Origin: Methanomassiliicoccales archaeon | GTDB taxonomy: Archaea; Thermoplasmatota; Thermoplasmata; RBG-16-68-12; SOIM01 | Reading direction: 5' to 3' | Length of the DNA stretch: 64,000 bases | Assembly: GCA_030593295.1 (NCBI GenBank) | Contig: JAUVHO010000005.1 | Coordinates: forward strand, 9,827-73,826 | Part shown: positions 1 to 64,000 of the stretch, one piece after another | Layout: each line of letters starts with the position of its first letter | Numbering within the stretch: position 1 is the first letter of the stretch | Notes under the pieces: model-generated | Database searches by the model: none | What the model was told of the DNA's origin: nothing | What the model saw: only the letters and a program-made list of their open reading frames with translations | Position numbers and translations under genes: made by a program

Positions 1-721
1 CGCTGACGTCGTTCACCATTTGGGCACCTAGCTCGATAATCTCCTTTGCGACGATTGGGCGTCGAGTGTCAATCGATATCGGAACGTCTACCTTCTGCAA
101 CAGCCCCTCGACCACTGGCCTTACCCTCTTTAGCTCTTCCTCGGGTGAGACTGGATCTGATCGGGGTCTGGTCGATTCTCCGCCAACGTCAATGATGTCC
201 GCACCTTGCTCGGCCATGTCCACTCCGTGAGCGATCGCTACTTCTGCATCGAAGAACTCCCCACCGTCCGAGAATGAATCGGGTGTGACATTCAGAACAC
301 CCATGACCAAGGTCCGGTCCAATGCGATCTCCTTCTTGGGAAACTTCAGCATAAAGTCTCTCTTGTCATAGTTCTCCAGCACCTCCTCGACCTGGGCAGC
401 GATGTCCTTGCACGTGAAGGGCTGGATCTTCAGCTTATAAATCAGCTTCTCGTACTGGTGGATCGTCCCCAACAGGATCAGGTCAGATTCCCCCACGGAG
501 TGGTCCAGAGTGCCCTTATGAGTCACCGCATCCCCACCGGCCGAGAGCATCTCCTGCTTGATGATGTTCGCTTCCTTGGTTCCGACATTCTCCAATTTAA
601 TCAGCCGCTGGTCCGCCTTCCTTGACATTATCTTTATGCCGGCAGAAGTGCTTCCGACCTTCCTCATCTCCCCCTTGATCTCGTCCCGGCTCCGTATGTC
701 CAGGACCCTTGCGTTGAACAT
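1..721 (-). CDS. folP: dihydropteroate synthase, N-terminal ~240 aa (3' end runs off the window start)
   Basis: Absent from the ORF track because it is truncated. My translation of the minus strand from the ATG at 721-719 gives MFNARVLDIRSRDEIKGEMRKVG...TLVMGVLNVTPDSFSDGGEF...GADIIDVGGESTRP...ISIDTRRP. GVLNVTPDSFSDGG and DVGGESTRP are classic DHPS pterin-binding signatures. Confidence 0.8.
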   Translation of the reverse strand, partial: MFNARVLDIRSRDEIKGEMRKVGSTSAGIKIMSRKADQRLIKLENVGTKEANIIKQEMLSAGGDAVTHKGTLDHSVGESDLILLGTIHQYEKLIYKLKIQPFTCKDIAAQVEEVLENYDKRDFMLKFPKKEIALDRTLVMGVLNVTPDSFSDGGEFFDAEVAIAHGVDMAEQGADIIDVGGESTRPRSDPVSPEEELKRVRPVVEGLLQKVDVPISIDTRRPIVAKEIIELGAQMVNDVS

Positions 722-768
722 CAGAAAGAGGATTGGGAATTCTTGACTTATAGTTTGGGGAAGGATTG

Positions 769-777
769 TTTTTATAT
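769..777 (+). promoter_or_regulatory. TATA-box-like element upstream of thrS
   Basis: TTTTTATAT lies 23-31 nt upstream of the thrS ATG at 800, in the folP/thrS divergent spacer. The spacing fits an archaeal leaderless or short-leader promoter. Confidence 0.4.
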
Positions 778-799
778 CATCATCCGATTTGTGAGTGCA

Positions 800-2641
800 A
801 TGAAACTTCTCCTCATCCATGCTGATTACATGGAGTACGAGGCAAGGCAGCCAACGAAGTTCGCGGAGTCCATTCTGGACGAAGTCAAGAAGGGCAGGAT
901 GGAAGAGGTTCTGGTAGCTTTTACAGCTATCGAGAAACAGGACGAGAAGGACCCTCTGGGCTCAGCGGAGGCTGCCGCTAACGAGATATCTGAGGTGGCC
1001 AAGAAGGTCCAGACGGACAACGTCATGCTATACGCCTACGCGCATCTGAGCCCCTCGCTGGCCAACCCGGACAAGGCGCTGGAGATATTCAGGGAGATCG
1101 AGATCAAGCTCAAGGAACACGAGTTCAACGTCCACAGGTCACCGTTCGGATGGTACAAGTCGTTCAACATCGCCTGCAAGGGCCACCCTCTTTCCGAGCT
1201 GTCCAGAAGCATCGAAGTGGAAGAGAAGGCGGTCACGCGGGAAGAGGTCGTCGAGAAGATAGAGAGCGAGTATTACGTCCTCACGCCGGAAGGGGAAGAA
1301 TACAAGTTCGAACCCGATGAAGTTGAGAAGCTGGAAGTCCTGGACCGATACCCCACGCTGAAGACGTTCGTCTTGGCCGAGGAGGTCAAGGGTCAGCCGA
1401 AAGGGGAGCCGCCAAGCATCAAGGCGATGAGGAGACTTGAGTTGGTAGACTACGAGGAAGCGACCGACTCCGGACACTTCAAGTTCTTTCCCAAGGGTGC
1501 ATTGATATTCAACCTGCTCCGGGAATGGGCAACGTACGTCGCCACCGAGAAGATAGGCGCCATACAGATAGAAACGCCGATAATGTACGACTGGTCATTG
1601 CCGGACATCAGGGGACAGACCGCATCGTTCCATGAGAGGCACTACACGATCGAGACCGAAGATGGAAAGGAGTTCGTCCTCAGGTTCGCCGGCGATTTCG
1701 GGCTGTTCAGGATAATGAAGAACGCCACCATGAGCTACAAGCAGCTTCCGATCAGGGTCTACGAGTTCTCCAAGAGCTTCAGATACGAGCAGAGAGGCGA
1801 GCTTTCGGGTCTCAAGCGGCTTAGAGGGTTCCACATGCCGGACATACACTGCTTCGCGAAGGACCTGGAGCAGGGCTGGGACGAGTTCCAGTGGATACAC
1901 AGGAATTACAGCGACCATGCTGACGGAACTGGGGTGGAGTGGGCTCTGGGATTCAGGATAGTGAAGGAGTTCTACGAGAAGAACAAGGACAAGATAATCG
2001 AGATGCTGAAGTACTCCAAGAGGCCGGCTTTGATCGAGACGCTCTCTGAAGCGAAGCACTACTGGGTTGTCAAGAACGAGCTCCAGGCAATTGACTCGGT
2101 AGGTGGGAACTGCCAATTGGGTACCGTCCAGTTGGACGTGGAGGACGCGGAGAGGTACGGCATCACATATTACGATGAGAAGGGAGAGGCGAAAGGGTGC
2201 ATCATTAATCATTCATCAATAGGTTCGATAGAGAGATGGATCTACGCGATACTGGAAGAGGCATTGAAGAAGGAAAAACCAGAACTTCCTCTTTGGCTGG
2301 CACCCACTCAGATTCGGTTCGTTCCCGTAAGTCAGGAGTTTGTCGAGGACTGCGCCGAGTTGGCCGCCTCGTTGAACGCCAGAGTGGACGTGGATGACAG
2401 GGACGACAGCGTTGGCAAGAAGATCAGAGAGGCCGAGAGGGAATGGGTCAACATGATAATCGTGTACGGTCAGAAGGAGAAGGACGGGGATACCCTGCCG
2501 GTCAGACTGAGGAGCGGAGAAGTGAAGGACCTGCCCTTGGACGAGATCCAACTGATCGTGGAAAAAGAACTCAGGAATAGACCATATAAAGAACTGCCTC
2601 TGCCCATGCTTCTCAGCAAGAGAATTGTTTTCAGGGGTTGA
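800..2641 (+). CDS. thrS: threonyl-tRNA synthetase, archaeal type with N-terminal editing domain
   Basis: ORF 743..2641. The likely start is the ATG at 800 (MKLLLIHADYMEYEA, the archaeal ThrRS editing-domain N-terminus). The class II core shows FRYEQRGELSGLKRLRGFHMPD, and a C-terminal anticodon-binding domain is present. Confidence 0.9.
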   Translation: MKLLLIHADYMEYEARQPTKFAESILDEVKKGRMEEVLVAFTAIEKQDEKDPLGSAEAAANEISEVAKKVQTDNVMLYAYAHLSPSLANPDKALEIFREIEIKLKEHEFNVHRSPFGWYKSFNIACKGHPLSELSRSIEVEEKAVTREEVVEKIESEYYVLTPEGEEYKFEPDEVEKLEVLDRYPTLKTFVLAEEVKGQPKGEPPSIKAMRRLELVDYEEATDSGHFKFFPKGALIFNLLREWATYVATEKIGAIQIETPIMYDWSLPDIRGQTASFHERHYTIETEDGKEFVLRFAGDFGLFRIMKNATMSYKQLPIRVYEFSKSFRYEQRGELSGLKRLRGFHMPDIHCFAKDLEQGWDEFQWIHRNYSDHADGTGVEWALGFRIVKEFYEKNKDKIIEMLKYSKRPALIETLSEAKHYWVVKNELQAIDSVGGNCQLGTVQLDVEDAERYGITYYDEKGEAKGCIINHSSIGSIERWIYAILEEALKKEKPELPLWLAPTQIRFVPVSQEFVEDCAELAASLNARVDVDDRDDSVGKKIREAEREWVNMIIVYGQKEKDGDTLPVRLRSGEVKDLPLDEIQLIVEKELRNRPYKELPLPMLLSKRIVFRG

Positions 2642-2643
2642 GC

Positions 2644-5600
2644 TCAACCTACTACGATCGTCTCGGATGCTATTCCGACCCCACCATCATCGTCAGTGAC
2701 GGTCACGGTAACGACGTAAGTCCCGCTGCCCGCGAATGCATGGAATATCTCGTCCACTATGAGAACCGGGAACAAGCCGCCTGGATTCGGATAATATGCC
2801 GTGGCGTTGGTACCATCGCCAAAGTCCCAGAAGACGGTGATGTCGTCAGAGCCTGGATCGGTTATGGTTGCCTCGAACTTGAGACCGTGTGAGAGTAGTG
2901 TTGCTGTAAGGTCCACATCCCAAACCCATCTGTCCGGGTGGTTCACGTTGAAGTTGTGGTGCAGCCTGACCTCTTCGCCGTCCTCGAACGTCAGTATAAT
3001 CCAGACCGGATTCGCACCGAGCCATTGGCCGTTGATCGGGTCGTCCCAGGGCGTGTATCTGACGATTGCCCCATACGTCTTTGCTATGTCAATCTGGAAC
3101 GTACCTAGATGCAGCATCTGTTCGTTCGGGCTTCCTGGATATCTGGTCACATTGCCTTCTGCAACGAGAATCCCGTCCTCGTACAGTTCAACGACAACAT
3201 CATGCCATTTCTCTCCAGCGACCCTCAGGGAAATGTTCACGCTCAGGGGTATTATCTCCAGCTCCACGGTTGGTGGGACATTGGATACCACAAGCTGGTG
3301 GGCGGTCGTACCGACCCCTCCGTCATCGTCCGTAGCTCTAACAGCAACATCTCCAGAGAAGTCATCTCCCCAAGTGTTCAGAACAGTCTGGCCGGTAGCA
3401 TCCACATCAAAGGTCGAACCGTCGTAATCGAAGTCCCATTCCAGGGTGTGGGTGTCGTATATGCCAGGGTCCGTGACACTTGCCGTGAACTGTACCGTTG
3501 ATCCTTCTGGATAAGGTCCACCAATAACCGATCCATCGCTGCTCTCGCTCGTCCAGTCGGGTGTGGGTGCGACGTTGTAGATCATGACTATGGACACATC
3601 GGTGTCGCTCAGCGGGGCCTCAGGAGGTTCTTCGAGCAACTGGTTTATCCTGAAAGCGAGGTCGAACCAGCCACTGCTCTCGGTGGTGTCCCAACCGACG
3701 CCTTGTCTCCACATCCAGTGTTTCCCGCCGGGGAAGTCGGAACCAGTGCCGCAAATCTCATATTCTCCAATCGGGCTTGCCAGGGGGGCATCCACCTGCA
3801 GGTAGTAGGTCTGACCGGGTGTGACCTGTATATCTGGGAAGTCGAAATCCTCGTACAGCGCCGGATTGTTGAAGCAGCTCTTGGGAAGTTCGTAGAATGC
3901 CTTGGTGGCTTCGGTGAGTACGGGGCCGTCCAGAGTCTCCCTTATGGTGACATGTATGTCGTCTTCGGAGCTCTTTCTGCCGTTGGCCACGACGACCGAC
4001 ACGTAGGCAAGTCCGGTCTCGGTCGGAACGAAAGATTGCGCATGGCTGATGTTCTGGTTAATGAAGGAAGAGAACTGTATCTCCTCATCGTGTTCTATGA
4101 CCTGCCCCGTCTTGTACTCCCTGGCCTCCACCGCTACCTCGCCGACGAAATCGTCGTAGTAGGTGTAGTTGACCATTGGATAGGTTGACCATGCAGTTTC
4201 CCAGGTCCCATCATTGCTGAAATCCCATCTGTACTCCAGCTGGTCACCGTCTGGATCGAATGACCCACTGGCATCGAACAGGACCGCTGAGCCTTCATAG
4301 CCAACATACGGACCATTCGCGTCCGCAACTGGCGGTTGATTGCTCTTGACCTCTATGCTGTCGGTGGCAGTGTCCTGTACCGCCCATTCGCCTGTAGATG
4401 ATGCCGTAACGGTCACGATATCGGTATCGCCCTTGGTCCCCGGTGGAACGACGACAGAGACTATGATCTCATAGCTGCTGTTCTGGAACATTGAAGGTGA
4501 GTTCGAAACCTCTGGTTCTCCGCCATCCAGGATCCCGTCCCCGTCAGTGTCCTCGTAGACCTTGGTGGTCCAGCCCACGTTTGATCTTGCTCTCAGGTCG
4601 AAGACATCCGTCTTACCTATGTTGACAAGCGTGTGAGCGAAGTACAGAGTGGTATCGGGTTCTGTCTCAACCGAATGGTCAGGGAACAGCTCGGGGGGCG
4701 GACTCACCGGCAGAGGCGGTTCGGGTCCGGAGAACATCTCGTAGTCAGCAGCCAGGAAGTAGGTATTGTGAGCGTCCAGACCTATGATCTCGTAGTTCCA
4801 AAGGCCCGCTGAAAGAACGTAACCCACTTGGATGTCCGCTGAGACCGAATCTGAGACTATGAAGTTCTCCCACTCCAAGTTTCCAGATGGATTGGAGTTC
4901 GCGTACTTGTTGCCGTCCGGGTCGGTCACGCGGAAGTAGACGGCAGGCGACACGATAACATCTGGGTCATAATAGGGATTGCCGTCCGGCGGCGCACCCA
5001 AGTTCACGCCTTCTGCCACAGCAGGTCCACTGCCATCCGGATCTGTGTTTGGCGTGTTGGGATCATCGGTGTCGTATTGCCTGTCAACATCTCCGTCCTT
5101 GAAAGTGATGGCGCTCCTGTCCGTTGGGACGTAGAAGTACAGGTCCCAGAAGCCACCGTACGAATTGGCGCCGGGGTCGTTGGTCTCGCCCGGATTGGGG
5201 TCCCCTGAGTCGACCGGAGGATCGTTATCGTTCTGCGGTCCGCCTATGAACGTCACTGACTGGCCATCCCTAACGCTCAGCTGGCCGTCCGTCCTGACCT
5301 TGAACTCGTCGAGCACGCCCGAAGGCGTTCCGCTCTTCCATCCGACCTCCAGACGGTAGAAGTAGTTCCCGCTTGGTGCCTGTGCGGCACTGTCGGTAGA
5401 GAAGAACTGTGTGGTCCAGTCATCGTTGGCCAGATTCGAGCTGGTCCAGCTTGAGAGTAATGTAGAACCTCCAGACTTGAGAGGGTCCTTGTACAGCCAG
5501 TAGCCCATCAGGGCACTGTTGAGGTCCCAATCACCTCCGACGTCTCCGTCGAAGATGCCCAGTTCGAAACTGGTTCTGCCGGCAGGAACACCGATGAACA

Positions 5601-5823
5601 GCTCGATATCCTGTCCACCCAGCGTGTTCAGGCCTGACCCTGCCACAGCCAGGAACCTTCCGTCATCCGGATCGTTGCTTGGCATGGCCGAATAGACCTT
5701 CATCGGAACTCCTCCTTCCCCGAACTGCAGTACAGTATACGGGACCGAGCCGACAACGAACATTAGAACAGTCATCACAGAAAGGCTCTGCTTAGTCAAT
5801 AGAAATAGCTCCCTGCTCCTCAT
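2644..5823 (-). CDS. large secreted/surface protein with PKD repeats
   Basis: 1059-aa ORF with an N-terminal hydrophobic anchor or signal (SLSVMTVLMFVVGSVPYTV). It has PKD-type repeats (FDASGSFDPDGDQLEYRWDFSNDGTWE, LEWDFDYDGSTFD, VFWDFGDGTNATAYYP). Confidence 0.75.
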   Translation of the reverse strand: MRSRELFLLTKQSLSVMTVLMFVVGSVPYTVLQFGEGGVPMKVYSAMPSNDPDDGRFLAVAGSGLNTLGGQDIELFIGVPAGRTSFELGIFDGDVGGDWDLNSALMGYWLYKDPLKSGGSTLLSSWTSSNLANDDWTTQFFSTDSAAQAPSGNYFYRLEVGWKSGTPSGVLDEFKVRTDGQLSVRDGQSVTFIGGPQNDNDPPVDSGDPNPGETNDPGANSYGGFWDLYFYVPTDRSAITFKDGDVDRQYDTDDPNTPNTDPDGSGPAVAEGVNLGAPPDGNPYYDPDVIVSPAVYFRVTDPDGNKYANSNPSGNLEWENFIVSDSVSADIQVGYVLSAGLWNYEIIGLDAHNTYFLAADYEMFSGPEPPLPVSPPPELFPDHSVETEPDTTLYFAHTLVNIGKTDVFDLRARSNVGWTTKVYEDTDGDGILDGGEPEVSNSPSMFQNSSYEIIVSVVVPPGTKGDTDIVTVTASSTGEWAVQDTATDSIEVKSNQPPVADANGPYVGYEGSAVLFDASGSFDPDGDQLEYRWDFSNDGTWETAWSTYPMVNYTYYDDFVGEVAVEAREYKTGQVIEHDEEIQFSSFINQNISHAQSFVPTETGLAYVSVVVANGRKSSEDDIHVTIRETLDGPVLTEATKAFYELPKSCFNNPALYEDFDFPDIQVTPGQTYYLQVDAPLASPIGEYEICGTGSDFPGGKHWMWRQGVGWDTTESSGWFDLAFRINQLLEEPPEAPLSDTDVSIVMIYNVAPTPDWTSESSDGSVIGGPYPEGSTVQFTASVTDPGIYDTHTLEWDFDYDGSTFDVDATGQTVLNTWGDDFSGDVAVRATDDDGGVGTTAHQLVVSNVPPTVELEIIPLSVNISLRVAGEKWHDVVVELYEDGILVAEGNVTRYPGSPNEQMLHLGTFQIDIAKTYGAIVRYTPWDDPINGQWLGANPVWIILTFEDGEEVRLHHNFNVNHPDRWVWDVDLTATLLSHGLKFEATITDPGSDDITVFWDFGDGTNATAYYPNPGGLFPVLIVDEIFHAFAGSGTYVVTVTVTDDDGGVGIASETIVVG

Positions 5824-5939
5824 GTTTATACTCCCCGTTCATCAGGCGAGATGACTGAGCCCACGTCAGCTCCCGCCCTCTATAGTATGGTAGATGAGTT
5901 TACTTGAGTATAATCTTTGTGCATATCCAGTATTGTTTT

Positions 5940-6067
5940 CAAAAAAAAAGAGGGGGGGAGGTAATCGTCACTTGGGATCTCCCGTTCCCAAAAAAAAAGG
6001 GGGGGGAGGAGGTAATTGTGACCAGTGAGTTCCTCTTTCAAAAAAAAGAGGAGGGGTTAATCGTCAT
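5940..6067 (-). repeat. three tandem ~50-bp units, each a poly-C/T plus T8-9 terminator-like tract on the minus strand
   Basis: Plus-strand units are 5940-5971 (C A9 G A G7 AGG TAATCGTCAC), 5989-6022 (C A9 G8 AGGAGG TAATTGTGAC) and 6039-6067 (C A8 GAGGAGGGG TTAATCGTCAT). The ftsZ stop codon (6064-6066) lies inside unit 3. Confidence 0.8.
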
Positions 6068-7122
6068 CTGACTATCGGTATTCCCATCATTTCCTCGTGT
6101 ACCTCGTAGTCCACCAGCCCCACGTTCGGACTGAGGAGGTTTGGCGACTTGACGCCGGTGATTATGGTCATCACCTTGATCACGCCCTCGTACTCCTTGT
6201 CCACGCGGGCGCCGAATATCACGTTGGCGTTCTCGCCCAGGCAGTCGGTTATTCCCCGGATCACCTCGTGCGCCGTTCTAAGGCTGAGGCCCGGTCCTGA
6301 AGTGAGATGTATCAGTGCTCCGTTTGCACCCGTGAAATCGATGTCCAGCAGGGGATTGTTCATGGTCTCCATCACCACCATGTTCGGATCGTCCGCAGCA
6401 TTCTCCGCATACAGCATGGTCGATGTCCCACCCGTGCACATTATCGCCCTCATGTCCGCGAAGTCCAGGTTTATCAAAGAGGGCATGGTTATCGTCTCCG
6501 TGAGGCCCTTGACGACCTCCGATACCAGCTGGTCCATCACGCCGAAAGCCTGATTGACCGGAAGATTGGGTACGATCTCAAGGAGCTTGTTGTTGTCCAG
6601 CACGATGACGCTGTCCGCGCTGTGCCTGAGCTTCTCAAGTCCATGGTTCGCCCTTGCGATCCTTGATCGTTCCACTGTGAACGGGGTGCTCGCGATAGCC
6701 ACGACCACGGCTCTTGACCTCCTGGCCAGCTGGGCCACGTAGGGCGCCAGACCGGTTCCGGTCCCACCGCCCATTCCGACGGTGATGAACACGAGGTCCG
6801 CGCCGGAGATCACCTTCTTCAACTCATCATCGGACTGTTCAGCGCATTTCAGTCCCACATCCGGCAACCCGCCGCATCCCAGACCTCTGGTGATCGATCC
6901 ACCTATCAGCAGCTTGTTGTCGACTCGCATCCGGTCCAGATGAGCCTTGTCAGTGTTGATGGCGTACGTCTCCGCTCCGTGAACTCCCATCTTGGAAAGA
7001 CGGTTCACACTGTTGCTACCAGCTCCGCCGCATCCCACCACGATGATCCTGGGAGAGCGATAGCCTAACGACTCGTCATCGTTGAATTCCTTCGTTTCAT
7101 GGAGCAAGTGTTCAAATCCCAT
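6064..7122 (-). CDS. ftsZ: cell division GTPase FtsZ (FtsZ2-like by synteny with an RHH gene)
   Basis: ORF 6064..7170. The likely start is M17 (MGFEHLL) at 7122. The tubulin signature GMGGGTGTG is present, along with VVGCGGAGSNSV and NTDKAHL. Confidence 0.9.
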   Translation of the reverse strand: MGFEHLLHETKEFNDDESLGYRSPRIIVVGCGGAGSNSVNRLSKMGVHGAETYAINTDKAHLDRMRVDNKLLIGGSITRGLGCGGLPDVGLKCAEQSDDELKKVISGADLVFITVGMGGGTGTGLAPYVAQLARRSRAVVVAIASTPFTVERSRIARANHGLEKLRHSADSVIVLDNNKLLEIVPNLPVNQAFGVMDQLVSEVVKGLTETITMPSLINLDFADMRAIMCTGGTSTMLYAENAADDPNMVVMETMNNPLLDIDFTGANGALIHLTSGPGLSLRTAHEVIRGITDCLGENANVIFGARVDKEYEGVIKVMTIITGVKSPNLLSPNVGLVDYEVHEEMMGIPIVR

Positions 7123-7225
7123 CTTCCATCCCTCGAAACGTGCTAGATCGGTGCGCGGGCACCGCTCCATGCGTGCATCCCATAGGATTGATCTCTCAAT
7201 CCCCCTTCGAGGCTAACTTCCCTTT

Positions 7226-7570
7226 TTACTCGAGATTCTCCATCGCCTTTGAGAGCCGTCTCCGGACGTATTCTCGCACTGCGTTGCGTATGGCGTCTTC
7301 CACCGAGACCGAATCTCCCTTCTGAACCAGTTCCTGGAGATCCACCACGTTGCCCTTAGGAAGCTCGATCGTCATCTTCTTGATGTATTCGGGTGCGAAC
7401 TGAGCTTCGATGAAGGTATCAATCGCGGCTCGGACAGCATCGGATAGTGTAGAGTATTCCCCGTTCTTGACTAGATGCTGGAGTGCGTCCACTGTTTCAA
7501 TTGGTATTCTGACTGTAACACGCTCTGTGTCCGATGCCATCTCTTTCCCAGCATTGACTATGTCAGACAT
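7226..7570 (-). CDS. single-chain tandem ribbon-helix-helix protein (CdrS-like position upstream of ftsZ)
   Basis: ORF 7226..7681, with the likely start at the internal ATG at 7570 (MSDIVNAG). There are two consecutive RHH units: RVTVRIPIETVDALQHLVKNGEYSTLSDAVRAAIDTFI and KMTIELPKGNVVDLQELVQKGDSVSVEDAIRNAVREYV. It is co-oriented with ftsZ, about 100 nt upstream of it. Confidence 0.7.
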   Translation of the reverse strand: MSDIVNAGKEMASDTERVTVRIPIETVDALQHLVKNGEYSTLSDAVRAAIDTFIEAQFAPEYIKKMTIELPKGNVVDLQELVQKGDSVSVEDAIRNAVREYVRRRLSKAMENLE

Positions 7571-7622
7571 TTCTTTCTGTTTTGTCTGACAAATGTCGGT
7601 ATAGCGTCTGACATATATAAAG
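7561..7622 (-). promoter_or_regulatory. promoter (TATA) plus three phased TGTCNGACA operator-like dyads
   Basis: The dyads are tgtcagaca at 7561-7569 (overlapping the start codon at 7568-7570), tgtctgaca at 7583-7591 and cgtctgaca at 7605-7613, exactly 22 bp apart. The minus strand reads AACCTTTATATATG at 7611-7624, a BRE/TATA-like element. Confidence 0.6.
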
Positions 7623-7784
7623 GTTTTGGACTCTCGGTCAGAGGTTGTAATCGCAAAGATTGTTACATTGAACCATGGCAAAACTTAACAGTATTGTTCC
7701 TGATACTGGTACCATCATCCTTAAGTGAATCTGACCCGGATGATGGGCAGTTCTGGCATCGGACTGTCGAAGGAGAGAGCTGGA

Positions 7785-10700
7785 ATGAAAAGGGCTAGCA
7801 CTAAAGCAATGAAGAGAATCATTTCCCTGGGGGTGTCCTCCTGTTTTCTTTTCTCGTCTCTTATGATCCTGGTCTCTTTTCATTCAGATTATGTCAAAGC
7901 ATTGTCGCCCACTTGGGGAGATGCAATGGAAATGGGTCCTGGAGAGTGGAAGAACTATTCCAACGGTGCGGGGACGGAGTGGCAGTTGGGCATACCTAAG
8001 AACGTGGGCCCCAATTCGACCCATTCAGGGGTGAACGCCTGGGGGACAAACATCGCCGGGAACTACTCGACCGAGACTCTGGCTTATCTGGAATCGCCGC
8101 CATTCGACCTGGCATTATCCACTAACACCGAACTCGTCTTCTGGCATTACTTGGAGACCGAGGACAATGTAACCAACAACTGGGACGGAGGGATCATAGA
8201 GGTCTCAACCGACACCGGCATCACCTGGGTCCAGATCGATGATCCGATCATGCCCAATCCCAATCCTTACTACGACACCAACCTGGACAACACGAGGAAC
8301 AACCCATTGGGAGGGAAGGAAGCGTACTGTTACGACCGCTCTGAGTGGGAGGAGATTTCAGTCGATCTATCGCAGTTCGACGGTTCTTCTAGTTTCATGT
8401 TCAGGTTTGCCTTTGGAAGCGACACGACCGGTGGTTCTCCGGGATGGTACATAGATGACGTGCTCATCTCAGCGGATGTGAAGGAGGGTGTGATCGTAGA
8501 GCCGGATTATTCAAGGATCGACCTGGCTGGTACGATTCACAGATTCAACCTGACGGTCAGGAACCTGCAGAAGATATCTGATGTGATTGACATAGTTCTC
8601 GATGACATCCATGGATGGCCGATGGATCTCTTCATGTGGGACGGGGTCTCGCCCCTTGCCGATACGGGTGGTCTACCGGGCATTCCGGACACTGGCTCGT
8701 TGTTCAAAGGAGCATCTAGAGATATTGTTCTTGAGGTCACGATACCTACGGGAACTCCGTACGGCGTGAATAATCTGATACAGGTGAAGGGAGTGCCATA
8801 CTCGGGGCCAGCGGCCATTGATGCAGCGTATGTTCATCTGTCAACACCAACGCCGGACGTTTCCATCATCGATTTCTCGGTCCCTGGAGTTCAAATCTCA
8901 GGTGAAGAAGCGAACGTCACGGCCACGATAAGGAACAACGGCCAGTACAATCGGTCGTTCGATGTTAGACTGGACACGAGCGGACCCGGAGAATTGCAGT
9001 ACGATCCCGTTAGAAGTGTCGAGGACTTGGGTGTCGATGAGATGACAAGCGTCTACTGGACGTTCATTCCATCAATCGCGGGAGATTACATTGTGGAGGC
9101 GATGACGCTGCTGGATATCGATGTGGTCCCCGGGAACAACGCATCCTCCAGGCAGATGACCGTGATGACGAAGCTCTTTGAGGATACGATGGAGACCGGA
9201 GGTCCGGCATCCCAGGGCAAGTGGACAGCGGGAAGCCAGTCCCAGACCGCCTGGGAATTGGGAGTCCCGGCCAACGTCGGACCAAGTTCGTGTCATTCAG
9301 CGACCAAATGCTGGGGGACGAACCTCGACTCGGCCTACAGGAAGGCTGCGGACATCAGGTTGGAAACACCGACCATAGACCTTTCGGGATCGGACAGGGC
9401 AGTGCTGAGGTTCTCGCATTTCTACCAGATCCTGGGGCCATGGATGAATGACGGTGGATTCGTTGAGATAAGCAGTGATGGGGGTTCGTCTTGGAGTTAC
9501 ATGGAGCCGTTAGGCGGTTATTCAGGGAGCGTGGATCTGAGCGCCCCCACGCCTCCGGGGCCAGGTGCTGATGCTTATGCGGGCTCCAGTTCCGACTGGA
9601 TGACGGCCGAATTCGATCTCAATCCGTATTCCGGCAAGCAGATAATCATCGGTTTCCACCTCTGGACGGATCCGTCCAACTACCAGGCTGGGTGGGCTGG
9701 ATGGTACATTGACGATGTGCAAATCCTAAACGTGCCAAAGGGGCCTGTTCTGATATTCACCGAGATTCAGGACAGTGGTCAGGGAAATGAACTGGTGGAG
9801 GTCTACAACAGCGGAAAGGTCCCGGACCACCTGACGCATTACTCCATATCGACAGATGGAGGCATCACGAACATAGAAGGTTCTTGGAGCACTGACCGGA
9901 TAGACCCGGGCAAATACGCTTTCTTCACAACTTCGGGAGATGAGCTGGACGATGATGGCGAGATGCTGCACCTCCTGAACACTTCCTCCAACGAGATGAT
10001 GTATCAGATTGGCTTTGGGCAGAGAGGCCCGGTCCCCGACCCGATTTCAAAAGAGTCTTCCAGCAGATTCTGGAACGGCAACGAATACGAGGATTATTGG
10101 ACCAGATCGGCGAACACATCGTTCGGAGCACGCAACGACGTTCGATCGAGGAACGCTCAAACAGAGGTCGTGCTCAACGAGGTCCTCTTCAACCCGTCAA
10201 CGGCTGGCGATGAGTTCGTAGAGATATTCTACTCCGGAAACGGTTCGGTGAACCTGAAGAACTACACTTTGGTCTGCGACAGCGCCCATACGGTTGATTC
10301 AGATTTCATCCTGGACGCCGTACACGATCATTACATAATGCTTCCCACGGACTACCCAGGCCTGTTCGCGGAAATGGACTCCGGGGGGGAGAATCTCTAC
10401 TTGTACGATTCCACTGATTCCTTCCTGGACATGGTGGGCTGGAGCTCCGGGAACGAGGTCGGCAAGTCGATGGCAAGAGTGCCTGAGGGTCTTGGATCCC
10501 GTGACGGGTATGATGACATTAGCTCCCAGCAGGGAGGGTGGCGGTTCGGCTCCGAGCCCACGATGGCTCTCATCGGGCTAAGGCCAGACCAGTCGGGGTA
10601 CGGGGATCTGGGCGATGTTGTGAGCTATTCTCTTACGATTCTGAACCAGCCAATAGATGACCTCATCACTCTGACCTACAGCACCGGACGCCCGTGGCAG

Positions 10701-13043
10701 ATCGACCTGTACACCGAGAACTGGTCCCCTCTCCCGGATACGAACTCGGATGGTCTTCCGGACACTGGTCAGCTCCCTGCATCCTCGTCCTACAACTTCA
10801 ACTTGAAAGTAACCATACCTGCACAGCCTCCGATCGGGAATGAGATGATGGCGGAGATCTACGCGAGTTCCACGGTCAACAAGGCGAGGGATTTCGCGAC
10901 CATAGTTACCAAGACAAGACCTCATCTGGAACCCATGAAGACGGCCGATCCAGAGGAGATATACCTCAAGGGGGTGGGGATCAATGAGCTCACTGAGATC
11001 ACTCTGGAAGTCTTCGGGGGAGGTTACATGCTCACGGACAGGCATCCCCAGGACACCATCTTCGTGATAGACAGCTCGGGAAGCATGCAGGACAGCGACC
11101 CTTTCAACCTAAGACTGGAAGCGTCAAAGAGGTATGTTGACAACATGAGCATTCCCGACAGAGGAGCGGTGGTCGATTTCGACCACGCAGCCTTTCTGGC
11201 CCCGATTGGCAACGGGGACCATCTTAGCAGTGATTATACACGGATCAAACAGAACATAGACACCATCGATTCCAACGGGGCCACAGATGTTGGTCTTGGA
11301 TTGAAGGTGGCCAACGAGGAACTAATCGCCAACGGGGATCCCACCCATCTCTGGATCGAGATCTTGATGACGGATGCTTGCCAGCCTGACACTTACTACC
11401 CTGAAACTACATTGCAGATACAGAACGCAACGGATGCTGGCATCATAATATTCAGCATCGGATTGGGGGAAGAAGTCAACGAGCCTTTGCTCATAGAGAT
11501 CGCTGAGCGCACCGGAGGAGAGTACTACCACGCTCAGGACCCTACGGCCCTGCAGGAGATATACGGCAAGATAGAGATGATCATATACGACATTGCTGGG
11601 CGGGATGGGGACCTGACAGATGCTGACCGCATGATAAGGGACGTGATACCTCCGTACATCCACCTGGAGTGGGGATCTTTCTCCATCTATCCCGACGTCA
11701 TCTACCATACGATGGAGGGCACCTTCCTGGAATGGGAGGTGGCAAGGATCAAAGTGGGTGAGAACTGGAAGGTCTCCTACAAGGTTAGCAGCTCCCAGCT
11801 GGGTTGGGTGCCGGTGGGGGTCTATCCGGAGGCGAGGGTCAGCTACATCAAGTGGAACAACCAGTACGTGATACATTCGTTCCCGGACGTCAAGGTCCAC
11901 GTCATCCTTCCGCCCACCGACCCGATCGTGATAGGCCCTCCGAAGGACCTCAGGACCTCTCTGGAGGGTAACACGGACATCCGTTTGGACTGGACCCCTC
12001 CAGATGAACCCACGGTCAGCCATTACCTGATATATCGTTCGGTGGACCAGAGAGATTTCGATTTCACAGGTCCGATTCATGATACTTCAGATGATGTGAA
12101 CCCTAGACGAAGTGATTGGCTGGATACGGGAGCAGCAGACATCGGTGCCCCAAGAGAGTACTACTATGTGGTAAGGGCTGTGGATAATGGGGGCTCTGTG
12201 AGCAATACCAGCAACACAGCGGGAAAGTGGACGAGGACATTCGAAGCGGGACTGAACGCCTTCTCCCTTCCGCTGGAACCGTACCACCCTCTGAACGTTA
12301 GCGAACTGGGGAACGAGATACCCAACGCCGAGTTCATCAGAAGGATCAGGAGCGACGGGGGATGGGGCACTCATACAGTGGGCATGAAGGGAGTGGTCAG
12401 TGATGAAGAAGCTCTTGTCGGCAAGGGGTATGAGATATCGGTGTCAAAAGAGACCAGATACACGTTCGTTGGTTTTCCCGGGTCCATGATAAGTTTCCAT
12501 GAAGGGTTCGGGGATGCCGTGGGGTTCAGAAAGAGCCTGGTAGCTGACGCGCAGAGTGCGGATATGGCGATCACTTGGCAATCCCTATCTGGTGCTTCAG
12601 AATATGAAGTGTACAGGTCCACCAGCAGGGACGGCTTGTTCAATGAGGCTCTGCAACCCGTTGCAACGGTTCCAGCTTCTCTCAACCAATTCGTGGATGT
12701 TGGAGCTGTGCTGCCGGGAACGGAACACTATTACTGGGTCGTGCCAATCGACTCGGCCGGGAAGAGGGGAAGCAGCACCTACAGCGTCGGAGTGTGGATA
12801 GGTAATTATCAGAAAGGCTCGGACACCATCTCCTCTCCGTTGAAGTTGCTGATCCAGATCTCAATCGATGAGTTGTGCGACATGAACGAGGATGTGGTGG
12901 GGATAGCGTACTTGACAAACGGGGTATGGAAATTCCATTCAAGAGAGATGCCGGCTTCGGTCTACAATATGGTCTTCCTGCAGGGGCAGGGGTACCAGAT
13001 ATCGAGCGAGAATGATGTCCAATTGATTTTCATCGGCTATTAA
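7785..13043 (+). CDS. giant multidomain surface protein (2x lectin/MAM-like module, 2x lamin-tail domain, vWA, FN3 repeats)
   Basis: ORF 7725..13043, with the likely start at the ATG at 7785 (MKRASTKAMKRIISLGVSSCFLF, a signal or anchor). Its domains are: a repeated module (WQLGIPKNVGPNSTHSGVNAWGTN...GWYIDDV and WELGVPANVGPSSCHSATKCWGTN...GWYIDDV); LTD-like segments (NELVEVYNSG, VVLNEVLFNPSTAGDEFVEIFYSG); a vWA MIDAS motif (FVIDSSGSMQ, GATDVG); and FN3 (IRLDWTPPDEPTVSHYLIYRS, ITWQSLSGASEYEVYRS). Confidence 0.75.
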   Translation: MKRASTKAMKRIISLGVSSCFLFSSLMILVSFHSDYVKALSPTWGDAMEMGPGEWKNYSNGAGTEWQLGIPKNVGPNSTHSGVNAWGTNIAGNYSTETLAYLESPPFDLALSTNTELVFWHYLETEDNVTNNWDGGIIEVSTDTGITWVQIDDPIMPNPNPYYDTNLDNTRNNPLGGKEAYCYDRSEWEEISVDLSQFDGSSSFMFRFAFGSDTTGGSPGWYIDDVLISADVKEGVIVEPDYSRIDLAGTIHRFNLTVRNLQKISDVIDIVLDDIHGWPMDLFMWDGVSPLADTGGLPGIPDTGSLFKGASRDIVLEVTIPTGTPYGVNNLIQVKGVPYSGPAAIDAAYVHLSTPTPDVSIIDFSVPGVQISGEEANVTATIRNNGQYNRSFDVRLDTSGPGELQYDPVRSVEDLGVDEMTSVYWTFIPSIAGDYIVEAMTLLDIDVVPGNNASSRQMTVMTKLFEDTMETGGPASQGKWTAGSQSQTAWELGVPANVGPSSCHSATKCWGTNLDSAYRKAADIRLETPTIDLSGSDRAVLRFSHFYQILGPWMNDGGFVEISSDGGSSWSYMEPLGGYSGSVDLSAPTPPGPGADAYAGSSSDWMTAEFDLNPYSGKQIIIGFHLWTDPSNYQAGWAGWYIDDVQILNVPKGPVLIFTEIQDSGQGNELVEVYNSGKVPDHLTHYSISTDGGITNIEGSWSTDRIDPGKYAFFTTSGDELDDDGEMLHLLNTSSNEMMYQIGFGQRGPVPDPISKESSSRFWNGNEYEDYWTRSANTSFGARNDVRSRNAQTEVVLNEVLFNPSTAGDEFVEIFYSGNGSVNLKNYTLVCDSAHTVDSDFILDAVHDHYIMLPTDYPGLFAEMDSGGENLYLYDSTDSFLDMVGWSSGNEVGKSMARVPEGLGSRDGYDDISSQQGGWRFGSEPTMALIGLRPDQSGYGDLGDVVSYSLTILNQPIDDLITLTYSTGRPWQIDLYTENWSPLPDTNSDGLPDTGQLPASSSYNFNLKVTIPAQPPIGNEMMAEIYASSTVNKARDFATIVTKTRPHLEPMKTADPEEIYLKGVGINELTEITLEVFGGGYMLTDRHPQDTIFVIDSSGSMQDSDPFNLRLEASKRYVDNMSIPDRGAVVDFDHAAFLAPIGNGDHLSSDYTRIKQNIDTIDSNGATDVGLGLKVANEELIANGDPTHLWIEILMTDACQPDTYYPETTLQIQNATDAGIIIFSIGLGEEVNEPLLIEIAERTGGEYYHAQDPTALQEIYGKIEMIIYDIAGRDGDLTDADRMIRDVIPPYIHLEWGSFSIYPDVIYHTMEGTFLEWEVARIKVGENWKVSYKVSSSQLGWVPVGVYPEARVSYIKWNNQYVIHSFPDVKVHVILPPTDPIVIGPPKDLRTSLEGNTDIRLDWTPPDEPTVSHYLIYRSVDQRDFDFTGPIHDTSDDVNPRRSDWLDTGAADIGAPREYYYVVRAVDNGGSVSNTSNTAGKWTRTFEAGLNAFSLPLEPYHPLNVSELGNEIPNAEFIRRIRSDGGWGTHTVGMKGVVSDEEALVGKGYEISVSKETRYTFVGFPGSMISFHEGFGDAVGFRKSLVADAQSADMAITWQSLSGASEYEVYRSTSRDGLFNEALQPVATVPASLNQFVDVGAVLPGTEHYYWVVPIDSAGKRGSSTYSVGVWIGNYQKGSDTISSPLKLLIQISIDELCDMNEDVVGIAYLTNGVWKFHSREMPASVYNMVFLQGQGYQISSENDVQLIFIGY

Positions 13044-13070
13044 GACAGATGGCGAGGTCAAATCAGCGGA

Positions 13071-13694
13071 TTACAGATATGAGTAGGCAAGTAAGAACCC
13101 GATCAAAGAAACCGTGACGCCGGCCATGCCCATTGGTATCCATTTTCGGAGGTCCTTCAACTCATACCGGAGCATAAGTCCTGCTGCGATCAAACTCCCA
13201 AAGGATGCGACCATCACAATGTAGTTGGGTTCAATTAGGTTCACGGCATTACCATTGAATCCTCCCATGGTGAGGAAAGCAATCACCATTGAGTAGATCA
13301 TGGTCACCTCGAACAGTGCCATGCCTACCATGGACCTTCCCCAGTGCTCAGAATTCTCGAAAACGCCCTTCATAGTCCCTCTGATGTAGAAGCCCTCGGC
13401 GATAGAAACAACGAAGGCAGTCACCCCAATGTTCAAGCATAGAGCGATGAAGAACTCGTCCGTCATCAGGTCCTTGTTGCTGGCCATGATGTAAATCACC
13501 AGAGCGAACACGATCCCTGTTGTTGGATTTGTCAAAGATAAGAGCGTTTTCGGACGGAGCTCTTCATCCATTTTTCTGCGTTCTTCTTCATCTCCAATCT
13601 TCTTGAGCTCCGAGCTGAAGGCAGTCCACATGGCGACGGTGGCAATACCACTACCGATCCCTGCAAGACCAACTGAAAGCAACGCCCCCAACAT
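13071..13694 (-). CDS. six-TM membrane protein with ATPase proteolipid (c/K subunit)-like helices
   Basis: ORF 13071..13760 has a TTG start; the ATG at 13694 gives MLGALLSVGLAGIGSGIATV. It has a Gly-rich helix and a helix with a buried Glu (GMALFEVTMIYSMVIAFL) resembling the ion-binding helix of A/V-type c subunits. No ATPase genes are nearby. Confidence 0.35.
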   Translation of the reverse strand: MLGALLSVGLAGIGSGIATVAMWTAFSSELKKIGDEEERRKMDEELRPKTLLSLTNPTTGIVFALVIYIMASNKDLMTDEFFIALCLNIGVTAFVVSIAEGFYIRGTMKGVFENSEHWGRSMVGMALFEVTMIYSMVIAFLTMGGFNGNAVNLIEPNYIVMVASFGSLIAAGLMLRYELKDLRKWIPMGMAGVTVSLIGFLLAYSYL

Positions 13695-13833
13695 GAAATC
13701 CACAATCAATCCTCCAAGATGGTGATTGGGATAATGCGAATAAACCTTTTCCAAGACCAAAATCTAAATATCCCCGCCCCCTTCTTAGAGAAGCTGAGAA
13801 TTCCAGCATTATGACAAAAGAAGAGGGGTAACA

Positions 13834-14655
13834 ATGGATTGGGGAATGCAGAACCGTTTGTCAAGGATAATCAAACCGAGGACCGGCCATACAGTCATGC
13901 TGGCCGTGGATCATGGATATTTCTTGGGACCGACCAGGAAGCTGGAGAGCCCCAGGGAGACCATCAAGCCGTTGCTTCCGCACGCGGATGCGCTCATGCT
14001 CACGAGAGGAGTTCTAAGATCCTCAGTGGACCCAGGAGCAAGCACACCGGTCGTTCTGAGGGTCTCTGGAGGAACGAGCATAATCGGGGAGAACCTCGCC
14101 AACGAGGGCATCACGACCTCCATGGAAGAGGCATTGAGATTGAACGTCTCGGCAGTGGCACTGTCCATCTTCGTGGGAACGCCGTACGAGAAGCAGACGT
14201 TGATGAACCTTTCAGAACTGGTCAACCAGGGGGAGGAGCACGGGATACCAGTGTTGGCGGTCACGGCCGTTGGCAAGGAGCTCGGGAAGAGGGACGCAAG
14301 GTACCTTGGTCTCTGCTGCAGGATCGCATCTGAGCTGGGAGCCCATATCGTGAAGACCTACTACTGCGATGGTTTCGACAAGATAGTCGAGAGCACTCCG
14401 TCACCGATAGTCATCGCTGGCGGACCCAAACTGAAGACCGAACTGGACGCCTTCAAGATGACGTATAATGCGATTCAAGCGGGTGCCGTAGGCGTGGACA
14501 TGGGCAGGAACATCTGGCAGCACGACTACCCGATAGCCATGATCAAGGGCGTCAAGTCCGTCGTCCACAAGAAGCACACTCCCAAGGAAGCTCACGAGGT
14601 CTTCAAGAAAGAGAAGGCAAAGGTCGATAAGAGGAAGCCCAAGAAGAGGAAGTGA
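13834..14655 (+). CDS. class I aldolase of the DhnA/FbaB family, LsrF-like subgroup
   Basis: DWGMQNRLSRIIKPRTGHTVMLAVDHGYFLGPT, LMLTRGVLRS, AHIVKTYY (Schiff-base Lys context), PIVIAGGPK and GVDMGRNIWQ are near-collinear with E. coli LsrF as I recall it. The C-terminal tail is Lys-rich (KEKAKVDKRKPKKRK). Confidence 0.75.
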   Translation: MDWGMQNRLSRIIKPRTGHTVMLAVDHGYFLGPTRKLESPRETIKPLLPHADALMLTRGVLRSSVDPGASTPVVLRVSGGTSIIGENLANEGITTSMEEALRLNVSAVALSIFVGTPYEKQTLMNLSELVNQGEEHGIPVLAVTAVGKELGKRDARYLGLCCRIASELGAHIVKTYYCDGFDKIVESTPSPIVIAGGPKLKTELDAFKMTYNAIQAGAVGVDMGRNIWQHDYPIAMIKGVKSVVHKKHTPKEAHEVFKKEKAKVDKRKPKKRK

Positions 14656-14703
14656 GCATCTCGATTCTAGCACGGATCACTTCAACACCGGGAAGCCAAG
14701 GCT

Positions 14704-15729
14704 ATGCGCGTGGCGATGTACTATAAGAACAGCGACATCAGGCTAGAGGAGATGCCCAAGCCGGAGATCGGACCTGGGGAGTTGCTTGTCAAGGTCGTAG
14801 CTTGCGGGATATGCGGCAGCGACGTGATGGAGTGGTACAGGATCAAGAAGGCGCCACTTGTTCTGGGTCATGAGATCGCCGGGGATATCGTCGAAGTTGG
14901 AGAAGGGGTCGCTGATTACAAGGAAGGTGACAGGGTCTTTGTCTCACATCATGTTCCCTGCGGGGAGTGCAAGTACTGCCAGAATGACCACGAGTCCTGC
15001 TGCGATACATTGCGCACAACGAACTTCGATCCAGGCGGGTTCTCGGAGTATATCAGGGTCCCAGAGATCAATGTGCACCACGGGACCTATCTTCTGCCGG
15101 AGGAGATCTCATACGAGGATGGCGTCTTCATAGAACCGCTGGCTTGTGTCGTCAGGGGGCAGAGGTTCGCGGAGATGGAAGCGGGGAAATCGGTTTTGGT
15201 TCTTGGAAGCGGAATAGTTGGTCTTCTTCACATCAAACTGGCCAGAGCGAAAGGCGCCAGCAGGATCATCGCGACCGACGTGACGAACTTCCGTATGGAA
15301 GCTGCCAGGAAGGCGGGTGCTGACGAAGCCATAAGCGGAAAGGCGGACGTCCCTGCAAAGGTCAGGGAACTGAACGATGGAAAACTGGCCGACATCGTGA
15401 TCGTTTGCACCGGATCCGTTCCAGCCATAAGACAGTCCATGCGTTCCGTCGATAGTGGTGGGACAATATTGTTCTTCGCGCCCACCGACCCGGGAGTGGA
15501 GATTCCGATACCCTTCAACGACCTGTGGAGGGAGGAGATAACGATGGTCTCATCCTACGCGGGCTGCCCCGAGGACATCCGGGAGGCCATAGAGCTTCTC
15601 AGATCTGGGAAGGTGAATGTGGACGATCAGATTACCCACAGATTGGGTCTGGCAGACACTCAGAAAGGTTTCCAACTGGTTGCAGAGGCCGTGGATTCGA
15701 TCAAGGTGATCATTGAGCCGTGGGAATGA
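14704..15729 (+). CDS. Zn-dependent medium-chain alcohol/polyol dehydrogenase
   Basis: Motifs seen: GICGSDVMEW, LGHEIAGDIVEVGEGV, the structural-Zn Cys cluster CGECKYCQNDHESCC, and the Rossmann motif VLGSGIVGL. Confidence 0.85.
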   Translation: MRVAMYYKNSDIRLEEMPKPEIGPGELLVKVVACGICGSDVMEWYRIKKAPLVLGHEIAGDIVEVGEGVADYKEGDRVFVSHHVPCGECKYCQNDHESCCDTLRTTNFDPGGFSEYIRVPEINVHHGTYLLPEEISYEDGVFIEPLACVVRGQRFAEMEAGKSVLVLGSGIVGLLHIKLARAKGASRIIATDVTNFRMEAARKAGADEAISGKADVPAKVRELNDGKLADIVIVCTGSVPAIRQSMRSVDSGGTILFFAPTDPGVEIPIPFNDLWREEITMVSSYAGCPEDIREAIELLRSGKVNVDDQITHRLGLADTQKGFQLVAEAVDSIKVIIEPWE

Positions 15730-15751
15730 TTTGACTGGTCGATGCGCCGAT

Positions 15752-15776
15752 GGAAACGCAAGCGCATTTCCGTTTT
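15752..15776 (+). terminator. imperfect hairpin followed by a T4 tract after the ADH gene
   Basis: ggaaacgcaagcgcatttccgtttt: GGAAA pairs with TTTCC and CGC with GCG, followed by GTTTTG. This is a weak signal. Confidence 0.25.
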
Positions 15777-15807
15777 GTGTAGTGAACCCTGATTTACCCA
15801 AAGAAAC

Positions 15808-15908
15808 GGTGGTACGAGCCTGGGCGGATTTGAACCGCCGATATTCATCTTTCTCATCCAGAAATTGTAAGGGAGACGTCATATGCCACCTGACTATTGA
15901 TTTGAACC
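15808..15908 (-). other. tRNA-like fragment(s): a perfect T-arm without a foldable cloverleaf
   Basis: The minus strand reads GGCGG-TTCAAAT-CCGCC (15839-15823) followed by CAGGCTCGTACCA. A 7-bp helix (GGTGGTA at 15808-15814 with TGCCACC at 15884-15890) encloses 83 nt. A second GATTTGAACC copy lies at 15899-15908. I could not build D or anticodon arms. Confidence 0.3.
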
Positions 15909-15997
15909 TAACAGCTCTGACCAAAGGCTTTCCCATATCCACAGAATCCAGGAATCGCAACGTCCGCGTTGTTGAAAGCCCTCCTAAGACTTATATT

Positions 15998-16882
15998 GTG
16001 ACGGAGCTTTGCGGACACGGAGGAATCAGTCTGGTTAGGGAACAGAACACTGTCACCAAGGAAAGACGAAAACGTGGGGTTTTGTACCCTGTTCTTGGGG
16101 TGGTGATTCTGGTCATCGTCATGCTAGTAGCGGTGTTTCTGGTCTTGGATGAGAAAAGACAGTCAGTTAAGGAGTGGAGCAAGTTCGGCGATCTGAATGA
16201 CGAACTGGGGAAGGTGTACCGACTTAGGGATGTTCCGATTCAGACAGATTCAATCATAATACTAGAAGTGGACACAGATTACCGGATGGACGAAACTAGG
16301 CCGGTGGGATTGACTCGAGTCATATTTCAAAGCAAGCCAACAGATCAACTGTTCTTTTTGGGAGACAGAACCAAAGAATTCACCGAAGGTAAGGAAGTCG
16401 ATTTTGATCTTGCTGTAAAAAGTTATGATACGGTGCAATGGGGGCGGATTACCTGCACTGAACTAGGCTACACATTAACCTTGATGCAAGAGTATTTCCT
16501 TTCAATCGAGTTCGACAAATCGGATCTGATAGAGTTCACAGTGGAGTCCATTGGGAACGATGAATACAAACTTACTGTTGAAGATGTTGCAGAGCTGTAT
16601 CCCTTGCCAGACAATTGGATGAATGTGACCGTCGTAATCGCGTTGTCAGAGAACCTCGGAGCTATTGACCTTACCGTCGAGTTGTATGACGCAAATGACG
16701 CTCTGATTGGGATATTGGAGGACATAGCCGATTCTGATCTTCTCTCAGAAATGGTTTCAGGACAATACCTAGTTTTCACTTACAATCCCGTGACTGACGG
16801 TGAACTGGAACTCATCTTGGGTGTGAAGAATCGTCTTACAGGACCGAATGATGTTCCAATTGCAGAAATAGCTATTTCCTGA
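15998..16882 (+). CDS. membrane-anchored hypothetical protein
   Basis: ORF 15713..16882. The first ~95 codons overlap the tRNA-like region and look non-protein-like. The plausible start is the GTG at 15998, just before the TM anchor (GVLYPVLGVVILVIVMLVAVFLV). I recognised no family. Confidence 0.45.
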   Translation: MTELCGHGGISLVREQNTVTKERRKRGVLYPVLGVVILVIVMLVAVFLVLDEKRQSVKEWSKFGDLNDELGKVYRLRDVPIQTDSIIILEVDTDYRMDETRPVGLTRVIFQSKPTDQLFFLGDRTKEFTEGKEVDFDLAVKSYDTVQWGRITCTELGYTLTLMQEYFLSIEFDKSDLIEFTVESIGNDEYKLTVEDVAELYPLPDNWMNVTVVIALSENLGAIDLTVELYDANDALIGILEDIADSDLLSEMVSGQYLVFTYNPVTDGELELILGVKNRLTGPNDVPIAEIAIS

Positions 16883-16951
16883 GACCAAAACGGCGATGCA
16901 AGACAATCCCATATGCAAGCACTTGGATCATTGGCCTGGGCGGACTCGAAC

Positions 16952-18874
16952 CTAATCCAACCGGTAATGCTTATCGTAGAACTCTTGGATTTCTCCAGCC
17001 GAAGGAATCTCGCAACAGTTCCAGACACCCATGACCTCGTCCAATTCCTCGGCGCCTTCCTGCCCCTTGAACAGGTTCTCCAAGAACTCCGTCCTTTCTT
17101 TGATGTCTCTCTCGTAGAAGGCAATGAACTCCTCCACTGTGTAGTAGTTCAGTGGATTGAAGCGCTCTCCAAAGTTCGCCATCCCATGCACTTCTTCCAG
17201 TTCTTTCGGCTCCGGTATCAGGTATCCGAAAACGGGGTTCTTGATCCAGTTCTTAATCCTCCTGTGCTCGATCAGGTCCACAAGTTTCTTTGAATCCTGA
17301 ACAGCGATCTTCTCTCCCTGACCCATGTACATGATCTCTCCAGCCAGGTCCTTCTCGATCTCGCCGTTCTCCATCCTCTTCGGGATGAACTGCCCGTTCT
17401 CGTCAACCTTCTTGATTTGATCGCCATGCATATCATATTCGCCCACGAAGCCGACATTGTTGATGAAGAACACCAGCTTCCCGTCCAAGCCCAGGCCGAG
17501 GTCCGAATACATCTTCAGTTTCAACAGCGCTTGTCTTGACTGCTCACCGACCATGAAATCGGTGGCCGCATATGCTCTTACCCTCGTGCCCACCTTCTGC
17601 GCCGCGATCGCCGAGGTTATGATGCTCTCACAAGCTGAGTCCAATGCGACTGACATCGCTGGGTCAGTGACCCTGAACATCGGTTCAAGGACATCGAACC
17701 TCTTGAAGCTGAGAGATTCGGACCCAAGGTGCTTCGTCCCCCCTGAGCCCCATCCAGGATTCAGCTCGCTGAAAAGGAAGATGAACCTGCCGTTCGTGGT
17801 CCGGCTCTTCTCGTAGTATGTCGGTGTGAGGGAGCCAATCTCCTGACCTTCGATTTTCTGCGGGATTTCGACCTCGTGGTTGCCTATCTTCTTCATGACG
17901 TGCTCGACGCCTTCGCAGTCGATGTTCATTGCAAGGACTATGGGCCTCTTCCCGTCAGGACCGACTTGGGCTGATTTCATCATTCCTGGCCATTCTGGGC
18001 TTTCTGGATACAATCCTTCGGATTTTGCGAAACTTGCCGCTTCCAGTCCGATCAGTTCAACATCAGTGATCTTGCCATTCTCGATGATCGGTTTCCCGAA
18101 ACAAGCGTCATCTTGTTCAAGTTCAGGACCGACAGTAAGGGTCGTCTTGCCTGTTCCGCTCAGACCTTTCAGAACCCTGTCGGATGTGCAGCCAGCATGA
18201 TATGAGACCAATCCCTCCAGCTCCCCCTTGTTCCACACCATGGTAAGGTTCGGCTTCTTGAACGCCCCGCCGAAGTAGTCAATCCCCAGGCTCAGAACCT
18301 GACGGACATCCTTGCCCATCTCGGTCATGTCGTAGAGGGTGATGGGTTCGCTCGGGTCGTATTCGGGCCAGAACTCCTGGATCTCGTTCACGTATTCCTG
18401 AGGAAGGGGCTCTTGAATCAGATAATTCCAGCAGTGAACCTTCATCCCCTCCTTCGGCGGGAAGACCATGAGCTTGGCCATCCAGGCGATGTATGCGTTG
18501 TGAGGGTTCTCGACGCTGCATGTGAATCTCAGTCCGACCTCGTAGCCAGCCTCCCCCTGGATCCCATCCTGGACAATCACCTTGGCCGTCCTGAGATATC
18601 TCTTCGCGACCTGATAGAGCTGCTTGCCTATCTGCACGTCAAACGGCCTCTGCTTCTGACCCAGCTTGTATCCCTCGGGGACCATGTAGAACGCTCTGTC
18701 CGGTCTTCGACCCTTCTGGGTGCATGCGAAAAGGTACTGCCCATCCTTGGTGAAGACGTAGTAGGGTTTCAAGAAGTCTGTGTAAAAGTCATCATCGGGA
18801 TTGCGTACCACGTTCTCTGTTCTGAACTCAAGGCCTTCTTCGACAGTCATGAATTCGTCTTGCATTTGGACCAC
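16952..18874 (-). CDS. phosphoenolpyruvate carboxykinase (ATP)-family protein, long divergent form
   Basis: The kinase-1a motif GLSGTGKTTLT is present. GRRPDRAFYMV aligns with GRSPKDKFIV of PckA, and NAYIAWMAKLMVF aligns with the AWhALFxxNMFI region. At 640 aa it is about 100 aa longer than bacterial PckA. Confidence 0.6.
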   Translation of the reverse strand: MVQMQDEFMTVEEGLEFRTENVVRNPDDDFYTDFLKPYYVFTKDGQYLFACTQKGRRPDRAFYMVPEGYKLGQKQRPFDVQIGKQLYQVAKRYLRTAKVIVQDGIQGEAGYEVGLRFTCSVENPHNAYIAWMAKLMVFPPKEGMKVHCWNYLIQEPLPQEYVNEIQEFWPEYDPSEPITLYDMTEMGKDVRQVLSLGIDYFGGAFKKPNLTMVWNKGELEGLVSYHAGCTSDRVLKGLSGTGKTTLTVGPELEQDDACFGKPIIENGKITDVELIGLEAASFAKSEGLYPESPEWPGMMKSAQVGPDGKRPIVLAMNIDCEGVEHVMKKIGNHEVEIPQKIEGQEIGSLTPTYYEKSRTTNGRFIFLFSELNPGWGSGGTKHLGSESLSFKRFDVLEPMFRVTDPAMSVALDSACESIITSAIAAQKVGTRVRAYAATDFMVGEQSRQALLKLKMYSDLGLGLDGKLVFFINNVGFVGEYDMHGDQIKKVDENGQFIPKRMENGEIEKDLAGEIMYMGQGEKIAVQDSKKLVDLIEHRRIKNWIKNPVFGYLIPEPKELEEVHGMANFGERFNPLNYYTVEEFIAFYERDIKERTEFLENLFKGQEGAEELDEVMGVWNCCEIPSAGEIQEFYDKHYRLD

Positions 18875-18975
18875 TCTCTCGCACCCCTGAATGATGTTTA
18901 GAAATTAAAGCTATCCTTGAGTCCTCCATCACCTAAGAAAGACTTATTCCCTAATCTCCCTTTTCCAAACCGACA

Positions 18976-20118
18976 ATGGCTCTGTTGGGGTTCGTGGTCA
19001 ATCCCATAGCGGGAATGGGCGGTCGTGTTGGTCTCAAAGGTACCGATGACGTTCTCGATCAAGCACTGGAGTTGGGTGCGGAACCAATTGCTCCCCACAG
19101 GGTACAGATATTCCTGACGAAGCTTCGCTCAATAATGGAATCGAGGGGGATAGAGGAGCAGATCGAATGGCTGACTTGTGCAGGAACTATGGGCGAGAGT
19201 GATCTTAAGACGAATAAGACTGGCTCGATGACGTATGAAGTTGTCTTTTCACCCGGGGAACCTACGAGTGCTGAGGATACGAGACTGGCCTGCAAGAGAT
19301 TCCTGGAGAAGGATGTGGGTCTGATCGTTTTCTGCGGAGGAGATGGCACTGCAAGGGATATCTGGCAGACCGTAGGAGAAAAGGTGCCAATCATTGGTAT
19401 ACCGTCAGGAGTGAAGATGCACTCGGGCGTCTTTGGGATGAATCCAGAAGCAACGGCCGAGATAGTAGCGTCATTCGTATCGGGGGAACTGGACATCGCA
19501 GAAGGAGAGATATTGGACCTGGATGAAGAGAAGTATCGGCAAGGAGAGTGGCACATCAGGCTTTTCGGCACTGCAAGGACACCTCACGAACCAACCTACG
19601 TCCAGGTAAGCAAGGTCCAGGTGGAGGCGGTGGGAGAGGATGCCATCAAGGAGGAGATTGCAGAATCGATCGTTGAGGACATGGAGGATGATCCAGACAT
19701 GTTGTTCATTCTTGGTTCGGGATCTACAGTAGGCGCTGTTTCGAAGGAGCTGGGTATAGATTTCTCATTGCTTGGTGTGGACGCCGTCGTCAACAAGGAA
19801 CTCATCGCGAAGGACGTGAACGAATCGAAGCTACTGGAGCTATTGGACGAACACAAGAAGGTCAAACTGGTCATCTCACCCATCGGCGCCCAAGGCTTTA
19901 TCCTGGGCAGAGGCAACCTGCAGCTCTCACCCGAGGTCATCAAGAGAATAGGAATCGACAACATAACAATCATCTCACCGCCCGCAAAGCTCGCACAGAC
20001 ACCGATGCTCAGAGTGGACACCGGCGACAAGGAATTGGACGAGATGTTTCACGAAAAGCAGTATCTCCGTGTCGTATTCCGATACAAGACCATGAAACTG
20101 GTCAAGATTATGAAGTGA
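18976..20118 (+). CDS. ATP-NAD kinase-like protein (COG3199-type)
   Basis: LLGFVVNPIAGMGGRVGLKGTD N-terminus and the GGDG motif (FCGGDGTARDI). Confidence 0.6.
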   Translation: MALLGFVVNPIAGMGGRVGLKGTDDVLDQALELGAEPIAPHRVQIFLTKLRSIMESRGIEEQIEWLTCAGTMGESDLKTNKTGSMTYEVVFSPGEPTSAEDTRLACKRFLEKDVGLIVFCGGDGTARDIWQTVGEKVPIIGIPSGVKMHSGVFGMNPEATAEIVASFVSGELDIAEGEILDLDEEKYRQGEWHIRLFGTARTPHEPTYVQVSKVQVEAVGEDAIKEEIAESIVEDMEDDPDMLFILGSGSTVGAVSKELGIDFSLLGVDAVVNKELIAKDVNESKLLELLDEHKKVKLVISPIGAQGFILGRGNLQLSPEVIKRIGIDNITIISPPAKLAQTPMLRVDTGDKELDEMFHEKQYLRVVFRYKTMKLVKIMK

Positions 20119-20189
20119 AGTTTTTTAAGTCCTTTGACTATCCCCACGCCACAAGGGGGAAAGGAGGCGTCCGATTGACCGAAGGAAAG

Positions 20190-21224
20190 ATGAAGGCCAT
20201 ACTCAAGACAGCACCCGGCCACGGTATGACGGAGATGCAGGAGGTTCCCATACCAAAGGTCGGCCCGAACGATGCATTGGTGAAGATGGAAGCGGTCTCG
20301 ATCTGCGGCACCGACGTGCACATCTACGAATGGGATGACTGGGCCGCGAACAGGATCAAGCCGCCGTTGATTTACGGTCACGAGTTCTGTGGATTTGTGG
20401 AAGAAGTTGGCTCCAACGTCCACTGGCTGAAGAAAGGCGATCGTGTTTCAGGGGAATGTCACGTCCACTGCGGGCAGTGCTTCCAGTGCAGGACCGGAAA
20501 CGCCCACATCTGCGAAAAGATGAAGATCTTCGGAGTGGATACGGCCGGAATCTTTGCGGAATACGCATCACTTCCCGCGGCAAACCTTCTGATCAACGGA
20601 GACCTGGATGCCAAGTACTACTCAATCCAAGACCCTCTGGGAAATGCTGTCCATACGGTCTTCGCGACCGACGTGCCGGGAAATTTCGTAGCGATTCTCG
20701 GTCTAGGCCCGATAGGCCTGATGAGCGTCGCTGTCTGCAAGGCGATAGGAGCCGCGAAGGTGTTCGGCATCGGAAGGAAGAACAAGTACAGGATCAACCT
20801 GGGCAAGGAATGCGGTGCTGACTTCGCTCTGAGCTCGCTGGATGATGACGTTGAGAAGATAATCCTGGAGAACACTGAAGGAAGGGGAGTGGACGCATCC
20901 CTGGAAATGACCGGCAACCCGAACGCCATCAATATGGGAATCGACATTATGAGGCCGGGAGGAACGATAGCCCTGTTGGGAGTCTTCGCCAGTGACTGGA
21001 CGGTGAACGTATCCGAGAAGATTATCTTCAAGTACACCACCATCAAAGGCATCAACGGCAGGCTCATGTTCGACACCTGGTACAGAATGAGGGGACTGAT
21101 GGAATCTGGGAGCCTGAACCTTGACCCGATAATCACGCATGAGATGAAGTTCGATCAATTCGATGAGGGAATGGACGCGATGCGATCCGGGAATTCAGGA
21201 AAAGTAGTCTTGTATATGGAGTGA
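20190..21224 (+). CDS. tdh: L-threonine 3-dehydrogenase
   Basis: ORF 20115..21224, start at the ATG at 20190 (MKAILKTAPG). ICGTDVHIYEWDDWAANRIKPPLIYGHEFCGFVEEVG closely parallels E. coli Tdh. It lies immediately upstream of kbl. Confidence 0.85.
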   Translation: MKAILKTAPGHGMTEMQEVPIPKVGPNDALVKMEAVSICGTDVHIYEWDDWAANRIKPPLIYGHEFCGFVEEVGSNVHWLKKGDRVSGECHVHCGQCFQCRTGNAHICEKMKIFGVDTAGIFAEYASLPAANLLINGDLDAKYYSIQDPLGNAVHTVFATDVPGNFVAILGLGPIGLMSVAVCKAIGAAKVFGIGRKNKYRINLGKECGADFALSSLDDDVEKIILENTEGRGVDASLEMTGNPNAINMGIDIMRPGGTIALLGVFASDWTVNVSEKIIFKYTTIKGINGRLMFDTWYRMRGLMESGSLNLDPIITHEMKFDQFDEGMDAMRSGNSGKVVLYME

Positions 21225-21228
21225 GAAG

Positions 21229-22410
21229 ATGAGAGACCCAAGCGGATTTATGAGAACCGAATACGAGGATCTGGTAGAGAAAGGATTTGACTGGAAACTG
21301 AGGACATTGGAAGGACCTTCGGCACCGCGCTGCAAGGTGGACGGTAAGGACGTGATAATGCTATGCTCCAACAATTACCTGAACTTGAGCAATCACCCGA
21401 GGCTGGCAGCAGCGGCCAAGAAGGCCATTGACACTCACGGAGCTGGTTCAGGGTCTGTCAGGCCCATAGCTGGTAATCTGGACCTGCACATCGAGGCCGA
21501 GAAGGCCATTGCCAGGTTCAAGGGTACCGAGTCTGCGTTGACATATCAGACGGGTTTTGCCGCCAACGCCGGTCTCATTCCCCAACTTGCTGGCAAGGGC
21601 GACATAATAATCTCGGATCAGCTTAATCATGGATCCATAATTGACGGTGTAAGGCTGACGAAAGCTGACAGGGGGATTTTCGCTCACAGAGACATGGGAG
21701 AGCTTGAAAGAGTCCTCGCTGATGCGGACAAAAAGTACGAGAAGATACTCGTGGTGACCGACGGCGTTTTCTCGATGGACGGGGACATCCAGCACATGGG
21801 CGAGATACAGAAACTGGCCGATGAGGTCGGCGCGATGACGTTTGTCGATGATGCCCACGGTGAGGGCGTCATAGGTCCGGACGGGAGAGGTATCGGAGCT
21901 CACTTCGGCATCGCTGGTAAGATAGACGTTGAGATGGGCACTTTCTCCAAGGCATACGGTGTCGTGGGTGGACTGATAGCAGGTTCTCAGGACCTCGTGA
22001 ATTATGCGCTGAACAAGTCAAGGACATGGCTGTTGTCCGGTTCCCATCCTCCGGCGGTCGCCGCTGCACAGTTGGAGGCCATCAAGGTCCTGGAGGAAGA
22101 GCCGGAGCACGTGAAGAATCTGTGGGACAATACCAAGTACTTCAAGAACGAGCTAATCTCGATGGGGTACAACTGCGGTGACAGCGAGACGCCGATAACC
22201 CCGGTGATAGTTGGAGAATCCCACAAAGCCAAGGCATTGTCGGACCGTACATTCGAGCTGGGTGTTTTCGCACTGCCGATCGTCTTCCCGATGGTCGCCA
22301 GGGACGCTGCGAGGATCAGGACCATGATGAACGCTGGACTGACTAGAGAAGATCTGGACGAGGCGTTGGGAGCATTCGAGAAGGCTGGGAAGGAACTGGA
22401 AATCATCTAG
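21229..22410 (+). CDS. kbl: 2-amino-3-ketobutyrate CoA ligase (glycine C-acetyltransferase)
   Basis: An alpha-oxoamine synthase fold: NNYLNLSNHPRL, VDDAHGEGVIG and the PLP-Lys context GTFSKAYGVVGG. It forms an operon with tdh. Confidence 0.85.
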   Translation: MRDPSGFMRTEYEDLVEKGFDWKLRTLEGPSAPRCKVDGKDVIMLCSNNYLNLSNHPRLAAAAKKAIDTHGAGSGSVRPIAGNLDLHIEAEKAIARFKGTESALTYQTGFAANAGLIPQLAGKGDIIISDQLNHGSIIDGVRLTKADRGIFAHRDMGELERVLADADKKYEKILVVTDGVFSMDGDIQHMGEIQKLADEVGAMTFVDDAHGEGVIGPDGRGIGAHFGIAGKIDVEMGTFSKAYGVVGGLIAGSQDLVNYALNKSRTWLLSGSHPPAVAAAQLEAIKVLEEEPEHVKNLWDNTKYFKNELISMGYNCGDSETPITPVIVGESHKAKALSDRTFELGVFALPIVFPMVARDAARIRTMMNAGLTREDLDEALGAFEKAGKELEII

Positions 22411-22416
22411 ATGCAG

Positions 22417-22445
22417 GGTTCAGTGCGTCGTCTCCGCATCTGGCC
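22417..22445. repeat. dispersed intergenic repeat, copy 0 (internally deleted)
   Basis: ggttcagtgcg-tcgtctccgcatctggcc matches both ends of copy 1 and lacks its central ~23 nt. It starts 7 nt after the kbl stop. Confidence 0.5.
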
Positions 22446-22526
22446 GATCAGATTGCCTGAGAGGTATGAGCCGAGGTTCTAATCCTCAAGCGATTGGTAT
22501 GACTGATTATCTCCAGACAATTCTCA

Positions 22527-22760
22527 CTACTCAGTTCTGAGAACCTGCAAGATTCTAACTCCCCATAGCATTAGTCCCACAGAAAAGACCAAGAAAAGCC
22601 ATGTGAAGGCCACGAAGGGGAGACTAAAGCTGTGTCCAAGCCCGAAGTATGCTCCATACAGAATCATAGCCATGATGAACACAAGGGCTATGCCTGTGAG
22701 TACGAACAGGATGGCAAACCACATATCAGTGTCCTCAGTGCCTGAATGGGTTCCATACAT
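22527..22760 (-). CDS. small two-to-three-TM membrane protein
   Basis: 77-aa ORF, strongly hydrophobic (WFAILFVLTGIALVFIMAMILYGAYF..FVAFTWLFLVFSVGLMLWG). Confidence 0.5.
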   Translation of the reverse strand: MYGTHSGTEDTDMWFAILFVLTGIALVFIMAMILYGAYFGLGHSFSLPFVAFTWLFLVFSVGLMLWGVRILQVLRTE

Positions 22761-23014
22761 CTTGCGCCCTCCAAAGACCGCCTACGGTTCTCGCAAGCCT
22801 GACGGCAAAGTGAGAGTGTTATCGGGGAGTGGTCAAAAAGCAAACGATTCGCCGCCTTATAAGGATTTTCCAGCCTCAGAACAAGTATCTCTAAGCCAAA
22901 ACGTCATGGAGTGCTTTGGACACTGCTGTGCCAAAATTGTGCCAAAACTCTTCGAAACCGTCTGTGAAATAGAGAGATGGATGGAGAATAGGTAAAGTGG
23001 GATCCTACAATTTT

Positions 23015-23062
23015 GGTCAGTGCGATTCGAACCTCAACTTCAACTTCTCGCCTCCGCATGCC
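23015..23062. repeat. dispersed intergenic repeat, copy 1
   Basis: ggtcagtgcgattcgaacctcaacttcaacttctcgcctccgcatgcc. The minus strand carries ATG-CGG-AGG-CGA-GAA-GTT (MRRREVEVEVRI...). Confidence 0.6.
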
Positions 23063-23114
23063 TATCGCTACTTCAGTTTGTAGATGCCAATATCTCCCAA
23101 AGGATGATCATCCA

Positions 23115-23423
23115 TCAGATTGGACCTCGACAAGTGCGGCTTGGACCCTCCAGCACTTCATACGGCTTTGCACTCATATCACTGAAAGCTGGGTGGTTCT
23201 TGACTTGGGCGGCTAGGTCCCCTGCCAGAAAAGTCTCCAAAGAAGACTCGTCCTCGAACAGATAGATGCCACCAGCCTCTTTTTCTGCTTCATTCATGGT
23301 CCAGACTTTCCACTGAAGGCCTGCGATTTCTGCGAATGATTTGGCCATCTCGGCCATTGCGTTCTCGTATTCCTCCCTCGGAAGGTTGAACTTGAAGTTG
23401 ATGTATAGGATTTGCTTCGTCAT
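23115..23423 (-). CDS. YdhR-family putative monooxygenase (Dabb fold)
   Basis: [31 protein letters not shown] parallels E. coli YdhR ([31 protein letters not shown]). Confidence 0.7.
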   Translation of the reverse strand: [102 protein letters not shown]

Positions 23424-23594
23424 GGCACGTCACCTCCTCTCGCGATGCGAGCCTTGGGTATTCCTATTGCCCCTCCTCGGCGTTGAACGAAGAAAAAGCT
23501 GTCCTATTGGACAACGTTTCCTCCGTCGTTGCCTACATCGAATCGAATCTTAAATAGTTGCTTGCTTTGTGAGAGAAAGCCACTTCTAGATGTT

Positions 23595-23630
23595 ACGATT
23601 CGAACCCCAACTTCGACTTCCCGCATCTGC
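23595..23630. repeat. dispersed intergenic repeat, copy 2
   Basis: acgattcgaaccccaacttcgacttcccgcatctgc. Over the core it is about 26/28 identical to copy 1. The minus strand carries ATG-CGG-GAA-GTC-GAA-GTT (MREVEVGVRI...). Confidence 0.6.
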
Positions 23631-23676
23631 AGAATCCTTAAGATGTTCTAGAACATGGCATCATTGGTACTCTCGT

Positions 23677-24153
23677 ATGGAGGATGATTGCCACTTGGCT
23701 GAATTCCATGAGAATAAACTTGGAAGCCTCAATAGGCTTTTCAGGGAGCTGAATGTAATCGGTGTCATAGCCTTTCTTATCATCTTCGTCTACCTTCCAG
23801 TGACCACGCATTCTGCTCTCAATGGCAAACCTTACGGGTTACTAGTTACTGCGCCCTGGCTTGTTCTGGTGCTTGCATACTGGTACTGGAGGTTCAAGTA
23901 TCTGCTTGTCAGATGCAGACGGTACGCAAGGGAAGGTTTGCTTCTTGAATATGAGAGAACCCTCAAAGTGGACTCAATCAGGACCCCTTTGATGGGGGCG
24001 GCTGTCGTCTCCACTAACTTCTTCTTACTGTCTGACGGCGGTAATCTTGTTTTGTACGTGGCCCTTTTCCTGTCATACTTCCTGGTGTTGATGATGCTCA
24101 TCGGATTCAGCGGTTTCTCTTACTGGTGGAACAAGAGGCGAGATTTCAGATAA
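23677..24153 (+). CDS. four-TM membrane protein, unknown function
   Basis: ORF 23590..24153. The first 29 codons are repeat copy 2, so the likely start is the ATG at 23677 (MEDDCHLAEF). It has several hydrophobic helices. Confidence 0.45.
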   Translation: MEDDCHLAEFHENKLGSLNRLFRELNVIGVIAFLIIFVYLPVTTHSALNGKPYGLLVTAPWLVLVLAYWYWRFKYLLVRCRRYAREGLLLEYERTLKVDSIRTPLMGAAVVSTNFFLLSDGGNLVLYVALFLSYFLVLMMLIGFSGFSYWWNKRRDFR

Positions 24154-24186
24154 CAAGGTTGAGGTTCAGGATCTAGCCTCGAGAGA

Positions 24187-24225
24187 GTTTCGGGTTTCCA
24201 ATTCTCGCCTCGGCATCGACCTATG
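24187..24225. repeat. dispersed intergenic repeat, copy 3 (degenerate)
   Basis: gtttcgggtttccaattctcgcctcggcatcgacctatg. Its ttctcgcctcNgcat..cctat core matches copy 1. The minus strand carries ATG-CCG-AGG-CGA-GAA-TTG. Confidence 0.45.
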
Positions 24226-24299
24226 ATAACGGAACCTAGCGTGGAGTTCCCTTGGGAAAAGTTATTAATATCATCATATCCATTATTTCAATTGATGTA

Positions 24300-24515
24300 A
24301 TGACATCAGCACCAAAGTACACCACCATCCCCGTCCGCAAAGAGACACTGGACAAACTGAGAGGATACAAAGTGGGAGGAGCAACATACGACGACCTCAT
24401 CAACGATCTTCTGACTGTCCACCCTCCGGAGGAGTTCTTCCTTGAGCATTTGAGGCGGTTGCGAGGAGAGAAGAGACGGACTTGGGCTGAAATAAAGGAA
24501 GAGCTTGAGCTCTGA
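24300..24515 (+). CDS. putative antitoxin of a RelE/ParE-type pair
   Basis: ORF 24252..24515, with the likely start at the ATG at 24300 (MTSAPKYTTIPVRKETLDKLRGYKV...). It is small, has a charged C-terminus, and sits directly upstream of a RelE-like ORF. TTATTAATA lies at 24263-24271, about 30 nt upstream. Confidence 0.5.
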   Translation: MTSAPKYTTIPVRKETLDKLRGYKVGGATYDDLINDLLTVHPPEEFFLEHLRRLRGEKRRTWAEIKEELEL

Positions 24516-24524
24516 GGTGAGACT

Positions 24525-24794
24525 CTGCTAGACTATACAGTATTCTTCACCCACAGCGCAGAGAAGGAGTTCAGGAGCCTTCCCAGAAAGATTCAGGAGA
24601 GATTCAGTTCGACATTCAAGCTTCTGGCGAAAGATCCGCGAAGGCGAAGGCCCAAGTGCGACGTGAGGAATCTATCTGGCGTTGCGAATGCATGGCGGCT
24701 CAAGGTGGGGGACTATAGAGGGATCTATGCCATAGAGGGGGATGATGTAGTCTTTACGAGATTTGGACACAGGAAGAACGTCTATAATCCTTAG
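24525..24794 (+). CDS. RelE/ParE-family toxin, no canonical start codon
   Basis: Absent from the ORF track. My translation in the same frame as the antitoxin, after its TGA, gives (GET)LLDYTVFFTHSAEKEFRSLPRKIQERFSSTFKLLAKDPRRRRPKCDVRNLSGVANAWRLKVGDYRGIYAIEGDDVVFTRFGHRKNVYNP*. RLKVGDYRGIY and GHRKNVY are RelE/ParE hallmarks. There is no in-frame ATG, GTG or TTG before mid-gene. Confidence 0.6.
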   Translation: MLDYTVFFTHSAEKEFRSLPRKIQERFSSTFKLLAKDPRRRRPKCDVRNLSGVANAWRLKVGDYRGIYAIEGDDVVFTRFGHRKNVYNP

Positions 24795-25082
24795 GATTCA
24801 CTCCAGACTGTACATCTACTCCAATCCGTAGCGCTTGGCAAAAGAATCGACCTTGATGCTCTTCTCTCCACGAATCTTCCTTATTCTCTCGATGAACTCA
24901 GGTCGCAGCTCCAGTTCCATCAATTCCTCCTCGTAGATATGGACCACCTTTTCAATAGCTTTGGATTTGTCCTTGAGGCCATACTGGGCATGAACTTTTA
25001 CTCCGGTAAGGTTGGAAAAGCAGATGACGCTTTGCTCCGGTTTCCATCAGGTTGTTATAGGCGGATTGTGTGCAGTAATGTA

Positions 25083-25913
25083 ATGGCGGGAGAGCTCCGA
25101 ATCGACACAATGGTCAAGCTCAACAACGGAGTGGAGATGCCCCTTTTCGGCTTGGGAACCTATCAGGCCTCAAGAAAGGGGACGGAAGAAGCAGTTTTGT
25201 ACGCTTTGGAGATAGGTTACAGACTAATTGACACTGCCCAGATGTACGGAAATGAGAGGGAAGTTGGCAACGCGGTCAGAAAGAGCGGGATACCGAGAGA
25301 GGAGATCTTCGTCACGACCAAGCTGGACAATTCCAATCATGGATACGAGAGAGCCCTCACTTCCCTTGATACGAGTCTTGAGCTGATGGGTCTTTCCTAC
25401 GTTGACCTTTTCTTGATACACTGGCCTGTTGAAGATCTTCGCAATGAATCCTGGAGAGCGTTGGAGAAGTTGCTCGAGGAGGGGACCTGTCACGCAATAG
25501 GTGTAAGCAACTACATGATCGGGCACCTTCGCGGGTTATTCGAGAACTCGTCAACTGTCCCAGCGGTCAATCAGGTCGAGTTCAGCCCCTTTCTTTATCA
25601 GAAGGATCTGCTTGAATTCTGTCGTTCGAACTCCGTTCAGTTAGAGGGATATAGCCCACTTACCAAGGGAGAGAACCTTGGCGACCCTGGCCTGAGAGCG
25701 ATCGCTTCGAAGTACTCAAAGACCTCCCCACAAATCCTGCTTCGCTGGGCCCTGCAGAAAGAGATCGTCACCATACCCAAATCGACCAACGTGGAGAGGC
25801 TCCGGGAGAACGCGGATATCTTCGATTTTGAGATCTCGCATGAAGACATGGCGGCGCTCGATAGTTTTAATATCGACCTAAGAACTAGCTGGGACCCGTC
25901 AACGGCACCGTAG
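25083..25913 (+). CDS. aldo/keto reductase (2,5-diketo-D-gluconate reductase-like)
   Basis: ORF 24939..25913, starting at the ATG at 25083 or 25110 (MVKLNNGVEMPLFGLGTYQ). Motifs seen: GYRLIDTAQMYGNEREVG, LFLIHWP, IGVSNY. Confidence 0.85.
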   Translation: MAGELRIDTMVKLNNGVEMPLFGLGTYQASRKGTEEAVLYALEIGYRLIDTAQMYGNEREVGNAVRKSGIPREEIFVTTKLDNSNHGYERALTSLDTSLELMGLSYVDLFLIHWPVEDLRNESWRALEKLLEEGTCHAIGVSNYMIGHLRGLFENSSTVPAVNQVEFSPFLYQKDLLEFCRSNSVQLEGYSPLTKGENLGDPGLRAIASKYSKTSPQILLRWALQKEIVTIPKSTNVERLRENADIFDFEISHEDMAALDSFNIDLRTSWDPSTAP

Positions 25914-25931
25914 TGCCGAGGAGTGTTGGAC

Positions 25932-26543
25932 ATGGAGAAACTGGATTTCAAGAAAGAGCTCAAGCACCTGTACAACCCGTCTAAGAAGGAAGTCGTGACG
26001 GTGGACGTCCCGAAAATGAACTTCCTGATAATCGACGGCAAGGGAGATCCGAACACCGCGCAGGAGTATCAAGATGCGATGGAGGCGTTATATTCGATGG
26101 CCTATACGCTCAAGTTCATGCTCAAGGGCGAGGGCAAGGCGGACTTCGTGGTGATGCCTCTGGAGGGACTCTGGTGGGTGCCGGACATGGAATTCTTTGA
26201 CGCGAAGGACAAGGACTCCTGGTTCTGGACATCGATGATAATGCAACCCGAACAAGTGACCAAGAAGGATTTCGAAAGGGCCGCCAAGCAGGCCGGAGAG
26301 AAGAGGGAACTTCCTTCTTTGCCCAAGATCAGATTGGAGAAGTATGACGAGGGATTGTCGGCACAGATCATGTACATCGGTCCATTTGCGGATGAAGGAC
26401 CCACGATAGAGAGAATCCACAAGTACATCGAAGAGAGCGGGCACAAGCTCAGAGGGAAACACCATGAGATTTACCTGAGCGACCCGAGAAGGACCAAGCC
26501 AGAGAAATTGAAGACGGTCATAAGGCAGCCGATGGAACGGTGA
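25932..26543 (+). CDS. GyrI-like small-molecule-binding domain protein
   Basis: MEKLDFKKELKHLYNPSKKEVVTVDVPKMNFLIIDGKGDPNT..YQDAMEALYSMAYTLKFMLK is the typical N-terminus of this family. Confidence 0.65.
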   Translation: MEKLDFKKELKHLYNPSKKEVVTVDVPKMNFLIIDGKGDPNTAQEYQDAMEALYSMAYTLKFMLKGEGKADFVVMPLEGLWWVPDMEFFDAKDKDSWFWTSMIMQPEQVTKKDFERAAKQAGEKRELPSLPKIRLEKYDEGLSAQIMYIGPFADEGPTIERIHKYIEESGHKLRGKHHEIYLSDPRRTKPEKLKTVIRQPMER

Positions 26544-26550
26544 TGATTGG

Positions 26551-27312
26551 ATGGGATTCTTCGACCGCTTCGGGAAGAAGGCTGGGAAAAGGGAAGGAGG
26601 GCATGGCAATCACTGGGCTGCAATCTTTGAAACCGAGGACGAGACGTTTTCTGCGATATCGGACTCTGTCAACAAAAAGGAGCTGATTGATCAAAGAAGA
26701 CAGATTGACGGGGGCATTGTCGTATATGATTCCGTGGGGGGACGTATGAAAATCCTCACGATAACGGTGGACAACCAGATATGGACATCCTATCCCTATC
26801 TTGTCAATGGGATATCTTACGACGTAGAAATCGAAAGCGTTGAGGAATGGTCGAACGGACTGGAAGGGCAGATTCAAGGAGGCCTGGGAGAAGCTGCAAT
26901 ATCTTTCTTCGACACTGGATACCTTGAGGGCAAGAAGACGTATCAAGATGAACAGAGATACAGATTCTCACTGTCGGCCCTGGCATACACCCTAGAAGTG
27001 GTTGAGCATGAAGAAGCGAAGGAGGGCGAAATAGGCATTGCCAAAGGGTTCGCAGGGTTCTTTCCAGCTGGACCTGAAGGCGACATTGGTGATTTCACAT
27101 TCAGTTCAGCGGTCAAAGAAGTGGTTGATTTTGATTTCTGGGGCAAGAAGTTCTTCAGAATAAAAGCCTCCCTCTTCACGATGAGCGAGATTGGTGAGGA
27201 TGGTGAGGTTGATATCTATGTATATGTTCCGCACAGAGCGATTCAGGGCAGTAAGCCCAGGATTGGTGATGATGTTTTCGGAGCAATCTGGATGCAGGGA
27301 CATTTGGAGTGA
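26551..27312 (+). CDS. hypothetical protein
   Basis: 253-aa ORF with protein-like composition. I recognised no family. Confidence 0.4.
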   Translation: MGFFDRFGKKAGKREGGHGNHWAAIFETEDETFSAISDSVNKKELIDQRRQIDGGIVVYDSVGGRMKILTITVDNQIWTSYPYLVNGISYDVEIESVEEWSNGLEGQIQGGLGEAAISFFDTGYLEGKKTYQDEQRYRFSLSALAYTLEVVEHEEAKEGEIGIAKGFAGFFPAGPEGDIGDFTFSSAVKEVVDFDFWGKKFFRIKASLFTMSEIGEDGEVDIYVYVPHRAIQGSKPRIGDDVFGAIWMQGHLE

Positions 27313-27316
27313 GTCA

Positions 27317-27733
27317 GTGGCCAAGAAGTGGAAATGTCAGAAGTGTGGCAGGGAATTCACCAACAAGAACCAGTGGCACTCGTGCGTTTCCATGACAGTA
27401 AATGACCTGCTAGAGGGCAAACCGAAGAGTGTAGAGAAGACGCTGAAGAAGCTCATCAAAGAAGTGAAGGAACTGGGCGATGTCAATGTCGACGTTGTGA
27501 AGACCGGCATCAACCTGGGCGGAAGGTCTCATTTTGGCATGGTCTTCGTGCAGAGAAGTGGCGTCAAGTTGGAGTTCGCGCTGGAACGCAAGATAGATAA
27601 TCCAAGGTTCGCAAAGGTCTGGCCAGAGCCGATGTCTGGCATGTTCGCCCACAGAGTGAGGCTTACAGAAGAAGAAGACGTCGATGAACAATTACTGGAT
27701 TGGCTGAAAGAAGCATATTCGCTGAAAGCCTAA
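27317..27733 (+). CDS. zinc-ribbon plus DUF5655-like protein
   Basis: ORF 27191..27733. The likely start is the GTG at 27317, right after the upstream stop (VAKKWKCQKCGREFTNKNQWHSC...). The C-terminal pattern ends LLDWLKEAY. Confidence 0.5.
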   Translation: MAKKWKCQKCGREFTNKNQWHSCVSMTVNDLLEGKPKSVEKTLKKLIKEVKELGDVNVDVVKTGINLGGRSHFGMVFVQRSGVKLEFALERKIDNPRFAKVWPEPMSGMFAHRVRLTEEEDVDEQLLDWLKEAYSLKA

Positions 27734-27823
27734 CGGGACAGATTCGACGACTTCTGTGGGATGAATATGTTTGCAACGATATACTGAAATATCCAATTTC
27801 CATTATTTCTGGTGGGATGTACG

Positions 27824-28522
27824 ATGACAAACAACGGCACAATCGTTCGGCTCGAGAAAGTCACCAAGGAATACGTGATGGGGGAAACGACCACAAAGGC
27901 ACTTGATGCGGTCGACCTTGAAATTCAGAAGGGAGAGTTCCTGGTAATCCTCGGCCCAAGCGGCTCCGGAAAGACGACGCTTCTTAACATGATAGCTGCA
28001 CTGGACAGCCCTTCCAAGGGGAAGATCTACGTCGACAGGGATGAGATTTCGGCCTTATCCGACAGCCAACGTACGAAGTTCCGCGCCGAGAAGATAGGTC
28101 TCGTTTTCCAGTTCTTCAACCTGTTCCCCGCCCTGACGGCCAGAGAGAACGTGGAGATAGGTCTGGCACTGGCGATGAAGGACCCTGATGAGATGAGGAA
28201 GAGGTCCACCAAATACCTCAAGATGGTCGAGATGGAGAAACACATGGACAAGTATCCTTCCCAATTGAGCGGTGGTGAGCAACAGAGGGTCGCCGTCGCG
28301 AGAGGCTTGGCAAAGGAACCCAGCATACTGGTAGCGGATGAACCAACCGGTAACCTGGACGCGGAAACGGGCAAGAAGGTCTGGGAGATGCTCCTGCGGA
28401 TCAACAAGGAGCTGGGAACAACCATGATCTCGGTGACCCACCAGACCCAGATGTCCAAGGTCGCGGACAGGGGCATATTTCTGAGATCGGGCAAGATCGC
28501 TCAGGTCGTGACCGGGGGCTAG
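27824..28522 (+). CDS. ABC transporter ATP-binding protein (MacB/LolD-type)
   Basis: Walker A (GPSGSGKTT), signature (LSGGEQQRVAVARGL), Walker B (ILVADEPTGNLD). Confidence 0.9.
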   Translation: MTNNGTIVRLEKVTKEYVMGETTTKALDAVDLEIQKGEFLVILGPSGSGKTTLLNMIAALDSPSKGKIYVDRDEISALSDSQRTKFRAEKIGLVFQFFNLFPALTARENVEIGLALAMKDPDEMRKRSTKYLKMVEMEKHMDKYPSQLSGGEQQRVAVARGLAKEPSILVADEPTGNLDAETGKKVWEMLLRINKELGTTMISVTHQTQMSKVADRGIFLRSGKIAQVVTGG

Positions 28523-28524
28523 AT

Positions 28525-30879
28525 ATGGGATATCTGGACCGGAAGATGAGAAGGGACCTGTGGCGAATGAAAGGTAGAGCGATAGCGAGCGTTCTCCTGA
28601 TCACCGTGGGCGCCATGCTGTACGTGTCCTTCATGGCCATGATGCCGAGCGTTCAGACCTTCTTCTATGACTATTATGAGGAGTCGGACTTCACGGATTT
28701 CGAGGTCTACGTGAACCATGCTTTCATGAACGTGACCCAACAGCTCGAGGCCATTCCAGGAGTGGAGGCCGTCGAGCCCAGGCTGGCCTTCCCGGCAAGT
28801 GTGGCGTTGTCCAGCACTGAAGAAGTCACGGGTCAATTATACGGGGTCAACTCGAGCAGGGAGATGTTGGTGAACAGGCTGACTGTCACAAGCGGACGAT
28901 ATCTCGATCCCTCCGATCCGAACGGGGTCCTTTTGGACAAGAACTTCGCTGGCAACAAGGAATACGAAGTGGGTGACCAGATCGACCTCGTCATACAGCA
29001 GCAAACACATACATACACCATCAGGGGTCTGGTCGTGTCACCGGAGTTCCTGTTCTGGGCGATCGACGCCGAAGCGATGATCCCGCTACCCGGGACCCTG
29101 GGAATCGTGTTCATGCCTTTGGAGACGCTGCAACTGGCCCTCCCCGCATACACTGGAGCCGTCAATCAATTCTCATTCCTGCTTACGGAAGATCTTGAAG
29201 AGGACGCGAAAGAGGACATCGTCGAGATCCTGTATCCTCCATTGCTGGTGCTGAACAAGGAGGACATCCCGGTCTACGCACTCATAAAAGAGGATCTCGA
29301 ACAGGGGGGAGGTTCCACGGCAGCAATAGCGCTTGTGTTCCTTCTTGTTGCTTTCTTCGTGGTCTACTCGGCATATGTTAGATTGGTCGCGAGCCAGAGG
29401 AGGGAGATCGGCGTGCTCAGAGGACTTGGATACTCCCGCAGACGGATATTGTTCTCCTACATCTATCTCGCAGCGATCACAGGACTGGTGGGATCCATTC
29501 TAGGTGTCATACTGTCGATACCTCTGGGGTTCTATCTCACTGATTGGTATATTCAAATGGTCTTCGGCCTAACCTCAGATACAGTACATTTTGACGTCAT
29601 GTCAGGGGTTGTAGGTCTTCTCTTCGGACCGATAACAGCAGGTCTGGCTGCGGCCGTTGCCACCGTGAGCATCATCAGGCTTGAAGCTCATGAGGCGATC
29701 AGAGGTGGCACAGTGGACATGAAGCCCGTCAAGAAGACCCTCCTTGAGCGCATCTTCGGCGTCTTCAGAGGCAAGAAGTTGTCCTATGCCACCATCTACA
29801 TGAGCCGGAATCTGTCCAGAAGGAAGGTCAGAAGCGGGCTGATGGTCTTGGCAATAGCTGGGTCGTTCGTCCTTGGGGTCATGGGTCCTGTCATGGTCGA
29901 TGCAATGGTCGTATCGGTCGACCTGGCTCTTGATGACATTGAGAAATGGGACCTGCTTGTGGAGTTCTCTGGAACGGTAAATCGGACACAGGTAGATGGA
30001 ATAGACTCTCTGACCATAGACCACAAAGAACCTGTCTTACGGATAGCTGGGACCGTCGGGGACGAGAACACCCCTGTCAGTTTGATCGGCATTCCATTGG
30101 ACTCTGAGCTCCACAAGTTCAAGCTGGACAAGGGGAGAGTGTTCAACGCTCCGAACGAGACGGTAGTGACCACGCTGATGGCAAAGGAGCTTGGTGCGAG
30201 TGTAGGCGACGCCTACGAGATGGGTGGTTTCACATTTCAGATAACGGGAATTGCGAAGGACTTTCAAGAGGGATTCTTCATTCCAATATCGCAGGCCAGG
30301 ACGATAGCGAATGCGAACACCACAACGGATCAGTATGCCACCGCCTTGTGGGTGCGAGCGACAGACGGGCAGATATCAGAGGCTGAGGACTACTTCCGAA
30401 GCTTGCCCTTCGTCTCTTCGGTGACGGAGAAGACAGAGGTCAGCCAAGGCTTGAAGGAGCTACTGGCGTCTTTCGGGGCCGCCATGTACATTTTCTCCAT
30501 AATCGGCATACTGATGACGGTCCTCGTGGTCACCAACATAGTGATGATCAGCGTGATGGAGAGGTACGTCGAGTACGGTCAGATGAAGGCTATTGGGTAC
30601 AAGCAGAGAACCATCCGGAGGATCGTGCTGTCAGAGGTCCTGATTCTTGCGATTGCTGGAGTTGGGGTGGGGATTCCGCTCTATTGGTTGGTTGGAGAGT
30701 GGTTCGTAGTAATCATGGAGGAATTCTTCTCGTTCTATGAGAACATCATAGTCTGGGAACCAATGGTTGCCATGGCAATAGTGACGATAGTCGTGGCTCT
30801 TCTGGCAGCGTTGCCTGCAGTACGCCATCTTGGCAAGATGGAGGTTGCGACGGTGATATCGGAGAGGCAGTTCGGTTAG
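28525..30879 (+). CDS. ABC transporter permease with two FtsX-like domains
   Basis: 784 aa. The MacB-like N-terminus is RKMRRDLWRMKGRAIASVLLITVGAMLYVS, and there are two 4-TM FtsX modules with GVLRGLGYSRRRI and MKAIGYKQRTI loops. Confidence 0.85.
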   Translation: MGYLDRKMRRDLWRMKGRAIASVLLITVGAMLYVSFMAMMPSVQTFFYDYYEESDFTDFEVYVNHAFMNVTQQLEAIPGVEAVEPRLAFPASVALSSTEEVTGQLYGVNSSREMLVNRLTVTSGRYLDPSDPNGVLLDKNFAGNKEYEVGDQIDLVIQQQTHTYTIRGLVVSPEFLFWAIDAEAMIPLPGTLGIVFMPLETLQLALPAYTGAVNQFSFLLTEDLEEDAKEDIVEILYPPLLVLNKEDIPVYALIKEDLEQGGGSTAAIALVFLLVAFFVVYSAYVRLVASQRREIGVLRGLGYSRRRILFSYIYLAAITGLVGSILGVILSIPLGFYLTDWYIQMVFGLTSDTVHFDVMSGVVGLLFGPITAGLAAAVATVSIIRLEAHEAIRGGTVDMKPVKKTLLERIFGVFRGKKLSYATIYMSRNLSRRKVRSGLMVLAIAGSFVLGVMGPVMVDAMVVSVDLALDDIEKWDLLVEFSGTVNRTQVDGIDSLTIDHKEPVLRIAGTVGDENTPVSLIGIPLDSELHKFKLDKGRVFNAPNETVVTTLMAKELGASVGDAYEMGGFTFQITGIAKDFQEGFFIPISQARTIANANTTTDQYATALWVRATDGQISEAEDYFRSLPFVSSVTEKTEVSQGLKELLASFGAAMYIFSIIGILMTVLVVTNIVMISVMERYVEYGQMKAIGYKQRTIRRIVLSEVLILAIAGVGVGIPLYWLVGEWFVVIMEEFFSFYENIIVWEPMVAMAIVTIVVALLAALPAVRHLGKMEVATVISERQFG

Positions 30880-30966
30880 GTGGGTAGCAAACTGGAATGG
30901 AATCCGTCTGTTCAGTTTCCCAGGAAGCTCTCTAAGATAGACGCATTGCTCCCGAGCGTGTTCACC

Positions 30967-31749
30967 CTAGAGACACTTCGCCTTTTTCCATCTCCGCTCG
31001 AAGGCCTCGGCCAGTGCCTCAAAGATATTTCTGTTTGCTGAATTATCCAAGACAATAGCGAAGGACTCCTTAGCCCCCAAGTCCTTTATGCTATGACCCA
31101 GTACAACAAGACGCTCGGTCGCCAATACATATCTATCGTGTATGTCTCTATATGGATAGTCCCTGAATTCGATTCTTGGGTGTTCTGACTTGAAATCGTC
31201 GAGTTCTCTGAAGAATCTGTCTTTCTTCTTTCCCTTCAGATGATCCACTCTGGTCAAGAACTTGACATTCCAGTCGGTGAAGTCACTCAAGATGTCTAGG
31301 GTCCTTCTTCCACAATATGGATCGACAATTCTCAAATCACTCTTGAGCAAACCAAGAATGTCCTCGGACAGCAGTCTCTTTGTGGTGAATCTCTTCCCTG
31401 GCTCAAAATAGAAGGCCTCGATGGATCCCTTTGTCGTCTTTGACACCAAATGATCTTTACCAGATTTCATGATCTCATAGTGGACGCTTCCCTGTTCTTT
31501 GTGGATGTGAACTCTGACTCCAGATCTACTGAGGGAGTTGGTAACCGATCTGGCATTTATGCTGACCTCCTTCTCCCTGATGAGCGCAGCAATCTGCTTG
31601 GCTGTGAGTCTTCTTACTCCCAACTCTTCTTTTGCAACCCACAGAATCCATAGACTCATGTCCAGGGTATTCTCCATTCCATAGAAATCGGGATATTCTG
31701 CGGTTTCGGCTTTCAAGAGTTCTTGAGACAGATTCGCCTCGTCAGACAT
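30967..31749 (-). CDS. wHTH protein with C-terminal HKD-less PLD-like domain (operon gene C)
   Basis: ORF 30967..31761. The likely start is the ATG at 31749, which overlaps the upstream stop (ATGTCTGA). The N-terminal wHTH is LTAKQIAALIREKEVSINARSVTNSLSRS..VHYEIMKSGKDHL. The C-terminus has RIVDPYCGRRTLDIL, IHDRYVL and VVLGHSIKDLG. Confidence 0.55.
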   Translation of the reverse strand: MSDEANLSQELLKAETAEYPDFYGMENTLDMSLWILWVAKEELGVRRLTAKQIAALIREKEVSINARSVTNSLSRSGVRVHIHKEQGSVHYEIMKSGKDHLVSKTTKGSIEAFYFEPGKRFTTKRLLSEDILGLLKSDLRIVDPYCGRRTLDILSDFTDWNVKFLTRVDHLKGKKKDRFFRELDDFKSEHPRIEFRDYPYRDIHDRYVLATERLVVLGHSIKDLGAKESFAIVLDNSANRNIFEALAEAFERRWKKAKCL

Positions 31750-32254
31750 TCCAAGCCTCACACAACGCTTTGATGATCTCTCGACATTTTGCCTCTCCCA
31801 GAGGGGTTAGCCTATACGTTGTTTTCGGGCTTCTCGGCTTGCCCTTTTTCCGAATGAAAGAGGGTATTATCTCGTTGAGATACGTGCTGAAATTATCTAT
31901 CGGAACTCCGTTCTCACCAACATTCCTCCGTATTTCCTTGGATAGTACCTGGATTTGTCCCAATAGAAACTTGTATCCCACGAGTGTCAATAGAGTAATG
32001 TCCTGGCTCAGTCCCTTGTTATCTTGACCAGAGAATCTGGTGACAGTCAGTTGATTCCCTTCGACATCAAATATCCCCCTGACACACTCCGTGTCGACTC
32101 CCGCCTTTCCTGCTAGTCGCCTGATTCCCGTAATCACGCCGACTTCTTCTGGAAGTTCCGGTCCTCCGGTCCTGACACGTTCTTCCAGTTTCCTTAATCG
32201 TTCCTCATGATCTCTCAGGGTCGTCTTCAGTTCGGCAATCTCACGACTACTCAT
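31742..32254 (-). CDS. coiled-coil plus wHTH-like protein (operon gene B)
   Basis: 170 aa: REIAELKTTLRDHEERLRKLEERV, then SKEIRRNVGENGVPIDNFSTYLNEI..KTTYRLTPLGEAKCREIIKAL. It has 8-nt overlaps with both neighbours. Confidence 0.55.
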   Translation of the reverse strand: MSSREIAELKTTLRDHEERLRKLEERVRTGGPELPEEVGVITGIRRLAGKAGVDTECVRGIFDVEGNQLTVTRFSGQDNKGLSQDITLLTLVGYKFLLGQIQVLSKEIRRNVGENGVPIDNFSTYLNEIIPSFIRKKGKPRSPKTTYRLTPLGEAKCREIIKALCEAWNV

Positions 32255-32738
32255 TTTCTACCCCCAAGTCTTCCAGAAACTCGTCAATTGCATAAGGAGC
32301 AGCTCTGTATGTCCCCCTAGCCACAAACACAATCTTGCGGGCATCCTTCAAATCCTTAAGCCGTGCGGAAATGACTGCATCTTTTTCTCTGAGCATTGTG
32401 ACTAGTTCCTTGCTGTTAACATTTTCATCTATGGTGACTTCCTTACCTAACTTCTTCTGCAGTCGATTCCCTAGAAACCTTGCTATAGTAACAAGCAGAA
32501 TCTTGTCGGCAATTTTGAGCCCCTTCCTTTGGATGATGACGTTTCCATTCGCATCGATTTTGCAGAGGGTTGATATCTTCTCAATCAATGATTTCAGCTC
32601 TTTGCGTTCAATATCTTCTCTTACAATGAATGACTTCTCAAGTTCTTCGAGTTCTTCAGGCATGTGACCAATCCTAGAGTATTTTCCATCTGTGAAGTAT
32701 ATTTGTACTATATCTATGTTGCTATCAATGATGTGCAC
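32247..32738 (-). CDS. acidic coiled-coil plus wHTH-like protein (operon gene A), paralogue of B
   Basis: Starts at the GTG at 32738 or the ATG at 32663 (MPEELEELEKSF). The sequence reads ...LKIADKILLVTIARFLGNRL..SKELVTMLREKDAVISARLKDLKDARKIVFVARGTYRAAPYAIDEFL. Confidence 0.5.
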   Translation of the reverse strand: MHIIDSNIDIVQIYFTDGKYSRIGHMPEELEELEKSFIVREDIERKELKSLIEKISTLCKIDANGNVIIQRKGLKIADKILLVTIARFLGNRLQKKLGKEVTIDENVNSKELVTMLREKDAVISARLKDLKDARKIVFVARGTYRAAPYAIDEFLEDLGVENE

Positions 32739-33075
32739 ATGATAGTAGGTGCACCACTTGGTTCACAACGCATCTACGAAGAAGTTCATACTTCCATACA
32801 TCTTGCAGAAGAGCAGTCAAGTTGCTTTTGGAAGTTCAGTCTGACATCACTCAACCGCAGGCCCACTTTGCCTAGAAGTCGAGTATTCAGATAACGGGTG
32901 GCGTCTCTCGTGTTGGGTTTTGGCGTGATTGAGAGAATCGTCACTCACAATTGCCTCCAACTCTGCTACACTAACAATGATGGGGACCTCACATCTGAAG
33001 ACGCAAAGATGACCCTGCTGGGAGTGGCGCTTTCTGTTAGGAAGCTGAAATGATGAGTGCTCAATCGGAGGGCTG

Positions 33076-33663
33076 GTGCACCAGGAAGACGCAAGAAGAA
33101 TTGAAACTTCTACCCAAACCCTTATAATCCGTGCTTACATGTGGATTGCCACAGAACATCGAGGGGATGCTGTGATTGATCAGCAATACAGAATTAGGAT
33201 TCGAAGAGGCGAAACTGAGATTGATCTCCAAGGAGATAAGGCATTCGTGATAGAACACTTGGAAATCCTGGGTAAAGAGTTACCCAAAGCTTTCGAAGAT
33301 GAGGAAGTCTCAAGGGGGCCAGTTACCCAGAAGCGCCATATGAGAGACAGAGAATTGCAGAAACTATCATTGGCCGAGTTCTACAAGGAGAGAAGGCCGG
33401 AAACCAAGACCCAAGCAGTCGTGACATTCGCTTACTGGCTAACCAAGAGAGAAGGGAAGAATGAATTCAAGGGAACCGACATAATGTCATGCTTTGACGA
33501 AGTCAGGATACCTAAACCAGAAAATGTACATGACATCCTAGGGAAGCTAGCCAGTGGCAGCAAGGCCCACATCACGCCATCGTCTAGCAAGGGTCACTGG
33601 AAACTCACATTGACAGGAGAGGAGTTTGTAGAGAACCAATTGTCAGAGAAAAAGGAAGGGTAG
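33076..33663 (+). CDS. wHTH-like protein divergent from the A-B-C operon (gene D)
   Basis: GTG start at 33076, preceded by GGAGGG at 33067-33072. The C-terminus is AVVTFAYWLTKREGKNEFKGTDIMSCFDEVRIPKPENVHDILGKLASG..GHWKLTLTGEEFVENQL. Confidence 0.5.
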   Translation: MHQEDARRIETSTQTLIIRAYMWIATEHRGDAVIDQQYRIRIRRGETEIDLQGDKAFVIEHLEILGKELPKAFEDEEVSRGPVTQKRHMRDRELQKLSLAEFYKERRPETKTQAVVTFAYWLTKREGKNEFKGTDIMSCFDEVRIPKPENVHDILGKLASGSKAHITPSSSKGHWKLTLTGEEFVENQLSEKKEG

Positions 33664-33670
33664 ACCAGAT

Positions 33671-34405
33671 TCAACGATGTTGGTTCTTCTCAGCAATTGC
33701 GATGTAATCTCCTTTCTCCAAATCTCCTGGAATGATGCTCTTCACTTTCCATCCAGTTTCACTGCAGAGTTCCATCATCTCAACCGGGGAGACGAGAAGG
33801 AAATCCCAAGGCTTCCCCTTCTTGCCCTTGTATTCGAAGACCAAAGTCACCAAACCGGGATCTCTTCCCCTCTCCAGGTTCCACTGGACGTATGATAGGT
33901 GATGTTCGTTGAATCCACCTGGCGTGATGGTCTGGGCAATGATCCTTCCTTTCTTTGACGTGATCCTGTGAAGGTCCCTGAGCATTCGCTTCGTCTTCCT
34001 CTTGGACCCGGCTATGCCGAAGTTGTTACCGAGCATCAGAATTGTGTCAAATAACCCAGGCTTGAATTGTAGCTTAGTCACATCCATTAGTCTGCAGTCC
34101 TTGACCCCCCTATCTCTGGCTACCTCGACAGTCGCTTCTGAGCAGTCTATTCCGGTAACCTTGAATCCCCTTCGTTGAAGATACAAAGCAACACGGCCGG
34201 GGCCGCAACCAACATCCAGGGTTCTGCCTCTAACGTGTTTGAGTGCCCTCTTCTCATAGAGGTCGAAATCTCGGAAGGAGCGGAAGTAAGTCTCAGGACT
34301 GAAGGGATCGACGTAGCCATCGTCTCTGACGATTCTCACGTTCACCTTCTTGCCTTCATGGTAGTCTCTATTCGCTTCTCCAAAGATGTCCATGCTCTCT
34401 CGCAT
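33671..34405 (-). CDS. class I SAM-dependent methyltransferase
   Basis: ORF 33671..34663, with the likely start at the ATG at 34405 (MRESMDIF). Motif I is TLDVGCGPGRVALYL, and FDTILMLGNNFG is also present. Confidence 0.7.
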   Translation of the reverse strand: MRESMDIFGEANRDYHEGKKVNVRIVRDDGYVDPFSPETYFRSFRDFDLYEKRALKHVRGRTLDVGCGPGRVALYLQRRGFKVTGIDCSEATVEVARDRGVKDCRLMDVTKLQFKPGLFDTILMLGNNFGIAGSKRKTKRMLRDLHRITSKKGRIIAQTITPGGFNEHHLSYVQWNLERGRDPGLVTLVFEYKGKKGKPWDFLLVSPVEMMELCSETGWKVKSIIPGDLEKGDYIAIAEKNQHR

Positions 34406-34547
34406 GTTCTGCACCAAACGCAGACTGGCTAAAGACTTTTCCCCTCTCCAGCACGATATTATGTTATCATTCTCAGAAACAGGACCATTTACACCTAAGC
34501 AACATGTAGTAACACCCTTTGATAACCCCCAAATCAATCGATTCTCC

Positions 34548-34787
34548 ATGTCCGGAATAAGCTCGAAAGTGGGGCCCAACGGCCAACTAGTGATACCCGA
34601 AGAGATAATCAACAGTCTAGATTGGATGCCAGGTGCAGATGTCAGTCTCTCGATAGAGGACAACAGACTCGTTGCTCGGAAGTCGATCCCAAAGAGCGTA
34701 CCGTTCTTCTACGCCCTGGCCATGAAGAGCCTCGAGGAGATGAGGCGCAGAAAACACGAAACACAAGAGCGGGCACTGAACTCATAA
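34548..34787 (+). CDS. AbrB/SpoVT-MazE-family DNA-binding protein (solo)
   Basis: ORF 34386..34787, with the likely start at the ATG at 34548. SKVGPNGQLVIPEEIINSLDWMPGADVSLSIEDNRLVARK is a swapped-hairpin AbrB motif. Confidence 0.6.
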   Translation: MSGISSKVGPNGQLVIPEEIINSLDWMPGADVSLSIEDNRLVARKSIPKSVPFFYALAMKSLEEMRRRKHETQERALNS

Positions 34788-34844
34788 TAGCGTTCCAAAC
34801 CTTTTTCTCATACTTTCGAATACGTCAGCTCGGAAAGAGCTTGC

Positions 34845-35921
34845 ATGACCAGTGACTTCACGCCTTACCAAGTGGACAAGGCAACCTACGAACGATTCGA
34901 CCAGAAGATGATTTGTTTTTCCAGATGGAGATGGGACGAGGATTTCATCGCTTACGGCAAGGGGATATATGACAATGCGCCTGCCAAGATCGCACAGGGA
35001 CTGGAAGGATACTCGAAAGAAGAGTTCGTGGCAATAGAGGCCACCTGGCACGTTCACGACACCTTCGCCAGAATAAAGGCACTGAACGCGGGTGAGCTTG
35101 AGAGGGATTCTTTTCCGAATAAGATAGGTGATGTCTCGGGCTATACGCCGGAGAGCAACTCGGCGCAGGTCAAGAAGTTCGTCAAGGGTCTCGGATCTTC
35201 GACGGTGGGAACGACTAGAGTCAATCCGGACTGGGTCTATACCAGCGATGTCAGGGGGAACGCCCTGAACTTGGAGAACCTCCCATATGCTGTCGTGTTC
35301 GCGGTCCCAATGGACCAGGCCAAGCTGAAGAGGTCTCCGTCCTATGTTGCCTCGGCGGCTGTTGGTGTTGCCTATTCGAGGTGCAGGTTCATCGCAGAGA
35401 GCCTGGCAGAGTTCATCAAGCGTTTGGGTTACAATGCCTTACCAGCAGTGAATGAGACTGCAATCTCTGTCCCTCTTGCCATTGATGCTGGCCTGGGAGA
35501 GTTCGCGAGGAACGGCCTCCTGATCGGGGAGAAGTACGGAATGGGTGTGAGAATCGGCAAGGTTCTGACTGACATGCCCCTGGCTCAAGACACGCCTGTG
35601 AACCTGGGGGTGAGGAGATTCTGCACGAAATGCAGGAAGTGTGCCGAGAACTGTCCCGTGAATGCGATCTCCTTCGAGGATCAACCTGACGGAAAGACAT
35701 TGACAAAATCAAACAACCCAGGAATCCTGAAATGGTACGTTAACGTGGACAGATGTTACAGCTTCTGGACCCGCAACAGCTCCGACTGCTCCAATTGCAT
35801 TACTAGCTGCCCCTTCACCAAGCCGGATAATTGGCTCCACAGCACGACAAGGTCCGTCATCAAGCGAACTGGAGCATTTGACAGACTATTGGTGAAGATG
35901 GACAATGCATTGTATGGGTGA
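34845..35921 (+). CDS. reductive dehalogenase/QueG-superfamily Fe-S protein, no TAT signal
   Basis: Two ferredoxin-type clusters near the C-terminus (CTKCRKCAENCPVNAI and CSNCITSCPF). The overall length and layout are RdhA-like. Confidence 0.5.
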   Translation: MTSDFTPYQVDKATYERFDQKMICFSRWRWDEDFIAYGKGIYDNAPAKIAQGLEGYSKEEFVAIEATWHVHDTFARIKALNAGELERDSFPNKIGDVSGYTPESNSAQVKKFVKGLGSSTVGTTRVNPDWVYTSDVRGNALNLENLPYAVVFAVPMDQAKLKRSPSYVASAAVGVAYSRCRFIAESLAEFIKRLGYNALPAVNETAISVPLAIDAGLGEFARNGLLIGEKYGMGVRIGKVLTDMPLAQDTPVNLGVRRFCTKCRKCAENCPVNAISFEDQPDGKTLTKSNNPGILKWYVNVDRCYSFWTRNSSDCSNCITSCPFTKPDNWLHSTTRSVIKRTGAFDRLLVKMDNALYG

Positions 35922-36066
35922 CAATGCCCAGTCAAGAGGCCCTGATTTCAGCCAACCTTGTAGACAACACTTCGAAAGCACTTGAGCAGTTTGATCTTTC
36001 ACCAATAATACCCACTATGAAGTTTTGAGACAATCGTCTGAGTAAGCAACACTGGCTGGCATTTTC

Positions 36067-37026
36067 TCAGGAGGACTTCTCGAGACTTTTCAGCATTCGC
36101 TTCGCAGTGGACAGTAGCTGATCATATGTGAGAATCTTCATCCGATTCAGGTACGCATTATGGATTCTGAGATTCTTATCCACTTCAGCGTCTGATCTGC
36201 CAATTACTATTCGACCTTCCGGTTTGAGAATATCCATCTTGAGCTCTGTGTAGTGTTGTGTATAAAGAGTGTCGCATTTGTGCAAATACTGAATCATCTG
36301 TGAGATTGCATTCTTTGAAATCGCACTCAGTCTACTTCGTGAAAAGATCTTGGCATCGGCTTTCTTGAGTTCTACGATGTTGTAGAATCCATCAAGACGT
36401 TCCAAGAGGAAATCGCCTCTGAGTTTAAATCCAATCTGCTGTTCAGATCTCGCTGAAACATACTGGGGACCGAAAATCCAATGGTTCTCTTTCAAGAAAG
36501 TATGAAGTTCTCTCTCTTTCTCGCTTGTGGCGAGGAGTCTCTCGAATGCTTTGAGGGTTGCCTTATGCTGAGGAAGTTTGGTCTTCATCTGAGACTCAAG
36601 AGTGGTTTTGAGGTTTCTCCTCATCCTTAGGACATCGTTCTGCATGTCCCTCATTTCCCTCGTCCTCTGTTCTATCACCTTCTCTTTTCTCATAAGTGCC
36701 TGCTTGTGCTTCTTGACACTTATGAAGTCCTCGCCTTGAAGTGGTTCGATTTCAAATTCTGACCATCCAAGATATCTAGCGAGAGAGCCGTCAACCAAAC
36801 GACAAATCTGCCTCCAATGGTCCTCTCTATTGATGCGAATGCCTGAGTTTATCACTCTTCCTCCAGCATCCCACCATTTCCTGATCTTTAAGTACCTGAC
36901 CCCAGAATCCTCTTCTCTAACCTCGACTCGGAGGCCCCCTTTCCTGCCCATCATGTATATGTCGTCTTGAACTACAGTTCTGTCCATCTGTCTTTCTCTC
37001 ATTCCGTTCTCTTCCTTCTGTTCCAT
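36067..37026 (-). CDS. Shedu-like defence nuclease (DUF4263/SduA C-terminal domain)
   Basis: ORF 36067..37161. The likely start is the ATG at 37026, behind GGGAGGG. The C-terminal region reads FLKENHWIFGPQYVS...RGDFLLERLDGFYNIVELKKADAKIF...GRIVIGRSD...ILTYDQLL, which is the PD-(D/E)xK layout of DUF4263. Confidence 0.65.
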   Translation of the reverse strand: MEQKEENGMRERQMDRTVVQDDIYMMGRKGGLRVEVREEDSGVRYLKIRKWWDAGGRVINSGIRINREDHWRQICRLVDGSLARYLGWSEFEIEPLQGEDFISVKKHKQALMRKEKVIEQRTREMRDMQNDVLRMRRNLKTTLESQMKTKLPQHKATLKAFERLLATSEKERELHTFLKENHWIFGPQYVSARSEQQIGFKLRGDFLLERLDGFYNIVELKKADAKIFSRSRLSAISKNAISQMIQYLHKCDTLYTQHYTELKMDILKPEGRIVIGRSDAEVDKNLRIHNAYLNRMKILTYDQLLSTAKRMLKSLEKSS

Positions 37027-37218
37027 AGGGCTTCCCTCCCGAGCCCAAATGCTTCTGCATTCTAATAGGCTTTGCTGGATGGAGAACTGACCCGGGTAAC
37101 ATTGGTGAAGTGCTGTACAGAGTCTGGGGTTTCTGATATCATAGTCACCGACAATTATCAAATGAAACGCTCCGCTCGTAACATGGTTCCAAGCAACGTA
37201 GAGTGTGTTCCGTGTTCA

Positions 37219-37434
37219 CTATCTCTCGATCTCGAACGCGATCTTCAGATGCGCCCTGAAATTGACCACCTGGTCATTCTCTACGGTCGCCTTCAGGCCG
37301 ACAACATCCACTCCCTTTATCCCCCTGACAGTATTCTTGGCCTCTTCCAGACCTGCCTTGATAGCATCCTCGAACCCGGTCGGTGATGTGCTGACCAGCT
37401 CTATCACTTTAACAACATTCGCCAAATAGTTCAC
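37219..37434 (-). CDS. dodecin-family flavin-binding protein
   Basis: 71 aa: VKVIELVSTSPTGFEDAIKAGLEEAKNTVRGIKGVDVVGLKATVENDQVVNFRAHLKIAFEIE matches the dodecin pattern. Confidence 0.7.
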   Translation of the reverse strand: MNYLANVVKVIELVSTSPTGFEDAIKAGLEEAKNTVRGIKGVDVVGLKATVENDQVVNFRAHLKIAFEIER

Positions 37435-37488
37435 CTCCTCTCCTTTTGAAAGGGTATTCCCAAGGCACTAATAGTTATTTTGGGACGA

Positions 37489-37824
37489 CTACTCCCCGAA
37501 AGCCTCCAACGCCGCGGGCAGGCACGCCATCAACCCGTTCAAACCAGCAGCTGGTATGGTCACGAGCATGGAACCGAATATCTCGTCTTTGGTTGCCCCA
37601 CCCTCAAACGCCATCGGTATGTGGGCCTTCACTGCGTGCGCATTTCCCAAAGCGGTCTGGACGCCTATGTATATGAGATGTTTGGTCTTCTTGTCGGGGT
37701 ACGGATGTTCGTCCAGTGTACTGACAAAATCCGAGAATCGTTCGTAGATCTCCCCGCTTTCCTCCATGAACAGCTGGTAAGCCGACTTCTTCTGGACCAA
37801 GGAATCACCTTTCCGCTGGGTCAA
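37489..37824 (-). CDS. carboxymuconolactone decarboxylase (AhpD-like) family protein
   Basis: DKKTKHLIYIGVQTALGNAHAVKAHIPMAFEGGATKDEIFGSMLVTIPAAG fits the CMD-domain pattern. The CxxC motif is absent. Confidence 0.55.
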   Translation of the reverse strand: MTQRKGDSLVQKKSAYQLFMEESGEIYERFSDFVSTLDEHPYPDKKTKHLIYIGVQTALGNAHAVKAHIPMAFEGGATKDEIFGSMLVTIPAAGLNGLMACLPAALEAFGE

Positions 37825-37877
37825 TCATCCTTGTTGGTTATTTGTCTTTTGGAGTAGCCCTCATATCGTTAAGAAAG

Positions 37878-37892
37878 AAAAAAAGGGGAGGC
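37878..37892 (-). terminator. C-rich plus T7 terminator-like tract
   Basis: The minus strand reads GGCCTCCCCTTTTTTT, the same style as the three units downstream of ftsZ. It lies downstream of the 38085..38348 ORF. Confidence 0.4.
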
Positions 37893-38084
37893 CAGTGCGT
37901 TCTAGAGAGGGGAAGGTGGGACACTTCTAGGAGAGAAGGGGACTTTTGATCCCAAAACGCGGGTCTCCACATGCCAAACGCACCAGGCCTGCCCTATACA
38001 GCAACGTTCCGAAGCAATCACTCCCTCCACATCGGGCCGTTCTTGCTTTCATCGTCATTCTTTGTATCCTCCAATTCCGCTGGG

Positions 38085-38348
38085 TCAGCCGATCTCAGTG
38101 ACATTTGCGGTGCGGTAACCGCCACTGGTATTGAACACTCCCCAAGCATCGTGGAACCGTCCCTCGGAGTTCTTCAGGATGTATTGCACCCCGCCTCTCC
38201 TTGGGCACGTATAGCAGTTCTTCGAGTGGGCGTAACACAAACTCCGGAACCTGCAATTAAGCGCCAGCTCACTTCTCTTTGTAGCGAGATCCACTATTCT
38301 GATGTCTCCAGACATCTTCTGGGACACCTCTCCTCCTATTTCGTCCAT
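38085..38348 (-). CDS. Cys-rich hypothetical protein
   Basis: 87-aa ORF containing CRFRSLCYAHSKNCYTCPRRG. I recognised no family. Confidence 0.35.
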   Translation of the reverse strand: MDEIGGEVSQKMSGDIRIVDLATKRSELALNCRFRSLCYAHSKNCYTCPRRGGVQYILKNSEGRFHDAWGVFNTSGGYRTANVTEIG

Positions 38349-38516
38349 ATCTTCACCCAGGTATATTCTCTGGAGCTGGTGGTATATGAGGTTTCTAGTC
38401 CGAAGTTCTCCCTGTGACGAACGTGGAATGGACAGGATTGGTACAATAATTGGTTATGAGAAGATGTTCCTGAGATTGGAAAAATGCAAAAGGGATGATC
38501 CCATTCACGACATCGA

Positions 38517-38978
38517 ATGAAGTTCGAAGTGATCGCCAGGGCCATAATAATAGTTGAAGGGAAGGTCCTGTGCCAGAGGAATGTGGAAAAGGATGAATAC
38601 GCCCTGCCAGGAGGCCATATCGAGAGGGGGGAGACGGTCCGGGAGACGCTGATAAGAGAGCTCGAGGAAGAGACCGGGATGCCCATATTCGTGGGGAAGT
38701 TGACGTACATCAACGAGAACTTCTTCGAGCAGGATGGAGAGGAGATTCATGAAATTGGATTCTACTTCTTATCAAGCATCATCGGAGATATTCCCGAGAC
38801 GATAGAGAGCAGGGAGGAACACATCGACTTCAGGTTCATCGACCTCGATCATTTGGAAGACAAAGATGTGTATCCCCGTTTCCTCAGGACGGTCCTGCCC
38901 GAGGATGCGAAGAAGAACTTCTCCGATGCGTTGAAGCACGTGATCCAGAAAGGGGAAGAAGAGCACTGGACAGAGTGA
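38517..38978 (+). CDS. NUDIX hydrolase
   Basis: The Nudix box GGHIERGETVRETLIRELEEETG is present. Confidence 0.85.
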   Translation: MKFEVIARAIIIVEGKVLCQRNVEKDEYALPGGHIERGETVRETLIRELEEETGMPIFVGKLTYINENFFEQDGEEIHEIGFYFLSSIIGDIPETIESREEHIDFRFIDLDHLEDKDVYPRFLRTVLPEDAKKNFSDALKHVIQKGEEEHWTE

Positions 38979-39024
38979 TTTCTGCAAAACTAATTATCCA
39001 AGTTGCTGACTATCAGGAAACGAC

Positions 39025-39933
39025 ATGCCGTTGTTCCGCAGGAAGAAGCCAAAAGCTCGAAAGGTCCACATGAGGAAGTACTACCGGAAGGACGGGAGCA
39101 CGATCGAGCTGACAGAGGCGCAGGACAGAGAGACCAGGGAACTGGATGCCGAACTGAACTGGGACAAACCCGAGAGGTTGAAGGAGATAGGGAAGGCGTG
39201 CATTCAGAGCAAGTACTTCGACCTTGCCGAATGGATCTTCGAGAGGGTGATGGAGCTGGACAGGGATGATGATGAGGTCATCATAGAGTTCACCAGCGCC
39301 CTGCTCAACCAGGAGAGGTGGGACGAGGCGGAGGAGATGATGTCCGGATTTCTCATGACCAGCCCGCGTTCGTCGGTCGGTCATCAGTTCATGGCGGCAA
39401 TCCACGAGAAGAGGGGAGAGGACGAGGAAGCGATGGAAGAGATGAACAAGGCGCTCGAGTGCGACCCCAACAATGAGAAGGTCCTGTGGATGGTATACTG
39501 GAAGATGCACAAGGTCTCCGGGGACAATGGCGCACTGAAGAAGATGCAGGAACTGGCCACCGAGTTCCCTCAGGCATGGGGACCGATGAACATAATGGCA
39601 AGACACTACGAGGACCTGAACCCGGATGTGGCCATGGAACATTACGAGACCGCGTTGAGAAAGGACGATGCCGACCCGATACTCATCTCATACTCCGCTT
39701 TCATGGGGAAGATTGGCAACCACAAGGAGATGATAAGGGTGATAGAGGAGAGCAGGAAGAAGAAGGAGGTGGACTTCAGGGTCCTGTTCAACCTCGGAGA
39801 AGCGTACCTGGAAGAGGGTAGGGTGGATGAGGCTCACGAGATATCCATCGAGCTCCAGGCCGTGGTACCGCCACCCTATCTGGGCAGGTTAAAGGACTTC
39901 GTTCACAGGGTCCATTCCGCCAAACGAGGATGA
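39025..39933 (+). CDS. TPR-repeat protein
   Basis: 302 aa with repeated 34-aa helical units (e.g. KYFDLAEWIFERVMELD, EEAMEEMNKALECDPNN). Confidence 0.6.
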   Translation: MPLFRRKKPKARKVHMRKYYRKDGSTIELTEAQDRETRELDAELNWDKPERLKEIGKACIQSKYFDLAEWIFERVMELDRDDDEVIIEFTSALLNQERWDEAEEMMSGFLMTSPRSSVGHQFMAAIHEKRGEDEEAMEEMNKALECDPNNEKVLWMVYWKMHKVSGDNGALKKMQELATEFPQAWGPMNIMARHYEDLNPDVAMEHYETALRKDDADPILISYSAFMGKIGNHKEMIRVIEESRKKKEVDFRVLFNLGEAYLEEGRVDEAHEISIELQAVVPPPYLGRLKDFVHRVHSAKRG

Positions 39934-39979
39934 ATTGCCCCAAAAGATACAAATATCTCCGAATTCTGTTCAGCCACCG

Positions 39980-41887
39980 ATGAAGAGGGTTTCGCTTGCT
40001 GCAGTTCTAATCGCGATAATCCTTGCAACCCTGATGATAGCCCAGACTGCATCTCTCGGTCAAATGGATGAGAGAATCTCCATCGAACCTGATGAGGAGC
40101 CGTACTCGGGCGAACCTTGGGAACACATTTTCACAGTGGACGGCCAGTGGGCGATTGCCATCACACCCTACAACGGTAACCTGTACCTGGCGGAAAGGGA
40201 CTACATGAATCACACTGCCTGGATATACGAGTCCACCGACGGAACCAACTTCACAAAGAAGTACAACACCAACTCGGACCAGGTCTTCGTGATGAGCGTC
40301 AACCCGCTCAACAACACACTGTACATCGGAACGCTGTGGAGAATCGGCCAGGGGATCGGCGGCCTGTTCTACGTGAACAATGGGAACTTTGGGGAGTTCG
40401 ATACGGACACGTGGTGGAACAGCAGCACCAGCATCCCCGCGGTGCCTCTTTCGATGCGCGTGCACAACGGCAGGTTCTTCGTCGGGGGCCTGTCCTGGGG
40501 GAACGTCGGCGAGAGCGGGAACAAGATGTGGGTGAAATACGAGGACCCCAGCACTGGATGGGCGTGGACCGACATGAGCTCCAGCCGGGTCGGAACGGCA
40601 ATAGAGGCCTACTCGATGGAAGAGTATTATGGAAAACTGTATGCTGGCACTTTCGAACCTGCGAAGGTGGTCGTGTACGATGATGCATCCAACATGTGGA
40701 ACAATTCGTTAACGGGAATAGTTGACGGACCCACCATAGGCAACTCGGGCGTGGTCGAGCTCATAAACTACAGCGATGGACTGCACGGACTCACCTGGAA
40801 ATATGGTTGCGATTGGATCTACGACGGAATCAGCTGGCAGGGAGGTAACGTCTCCCAGTACGGCGGTTTTGGAAGGGCCATCGTGCACAATGGCACCCTG
40901 TATGCAGGTACTACTCCCTTTTACTCCGAAGACGGAATCAAACCCTGGACCTGGAGCAACATCTCCTCGTACGACGGCCTGAGCTGGTCGGACGTGGAGC
41001 CCATAGACACCATACTCCCCCTGTACTTCGCCGAGCACAACGGATTCATCTATGCAACGGCTGGGAGAAGGGTGTACCGAATGGACGCCAACGCCTCTCC
41101 GCCCCCGATCACCGATCCTCCGAAGAACCTCCATGCAAGACTGGAAGGGCCGGGTCTGGTCAGCGTTAACATCACATGGGACCTTTCCGAGCAGGATCGG
41201 TGGGTCACCAACTACACGGTCTATCACAGCAACACCTACAGGAGCGATAGGATGGGTTACCAGTTCCTTAGAGAGTTTCCGAAGGGGACGACCAACTTCA
41301 TTCACGCATTTGCCGGTCACGGGGACGGCCAGAACCACTTCTATTACGTCCAGGCCAACGGCACCAACAGTTCCGCCCAGAGCGTTCTGCAGGTGGGCAA
41401 GTTCACCAGGGACGTCTCACTTGGTGCTCAGCTGATCTCCATTCCGTTGGAACAACAGGACAACTCCCTCTCATCGGTGTTTGCCACTGTGGATTACGAA
41501 AGGATATGGACCTACGACAGCGCCCCAGGGAGCGGAGGTTGGAAAGAACACGACCCCGGCAAGCCATGGCAGGACATTGAGTTCATTGATTTTGAGAGAG
41601 GTTACTGGGTGGAAGTGAATTCCCCGGGCCCGATGACGGTAGCTGGAAGGGTGCCGGCATCCCCGGTCCTTCATCTGTACCCAGGATGGAACCTGATGTC
41701 GTTTCCGAGCTTCGAGAACTATGACGTGACCAGGGTTGTGTCAGAAACCGGTGCGACCAGGGTGGAAACAGGCGATCCAATGCGCGATCCATATCATCTT
41801 GTGCAGATCACTGGAACGGATTCACTGATGGCCGGCGAAGGTTACTGGATTCACGTTCCTGCAGGCGTGAACTGGGTTCTGGCCTAG
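39980..41887 (+). CDS. secreted beta-propeller-like protein with FN3 and a C-terminal module shared with the giant protein
   Basis: ORF 39935..41887 has a TTG start. The ATG at 39980 gives a signal or anchor (MKRVSLAAVLIAIILATLMIAQTAS). It has repeated YAGT/YIGT blades, an FN3 (PPKNLHARLEGPGLVSVNITWDL..YTVYHS), and VGKFTRDVSLGAQLISIPLE, which parallels VGKWTRTFEAGLNAFSLPLE in the 7785..13043 protein. Confidence 0.6.
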   Translation: MKRVSLAAVLIAIILATLMIAQTASLGQMDERISIEPDEEPYSGEPWEHIFTVDGQWAIAITPYNGNLYLAERDYMNHTAWIYESTDGTNFTKKYNTNSDQVFVMSVNPLNNTLYIGTLWRIGQGIGGLFYVNNGNFGEFDTDTWWNSSTSIPAVPLSMRVHNGRFFVGGLSWGNVGESGNKMWVKYEDPSTGWAWTDMSSSRVGTAIEAYSMEEYYGKLYAGTFEPAKVVVYDDASNMWNNSLTGIVDGPTIGNSGVVELINYSDGLHGLTWKYGCDWIYDGISWQGGNVSQYGGFGRAIVHNGTLYAGTTPFYSEDGIKPWTWSNISSYDGLSWSDVEPIDTILPLYFAEHNGFIYATAGRRVYRMDANASPPPITDPPKNLHARLEGPGLVSVNITWDLSEQDRWVTNYTVYHSNTYRSDRMGYQFLREFPKGTTNFIHAFAGHGDGQNHFYYVQANGTNSSAQSVLQVGKFTRDVSLGAQLISIPLEQQDNSLSSVFATVDYERIWTYDSAPGSGGWKEHDPGKPWQDIEFIDFERGYWVEVNSPGPMTVAGRVPASPVLHLYPGWNLMSFPSFENYDVTRVVSETGATRVETGDPMRDPYHLVQITGTDSLMAGEGYWIHVPAGVNWVLA

Positions 41888-42861
41888 TCTTGGATCCTCT
41901 CGAAAAGAGTAGCTGCAAGTAACGGTAGGACGACGGTCGCGTCCCCATCTATCGTCACCTTATTGGCTTTGGATTTGACCTTGCCCCATGAAATGCCTTC
42001 TCTGATCCTAGCACCGGAGAGGCTCCCATCGAACTCCTGAGCGGTCGTGATGTAGACCACATAGTCCAAGCCGTCCCTGAACTGGTTCCACCACATGACG
42101 TGATGCTTGGATATCCCCCCGCCGATCATCAGAGCCCCCGTCGCCCCCGCTTCGAAGACGATGTCCGCCAGTTCCTTCTCGTCCTGGAACAGGTCGATGG
42201 TGAAATCCTTGTGGTCCTGCCAGAAGCTCCACAGCTGATAGCCGACAGATCCATCAGTAATGCCAGGCACGTAAACGGGTATCCGGTTCTTCTCCGCCCA
42301 ATACAAGATGCTGCCCTCGTTCCCGGTCTCCCTGCCGAAATACCACGAGAGGTCCTTTGTGGAGACCTTCCTCTTGCCTTCATCCCAGAGCTTCTGAAGC
42401 ATGGGCTGGAGCTTCTCTTCCAGGATTATCCCGTAGCTCTCGTCGGGCACCAGAATGTTCCCCAGTCTGCTGATGCCCTCATCCCTCAGGCTGGAATCGT
42501 CCATGTCAAAAGAACCGTGATAATAATCCTTCCAGCACCTGGCCAGGTCGTGGTCCAACGTACCGCAGGTGGTCACGATGACATCAACCAGCTTCTTCCG
42601 GACCAGGTCCTTGATCACCCCTCGAACCCCCGTGGCAACGACGCATGCCGGGAAGGAGAGGAAAGTGACGCAATCCTTGTCAGTGACCATTCTCTCAAAG
42701 ATGTCGGCTCCCTCGGCGATCTTCTTGGCGGTGAACCCGCCGGCTTCTTCGAACCCTTTCATCAGGTCGTCCAGACCTTGTACATCCTCCAGATGGATGT
42801 CCTTGACCTTTCTGCCTGGGTCTTCATCGGGACACATGTGCGAGTTGAATGTTTGTCTCAT
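41884..42861 (-). CDS. dys: deoxyhypusine synthase
   Basis: Motifs seen: MIGGGISKHHVMW, VTTCGTLDHD, and a SLSGARIREGISWGK-type C-terminus. Confidence 0.9.
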   Translation of the reverse strand: MRQTFNSHMCPDEDPGRKVKDIHLEDVQGLDDLMKGFEEAGGFTAKKIAEGADIFERMVTDKDCVTFLSFPACVVATGVRGVIKDLVRKKLVDVIVTTCGTLDHDLARCWKDYYHGSFDMDDSSLRDEGISRLGNILVPDESYGIILEEKLQPMLQKLWDEGKRKVSTKDLSWYFGRETGNEGSILYWAEKNRIPVYVPGITDGSVGYQLWSFWQDHKDFTIDLFQDEKELADIVFEAGATGALMIGGGISKHHVMWWNQFRDGLDYVVYITTAQEFDGSLSGARIREGISWGKVKSKANKVTIDGDATVVLPLLAATLFERIQD

Positions 42862-42917
42862 TAAATAATACTGGTGGCAAAAGGATTATATTCCGGTCCA
42901 ATCGTGTAATACTGGAG

Positions 42918-43412
42918 ATGCTAGCTAAGGATATCATGGTTCAGGAGGTCGTCACTCTGCACCCAGAGGATACGGTGGCCGAGGCGACCATGAAGTTCGC
43001 GGAGCACGAGGTGAGCGGGTGCCCGGTGGTGGACGATGAGGGAACGGTCGTTGGAATCCTCAGCGAAGCTGACATCCTCGCCCACCTCAAGACGCAGTAC
43101 AAGAGCCTCAAGATGAAGGTCCCGCCCGAGATCATGTTCGGCATCTCTTTCGAGGAGAAGGTCAAGGAGAAGGAGATGGTCAAGGCCTTTGACGAGATCG
43201 GCGGTGCAAAGGTCAGGGACGTGATGAGAAGGAACGTGATCATGGCCCCCGCAAATGACACCGTCCAGAGCGTCGTGAGAAAAATGGTGAAGAACAAGAT
43301 AAACAGGGTGCCGGTGACAAGGGATGGGAAACTCGTGGGCATAGTCACGAGGGGGGATGTGATGCTCGGCCTTTACCAGAACGATAACTCTACTCCCAGA
43401 AAAAGCTCCTGA
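42918..43412 (+). CDS. CBS-domain pair protein
   Basis: ORF 42849..43412, starting at the ATG at 42918 (MLAKDIMVQEVVTLHPEDTV). The second CBS unit is VRDVMRRNVIMAPANDTV..INRVPVTRDGKLVGIVTRGDV. Confidence 0.8.
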   Translation: MLAKDIMVQEVVTLHPEDTVAEATMKFAEHEVSGCPVVDDEGTVVGILSEADILAHLKTQYKSLKMKVPPEIMFGISFEEKVKEKEMVKAFDEIGGAKVRDVMRRNVIMAPANDTVQSVVRKMVKNKINRVPVTRDGKLVGIVTRGDVMLGLYQNDNSTPRKSS

Positions 43413-45096
43413 GCTTCTGCCAAGAGCTCTTCTCAGGTGTCTTCACCCATGTGAACGTCTTGCCGCACCTGAGGCATTCCCCATATCCTTCCTCGTGGAA
43501 CACCAGATCCCTCGACTTGCAGTTCCCGCATATCCCGGCCGTGGGTTTTTCGATCCCGCGTTTCTTCCTCTCGTTCATGATCTCCGGCAGCAGGTCCTCC
43601 ACGGCGTCCTGGGCGCTGGCCACGTATCGGGTCATCCTGACGAAATCGTGCTCCCTGATCGTCTCTTGTGCGACGTAAAGAAGTCTCCTGGCCTTGGCGA
43701 TGTTAAGCCTGTAGGAGTCAGCCTCCGATATGACGCTGTCCAGGTTCTCGATCTGGTCCTTGGCTTCGTTGATCTGTTTCTCCCTGATGTCCATCGCCTG
43801 CTGGATCTGGTCGTGCTGGACCTCGCTGGCCCTTGCCTCCGCTCTGCCCGCGAGCTCCGCACAGAGAATGTAATCGTCATTGTCCATCGCGATCTGGGCC
43901 TGCATGAGCATCTTCTCTCCGTCGCTCACGTCCGCGCCCAGGTGCTTGGCCTCCTCTATGAGATCCTGAGTCCTGGGGATCATCTCCTGGATCTCGTATA
44001 TCCTCTTCTCTTTGGCCTCCAGAGCGACCTCCTTGGACCTGACCATCAACCTCGCAGAGTCCACGTTGTCGTTCCTTCTGGCGGCCTCTCTTGCCCTTTG
44101 GAGAAGGTCCCTGGCAACTGTTAGATCCGCTCCCAGGTTGGATATCTCCGCCAAGAACTCTCCCGTGGTGTAAAGCGAATCACGTATCTTCTTGATCTCC
44201 CTGGAATAGAGCGACCTTATGGCCACCGAGAGATCGTTCATGAGCTCTATGTCCTCGTCGAACCTGTTCTGCTTGTAAGCTTCCTTGGACCGCATCAGTA
44301 TGTTAACCGGCTCGCTGAAGTCCCTTCCGCTCTTCCTCATCCGGATTATCAACTTCTCGTTGGACATGATCTGGTATGCCAGTGCGAGCCTCATCAGATC
44401 CTGGAACCTGCTCTTCGCGACCCTTATGGCCTCGCCGGAAAGCTCCACCGCCTTGTCGAAGTTCTCCTCCTCGAACCTCATCCGCGCGAAGTCCAGCAGG
44501 TCCTCGACATCGTTGAAGTCCACATCGATGTTCCTCGCATCCACGAGCAATTGGTCGGCCGAGTCATCCTCCATGGAAGGTAGGGTCTCGGCTTCCTCGA
44601 TCGTCTCCTCGATTCCGACGCCGACCTCGATGAGCTCCTCCCGGATCCTGTCCAGGTCCGCCTCTCTTTCCTTGGCGTCCACCTCGTCCAGCAATAGTGC
44701 TATGTTCGCCCTTCTTGAAAGAACGTCCAGGTAGTCGCTCTTCCGCTTGCACATGGAGATGTCGATCTCGTACTTGCTAGCCATCTTCTTCAGTTCGGAG
44801 ACTTTGAATGCGGACAGGGCGTCCCGGATGTCATCCTCGTCAAAAGGGGGTTCGGCAGGTCCTCCGAAGACCTCAATCTCCTCGTCCTCAGGTGGCGGAG
44901 GGAGTTCCTCTTCGGGAGCTTCCTCTGGTGCTTTTTCCTCTTCCAGGAACTCCTCGATCTTCTTGTGGGAGGAGAGCTTCTCGACGATGTCCTTCTTGGT
45001 CCTCAAGCCCTTGATCCTCATCCTGTGATGCTTGGCGAAGGCTCTAAGCTCCTTAATCTTCATTTTGGATAGAACGTCTTTGACATCCTCCGCCAT
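43390..45096 (-). CDS. long helical/coiled-coil protein with two SAP/Rho_N-like motifs and a C-terminal zinc ribbon
   Basis: ORF 43390..45171, with the likely start at the ATG at 45096 (MAEDVKDVL). The SAP/Rho_N-like motifs are KIKELRAFAKHHRMRIKGLRTKKDIVEKL and KVSELKKMASKYEIDISMCKRKSDYLDVL. The C-terminal zinc ribbon is CGNCKSRDLVFHEEGYGECLRCGKTF. Confidence 0.5.
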   Translation of the reverse strand: MAEDVKDVLSKMKIKELRAFAKHHRMRIKGLRTKKDIVEKLSSHKKIEEFLEEEKAPEEAPEEELPPPPEDEEIEVFGGPAEPPFDEDDIRDALSAFKVSELKKMASKYEIDISMCKRKSDYLDVLSRRANIALLLDEVDAKEREADLDRIREELIEVGVGIEETIEEAETLPSMEDDSADQLLVDARNIDVDFNDVEDLLDFARMRFEEENFDKAVELSGEAIRVAKSRFQDLMRLALAYQIMSNEKLIIRMRKSGRDFSEPVNILMRSKEAYKQNRFDEDIELMNDLSVAIRSLYSREIKKIRDSLYTTGEFLAEISNLGADLTVARDLLQRAREAARRNDNVDSARLMVRSKEVALEAKEKRIYEIQEMIPRTQDLIEEAKHLGADVSDGEKMLMQAQIAMDNDDYILCAELAGRAEARASEVQHDQIQQAMDIREKQINEAKDQIENLDSVISEADSYRLNIAKARRLLYVAQETIREHDFVRMTRYVASAQDAVEDLLPEIMNERKKRGIEKPTAGICGNCKSRDLVFHEEGYGECLRCGKTFTWVKTPEKSSWQKLRSFFWE

Positions 45097-45177
45097 CAGT
45101 CCGACCTCCCCTGAACCAGATGCTCTCGGATTAAGACCTGGAGTAATAAATCTTTCGTCATTGACCCCCACAGACCG

Positions 45178-45525
45178 TCAGATCGTCTTGTCCATGAGGA
45201 CGCTGATCTCCTTCTCGAACATGCCAATGAGGTCCTTGGTCACTTCCTCTCTCAGATGCGGTGGAACGAGTTCCAGGCCGAGTTTGGCTCCGGCCTTTGC
45301 CATCTTCACCATTGCGGCCGCCTCCCTGATCTTGGCCTCCATCAGCTCCGCAACGGCGGCCTTCAGTTCTTCCTTGAGTTCGGGCCGTCCCTCGAGCTTC
45401 TCCCTGACGTACCGCTTGATCTCGTCCTTGATCATGTCCCTGACGGCTTCAACGAGAATGTCCTCTGCCTGCAGCAAACCCTGGGTCTGCTTCAGCGCCA
45501 GTCCAACTATACCTTCCTCTGCCAT
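45178..45525 (-). CDS. small all-helical hypothetical protein, co-oriented 6 nt upstream of the coiled-coil protein
   Basis: 115 aa, charged and helical (EDILVEAVRDMIKDEIKRYVREKLEGRPELKEELKAAVAELMEAKIREAAAM). Confidence 0.45.
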   Translation of the reverse strand: MAEEGIVGLALKQTQGLLQAEDILVEAVRDMIKDEIKRYVREKLEGRPELKEELKAAVAELMEAKIREAAAMVKMAKAGAKLGLELVPPHLREEVTKDLIGMFEKEISVLMDKTI

Positions 45526-45567
45526 TGTGGGAACAACCTGAAACTGACATAAAGAGTTTTTCCAAGG

Positions 45568-45759
45568 TTTCGGTTCAATCTGGAGGCGTCTGGCTTTGTA
45601 TGTGGGTTTCCAGCAGTTTTCGGTTACACCTGATACCGAAGAATGGGGATTACGTGTCCCGAAGTTCCTACTTTTCGGTTACACCTGATACCGAAAATTG
45701 GGGGGAATCAAGAGCGTGAATCGCGAGGACCCAGTACTTTCGGTGACCTCTCTGGTGCC
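45568..45759 (+). repeat. four copies of a TTTCGGT-initiated element, two near-identical with an internal dyad and a 3' G-string
   Basis: Copy positions: 45568 (tttcggttcaatctgga), 45617-45648 (ttttcggttacacctgataccgaagaatgggg), 45672-45705 (ttttcggttacacctgataccgaaaattgggggg) and 45738-45759 (tttcggtgacctctctggtgcc). The dyad is TTCGGT-N10-ACCGAA. Confidence 0.75.
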
Positions 45760-45770
45760 CCCTTATATGG

Positions 45771-46121
45771 TTGTACAACAGACTAAAAGCCATCAGAAAA
45801 GTGGAGGGGTGTATAATCGACAGCCACGAATCTATCGATATCGGAGGCTTCCAAGAAGCCACAATCGTATCCTTCGATATTCCGAGCAAAGAAAGGGCAA
45901 GCAGAATAGCAGTCCAGAGACTTCTCAAGGGTCGCAGAGATACCAAGAGAGTGAATGGGGAGGCCGTGACATACAGCTATCCAGGAATGCTTGACGAAGG
46001 AGGACTCAGACTGGGACAATCGGTATTCCTATTTCCAGCCGACCTTGCATCCAGGCTGATTGTGAAGCTTAGAGAACTCAAAATAAGCCATCGATATTGG
46101 GATGTAATGATGAAAGATTGA
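45771..46121 (+). CDS. small hypothetical protein with a Cas2-like beta-alpha-beta-beta-alpha pattern (weak call)
   Basis: TTG start at 45771, with CTTATATGG at 45762-45770 just upstream. TIVSFDIPSKERASRIAVQRLLKG...GLRLGQSVFLFPADLASRLIVKLRE resembles the Cas2/PaaX-C layout but has a ~25-aa insert. Confidence 0.35.
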   Translation: MYNRLKAIRKVEGCIIDSHESIDIGGFQEATIVSFDIPSKERASRIAVQRLLKGRRDTKRVNGEAVTYSYPGMLDEGGLRLGQSVFLFPADLASRLIVKLRELKISHRYWDVMMKD

Positions 46122-46194
46122 CAGTTATGTCTGGCCATAGGCTTTCCGCGAACATTCCAAAATCCTAAATATCCACCAGTCATTTGCAGTTAGC

Positions 46195-47148
46195 ATGAAG
46201 CTCAAAGCGATCTACGATATGGTTTTGAAGTTGGGTGTGGAGGCGGACCCCCGGGGAAGGGCCTACGTGAAGAAGGAACTCAAGAAGGAGGATGAGGCTT
46301 ACAAGAAGTTGAAGGGGGACGAGAAGAAAGAGTTCGACAAGGAGAGGTTGATCAATCCTTACGCGGACACCAGGATGCTCTACGGAGGGGCGAACAGGGA
46401 GATAAAGAGGGCTCTCGTCGGCATAGACATGACGACGGGTGAAGTGGTCCTTGCGGACAGGCTTGGAGAGAAGGGCAAGAAGATCGACCTGATCATTGGA
46501 CATCACCCAAGAGGAAGGGCGCTGGCGGAGCTTCACGACGTCATGCATCTCCAGGAGGAGACCCTCAGAGGTCTCGGCGTTCCCATCAACGTCGCGGAGG
46601 GAGTAATGGCCAAGCGGATAGGCGAGGTGCAGAGGAGGCTGATGCCTGTAAATCACATGCAGGTCGTGGACGCTTCCAGGTTACTTGACATTCCAATAAT
46701 GTGCACGCACTCGCCCGCGGACAACATCGGCTGGAAGTTCGTGCAGAAACTGATGGACAGGAAGAAGCCTGAGACGGTCGGAGATGTCATCAAGTTCCTG
46801 AAGGAGGTGCCCGAGTATGCGGAGGGAGTGAAGAACGGCTCAGGACCCAACGTCGTTGCGGGCGGCAAGAAGAACAAAGCTGGTAAGATCATCGTCAAGT
46901 TCACCGGAGGGACCTCGCCTGGCAAAGAGGTGTACAAAGAACAATCGGAGGCGGGTGTGGGTACCATAGTGGGTATGCACGTTCCCGAGGAGCATCTGGA
47001 AGAGGTGAAGAAGTACCACATCAACTTCGTCGTCGCCGGACACATGGCGTCCGATTCGGTCGGGATGAACAAGATATGCGACGAGCTCGAGAAGAAAGGC
47101 GTCGAAGTGATACCCTGCTCCGGTTTCATCAGGGTGAAGAGGAAGTAG
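46195..47148 (+). CDS. NIF3-family (GTP cyclohydrolase 1 type 2 homologue / DUF34) protein
   Basis: Motifs seen: INPYADTRMLYG, KIDLIIGHHPRG, FVVAGHMASDSVG. Confidence 0.6.
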   Translation: MKLKAIYDMVLKLGVEADPRGRAYVKKELKKEDEAYKKLKGDEKKEFDKERLINPYADTRMLYGGANREIKRALVGIDMTTGEVVLADRLGEKGKKIDLIIGHHPRGRALAELHDVMHLQEETLRGLGVPINVAEGVMAKRIGEVQRRLMPVNHMQVVDASRLLDIPIMCTHSPADNIGWKFVQKLMDRKKPETVGDVIKFLKEVPEYAEGVKNGSGPNVVAGGKKNKAGKIIVKFTGGTSPGKEVYKEQSEAGVGTIVGMHVPEEHLEEVKKYHINFVVAGHMASDSVGMNKICDELEKKGVEVIPCSGFIRVKRK

Positions 47149-47252
47149 GTCATTGGATATGGGGCGCATTATCTGACACGGCCAGAGGCCCATTCTCCAC
47201 CCAAGTGGGATTCCAAAGGCTTTAAGATTCTAGAACAGCATTCGCCCTCATC

Positions 47253-48410
47253 ATGGGAGTCACTGTGTTCAAGGACTTCAGAAAGCTTTCTTTCGATTGG
47301 GTTCCCAAGGAGCTCAAGCACCGTGAAGCCCAGATGAAACGGCTAATGACGCTGTTCCGTCCAGTCGTGGACTCCAACGTCTCCCAGAACGTGTCGATCA
47401 AGGGCGCCGTAGGAACAGGCAAGACCCATCTTTCCAAGCTCTTTTCGGCCAATTTCGAGAAGCTGGCGCAGGAGAAGGGGAAGTATGTCGAGCACGTGCT
47501 GGTGAACTGCAGGCAGTATTACTCGGAGGACATGGTCCTTCTCAAGGTCCTGTCCAAGTTCCAGCCCCATTTCCCCGACCGGGGTTTTTCGGTCCCGGAG
47601 AAGACAGAGATCCTGAGGAAGGAGCTGAACAAGACCAAGTGCCATTTGCTGGTGATACTGGACGAGGCCGATGTATTGTTGAAGAGGAGCGGCTCCGATC
47701 TTGTATACACGTTCACCAGATTCGATGAGGAGGTCCCTGGAACGAAGGCTTCACTGTCGCTGATCCTGATCTCGCAGCAAGACGTCTTCCGGTTGATGGA
47801 TTCGGCATCGGTTTCCACCTTCAAGAGAACGAACGTCATAACTCTGGACAAGTACGGCAGGGATGAGCTGAAGGACATCATCACGGACAGGGTGGACCTG
47901 GCCTTTCACCCCGGAACCGTGCAGGAAGATTCGACGGATCTGATAGCCGACATTGCATCTGAAGGAGGGGACGCTAGATTTGCGATCGAGCTCCTGGCCA
48001 ACGCGGGAATGCTGACTGATGAGCAGGGCACGGAAGAGGTGACCCCCGAACACGTGAGGTTCGCGAAGGCCGAGACCTTCCGCACGATAACCGAAGAAAA
48101 GCTGGCGGAGCTGGACAAGAGCAAGAAGATGACACTGCTGGCCATAGCAAGAAAGGTGAAGAAGAGCGCCTACATCAACACCGGGGAGGCGGAGAATTCG
48201 TACGCGGTCGTCTGTGAGGAGTTCGGCGAGAAGCAGAGAGGGCACACCCAGTTCTGGAAGTACATCAAGGACCTGGACGCGTTGGGGTTCATAGACACCA
48301 AGATATCGGGAGAGGGTGTGGTCGGTAAGACGACGCTCATATCACTATCAGAGATACCTGCGGGACAGCTGGAGGAGATATTGGCGAAGGAGATCGGAGG
48401 GAGCGAGTAG
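47253..48410 (+). CDS. cdc6: Orc1/Cdc6 replication initiator
   Basis: LSFDWVPKELKHREAQMKRL, Walker A (GAVGTGKTH), Walker B (LLVILDEAD), and a C-terminal winged helix (KYIKDLDALGFIDT). Confidence 0.9.
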   Translation: MGVTVFKDFRKLSFDWVPKELKHREAQMKRLMTLFRPVVDSNVSQNVSIKGAVGTGKTHLSKLFSANFEKLAQEKGKYVEHVLVNCRQYYSEDMVLLKVLSKFQPHFPDRGFSVPEKTEILRKELNKTKCHLLVILDEADVLLKRSGSDLVYTFTRFDEEVPGTKASLSLILISQQDVFRLMDSASVSTFKRTNVITLDKYGRDELKDIITDRVDLAFHPGTVQEDSTDLIADIASEGGDARFAIELLANAGMLTDEQGTEEVTPEHVRFAKAETFRTITEEKLAELDKSKKMTLLAIARKVKKSAYINTGEAENSYAVVCEEFGEKQRGHTQFWKYIKDLDALGFIDTKISGEGVVGKTTLISLSEIPAGQLEEILAKEIGGSE

Positions 48411-48450
48411 TTTGCCCAAAGGAGGTTCACCGTTGGAGTTGGAAGCCGGG

Positions 48451-48942
48451 ATGTCCTACATGATCAAGGAGAAGGACTCTGAGCTCAGCTACCGCCTCTT
48501 GGAGAGGAACGTCAAGAAGGCGAAGCCGGGTATCCTGATCAGCCGACAGCACCCTTCAAGGCTCAAGGAGAGGTTCAAGAACACCAGGTTCGTGTGGATA
48601 AGCCAGACGCCGGGAAAGGACTACTACGAGCCCACGGCCCTGAACTCTCTGGCGAAACTTGTTTGTCAATTCATTGAAGAGAAGGAGAAGTGCCTTGTCC
48701 TGCTGGACTGCTTTGAGTTCCTGACCATCCATAACGAGTTCGAGCACGCTTTCAAGACCATGGAATTGATCAACGAGTTCGTGATGCAGAGGGAGGCGGT
48801 CTTTATCATGCCGATCGACCCGGAGGCGATGGAGCCCAAGCAGGTATCGCTTCTGGAGAAGGGGATGGAAGTTGTCGAGTCGGAGAAGGCGAAGGCTTCC
48901 ATGGTGGAGGATGATTTGGCAAATCTGATGGAGAAGTACTGA
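48451..48942 (+). CDS. DUF835-family protein
   Basis: ORF 48316..48942 overlaps orc1. The start is more likely the ATG at 48451 (MSYMIKEK) or the TTG at 48433, behind GGAGGT. PGILISRQHP...FVWISQ...LVLLDCFEFLTIHNEF fits the DUF835 pattern. Confidence 0.55.
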   Translation: MSYMIKEKDSELSYRLLERNVKKAKPGILISRQHPSRLKERFKNTRFVWISQTPGKDYYEPTALNSLAKLVCQFIEEKEKCLVLLDCFEFLTIHNEFEHAFKTMELINEFVMQREAVFIMPIDPEAMEPKQVSLLEKGMEVVESEKAKASMVEDDLANLMEKY

Positions 48943-48983
48943 TATATTCCGTAATGTGCTAGAAACGGCAATGGAGGGAGTAA

Positions 48984-49862
48984 ATGGCAAGCAGAAAGAA
49001 GACATTCGCAGTTGCACTGGTCATAGTCATTGTTCTTACAGGAACAATCTCTGCTGCATACCTGCTGCTGCGTGGCGAGGGCGCAGAAATGAGTATGTCC
49101 GAGTACTATAAGCATCCCGAACAGGGTTACTATGAATATAATGGAGAGTTCAGAGAGGGTGTTACCTTCTCAATAAAGGACAGAGTATTGGGTACATACA
49201 CAATGAACTTCCCAACGCTGATTCTTGAACCCAATCAAACAGAAGTCGGCTTCGACCTAGGCAACTCGACGACATTGACCTTAGTTGCCTTTGAAAGCAT
49301 GGAAACGGATGTCGTATTCCCTGGTAATGCTACAGATAGGTTCCCAATAGGAGAAGAAGTGGAGTTCAAACTAGAGGCTCAGGAGTACTTTAGACCGTGG
49401 GCAGATGGAGGAAACGGTTCTTACGCAATCCTTGTCGAACCTGCATACGGACTTGAGCTATTTGATCAGTACTTCTTTGCATGGACAATGAACTACTACA
49501 CAATCGTTCACTTTGATGTAGAACTGATAAACGACTCGTGGCTCAGGCTTGAAGTCAAGGAGATAGGTGATGTTTTTCCGATGCCCTTCACTTGGAGGAA
49601 CGTCACTGCAATAATGTGCCTGACGCTGTCATGCCAGGAAACTCTTACGCAACCTGATGTGAGCGTATGGGATGCAAATGACATTCTTTTGATGATGCTC
49701 GATTCCGACTACCATAACCCGCTTATTGATTATGAGATAGAGACGGGTCAGTACGTTCTCATCGAGTATGATCCAGGGTATTCAGGCAATGAATTTCTGT
49801 TTAGGGTTCAGATTAATGAGACCTGGCGTAAGTTTCCATGGGGTCATGTGAAAATCCCATGA
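48984..49862 (+). CDS. N-terminally anchored extracellular hypothetical protein
   Basis: 292 aa, TM anchor FAVALVIVIVLTGTISAAYLLL. I recognised no family. Confidence 0.45.
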   Translation: MASRKKTFAVALVIVIVLTGTISAAYLLLRGEGAEMSMSEYYKHPEQGYYEYNGEFREGVTFSIKDRVLGTYTMNFPTLILEPNQTEVGFDLGNSTTLTLVAFESMETDVVFPGNATDRFPIGEEVEFKLEAQEYFRPWADGGNGSYAILVEPAYGLELFDQYFFAWTMNYYTIVHFDVELINDSWLRLEVKEIGDVFPMPFTWRNVTAIMCLTLSCQETLTQPDVSVWDANDILLMMLDSDYHNPLIDYEIETGQYVLIEYDPGYSGNEFLFRVQINETWRKFPWGHVKIP

Positions 49863-49912
49863 TATGTCGCCTCAGGCAAATCGTTATCTCTCAACCCTCG
49901 TTTCCCCGTTGA

Positions 49913-50620
49913 ATGGACAGGAGGGTCATGCTTGTCATCGTCACGATTCTATCGTTCGTCGGTGTCCTGGGTCTCTATTTCTATTCGTGTTCGGTCCAGC
50001 CAATTCAGATTCAAATCGGAGATGTTGGCTTTGGAGACATCGGCAGCGTGGTGAAGACACGCGGTCACATTATGGAGCTTTACCAGACAAGCGCTGGTGA
50101 TGTCATGCTTGAGATGGCGGATCTTGATGATGGGGCTTCCATAACAGTCTACATTCCAGAGAATGTGTTCTCCAATCTTGGCAACAGTGAGTTAATCCCC
50201 GGTGCTGAAATCGAGGTCGTTGGCGAAGTCCAAGAGTATCAGGGCGAGATGGAGTTGGTGGTTGATTCTGAAGACGACATAAGGATAGTTCAATCTCCAG
50301 ATGACGCCGAACTGACCATCGAGATGCTGGCTGAGAATCCGGAGTTGTTCTTGGATAGAGATGTGAGCGTTCCGGGGCAGATACTGAACATAAAGAGTGA
50401 GAGAATATGGGAGAAGGGCAAACTAGTGGACGCCACCACCTTCCAGCTTCGTTATTCCGGGAAATACCTGAACTACACCATGGACTGCGTTCTTCTTGGC
50501 ACGGACGTCAGCAACGATTTCTATCAGGGCCAGCTGGTCCGTTTCACTGGTACCTTCGAGTATTACGAAAAGGAATCAAAATACAGGATCGTGTCGGATG
50601 AGATCACACTTCATTCGTGA
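49913..50620 (+). CDS. N-terminally anchored OB-fold-like protein
   Basis: TM anchor VMLVIVTILSFVGVLGLYF, then VVKTRGHIMELYQTSAGDVMLEMADLDDGASITVYIP and IEVVGEVQEYQGEMELVV, which fit a tRNA_anti-like OB pattern. Confidence 0.45.
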   Translation: MDRRVMLVIVTILSFVGVLGLYFYSCSVQPIQIQIGDVGFGDIGSVVKTRGHIMELYQTSAGDVMLEMADLDDGASITVYIPENVFSNLGNSELIPGAEIEVVGEVQEYQGEMELVVDSEDDIRIVQSPDDAELTIEMLAENPELFLDRDVSVPGQILNIKSERIWEKGKLVDATTFQLRYSGKYLNYTMDCVLLGTDVSNDFYQGQLVRFTGTFEYYEKESKYRIVSDEITLHS

Positions 50621-51948
50621 GATCCAAGTTGCCCCTCGACGATCGAATCAACGCTCTCCAGGAACTTGTCTTCCTTCCCCTTCGGTATGGTTGCCCCTGA
50701 AGCCACCGCGTGTCCACCGCCGCTCCCGTCCAACGACCCTGCAGCAACTTTGAACGCCTCGGCCAGATCGAGTCCCTTACTAACAAGATACCGTGTCCCG
50801 CGACCTGAGATCCTGGTCTGCTTCTCCTGGACCGACAGCGCAATCGTGGGCTTCTCCTGGTTGAACAGGTACTGCATCCCAACGCCTGCCCAGGTACCCG
50901 AATAAGATGCATTCTCGGTGTAAAAGAACTGTATCGAATCCTTCTCGTAGACGCCTTCCTTCTCCAGCTTCACCAGGCCTTCCATCATGCCAGAAAGGTA
51001 TTCTTCCCTGAGCTTCCGCGCCTCCTCAAAGGCCTCCTTGTCCCCCATGCACAGAGACAGCCCGGTGCCCAGATGCCCGGTCCTTCCGCACGCGTTCATG
51101 AAACTTCCCAGATCGGACGCGTAAACATCCAGTGCCTCGATCAGATGCCTGTCCTCTGTAAGTTCAGCAACGGTTTCCGGTCGTGCGCCCTGCTTCATCA
51201 GCTGAAGTGTGAGATATGATATGAGGCCCCTCTTCACCCCGCCGTCCAGACCCTTGAGCTTGGTCGATGGTTCCAGTCCCAGCTTCTTCACCAGCTTGGC
51301 TATCGAGCTCTTCCTCCCGGATATGCCTTTGAAGAACGGGAATATCGTTCTCTGAAGACCTTCCTCCAGGGTGTCACCGATGAGGGCCAGTTGTTTCTCC
51401 ACCTTGATGAACTTCCTTTCGACGCCTTCGTTCAGGACGATCTCGTTCAAACCGGAGAACGCTGGAACCTGCTGCCGGTCGGAGATCGCTCCTGAAAGAG
51501 CATAACCGCAAAGGTCCCAGTTGGATTCGTCCATCGCCACTGCGAATAGAAACGACACGGTGGAAGCGCTTCCCTGGGTGGATCCGTCAAGACCGAAAAG
51601 ATGAGGGTTGATCTGAACGACCGAATCGGACTCCCTTATGATGGTATGATGGTCCAGCACGACCACGTCGCCCTTCAACCGCTCCATAAGTTCGATCTGC
51701 CCGCTGCCCATGTCCGCGATGATCAAGCACTCGGGGTTCTCCTCCTTCACCTTCTCGAAGAACTCCGGGTCGAGGCTCCTTGTGAGCGTTGCGTGGAATC
51801 TCTTGCCTTTCCTCAACAGCGCGTTGCATATGATCCCGGCAGCAGAGATACCGTCCGCGTCATAGTGCGAGATGACCCTTACCCAAGAATGCTTCTCAAC
51901 AACGGCGACGGCTTCCTCAAGCCTCTTCAAAAGATCGTCAGAAATCAA
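50611..51948 (-). CDS. DHH/DHHA1 phosphoesterase, archaeal RecJ/Cdc45-like (GAN-type)
   Basis: Motif I (VISHYDADGISAAGI), motif II (LIIADMG), motif III (VVVLDHH), motif IV (GGGHAVASGATI). It lies directly downstream of rps15. Confidence 0.8.
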   Translation of the reverse strand: MISDDLLKRLEEAVAVVEKHSWVRVISHYDADGISAAGIICNALLRKGKRFHATLTRSLDPEFFEKVKEENPECLIIADMGSGQIELMERLKGDVVVLDHHTIIRESDSVVQINPHLFGLDGSTQGSASTVSFLFAVAMDESNWDLCGYALSGAISDRQQVPAFSGLNEIVLNEGVERKFIKVEKQLALIGDTLEEGLQRTIFPFFKGISGRKSSIAKLVKKLGLEPSTKLKGLDGGVKRGLISYLTLQLMKQGARPETVAELTEDRHLIEALDVYASDLGSFMNACGRTGHLGTGLSLCMGDKEAFEEARKLREEYLSGMMEGLVKLEKEGVYEKDSIQFFYTENASYSGTWAGVGMQYLFNQEKPTIALSVQEKQTRISGRGTRYLVSKGLDLAEAFKVAAGSLDGSGGGHAVASGATIPKGKEDKFLESVDSIVEGQLGSHE

Positions 51949-51977
51949 TTCAGAAAGACCCGCTGGCAGGCGACCAC

Positions 51978-52433
51978 CTATTTGATCTCGAGCTCGGCGC
52001 TCGCAGGACTGTAGTTCCAGTCTTCCGGCAGGACGCCGTTCCTCTTGTAGTATTTCGCCAACCGCCTGATCTTGGCCTCGGTGAGATGCACGCTCCTGAG
52101 GTTGTGCAGGTCCCTTGGATTGTCCTTAAGGTGGGAGTACATGTCAATCGCCTTCTTCATCAGGTTGGTCATGTCCTCAGGGAACTTCGATTGGATGTCG
52201 TTCTCTCTCAGAATGGTGGTGACTGATTTGCCCGTTGCCAACTTGACGTTCGGGATTGCGTACTGGTCCCTGAGCCTCAGGCCTATCATCGCCGATGTGT
52301 TGCCCTCGTTGTGCAGTTCCAGAACCAGCTTCTCGATCTCCTTCGGTTTCTGGGTGACCCATTTTGGATTCTCTGTCACATAGGGCTTCGTTGAGGACGA
52401 CTTCCCCTTCTTACGTGCATGCATTCTGGCCAT
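51978..52433 (-). CDS. rps15: 30S ribosomal protein uS15 (S15P/S13e)
   Basis: ORF 51978..52457, starting at the ATG at 52433 (MARMHARKKGKSSSTKPY), with a LHNLRSVHLTEAKIRRLAKYYK C-terminal region. Confidence 0.9.
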   Translation of the reverse strand: MARMHARKKGKSSSTKPYVTENPKWVTQKPKEIEKLVLELHNEGNTSAMIGLRLRDQYAIPNVKLATGKSVTTILRENDIQSKFPEDMTNLMKKAIDMYSHLKDNPRDLHNLRSVHLTEAKIRRLAKYYKRNGVLPEDWNYSPASAELEIK

Positions 52434-52565
52434 ATGATTCCCGTGAGATTCAACCAATGTGAAATCAAGTATTTAACTATAAGGATATGAAAGGGATGAG
52501 AGCCAGCGTACTCAAAGGGAGCGCAGCATAGCTTTATAGTGCGTTTCTGTTTTTGGAACGAGAAC

Positions 52566-53642
52566 ATGACGGAACCATCATTCCTCAAGATGTTGAAGGG
52601 TGTGACCGCTCTGAGCGTCACTTCGGTTCTGATTCTGTTGTCGTTCAGTGCATTGGCCCAGACGGTTGAGACGGAGTCGACCCATCTCCCCGTCGCACTC
52701 TACAGAGGTTGTGCAGTTTGGGTGGGCGATTACGCCCTGTACATAGGCGGCCGGACGGAGGCCGAGCAGCAGGACACGATCATCAAGTACGACCCTCACA
52801 CGCATGAAGCGGAGAACCTCACCACCAAACTTCCCACACCAAGAGGGAGCATCTCGTGCGTGTGGACGGGGCAATACGTCTACATTTTCGCGGGAACATA
52901 CTCTGGATCTAATCTGAATGACATTCTGAGGTTTGACCCGGACACAGGCATTATCGAGAAGATGCAAGAAGTGCTGCCGATGAACCTCACCGGAACGTCT
53001 GCGGTCTGGCATGACTCCAAGGCCTACATATTCGGCGGACACAACGAATCCAAGGTGTTCTCCGACCAGGCCTTGGTCTACGATCCTTCGGCTGGAACGG
53101 TAACGAACCTCTCATCCCGATTGGTGACGCCGAGAGCAGGAACATCTGCTGTATCGGACGGGACGCGCATCTACATATTCGGCGGAAGGAACGTGACGAC
53201 CGTCTATACCGATATCATGGAACTGGACCCTGATGCCGATACGCTCGAACTGATGGCTTCACGGTTGCCACACCCCACATATCATATGTCGGCAGTCTGG
53301 GACGGCGAATATGCATACGTCTTCGGAGGGGCGGACCTGACCTCGAGGTCCGATGAGATCTTGCGGTTCGATCCTCATCACGATGATATCGGAGTCCTTA
53401 GTGTTCATCTCCCAACACCAAGGGAACTGACAAAGGCGGCCTGGAACGGCACGGTCGCATACATATTCGGAGGGAAGAACGCGGGGGAAAGTTATGATGA
53501 TATAGTTACATTCGACCCCCACGGAGTCGTTCATGAGGAGGAGCCAGAGCCGAATGCTCTACTGTGTCTTTCGGTCCTGCTAGGATTGGTCATCCTCATT
53601 GCTGTGATTATGTTGGCCTCCCCGAAAAGAAAGAAGGAATGA
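52566..53642 (+). CDS. Kelch-repeat beta-propeller protein with signal peptide and C-terminal TM anchor
   Basis: It has six repeats of the YIFGG/YVFGG type (ALYIGGR, VYIFAGT, AYIFGGH, IYIFGGR, AYVFGGA, AYIFGGK). The C-terminal anchor is LLCLSVLLGLVILIAVIMLA. Confidence 0.7.
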   Translation: MTEPSFLKMLKGVTALSVTSVLILLSFSALAQTVETESTHLPVALYRGCAVWVGDYALYIGGRTEAEQQDTIIKYDPHTHEAENLTTKLPTPRGSISCVWTGQYVYIFAGTYSGSNLNDILRFDPDTGIIEKMQEVLPMNLTGTSAVWHDSKAYIFGGHNESKVFSDQALVYDPSAGTVTNLSSRLVTPRAGTSAVSDGTRIYIFGGRNVTTVYTDIMELDPDADTLELMASRLPHPTYHMSAVWDGEYAYVFGGADLTSRSDEILRFDPHHDDIGVLSVHLPTPRELTKAAWNGTVAYIFGGKNAGESYDDIVTFDPHGVVHEEEPEPNALLCLSVLLGLVILIAVIMLASPKRKKE

Positions 53643-53655
53643 GGGATTTGGGATC

Positions 53656-54477
53656 TTAATGCTGCTCTTCGTACTCCTGCGGAGGCGGCGGTGAGTATTG
53701 TTCGACGGGTTGCTGTGCGGGTTGCTGATATCGCGGTTGGACCGGCTCTTGCGGTGCCGCCGCGTACGTCCCGACCTGCTGAATCTGAATCTCCTTGGGC
53801 TTCAACTTGATCTTCAATTTCTCGGGTTTGGGTTTGAGTATGTTCCAGCCGGCCTTCGTAATGGCAGCTCCAACAAGGAACATCACTAGGAACAAGGTGC
53901 CCATGAGCAATGCGGCCGCGATTGGAAAAATGATGTCGGTGAAGTCGATGTTGAAATCGAATTCCGGGAAATCGGATTGACTTGCCCCGTTAATGTAAGC
54001 TCCCTCTTCAACGTTCACTTCCGCCTGTGCGGAGTTCCGCTTACCGTTCTCATCCTCGATCCTCAAAGTAACTTGATACGACCCATTCCTCGGATATGGA
54101 ACTTGAGGATTGTCTTCATGAGTTGTGTTTCCTTCACCGAGAAACCATTCTCTCTGTTCAATGGCCCCGTCACCTTTCCAAGAATCGTCCTGGAACTGCA
54201 CAACAAGACCGTCGGATGACCAGCTGAACGCGGCCTCAGGACCTTCAACATTCTCTTCCTGGGGGAACTGCTCCCTGAAGAAGTCCCCCGCTGAGAATGC
54301 GAGATTCATCGCCATAAGGAACACAGCCATCATGACGATTATGCCCACGATGATCAGAACTAGGCCGATTATTAGGTCCACGATCTCTCGTCTCATGTTA
54401 ATCAAGGCGATTGACGATGAATTGGCATATTTAACCTTGAGGAGGCCATTATCGACTGAGATATTGTCTACTGCCAA
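53656..54477 (-). CDS. membrane protein with a PKD-like ectodomain and a P/Q-rich tail
   Basis: TM LIIGLVLIIVGIIVMMAVFLMAM, a PKD-like segment (WFLGEGNTTHEDNPQVPYPRNGSYQVTLRIEDENG), a second TM, and the tail PQEPVQPRYQQPAQQPVEQYSPPPPQ. Confidence 0.55.
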   Translation of the reverse strand: MAVDNISVDNGLLKVKYANSSSIALINMRREIVDLIIGLVLIIVGIIVMMAVFLMAMNLAFSAGDFFREQFPQEENVEGPEAAFSWSSDGLVVQFQDDSWKGDGAIEQREWFLGEGNTTHEDNPQVPYPRNGSYQVTLRIEDENGKRNSAQAEVNVEEGAYINGASQSDFPEFDFNIDFTDIIFPIAAALLMGTLFLVMFLVGAAITKAGWNILKPKPEKLKIKLKPKEIQIQQVGTYAAAPQEPVQPRYQQPAQQPVEQYSPPPPQEYEEQH

Positions 54478-54600
54478 TAATCTCTCTAGGGTTCATGTGA
54501 CATTGAAAAGCCCGACATTCTGCGAAACTGTTAAGTGATATGATGACTTGTGCATTTCTGGACCTGCGGAGAGATGGGATAGCCTCAAAGGAGAGTTTAA

Positions 54601-55422
54601 ATGGCATTGGAAGACCAGATTTGGGAAGGTATGGTTTGGCTGTGGGAGACTCTGATTATCGGGCTGATCTACGCTATTGTGATACTCATAGTTGGGTACA
54701 TAGTCGCGAAGGTGGTCAAGTGGCTCGTTGTAAAGGCACTGAAGCGAGTGAAGGTGGATGATTTCTTCAGGGAGACCGGTTTGCTGGAATCTTTGCGTGG
54801 TGTAGGGTTCACCGGCGTTCCGGACCTGTTGGGACTGTTGGTGTTCTGGTTCATCTTCATGATATTCGTCGCAATGGCCTTGGAGCAGTTGGGCTTTGAA
54901 CAAGTGAGCGCACTTGCCACACTGATAGTCGAGTACCTGCCCAAGATCATCGGCGCCGCACTCATAATACTGGCCGGCATGTGGCTGGGTACTTGGGCGG
55001 CAAGTCGAGTGAAGGACCCAGCAGAGGAGGCCGATCTGCCCATAACATCCGACACGCTTGGTTCGCTAATCAAGTGGATGGTGGTGTTCATAGCTGTCGT
55101 CCTGGCTCTTGGATTGCTGGGCGTGGAAACGACCATACTGGTGACCACGTTCACCATTCTCATTGCGGCAATCGCGGCAGCAGTTGCGATATCCTTCGGA
55201 CTGGGCGGAAGAGACGTTGCTGCCAACGTCAGCGCCTATGCGGCGGTCGAGAAATCCATCAGGATCGGTGACGAGGTCACGATCGGCGAGCACCGGGGAA
55301 CGGTCCTTCTGATCGGAAGGTATATGACCACGTTAAAGAACGACGTTGGAGACAGGGTATCAATCCCCAATTCCACCATCATGGAGAACGTGATAGTGAA
55401 GAAGTCTCCGAAGTCCGGTTAG
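54601..55422 (+). CDS. small mechanosensitive channel-like protein (MscS beta-domain)
   Basis: Several TM helices followed by IRIGDEVTIGEHRGTVLLIGRYMTTLKNDVGDRVSIPNSTIMENVI. Confidence 0.65.
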   Translation: MALEDQIWEGMVWLWETLIIGLIYAIVILIVGYIVAKVVKWLVVKALKRVKVDDFFRETGLLESLRGVGFTGVPDLLGLLVFWFIFMIFVAMALEQLGFEQVSALATLIVEYLPKIIGAALIILAGMWLGTWAASRVKDPAEEADLPITSDTLGSLIKWMVVFIAVVLALGLLGVETTILVTTFTILIAAIAAAVAISFGLGGRDVAANVSAYAAVEKSIRIGDEVTIGEHRGTVLLIGRYMTTLKNDVGDRVSIPNSTIMENVIVKKSPKSG

Positions 55423-55517
55423 ACGAACCTGGACGGGTCGGATCTTTGGAACAGTCATACGCATCAGTTTGAACTCTCCCCGTGCATCTGGCTCACAGGT
55501 CATGAGAAGCGTTAAAT

Positions 55518-56144
55518 ATGCCCGAGTCCAAGAGGGGTGTGATGTCCGACTCAGAACAAAAGCCGGAATATGCGTTCCTGGCGACCCTCATTGGCGGGAT
55601 CTTCATCCTCGTGGACGGAGCCATCGGCTTCATGATTGCGGTCAGGTCGGGTTATTGGTACATCTGGATATGGGATTTCCCGTATTCAGCGTTCCTCCTG
55701 GGAGCTCTGGGGATCGTCCTTGGTGTGCTGATCATCATGTCTGGCATCATGGGATACAAGAAGATCCAGAGGACCTCGGTAATAGGTATGATGGTCATTG
55801 CCCTGTCCATTGCGAGCTTCATCCTCACGATGGGCGGCTTTGTCATCGGCTTCGGGTTCGGATTGGTGGGCGGCATATTGTTCCTTGTGTGGGAGCCCGC
55901 CGAGATGAAAAACTGCCTGCATTGCGGAAAGACGATCAAGCTGGACAGCTGGTATTGCCCGCATTGCGGTTACACCTACGTGCAGCCGTACTACCAATAT
56001 CCACAGTATCAGTACCAGTACCAGCAGGCACAACCACAGGCGCAAGCACAGCCCGCGGCAACGGGTCAGAAGTTCTGCATGAAGTGCCGCGCCGGGCTGG
56101 CGGAGGGTGCCGCCTTCTGTTCGCAGTGCGGTCAGCAGACGTGA
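55518..56144 (+). CDS. membrane protein with two C-terminal zinc ribbons and a Y/Q-rich linker
   Basis: Four TM helices, then CLHCGKTIKLDSWYCPHCG, YYQYPQYQYQYQQAQPQAQAQ and KFCMKCRAGLAEGAAFCSQCG. Confidence 0.55.
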   Translation: MPESKRGVMSDSEQKPEYAFLATLIGGIFILVDGAIGFMIAVRSGYWYIWIWDFPYSAFLLGALGIVLGVLIIMSGIMGYKKIQRTSVIGMMVIALSIASFILTMGGFVIGFGFGLVGGILFLVWEPAEMKNCLHCGKTIKLDSWYCPHCGYTYVQPYYQYPQYQYQYQQAQPQAQAQPAATGQKFCMKCRAGLAEGAAFCSQCGQQT

Positions 56145-56170
56145 TGAGCAACCATGGGATGCCAGTGAGT

Positions 56171-56845
56171 TCAAGACTGCCTATTGGAAATGCTGACAAT
56201 CGCCATGTGGTCCTTCTCGTAGGGGTTCAGTTCACTTGATTCCAGGACCTTCAGTCCGGCTTCTCTGAGCTCTTTCTTGACGGAGTCGTAGATGATCTTG
56301 GGGTCCTTTGAGACGTCTATGCTCCGGGCCTTGACCATGAGATAAGCGGTCCCTCCATCCTTCAGAAGTCTGAGGTTCTTGAGGAAGATGTCCGCCTGGT
56401 GTCTTTGGGCTATGTCCATGTAGATGATGTCCACCGTATCCACCAAGTGCTTGTAGGTCTCGGGGCTGTGGGCGTCGGCCATTATGGGCATCATGTTGTG
56501 TCTGGTCTCGCACAGGGATACCAGTTTCCTAAAAGGCGGGGGAGAGATCTCCACGCAGTAGACGGTCCCGTTGGAGACGAGGTCGGAGATGTGGCTTGCC
56601 GTGGTTCCAGTTGCGGCACCGAGGTACAGGACGGTGCTGTCTTCTTTGAATGGAAAAGTCTTGCATCCCTTGAGTATGAAGGCGGCCAGTTTGCTTCTTT
56701 TCGGGTTCCAGGCGCGGTATTGAGCGTCAAGATGCGGTTCGAGCTTCTCGCCGTAGACGGACTGTCCGGGGACGAGGTTGACGGTGTAGATGGTCCTGCC
56801 GTCGGTGTAGACGCCGGGAAGTCCATGGGGGGTGATCTCGACCAT
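56171..56845 (-). CDS. flpA: fibrillarin-like rRNA/tRNA 2'-O-methyltransferase
   Basis: Motifs seen: YRAWNPKRSKLAAFI, VLYLGAATGTTASHISDLV, IYMDIAQ. Confidence 0.9.
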   Translation of the reverse strand: MVEITPHGLPGVYTDGRTIYTVNLVPGQSVYGEKLEPHLDAQYRAWNPKRSKLAAFILKGCKTFPFKEDSTVLYLGAATGTTASHISDLVSNGTVYCVEISPPPFRKLVSLCETRHNMMPIMADAHSPETYKHLVDTVDIIYMDIAQRHQADIFLKNLRLLKDGGTAYLMVKARSIDVSKDPKIIYDSVKKELREAGLKVLESSELNPYEKDHMAIVSISNRQS

Positions 56846-56886
56846 TTAACAAGTCATCGGGGAAGGCTCACTTAATACTAGTTATG

Positions 56887-56931
56887 AAGATAACGTTATA
56901 AACTTACAGCTTCATGCGAATCCGCAATAAA
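56887..56931 (+). promoter_or_regulatory. promoter-like repeat, copy A (palindrome ATAACGTTAT overlapping TTATAAA)
   Basis: aagataacgttataaactt (56887-56905) is identical to 58811-58829. Similarity continues for about 45 nt. Confidence 0.55.
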
Positions 56932-56955
56932 GGAGTGTGTCAGAGGGATTGAACA

Positions 56956-57549
56956 ATGAGCAGGCTACTATACGAAGAACCGCTCTCAAGGTTTGCCATT
57001 CAGAAATCTGGTTTGATGTTGCTTACATGCGTACCTACATTCGTCCTACTCTATATCGTGGTGGGTGAGGTACTGTGCGACCTCTCCAATTTGTATTGCG
57101 ATATGGTTCCTCGTCCTGACATTTTTGATATTCTCATCTTTACGCCGATCATTGCACTGTTCTCATTCTCGCTTGTCCGGCTAGCCTTTGCGAGGAAGAG
57201 AGTCAGGATCTTTGAGGACAGAATAACGGTCGGCCTGCCAAGGAAGATATTTCCAGGTCTCAGTGTTGTCCTTCACGGAGATGTCATAAGGAAAGCCGAC
57301 ATTCGAGCGGCCAGATTGGAAGTTCTTACCAAGGACGGTGAAGAATACAAGATAAAGGTGAAGTTCTTCGGTCATTTTGGTAGCTCTGGAGACTGGAGAT
57401 TGCTGTTGTTCTACAAGAATGGTGAAACCAGGGGGTGGGCTTGGGACCAATTGTTGCAGGGAGACAAAGCTGGGAAGGCAAAGGCGAGGAGAGCTATAGA
57501 GAGGTTCCTGAGCGGCATTCCAACTGAGGCTTCTGCGCCTCAGGGCTAG
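56956..57549 (+). CDS. membrane protein with PH-like (bPH/YdbT-like) cytoplasmic domain, paralogue 1
   Basis: LLYEEPLSRF..RLAFARKRVRIFEDRITVGLPRKIFPG...SGDWRLLLFYKNGE...AIERFLSGIP is collinear with the 57703..58599 protein. Confidence 0.5.
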   Translation: MSRLLYEEPLSRFAIQKSGLMLLTCVPTFVLLYIVVGEVLCDLSNLYCDMVPRPDIFDILIFTPIIALFSFSLVRLAFARKRVRIFEDRITVGLPRKIFPGLSVVLHGDVIRKADIRAARLEVLTKDGEEYKIKVKFFGHFGSSGDWRLLLFYKNGETRGWAWDQLLQGDKAGKAKARRAIERFLSGIPTEASAPQG

Positions 57550-57702
57550 GACAATGAATATGAAGCGGTCTTTGTACAGATCCTAGCGGGCTTTTCCTTC
57601 ATCATGGCTTCATGGGGGTACATTATAATAGGCGCAGACAGAATATTGACTTGAGGATATCGTTTCCGACCTGGGAACTCCTACAGTCAGGGAGTATGAC
57701 AG

Positions 57703-58599
57703 ATGATTTCACCAAGCCAAGAGTTCCAGCTATTATATGAAGAACCCAGAAAAAACCACCTTAAGAGGAAATGGGCCTTCATTGCCTTTGTGTTTGTTCC
57801 ATTCATGGTTCTACTTCGCATCTTTGGAGGTCCACTGGATGGTCTGACCTTTCTCCTCCTGGTTCTCTTTTGTTTCATAAATGTATTCACAGCGGTGAGA
57901 CTTGGATTCTCAAGAAAAAGGTTTAGGATTTTCAGTGACAGATTGGTACTCAGTTCACCCAGAAGGGTACTTCCCAGTCTAAGAACTCTATGGAACGGCG
58001 AAGTCATTTGGAAACGTGATGTCCAATTGGCGAGATTCAATGTCCTTTCAAGAGACGGAGAAGAGTTCGCAACGAAGGTGCCAGGAAGGCCCAACAGCGG
58101 GATGTCAGGAGATTGGAGACTTGAGTTGATTCTAAAGAATGATGAGAAATACCAATGGGACCGGCGAGACTTGTTGGAAGCCGACGAAACGTCCAGAAAG
58201 AATGGGAGGATGGCGATTGAGAAGTTCTTGGATGGTGTTTCTCGAGAGCATGCCAACATCCAAGCGCCGGAGAGAAGGAGTGTCACTGGCAGTCCCAAAC
58301 ACAGAGAAGTCAATCTTGCGAAGTCGATTGAAACTATGGAAGCGATGGCGTTCATTGTGGTGGGGATTGTGACGCTGGGTATTGGGGGCTTCTTTCTTTG
58401 GACAATCATCCAGGTGTCTTTAGAATCGAATCAGCCCCCGATCACGAACATGGCGCTCGCACTCTTGTGGGCTGTGTTCATACTGTCAATAGGGGCTGGA
58501 TCGGTAGTTGTCGGACATCGAAGGTTGAAAAGAATGCAGTTCATGAGAAAGGAGAGGTCAAAAGCCAACTTGGCCAGCGGAAAGGAGTTTGGTCCATAG
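57703..58599 (+). CDS. membrane protein with PH-like domain, paralogue 2 (extra C-terminal TM pair)
   Basis: LLYEEPRKNH..RLGFSRKRFRIFSDRLVLSSPRRVLPS...SGDWRLELILKNDE...AIEKFLDGVS. Confidence 0.5.
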   Translation: MISPSQEFQLLYEEPRKNHLKRKWAFIAFVFVPFMVLLRIFGGPLDGLTFLLLVLFCFINVFTAVRLGFSRKRFRIFSDRLVLSSPRRVLPSLRTLWNGEVIWKRDVQLARFNVLSRDGEEFATKVPGRPNSGMSGDWRLELILKNDEKYQWDRRDLLEADETSRKNGRMAIEKFLDGVSREHANIQAPERRSVTGSPKHREVNLAKSIETMEAMAFIVVGIVTLGIGGFFLWTIIQVSLESNQPPITNMALALLWAVFILSIGAGSVVVGHRRLKRMQFMRKERSKANLASGKEFGP

Positions 58600-58600
58600 G

Positions 58601-58804
58601 TTATCGTTTCTTCTGGCTCTGGGGACACTCCTGAAACCACCGATTGCAGAATCTGCAATAGAACCTCTGATAATACCTCCTGTGGGATTTGCGATAGACG
58701 CGGCCGTGTTTGCTCACACCATCTATTCCGCCGCATTCAGGACAGGGTTCCACAACCGTTCTTGGAAGAAGTTCCGGAAATGGATAAACATGATGATTCC
58801 GCAT
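58601..58804 (-). CDS. orphan IS1 InsA-like zinc-ribbon protein
   Basis: 67 aa: CPECGGIDGVSKHGRVYRKSHRRYYQRFYCRFCNRWF, a CxxC..CxxC pattern with QRYxC typical of IS1/IS1595 N-terminal fingers. No transposase catalytic ORF is adjacent. Confidence 0.45.
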   Translation of the reverse strand: MRNHHVYPFPELLPRTVVEPCPECGGIDGVSKHGRVYRKSHRRYYQRFYCRFCNRWFQECPQSQKKR

Positions 58805-58810
58805 GCGAGT

Positions 58811-58855
58811 AAGATAACGTTATAAACTTCCAGCATCATTCGAAGCGGTAATGGG
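58811..58855 (+). promoter_or_regulatory. promoter-like repeat, copy B, in the 46-bp divergent spacer
   Basis: aagataacgttataaacttccagcatcattcgaagcggtaatgg. TTATAAA at 58820-58826 lies about 25 nt before the ATG at 58851, suggesting a leaderless transcript. Confidence 0.55.
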
Positions 58856-59318
58856 GGAAGATGAGGACAAGGAAGACATCCGCAAGGAGATCAAGGAACT
58901 GTCAGAAAAGATAGACAAACTTGAAGAAACCCTCAGCAAGATCTCCAAACCGTACTCGGACATCGTCGGGTACATGGGCCAGTTCCAGAGCGTCTCACGA
59001 GGTTATTTCCGGCTCTTGGACCTGTACGAAAAGCACGGATCGCTCTCTCCCGAGATCATCATCCCCGAACTGAAGGACCCCATATCGAAAGAGATAGTGG
59101 TCGTACTTTTCAGCAAGAAGGAGCAGAACATCTCCCAGATAACCGAGGAGCTCAAGAAGAGAAGAGGGACAGCGTCCAGAAGGATAGTCAGAGAGAAACT
59201 GCAGTCGCTCTTGGAAGACAACATCGTGGTCTGCGAGGAAGGCTCAAAGACGAAGAAGTACAGCATATCCGATGAAGTGGTCGAAAAGTGGTCACAAGTG
59301 CTCGGTTTACCTAAATAG
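58851..59318 (+). CDS. coiled-coil plus winged-helix transcription regulator
   Basis: DIRKEIKELSEKIDKLEETL, then ISKEIVVVLFSKKEQNISQITEELKKRRGTASRRIVREKLQSLLEDNIVVCEEGSKTKKYSISDE. Confidence 0.55.
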   Translation: MGEDEDKEDIRKEIKELSEKIDKLEETLSKISKPYSDIVGYMGQFQSVSRGYFRLLDLYEKHGSLSPEIIIPELKDPISKEIVVVLFSKKEQNISQITEELKKRRGTASRRIVREKLQSLLEDNIVVCEEGSKTKKYSISDEVVEKWSQVLGLPK

Positions 59319-59360
59319 AGTGCCCAACCTAAGCTAATATCACAAGGCAGGTGATAAGAA

Positions 59361-59750
59361 ATGGTAGAAGACGCAGAACACGTGAAAGAGATCCTTGAAG
59401 TCGTATCCGAGAAGATCCCCAAGCTGATCGAGAACCTGACCGACATTCTCTATGGAGAGAAGTCCTCGGCCAAGTTCGGCAAGGCGGTGGCCAGTTTCTA
59501 CAAGGAGCTGGTGGACAGCGGGATGACAAAGGACCAGGCGTACGAGCTGACGCAGCAGTACATGTCCAGCCTCAACCTGTCCGGCCTCATAGGCGACGCG
59601 GTCGGCGGTGGCGGGATCCACAAGGGCGGTCATAAGATAATGATACATACCGGCTCAGACGACTGCGGACACGGAGACCACGACATCGGCAAGGAGATCG
59701 AAGAGCATGTCAAGGAAAGAATCCGAAAGAAGCTCGAGGACGAGGAGTAG
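59361..59750 (+). CDS. hypothetical protein with a Gly/His-rich segment
   Basis: 129 aa: FYKELVDSGMTKDQAYELTQQYMSSL, then GGGGIHKGGHKIMIHTGSDDCGHGDHD. Confidence 0.4.
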   Translation: MVEDAEHVKEILEVVSEKIPKLIENLTDILYGEKSSAKFGKAVASFYKELVDSGMTKDQAYELTQQYMSSLNLSGLIGDAVGGGGIHKGGHKIMIHTGSDDCGHGDHDIGKEIEEHVKERIRKKLEDEE

Positions 59751-59802
59751 GGTCCCTCTAGAGATCCTGCCCTCCATCCCCTCCCTCATAGTCAGAGGGG
59801 GC

Positions 59803-59979
59803 GTGGCCTATCTCAAGTCCAAGAACGTCCGCAGAAAAGGCGTCAAGAACTTCAGGAAACAGTTGAAGAAGAGCGGGATGACCAAGGGCCAGGTAGAGGA
59901 ACTCACCAAGCAGTACGAGGACATCGGAAGGATCAGAAGCTACCTCGACGAGTTCGGGTTCCTGGGAGGCATCTTCTAG
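59803..59979 (+). CDS. small basic protein sharing the SGMTKxQ..ELTxQY motif with the upstream ORF
   Basis: ORF 59707..59979 overlaps the previous gene. The plausible start is the GTG at 59803 (VAYLKSKNVRRKGVKNFRKQLKKSGMTKGQVEELTKQYEDIGRI...). The start is uncertain. Confidence 0.3.
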   Translation: MAYLKSKNVRRKGVKNFRKQLKKSGMTKGQVEELTKQYEDIGRIRSYLDEFGFLGGIF

Positions 59980-59997
59980 ATTCAACAAACCTATCGA

Positions 59998-61251
59998 TCA
60001 GTCTAGAAATTCTTTTATTGTGTAGGCAAGGTTCTCTCCGACGCCCTTCACTGATGAGAGGCTGTTGAGTGATGCGTTTCTGAGGGATTCCATAGAATTG
60101 AAACCGGCCTCGATGATGACCTTGGCCTTTTTGGACCCGATCCCCGGGATGGATACAAGGAAGTCCTCGATGGGCGTCGATTCCTCCTCTTCCACCATCT
60201 GGAGCTGTTGGTGAACCTCATCCAGACTGGTTCTCGCATCCTCGAAACCAGGAGAGAGTTCCAGGGCACTGTGGAAGCAGTCCAGGGCCTCGCCGAGTTT
60301 CTTCAATCCTCTTAGCACGGTGCCCCTGTTGTTCCACGCTTCAGCGTTTCCGGGGTCGACCTCTATGGCCTTTCCGAAGCATGCCAGCGCCTTCAAATTC
60401 TCGTCAAGGCCCATGTGCAGGACCCCTCTGCAGTTCCAGAATTCTGCCCTGTTTTCGATCTTCAGTGCCTTCGTGAAATGTCTCTTCGCGTCGTCCACCA
60501 TTCCCAATCTTGTCAGAGCTGAAGCCTTGTTGCACAATGCCGCAGCGTAATCGTCCCTCAGCTCGAGCGCCTTGTTGAAGCATCTCAGGGCGGCCTCGGA
60601 GTCCTTTTCGACAAGGAGAGTCCCTTTCAGATTCCATATCTCTTCCAGGTTGTCGTCGACCTCCAGTATCTTCTGAAGGTGGTCGAGGGCCTCTTCCGGT
60701 TTGCCCGTGGCGATGCAGATATAGGCCATTCTCAGCCAGACCCATTCCTCGACGCCTTCCAGAATGGCGAGCTCGTCGCATATCTTGTAAGCGTCCTCGA
60801 ACCTTCCAGATCCGATCAGTATGTTGACCTTGTTCCTTCTTGCCAGGAGGCTGTTATCGTTGAGTTCCAGGGCCTTCTCGTACGACAGCAGGGAATCGGT
60901 GTGATCGTTCAGCTGATACTGTGCGTTCCCTTTTCCGACCCAGAGTTCATCGGATTCGTGCCAGGTGTCCAGACACTGGTCGTACAGTTCCTGGGAGAGT
61001 TCCCACTTGCCCGCATTGAATGTCAGAAGGGCCTTGTCGAATGGTGAAAGAAGTTCGTATGGCGAGGGCGGTTCTTCGGGTATCTCGTCCTCAACCGGCG
61101 GGGGCGGAGCATGCTCCTCGACGTACCGAGTGAGCCTATCCATCAGAATCTCGTTCTTACCTTTCCTGGATAGTTTATAGGTCTTGCAGTAGCGCTTCAT
61201 CTCCTTGCGGGTCATTTCGGCTATCTCTTCGACCGTGGGCTGACGTTTCAT
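59998..61251 (-). CDS. SAP/Rho_N-like plus TPR plus C-terminal helix-hairpin-helix protein
   Basis: ORF 59998..61272. The likely start is the ATG at 61251, forming an ATGA overlap with the upstream stop. It contains EMKRYCKTYKLSRKGKNEILMDRLTRYV, about 8 TPR units, and a C-terminal IPGIGSKKAKVIIEAGFNSMESL..LSSVKGVGENLAYTI. Confidence 0.6.
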   Translation of the reverse strand: MKRQPTVEEIAEMTRKEMKRYCKTYKLSRKGKNEILMDRLTRYVEEHAPPPPVEDEIPEEPPSPYELLSPFDKALLTFNAGKWELSQELYDQCLDTWHESDELWVGKGNAQYQLNDHTDSLLSYEKALELNDNSLLARRNKVNILIGSGRFEDAYKICDELAILEGVEEWVWLRMAYICIATGKPEEALDHLQKILEVDDNLEEIWNLKGTLLVEKDSEAALRCFNKALELRDDYAAALCNKASALTRLGMVDDAKRHFTKALKIENRAEFWNCRGVLHMGLDENLKALACFGKAIEVDPGNAEAWNNRGTVLRGLKKLGEALDCFHSALELSPGFEDARTSLDEVHQQLQMVEEEESTPIEDFLVSIPGIGSKKAKVIIEAGFNSMESLRNASLNSLSSVKGVGENLAYTIKEFLD

Positions 61252-62582
61252 TTCTTGGTGTTCTCCTTGCACTCATTTTGCACGCCACACTCCTCACAAC
61301 CCTCTTCCCCTTCTTCGTGATCCCCAAAGCAGGGATAATCGTCCTTGTTGATCTTCTTCTTGATCCTGAGCCTCTTGGCCTTGTTCAGCATCTTCTTGGC
61401 GTTCTTGAACTTCGGGTCCAGCTCGATGACCTTCTCGAATGCCGCGACGGCCTGCTTCTTCTGCTTCAGGTCCAATTGGATCGAGCCCTTGTAGAACCAC
61501 ATCTCCGCGTTCGCCGGTCTGATCTTCAGGATCTTGTCCAGTTCCTTGGCCACTTTGTTCTTCTTGCCCATTTCCTCCAGCAGGATGACCTTGTTCTTTC
61601 GGGCGTCCATGAACTCCGGGTCCGCCTCGGTGGCCCTTTCATAGAAAGTCAACGCCTTCTCGTTGTCGCCGGTGGCTTTCAGTGCCAGCGCCTTGTTGCT
61701 GAGGATCTCCGCGTTCTTGGGGTCCTTCTTCAAGACCTGGTCGTACGCCTTGATCGCTTCCTCATACCTTTCCAGCTCGTGCAGGGTGGCCCCCTTGTTC
61801 AACCATGCCTGTGTATAATTCTCATTGATGCTGATCGCCTGATCGTAAGCCTCCAGTTCCTCCTCGTGCCTTTCAAGTTTGTACAACGATGTTCCCAGCC
61901 CGAGCCACAGTTCCACGTCCCCGATGTTGCACATGAGAGCCTGTTTGTACGCATCCAGCGCCAGGTCCCACTCGTCCATTCTCTCCAGGGTCCTTGCTTT
62001 GAGAGTCCATGCGGGGTCGTAGTTCGGCTTGAGAAGGATGGCCCGATTGGAATAGTTCAATGCGGTCTCAAGATCTACCCTCTTCAAGGCGCTGACGCCG
62101 GCCTCCATGAGGTTCTCCAGCTCGCCAACGCTCGGCAGGAACCTGGCACCCTCTTCTCCGAGAAGTCCAGCGTCCCTCTTCCTCTGCACGTCCCCCAGGA
62201 GACTGAACTCCCGCAGGAGGCCTATGAAATCGCTGCCTCCGATGAGGTCCACGTCCATGGCGTCGCCGTAGTTCAGTGCTTCTCTTGAGAAATCCTCGGT
62301 CGAGACGAACATTCCGTTGAAGTCCTTCTTCTGATGGACCAGGTCCTGTATCTCCTCTGGTTGGACGCTACCCCTCTTCAGACCGACGACGTACTCAAGC
62401 GCCTCCTCACCGGGCGTCCTCTTCTCCGCCTCTACCAGCAGGTGGTCTCCGGACCTCCGTGACGATTTGATGTTGAAATCCATCTCTTCCAGGAGCTTTG
62501 AGAACAATTCCCTGAACTCTGAATCCTCCATCTCGTTCAGCTGCTCGACCAATTCCTCTGCTCCATCCCTGCTACCCATCAT
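61248..62582 (-). CDS. Mrr-like restriction-endonuclease-fold domain fused to TPR repeats and a C-terminal Cys cluster
   Basis: The N-terminus reads FRELFSKLLEEMDFNIKSSRRSGDHLLVEAEKR..YVVGLKRGSV..GMFVSTEDFSREALNYG..VDLIGGSDFIGLL, which fits the Mrr_cat layout. About 7 TPR units follow, then DYPCFGDHEEGEEGCEECGVQNEC. Confidence 0.55.
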   Translation of the reverse strand: MMGSRDGAEELVEQLNEMEDSEFRELFSKLLEEMDFNIKSSRRSGDHLLVEAEKRTPGEEALEYVVGLKRGSVQPEEIQDLVHQKKDFNGMFVSTEDFSREALNYGDAMDVDLIGGSDFIGLLREFSLLGDVQRKRDAGLLGEEGARFLPSVGELENLMEAGVSALKRVDLETALNYSNRAILLKPNYDPAWTLKARTLERMDEWDLALDAYKQALMCNIGDVELWLGLGTSLYKLERHEEELEAYDQAISINENYTQAWLNKGATLHELERYEEAIKAYDQVLKKDPKNAEILSNKALALKATGDNEKALTFYERATEADPEFMDARKNKVILLEEMGKKNKVAKELDKILKIRPANAEMWFYKGSIQLDLKQKKQAVAAFEKVIELDPKFKNAKKMLNKAKRLRIKKKINKDDYPCFGDHEEGEEGCEECGVQNECKENTKK

Positions 62583-63997
62583 TCCTCCTCCTTCTGGTGG
62601 ACCCTCTTCAGGCCCTCCTTGGCGTTGTGGAAGCTCTTGTTCAGTTTAAGAGCCTTCTTGTAGCATGTCTCGGCCCTCGTGTAGTCCTTCTTCTTCTCCA
62701 GCGCCAGACCCTTTCCGTACCAGCCGTGTGGGTCGCTGGAGTCTATCTTTATGGCCTTATCGTAGTTGTCCACCGCGACATCATAATCTCCCTGACGTAA
62801 ATGAATTTCGGCCTTGCCCATCCAGGGTTCAGCGTAGTTCCACTTCAGTGCGATGGATCTGTTGTAGAGCTGTATGGCGGCGCCCCATCTTCCCTTCCTG
62901 TTGAGAACGTGGGCCCTCTTGCACCAAGCACGTTCGTCGCCCGGAGACAGCCTGATGGCCTGCTGGAGGAACTTGTCCGCTTCCTCCACATCCGATAGGT
63001 TCAGCATTGCATCCCCCAGTCCGACGAGCGCGTCCACATCCTCCGACTGGACCTGAAGTATTGAATTGTAGCATAGAATGGCGTCCCCGAAGTCGCCTGC
63101 GTAGGAAAAGGCCTCTGCCCTCTCCCTCAAGTACTGCGCGTTCTTCGGATCGAGCTCCAGGAACCTTCTGAGGGACCTGATGGCCTCCATCGGATAACCC
63201 TCCAGCATGAGCAGGTTGGCGTGCTCCATCCACGCCCTCTGGTTCTTTGGATTGAGCTCCAGCGCCCTCTGATAACTGTTCAGCGCCTCCCTGGACTTGC
63301 CTATGGTAGTGAATACCTCCGCCTTGTTGAACCAGGCCTCCTCGTTGTCCGGGTTGTTCTTGGTTATGGTGTTGAGGTTGTCCAGCGCCTCCTCGAACTT
63401 GTCCTCCTCGAGACATATCATGGCCTCTTCCATAAGCTGGAATTCGTCCCTGGGCATCTGCTCTGTCTTCTCGGCGGTCTCGTCCAGTATCTTCCTCAGC
63501 CTCTCCGCCGCGGACTTGGTGAGATTCCCGGCCTCCTTCAGCTCCTCGATGTCGGCCTCTTGATAAGTGGCAAGCGTGGTGTAACCTTTCCTCCAGAACG
63601 CCAGGACGTTGTCCTTGTCGAGGGAGGCCACCCTTTCGAGCAGGTCGCAGACCTCGTCCTTCTCCTGCTCTTCGCGTGCGATCTCTGCCTCGCGTTCCTT
63701 CAACTCGGTGAACTTGGTAGCCAGCTCATTCTCCCTCTCCTCCATTTCCAGCCTGACGGTGTCCATCTCCTCCCTCTCGGTCTCCAGCCTTTTCTTTTCC
63801 TCGACCAGTGCGGCGTTGTCGACCGCGTCCCCGGGCCTTCCCGGACCTTTGGCACCGCCTTTTCCGTCCAGTGTCAACGCGGCCTGATAGAGGTCCCATT
63901 CCTCCCTCCTGTCTACGGACGGGAGCAGATTGGAGGCCTTGGCTAGACACTCCTTGGATTCATCCGGGTCCCCAGATTCTTCGTGAGCGTAACCCAT
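62579..63997 (-). CDS. coiled-coil plus TPR protein (N-terminus may lie beyond the window end)
   Basis: 472 aa from the ATG at 63997, with no upstream stop before the window ends. It contains EEKKRLETEREEMDTVRLEMEERENELATKFTELKEREAEI and about 8 TPR units. It has an ATGA overlap with the next gene at 62579-62582. Confidence 0.55.
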   Translation of the reverse strand: MGYAHEESGDPDESKECLAKASNLLPSVDRREEWDLYQAALTLDGKGGAKGPGRPGDAVDNAALVEEKKRLETEREEMDTVRLEMEERENELATKFTELKEREAEIAREEQEKDEVCDLLERVASLDKDNVLAFWRKGYTTLATYQEADIEELKEAGNLTKSAAERLRKILDETAEKTEQMPRDEFQLMEEAMICLEEDKFEEALDNLNTITKNNPDNEEAWFNKAEVFTTIGKSREALNSYQRALELNPKNQRAWMEHANLLMLEGYPMEAIRSLRRFLELDPKNAQYLRERAEAFSYAGDFGDAILCYNSILQVQSEDVDALVGLGDAMLNLSDVEEADKFLQQAIRLSPGDERAWCKRAHVLNRKGRWGAAIQLYNRSIALKWNYAEPWMGKAEIHLRQGDYDVAVDNYDKAIKIDSSDPHGWYGKGLALEKKKDYTRAETCYKKALKLNKSFHNAKEGLKRVHQKEEE

Positions 63998-64000
63998 GAT

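Follow-up and report, generated by a model that had tools for sequence, protein, structure and literature searches.

The four genes A, B, C and D, which together occupy 2.8 kb of the 64,000-nucleotide stretch of archaeal DNA analysed here (the window), are, in our opinion and with some reservation, probably a single mobile and self-contained conflict cassette, i.e., an antiviral or antiplasmid defence module or a toxin-antitoxin-like addiction module, with the product of gene C as its effector. The association of these genes is more than chance; C has many relatives, and the gene order is found in dozens of independent loci. The sequence-only reading that first drew attention to the locus had named beforehand the outcomes that would speak against it, namely assignment of the genes to a known system, no recurrence of the triad A-B-C, and no PLD fold in C; none of these was observed.

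Genes A, B and C lie on the minus strand and D is divergent, all four open reading frames being confirmed at their coordinates. Gene C (30967–31749) encodes 260 residues from its ATG, and gene B (31742–32254) encodes 170. The longest reading frame of gene A covers 32247–32738, up to a GTG at 32738; its likely start is the ATG at 32663, which gives a protein of 138 residues. Gene D (33139–33663, plus strand) encodes 174 residues from the ATG at 33139, its longest reading frame (33076–33663) extending to a GTG at 33076, and GTG 33172 is an alternative start. The two 8-nt start/stop overlaps said to link the minus-strand genes read exactly as claimed: the stop of A overlaps the start of B at 32247–32254 (ATGAGTAG), and the stop of B overlaps the start of C at 31742–31749 (ATGTCTGA). 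The divergence of D likewise stands, but the 337-bp length given for the A–D spacer applies to the longest reading frames only; counted from ATG 32663 of A to ATG 33139 or GTG 33172 of D, it becomes ~475–508 bp. A later start of D is favoured because a promoter/TATA-like element (TTGAAA-16-TATAAT; 33101–33128, plus strand; 11 of 12 consensus matches) lies just upstream of it and because D relatives align from there on. This element is a consensus match only and, since the host is an archaeon, its TATAAT may serve as a TATA box. A SAM-dependent methyltransferase gene abuts D in the window.

The first line of evidence for a self-contained unit is its behaviour as a block. Comparison by blastn with related Thermoplasmata contigs delimits a strain-specific indel at 30885–33701 that contains C, B, A and D. 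Window positions 27776–30884 match positions 6839–9946 of one such contig (L135) at 93% identity, and positions 33702–35902 match its positions 9970–12169 at 86%, so that 2,817 nt of the window stand where L135 has 23 nt; a second contig (L134) lacks positions 30882–34463. The flanks are shared with two related strains at 86–95% identity, the cassette is absent from both, and D shares the indel with A-B-C. The AT-rich island noted earlier is confirmed as a low-GC patch, with 46% GC in the block versus 51–54% in the flanks. A search for terminal repeats at the indel block found none.

The second line of evidence is recurrence. Whether the triad exists beyond this genome, a question that the letters of one locus had left open, can be answered: among 37 informative loci, ~33 have a C homologue immediately preceded by a pair of small wHTH-type genes on the same strand, with tight or overlapping gene spacing, and A-B-C-type loci are distributed over more than 20 phyla of Bacteria and Archaea. 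The lineages with the cassette include Thermoplasmata, Bathyarchaeia, DPANN and Asgard archaea, Dehalococcoidia and Planctomycetota. C is ~55% identical to its bacterial and archaeal homologues alike, and the flanking genes vary from locus to locus. The cassette is horizontally mobile and has been transferred across domains. Searches of IMG/VR contigs and of annotated phages and plasmids turned up no homologues. C is also much more conserved than its partners. Thus, at matched loci, C is 40–56% identical to its counterpart in the window, whereas A is 14–27% identical (with one exception, locus L011, at 54%); the middle gene is 12–23% identical where it is of D type, and where it is of B type, 43–49% in three of four loci and 23% in the fourth (L036).

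A word-indexed search (E ≤ 1e-3) retrieved 399 full-length relatives of C at ~55–60% identity, and an exhaustive search yielded 1,139 clusters at 50% identity. The AF2 model of C (pLDDT 87) has two parts. Residues 1–108 (31426–31749, minus strand) form an N-terminal helix and a winged helix (helices 28–43, 50–58 and 66–74, wing strands 80–93), as judged from model secondary structure and Foldseek, with Foldseek matches to the TrmB family, AspA, Sso10a and ArsR-type wHTH proteins. The proposal that this winged helix is of the same type as those of the partner proteins is borne out at the level of fold, where it resembles B and D, but not beyond. Residues 109–260 (30970–31425, minus strand) form a PLD-fold domain, and the wHTH is conserved equally with it in the homologue alignment. 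Columns invariant among 40 homologues are D143-P-Y, H204-D205-R206 (codons at 31132–31140), G218/S220 and K227-E228-S229; D143 follows strand 139–142, and H204-D205-R206 precedes strand 207–209.

The model places this domain in the PLD fold of MIT_C type, in agreement with the earlier description of an HKD-less, MIT_C-like C-terminus. Foldseek aligns C with MITD1 structures 4a5z (E 1.6e-4 to 2e-4, rmsd 2.7–3.2 Å over 98 alignment columns) and 2ymb (E 4.9e-4). MIT_C (PF16565) is the commonest Pfam match in the C family, always below threshold: it appears in 13 of 40 members and in some distant relatives with best E values of 0.0035–0.009 and at most 17.7 bits against a gathering score of 25 bits, and the window C itself gives no match at E ≤ 1. 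Other Foldseek matches of C are PLD3/4, poxvirus F13, phosphatidylserine synthase, the NgoAVII R-protein (E 4.4e-4) and Tdp1. Compared as a class, the PLD nucleases (Nuc/NucT, BfiI, NgoAVII R-protein, PLD3/4, Tdp1) share this fold (Foldseek E 2e-4 to 1e-2), and the HKD region of C, which reads H204-D-R206-(x11)-G218-H-S220-I-K, keeps in register with their motif HxK(x4)D(x6)GSxN...E the His, a basic residue at +2, the Gly at +14 and the downstream Glu. It differs in having Arg for Lys, no motif Asp or Asn, and a Ser shifted by one position, so that the canonical HxK(x4)D(x6)GSxN motif is not present in C. Each C protein has a single PLD half-site, and dimerization would therefore be required. 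Catalysis by C is regarded as putative because of the Arg in place of the HKD Lys and because the MIT_C domain of MITD1 is apparently non-catalytic. MITD1 is a eukaryotic, ESCRT-III-binding protein whose MIT_C domain binds membranes. We know of no activity for the D...HDR variant of the PLD domain.

The partner proteins fall into two families. A consists of an N-terminal helix and an ArsR/MarR-like winged helix; the profile of its family alignment matches HlyU (E 1e-3), SmtB, AdcR, LrpA and AspA, and A itself weakly matches the N-terminal wHTH of AbiEi (E 0.012). B is composed of an N-terminal coiled-coil helix, a small α/β insert and a C-terminal winged helix (AF2 model, pLDDT 88.5), and its top Foldseek matches are all wHTH proteins (STIV F93, SSV1 F-93, the MarR family and AspA). 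It had been suggested that A and B are paralogues; profile comparison speaks against this (hhalign probability 1.8%, P 0.03), and, judged from these profiles, A belongs to a separate family of ArsR/MarR-like wHTH proteins and is not demonstrably paralogous to B. D, by contrast, was correctly said to end in the same wHTH type as B, since B and the D-type proteins are homologous (hhalign 99%, E 4.6e-18). It carries a small N-terminal module and a D-type winged helix (D-family HMM, E 3e-37, residues 59–194) and is homologous to first or middle cassette genes elsewhere (E 8e-15 to 9e-8). By profile similarity B and D are true paralogues, and within the B/D family B stands for the "B-type" branch, which is archaeal. 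In ~24 loci, a gene of the A family immediately precedes one of the B/D family.

The spacer between A and D contains candidate operators, i.e., two GTGCAC-core palindromes, ATGTGCACAT and AGGTGCACCA (32731–32756), located 68–95 nt upstream of the A start, and a 12-nt perfect palindrome, CTGGTGCACCAG (33073–33084), on the D side. The sequence GGTGCACC occurs twice in the whole 64-kb window, both times inside the spacer, and three of the nine GTGCAC sites of the window fall there, all of them palindromic. At other cassette loci the spacer palindromes are not conserved.

The third line of evidence is the exchange of effectors behind homologous partners. Partner genes of E type and F type precede C in three loci (L028, L031 and L032), and in a fourth (L048) the same two types stand before a wHTH protein that has an Rx4H motif. 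In 41 of 52 loci, the gene after the D-like one encodes a conserved 256-residue protein containing the motif RNNRGVGH. At a Heimdallarchaeota locus, extra B/D genes stand beside a PycTM protein (E 1.3e-9) and a weakly TIR-like protein, and in one protein (P0155) a B-type protein is fused directly to the PLD domain. By their motifs alone, the alternative effectors may be HEPN-like. Homologous partners thus precede different effector-type genes, a modularity typical of conflict systems. It is possible, and we propose it tentatively, that the small wHTH proteins (A, B/D, E and F types, with coiled-coil or beta-hairpin N-terminal modules) form a combinatorial adaptor/sensor platform that controls, in sets of two or three, interchangeable wHTH-tethered effectors of the MIT_C-type PLD, HEPN-like, PycTM and TIR-like kinds.

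Within the conflict-cassette interpretation, the following mechanism may be envisaged. The winged helix of C would tether it to DNA, and its PLD domain (D143...H204-D-R206...G218-x-S220...K227-E-S229) would most likely act as a dimeric, metal-independent phosphodiesterase or nuclease. Translational coupling would ensure that A and B, together with the paralogue D, are made in a fixed ratio with C. A, through its ArsR/MarR-like wHTH, and B and D, each an oligomerization module joined to a wHTH, may bind the GTGCAC palindromes and autoregulate the cassette, and the three proteins would keep C inactive until a trigger, possibly foreign DNA or loss of a partner protein, releases it.

Several known systems resemble parts of the cassette. 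Small, tightly coupled operons are characteristic of type II and tripartite toxin-antitoxin and abortive-infection systems (AbiE, HEPN-MNT, PanA "Panacea"), which likewise pair fast-diverging DNA-binding wHTH partners with a more conserved putative effector, combine one partner family set with several effector domains, and show patchy, horizontally transferred distributions with indels between strains; the weak match of A to the AbiEi wHTH is in line with this. Unlike them, the cassette has not one wHTH partner but two or three, its effector itself carries a wHTH, and no match to recognized toxin or antitoxin families was found in it. Archaeal AspA-ParB-ParA plasmid partition was considered and rejected; the cassette encodes no ATPase and has none as a conserved neighbour, and AspA is only a generic wHTH match.

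The closest parallels to the effector domain come from defence systems. The D...HDR variant of the PLD domain, also present at BrxL C-termini, has been described as PB-PLD1, the predicted nuclease effector of NsnC in the antiphage system Menshen; the signature shared by PB-PLD1 and MIT_C is an Asp/Glu after β2 and HDR before β5, and the variant was grouped with the nucleases NucT and Tdp1 and read as catalytic (PMC12065111). C shares with this group, which includes MITD1 and the BrxL C-termini, the PLD fold, D143 after β2 and H204-D205-R206 before β5, and distant C relatives weakly match the PADLOC NsnC model (E 3.7e-8) through the PLD module; A, B, C and D themselves match none of the PADLOC Nsn models. 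Menshen, moreover, consists of NsnA (ParB/DUF262 plus sensor), NsnB and NsnC (inactive PIN plus effector), proteins and domains that the cassette lacks, whereas in C the PLD domain is joined to a wHTH and has small wHTH proteins as partners. The C-terminal ~130 residues of C are also homologous to PADLOC PDC-S05 (E 2.4e-11 and 1.8e-10), residues 104–251 aligning to positions 173–301 of 306 and 149–281 of 285 in the two models. The match is partial, with ~42% of the model covered and the same pattern in 10 relatives. One PDC-S05 gene was reported to reduce T7 and T5 plating ~1000-fold (preprint 10.1101/2024.09.26.614923). The N-terminal halves of PDC-S05 proteins are unlike that of C, the tested protein carries a RhuM annotation, a domain for which Pfam gives no match in C, and PDC-S05 is a single gene rather than a three- or four-gene cassette. 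The claim that the architecture matches no named system, for which a PADLOC search had been suggested as the check, accordingly stands in part: Pfam and PADLOC-type library searches assign A, B and D to no named system, but the PLD module of C is known from PB-PLD1 and PDC-S05.

It should be noted that the best full-length Foldseek matches of C are TrmBL2 (E 1e-6) and TrmB (5box, 5bpd, 3qph), which also join an N-terminal wHTH to a PLD-like domain. This archaeal family comprises sugar-responsive DNA-binding regulators and a chromatin protein, and its PLD-like domain is non-enzymatic. For this reason, we retain as a rival the reading that the genes encode transcription or chromatin regulators. 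C would then be a TrmB/TrmBL2-like protein with a non-catalytic, ligand-sensing domain (the ligand being, for example, phosphorylated), with A, B and D as co-regulators, and the cassette would control mobile-element or host genes instead of attacking nucleic acids. Winged helices in all four proteins, palindromes in the divergent promoter region suggestive of classical repressor binding, the Lys-to-Arg change, and a closest sequence family, MIT_C, not known as an enzyme are all compatible with it. We nevertheless consider this reading rather unlikely. Pfam TrmB (PF01978) and Regulator_TrmB (PF11495) do not match C or 40 homologues even at E ≤ 1. TrmB carries an extra C-terminal barrel subdomain that is absent from C, and to our knowledge its effector domain lacks the D...HDR constellation. 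Genes for TrmB are host regulators, whereas C belongs to a strain-variable multi-gene cassette for which no conserved target gene is apparent: each locus has different flanks, and the indel consists of the four genes alone. A host regulator would hardly be expected to retain ~55% identity between Bacteria and Archaea, and the same partner families precede toxin- or effector-type proteins (PycTM and Rx4-6H motif proteins). Finally, the invariant D...H-D-R...G-x-S...K-E-S residues look like an active or phosphate-binding site and have been read as catalytic (PMC12065111).

Distinctly unlikely, in our view, is a restriction-like, sequence- or modification-directed nuclease, in which C would resemble BfiI/NgoAVII or a type IV enzyme reading modified DNA through its wHTH, with A, B and D as controller (C-protein-like) regulators or specificity subunits. 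The Foldseek match to NgoAVII R-protein, a PLD-family restriction endonuclease, and the parallel between wHTH plus PLD and the recognition-plus-cleavage layout of type IIS enzymes point in this direction, as do the methyltransferase next to D and the DNA methylases that account for three or four of 121 flanking genes. No methyltransferase is conserved with the cassette, however, and the adjacent one is of a generic small-molecule type and is present in L135, which lacks the cassette; it is therefore not linked to the cassette. Furthermore, specificity domains usually diverge fast, whereas the wHTH of C is conserved like its PLD domain, and the canonical HKD residues are incomplete. Highly improbable is killing or arrest of the cell through membrane damage by a phospholipid-targeting PLD-like domain like the MIT_C domain of MITD1, since C has a DNA-binding-type domain and no membrane-targeting features, most C relatives join the PLD domain to a wHTH or zinc ribbon, and the variant groups with NucT and Tdp1 (PMC12065111), even though MIT_C is the closest sequence family, MITD1 and the lipid-acting phosphatidylserine synthase and poxvirus F13 match the domain, a PycTM membrane effector takes an equivalent position in L036, and one C relative (P0144), as read from its sequence, has a hydrophobic TM-like stretch instead of the wHTH.

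If functional, the conflict cassette would be an undescribed multi-gene system overlooked by present defence finders, PADLOC showing only a partial match to a single-gene candidate. Its carriers include anaerobic lineages of Bacteria and of Archaea that are difficult to study, and known archaeal defence repertoires appear sparse. With four genes in 2.8 kb, it offers a model for asking whether the MIT_C/"HDR" branch of PLD domains (human MITD1, BrxL C-termini, Menshen PB-PLD1, PDC-S05) is catalytic and on which substrate, as well as a model for sets of small winged-helix proteins as exchangeable control modules of different effectors; presence/absence polymorphism between sister strains supplies a natural isogenic comparison. 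Should the platform proposal prove true, the wHTH sets and their effectors would constitute a new and widespread immune or addiction class in Bacteria and Archaea, Asgard archaea included, and would provide the first functional context for the "HDR" PLD domain of MITD1 and BrxL as an enzyme.

As to the genomic surroundings, the 121 nearest flanking genes at 38 loci include, besides the methylases, two integrases, two Fic and two IrrE-like genes; by raw counts, defence, mobile-element, restriction-modification and toxin genes are a minority. In the window, the cassette had been placed in one island with a Shedu-like nuclease ~2.4 kb away. The Shedu gene is real (SduA_C, E 3.4e-17; PADLOC SduA, E 2.7e-22) and lies 2.4 kb from D, but a single island event is not upheld: Shedu is a separate 1.3-kb indel between strains, i.e., an independent insertion.

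Six-frame ORF calling and a reading of the minus strand bear out the four open reading frames and both start/stop overlaps described in the sequence-only reading. Genes A (32247-32738; ATG 32663 is its likely start), B (31742-32254) and C (30967-31749 from its ATG) lie on the minus strand, the stop of A overlapping the start of B at 32247-32254 (ATGAGTAG) and the stop of B overlapping the start of C at 31742-31749 (ATGTCTGA); gene D is a divergent plus-strand ORF (33076-33663). The AT-rich patch noted at the same time is also there, with a GC content of ~45-46% in the cassette region and 51-55% around it. Proteins in public records that are ≥90% identical to those of the window place its source among Thermoplasmata archaea.

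Comparison with related strains delimits the unit. Two closely related Thermoplasmata contigs, L134 and L135, keep the gene order of the window, with 86-95% nucleotide identity. A stretch of 2,817 nt in the window (30885-33701) corresponds to just 23 nt in L135 and is placed exactly between the convergent stop codons of an ABC permease gene and a methyltransferase gene and containing C, B, A, D and nothing more; L134 has neither this block nor the methyltransferase. Since one strain-specific indel holds all four genes, D travels with A-B-C as a unit, in keeping with the module first proposed. The junctions show no target-site duplication and no terminal inverted repeat of 7 nt or longer, the block contains no integrase, and there is no tRNA in the window.

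The Shedu-like nuclease nearby is indeed a Shedu protein (36067-37161, minus strand; Pfam SduA_C, E 3.4e-17; PADLOC SduA, E 2.7e-22). It occupies an insertion of its own (35903-37218; 1,316 nt, 45% GC), which is absent from both L134 and L135 and is placed between a dehalogenase-like gene and a dodecin gene. Shedu was therefore acquired independently of the A-D block, by a second, separate indel, so that its closeness to the cassette reflects a variable region. Of the AT-rich island suggested earlier, the proximity and the low GC hold, and a single island event does not. The SAM-dependent methyltransferase (33671-34663, minus strand; Methyltransf_25/11; PADLOC mad2, E 2.7e-13), whose true gene is probably ~241 aa and thus shorter than the 330-aa ORF, is present in L135 and missing from L134, a third variable element at this spot that is unlinked to the cassette. 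A small gene lies upstream of a reductive-dehalogenase-like Fe-S protein in all three sequences (window 34386-34787, plus strand; L134 10355-10594; L135 10815-11054). Its 79-aa product in L135 matches Pfam MazE_antitoxin, the 79-aa gene at the same position in L134 has no Pfam match on record, and relatives carry ParE/DUF2683 and PIN genes 3-9 kb upstream as well; this chromosomal stretch therefore gathers toxin-antitoxin and defence genes.

A scan of one genome per species yielded 41 loci with C, in Nitrospinota, WOR-3, Ignavibacteria, Dehalococcoidia, Planctomycetota, Nitrospirota, Zixibacteria, Aminicenantes, Verrucomicrobiia and Actinomycetota; the matches in Archaea were from Aenigmatarchaeota, Micrarchaeota, Bathyarchaeia, Methanosarcinales, Freyarchaeota and Heimdallarchaeota. 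On each of four long contigs mapped with a gene caller, two small genes precede C. According to family HMMs, the order is A, D-type gene, C at most bacterial loci and A, B-type gene, C in the window and five archaeal MAGs, with an E-type gene in the place of A at L009 and the order D-B-C at L001; D-B-C, A-D-D-C and D-A-C are variants. Two more small wHTH types were recognized upstream of C at loci first read as "C alone": the E-type (113-124 aa, with W.YV.R at the end) and the F-type (a coil plus ...GWVDSK..G.Y.LT.EW). Because of these, at least two small partner genes are counted in ~33 of 37 informative loci, L023 being the sole clear case with none. The proposed A-B-C triad thus recurs as two small genes followed by C.

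Conservation across matched loci is much higher for C than for its partners. Relative to the window, C is 40-56% identical, A is 14-27% identical (with the exception of L011, 54%), and the middle gene is 12-23% identical where it is D-type; among four loci with a B-type middle gene, it is 43-49% identical in three and 23% in L036. At the Bathyarchaeia loci L015 and L017, B (45-49%) and C (54-55%) are close to those of the window and A is merely 22-23% identical. The A types are thus reshuffled relative to B and C, which suggests that recombination swaps the first gene separately from the other cassette genes.

At other loci the flanks vary and consist mainly of housekeeping genes; methylases, integrases, Fic and IrrE-like genes are in the minority. 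A virus or plasmid cassette, named as an alternative in the sequence-only reading, found no backing: no relative occurs in IMG/VR, annotated phages or annotated plasmids, and BFVD yielded nothing past generic PLD and wHTH folds. A partition system was rejected for want of an ATPase. A decaying copy of the cassette in L004 (ERZ1286166 contig_3002, 1798-3553), in which C is intact, the middle gene is broken into 58- and 32-aa fragments and the first gene is truncated, adjoins a HEPN gene, transposase fragments and MazG genes.

The partner families also precede other proteins. The E-F pair that lies upstream of C in L028, L031 and L032 is followed in L048-L051 by a D-like gene and then a 247-aa protein, assigned to family AF_1680 in precomputed Pfam annotation, that combines a D-type wHTH with an RNKCGH motif. 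A subclass of D-like proteins (209 metagenomic relatives; 185-195 aa, with an N-terminal domain, a lysine-rich linker and a D-type wHTH ending in GENLIEHDLPKK) is followed at 41 of 52 loci by a highly conserved ~256-aa YEiRNNRGVGH protein with a C-terminal wHTH, often with a 4-nt overlap between the two genes. Searches of the local Pfam copy, of PADLOC and of the PDB gave no match for this RNNRGVGH family or for the L048 protein, so the suggestion that both may be HEPN-like comes from the Rx4-6H motif. The two-gene module of D-like and 256-aa proteins is itself widespread and unannotated (L054-L133; for example, L079 3989-5340 and L052 2668-4010). In L036 (Heimdallarchaeota JABCTZ010000020, 669-5427), A-B-C is followed by D, B, a 119-aa protein weakly resembling TIR/nucleoside deoxyribosyltransferases, D, a 174-aa protein and a 182-aa protein with an above-threshold match to PycTM, the Pycsar effector TM domain (PF18967, E 1.3e-9); by its gene content this locus looks like several tandem cassettes that combine the same partner families with different effectors. 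Promiscuous, fast-evolving partners joined to conserved, interchangeable effectors typically mark toxin-antitoxin, abortive-infection and defence modules, examples being HEPN-MNT, AbiE and the Panacea antitoxins, and the cassette resembles these modules in its partners and in its interchangeable effector domains.

No significant model for A, B, C or D was found in Pfam, NCBIfam or PHROGs. Comparison of family alignments with hhalign places B and D in one family (99%, E 4.6e-18), rejects paralogy of A with B (1.8%) and homology of A with D (1.3%), and gives less than 1% for each of A, B and D against the wHTH of C. Only B and D thus merit the label "wHTH paralogues"; A, once taken for a paralogue of B, is a separate family, and for A and for the N-terminus of C the likeness to them is one of fold only. 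In the AF2 model of B (pLDDT 88.5) a long N-terminal helix is followed by a small insert and a winged helix, and its top Foldseek matches are all wHTH proteins (STIV F93, SSV1 F-93, MarR family, AspA), with modest E-values. In a profile search the C-terminal half of A resembles ArsR/SmtB/MarR/Lrp-type winged helices (best E 1e-3).

Relatives of C are numerous: a word-indexed search found 399, nearly all full length, 52-61% identical and unnamed, and an exhaustive search found 1,139 clusters at 50% identity (E<=1e-3). Sequence searches of the PDB with C, by single sequence or profile, gave no match. The AF2 model of C, built from 40 homologues (pLDDT 87), combines an N-terminal winged helix with a C-terminal alpha/beta domain. 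Foldseek matched the latter in the PDB to MITD1 (E 1.6e-4, rmsd ~3 Å) and further to FAM83, PLD3/4, vaccinia F13, NgoAVII R-protein, phosphatidylserine synthase and Tdp1, which confirms the PLD fold suggested in the sequence-only reading. Invariant in the family are D143-P-Y, H204-D-R206, G218/S220 and K227-E-S229. In C, H-x-R...G is spaced as in the HKD motif HxK(x4)D(x6)G, with Arg instead of Lys; the Asp and Asn of that motif are missing. The commonest Pfam match in the family is MIT_C (13 of 40 members, every one sub-threshold), and distant relatives of C weakly match the PADLOC model of the Menshen protein NsnC. The "PB-PLD1" effector domain described in some NsnC proteins conserves an acidic residue following beta2, carries an HDR motif ahead of beta5, is nearest to MIT_C of MITD1 and is present also at BrxL C-termini (PMC12065111); the PLD domain of C follows this PB-PLD1/MIT_C pattern, an exact fit to the published signature. 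C also matches the C-terminal 40-45% of the PADLOC model PDC-S05 (E 2.4e-11), a single-gene candidate of which one member reportedly protected E. coli against T7, T5 and T4, and one tested protein carried a RhuM annotation (preprint 10.1101/2024.09.26.614923). C itself is not called RhuM-like, because the Pfam RhuM model matches neither C nor any relative.

The HDR PLD module is a mobile domain among the relatives of C found by the exhaustive search. It is fused to a B-type protein in P0155, to DnaJ-like CXXCXGXG zinc ribbons in place of the wHTH in P0241, P0255 and P0264, to a hydrophobic TM-like stretch, as read from the sequence and likewise replacing the wHTH, in P0144, and to other unrecognized N-termini. 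The Asgard locus L001 (Candidatus Freyarchaeum CP147778) encodes a divergently transcribed 248-aa paralogue of C (3877-4623, minus strand) with the same HDR PLD domain (PDC-S05, E 1e-14) and a different N-terminus; a 680-aa protein directly downstream of C (6838-8880, plus strand) has no Pfam match.

The reading that we hold somewhat more probable than all others is that of a mobile four-gene conflict cassette. In it C, tethered to DNA, would act as a dimeric MIT_C-type phosphodiesterase or nuclease, and A, B and D would be regulators and inhibitors, autoregulating the divergent promoters and holding C inactive until a trigger releases it. Its main weaknesses include Arg in place of the catalytic Lys, in a domain whose eukaryotic member is not known to be an enzyme, and a gene neighbourhood in which defence and mobile-element genes are a minority. 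A TrmB-like regulatory cassette with the PLD domain as a non-catalytic sensor is an unlikely alternative: TrmBL2 and TrmB are the best full-length Foldseek matches of C in the PDB (E 1e-6 to 3e-4) and share its layout of a wHTH plus a PLD-like domain, and MIT_C, with MITD1 as its eukaryotic member, is not known to be an enzyme; on the other side stand the interchangeable effectors behind the same partners. A restriction-like directed nuclease, to which the NgoAVII match would correspond, is more doubtful still; an R-M system as such was rejected, no methyltransferase being conserved with the cassette and the adjacent one occurring in L135, which has no cassette. A PLD effector directed at membrane or lipid, recalling the phosphatidylserine synthase match, is improbable for a protein with a winged helix.

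The putative effector domain of C has been published before, as has its predicted role, and the related single-gene candidate PDC-S05 is part of PADLOC. In the libraries searched, no model of a defence, toxin-antitoxin, partition or R-M system corresponds to the A-B/D-C(-D) cassette or to its E/F/D2 variants with other effectors, and a limited literature search found no description of the multi-wHTH cassette. The initial statement that no named system fits thus applies to the cassette and not to its PLD domain, which is known as PB-PLD1 and, in part, PDC-S05. The cassette is compact, occurs widely in Bacteria and Archaea, varies between sister strains and lends itself to direct tests.

The A-D spacer holds three GTGCAC-core palindromes, which we regard as candidate operators. 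Two of them, ATGTGCACAT and AGGTGCACCA, precede the A start by 68-95 nt, and the third, CTGGTGCACCAG, lies towards D. GGTGCACC is found just twice in the 64-kb window, both times in this spacer, and three of the nine GTGCAC sites of the window fall within its ~475 bp, a clustering that we estimate at ~3e-5 under uniform placement for a region chosen after the sites had been seen. The palindromes are specific to the window and are not conserved at the other loci; a conserved operator was thus rejected, and such a pattern is expected if every divergent set of partners uses an operator of its own. A TTGAAA-16-TATAAT element at 33101-33128 follows the D-side palindrome, so the likely start of D is ATG 33139 or GTG 33172, the latter in agreement with relatives that begin with the same small N-terminal module.
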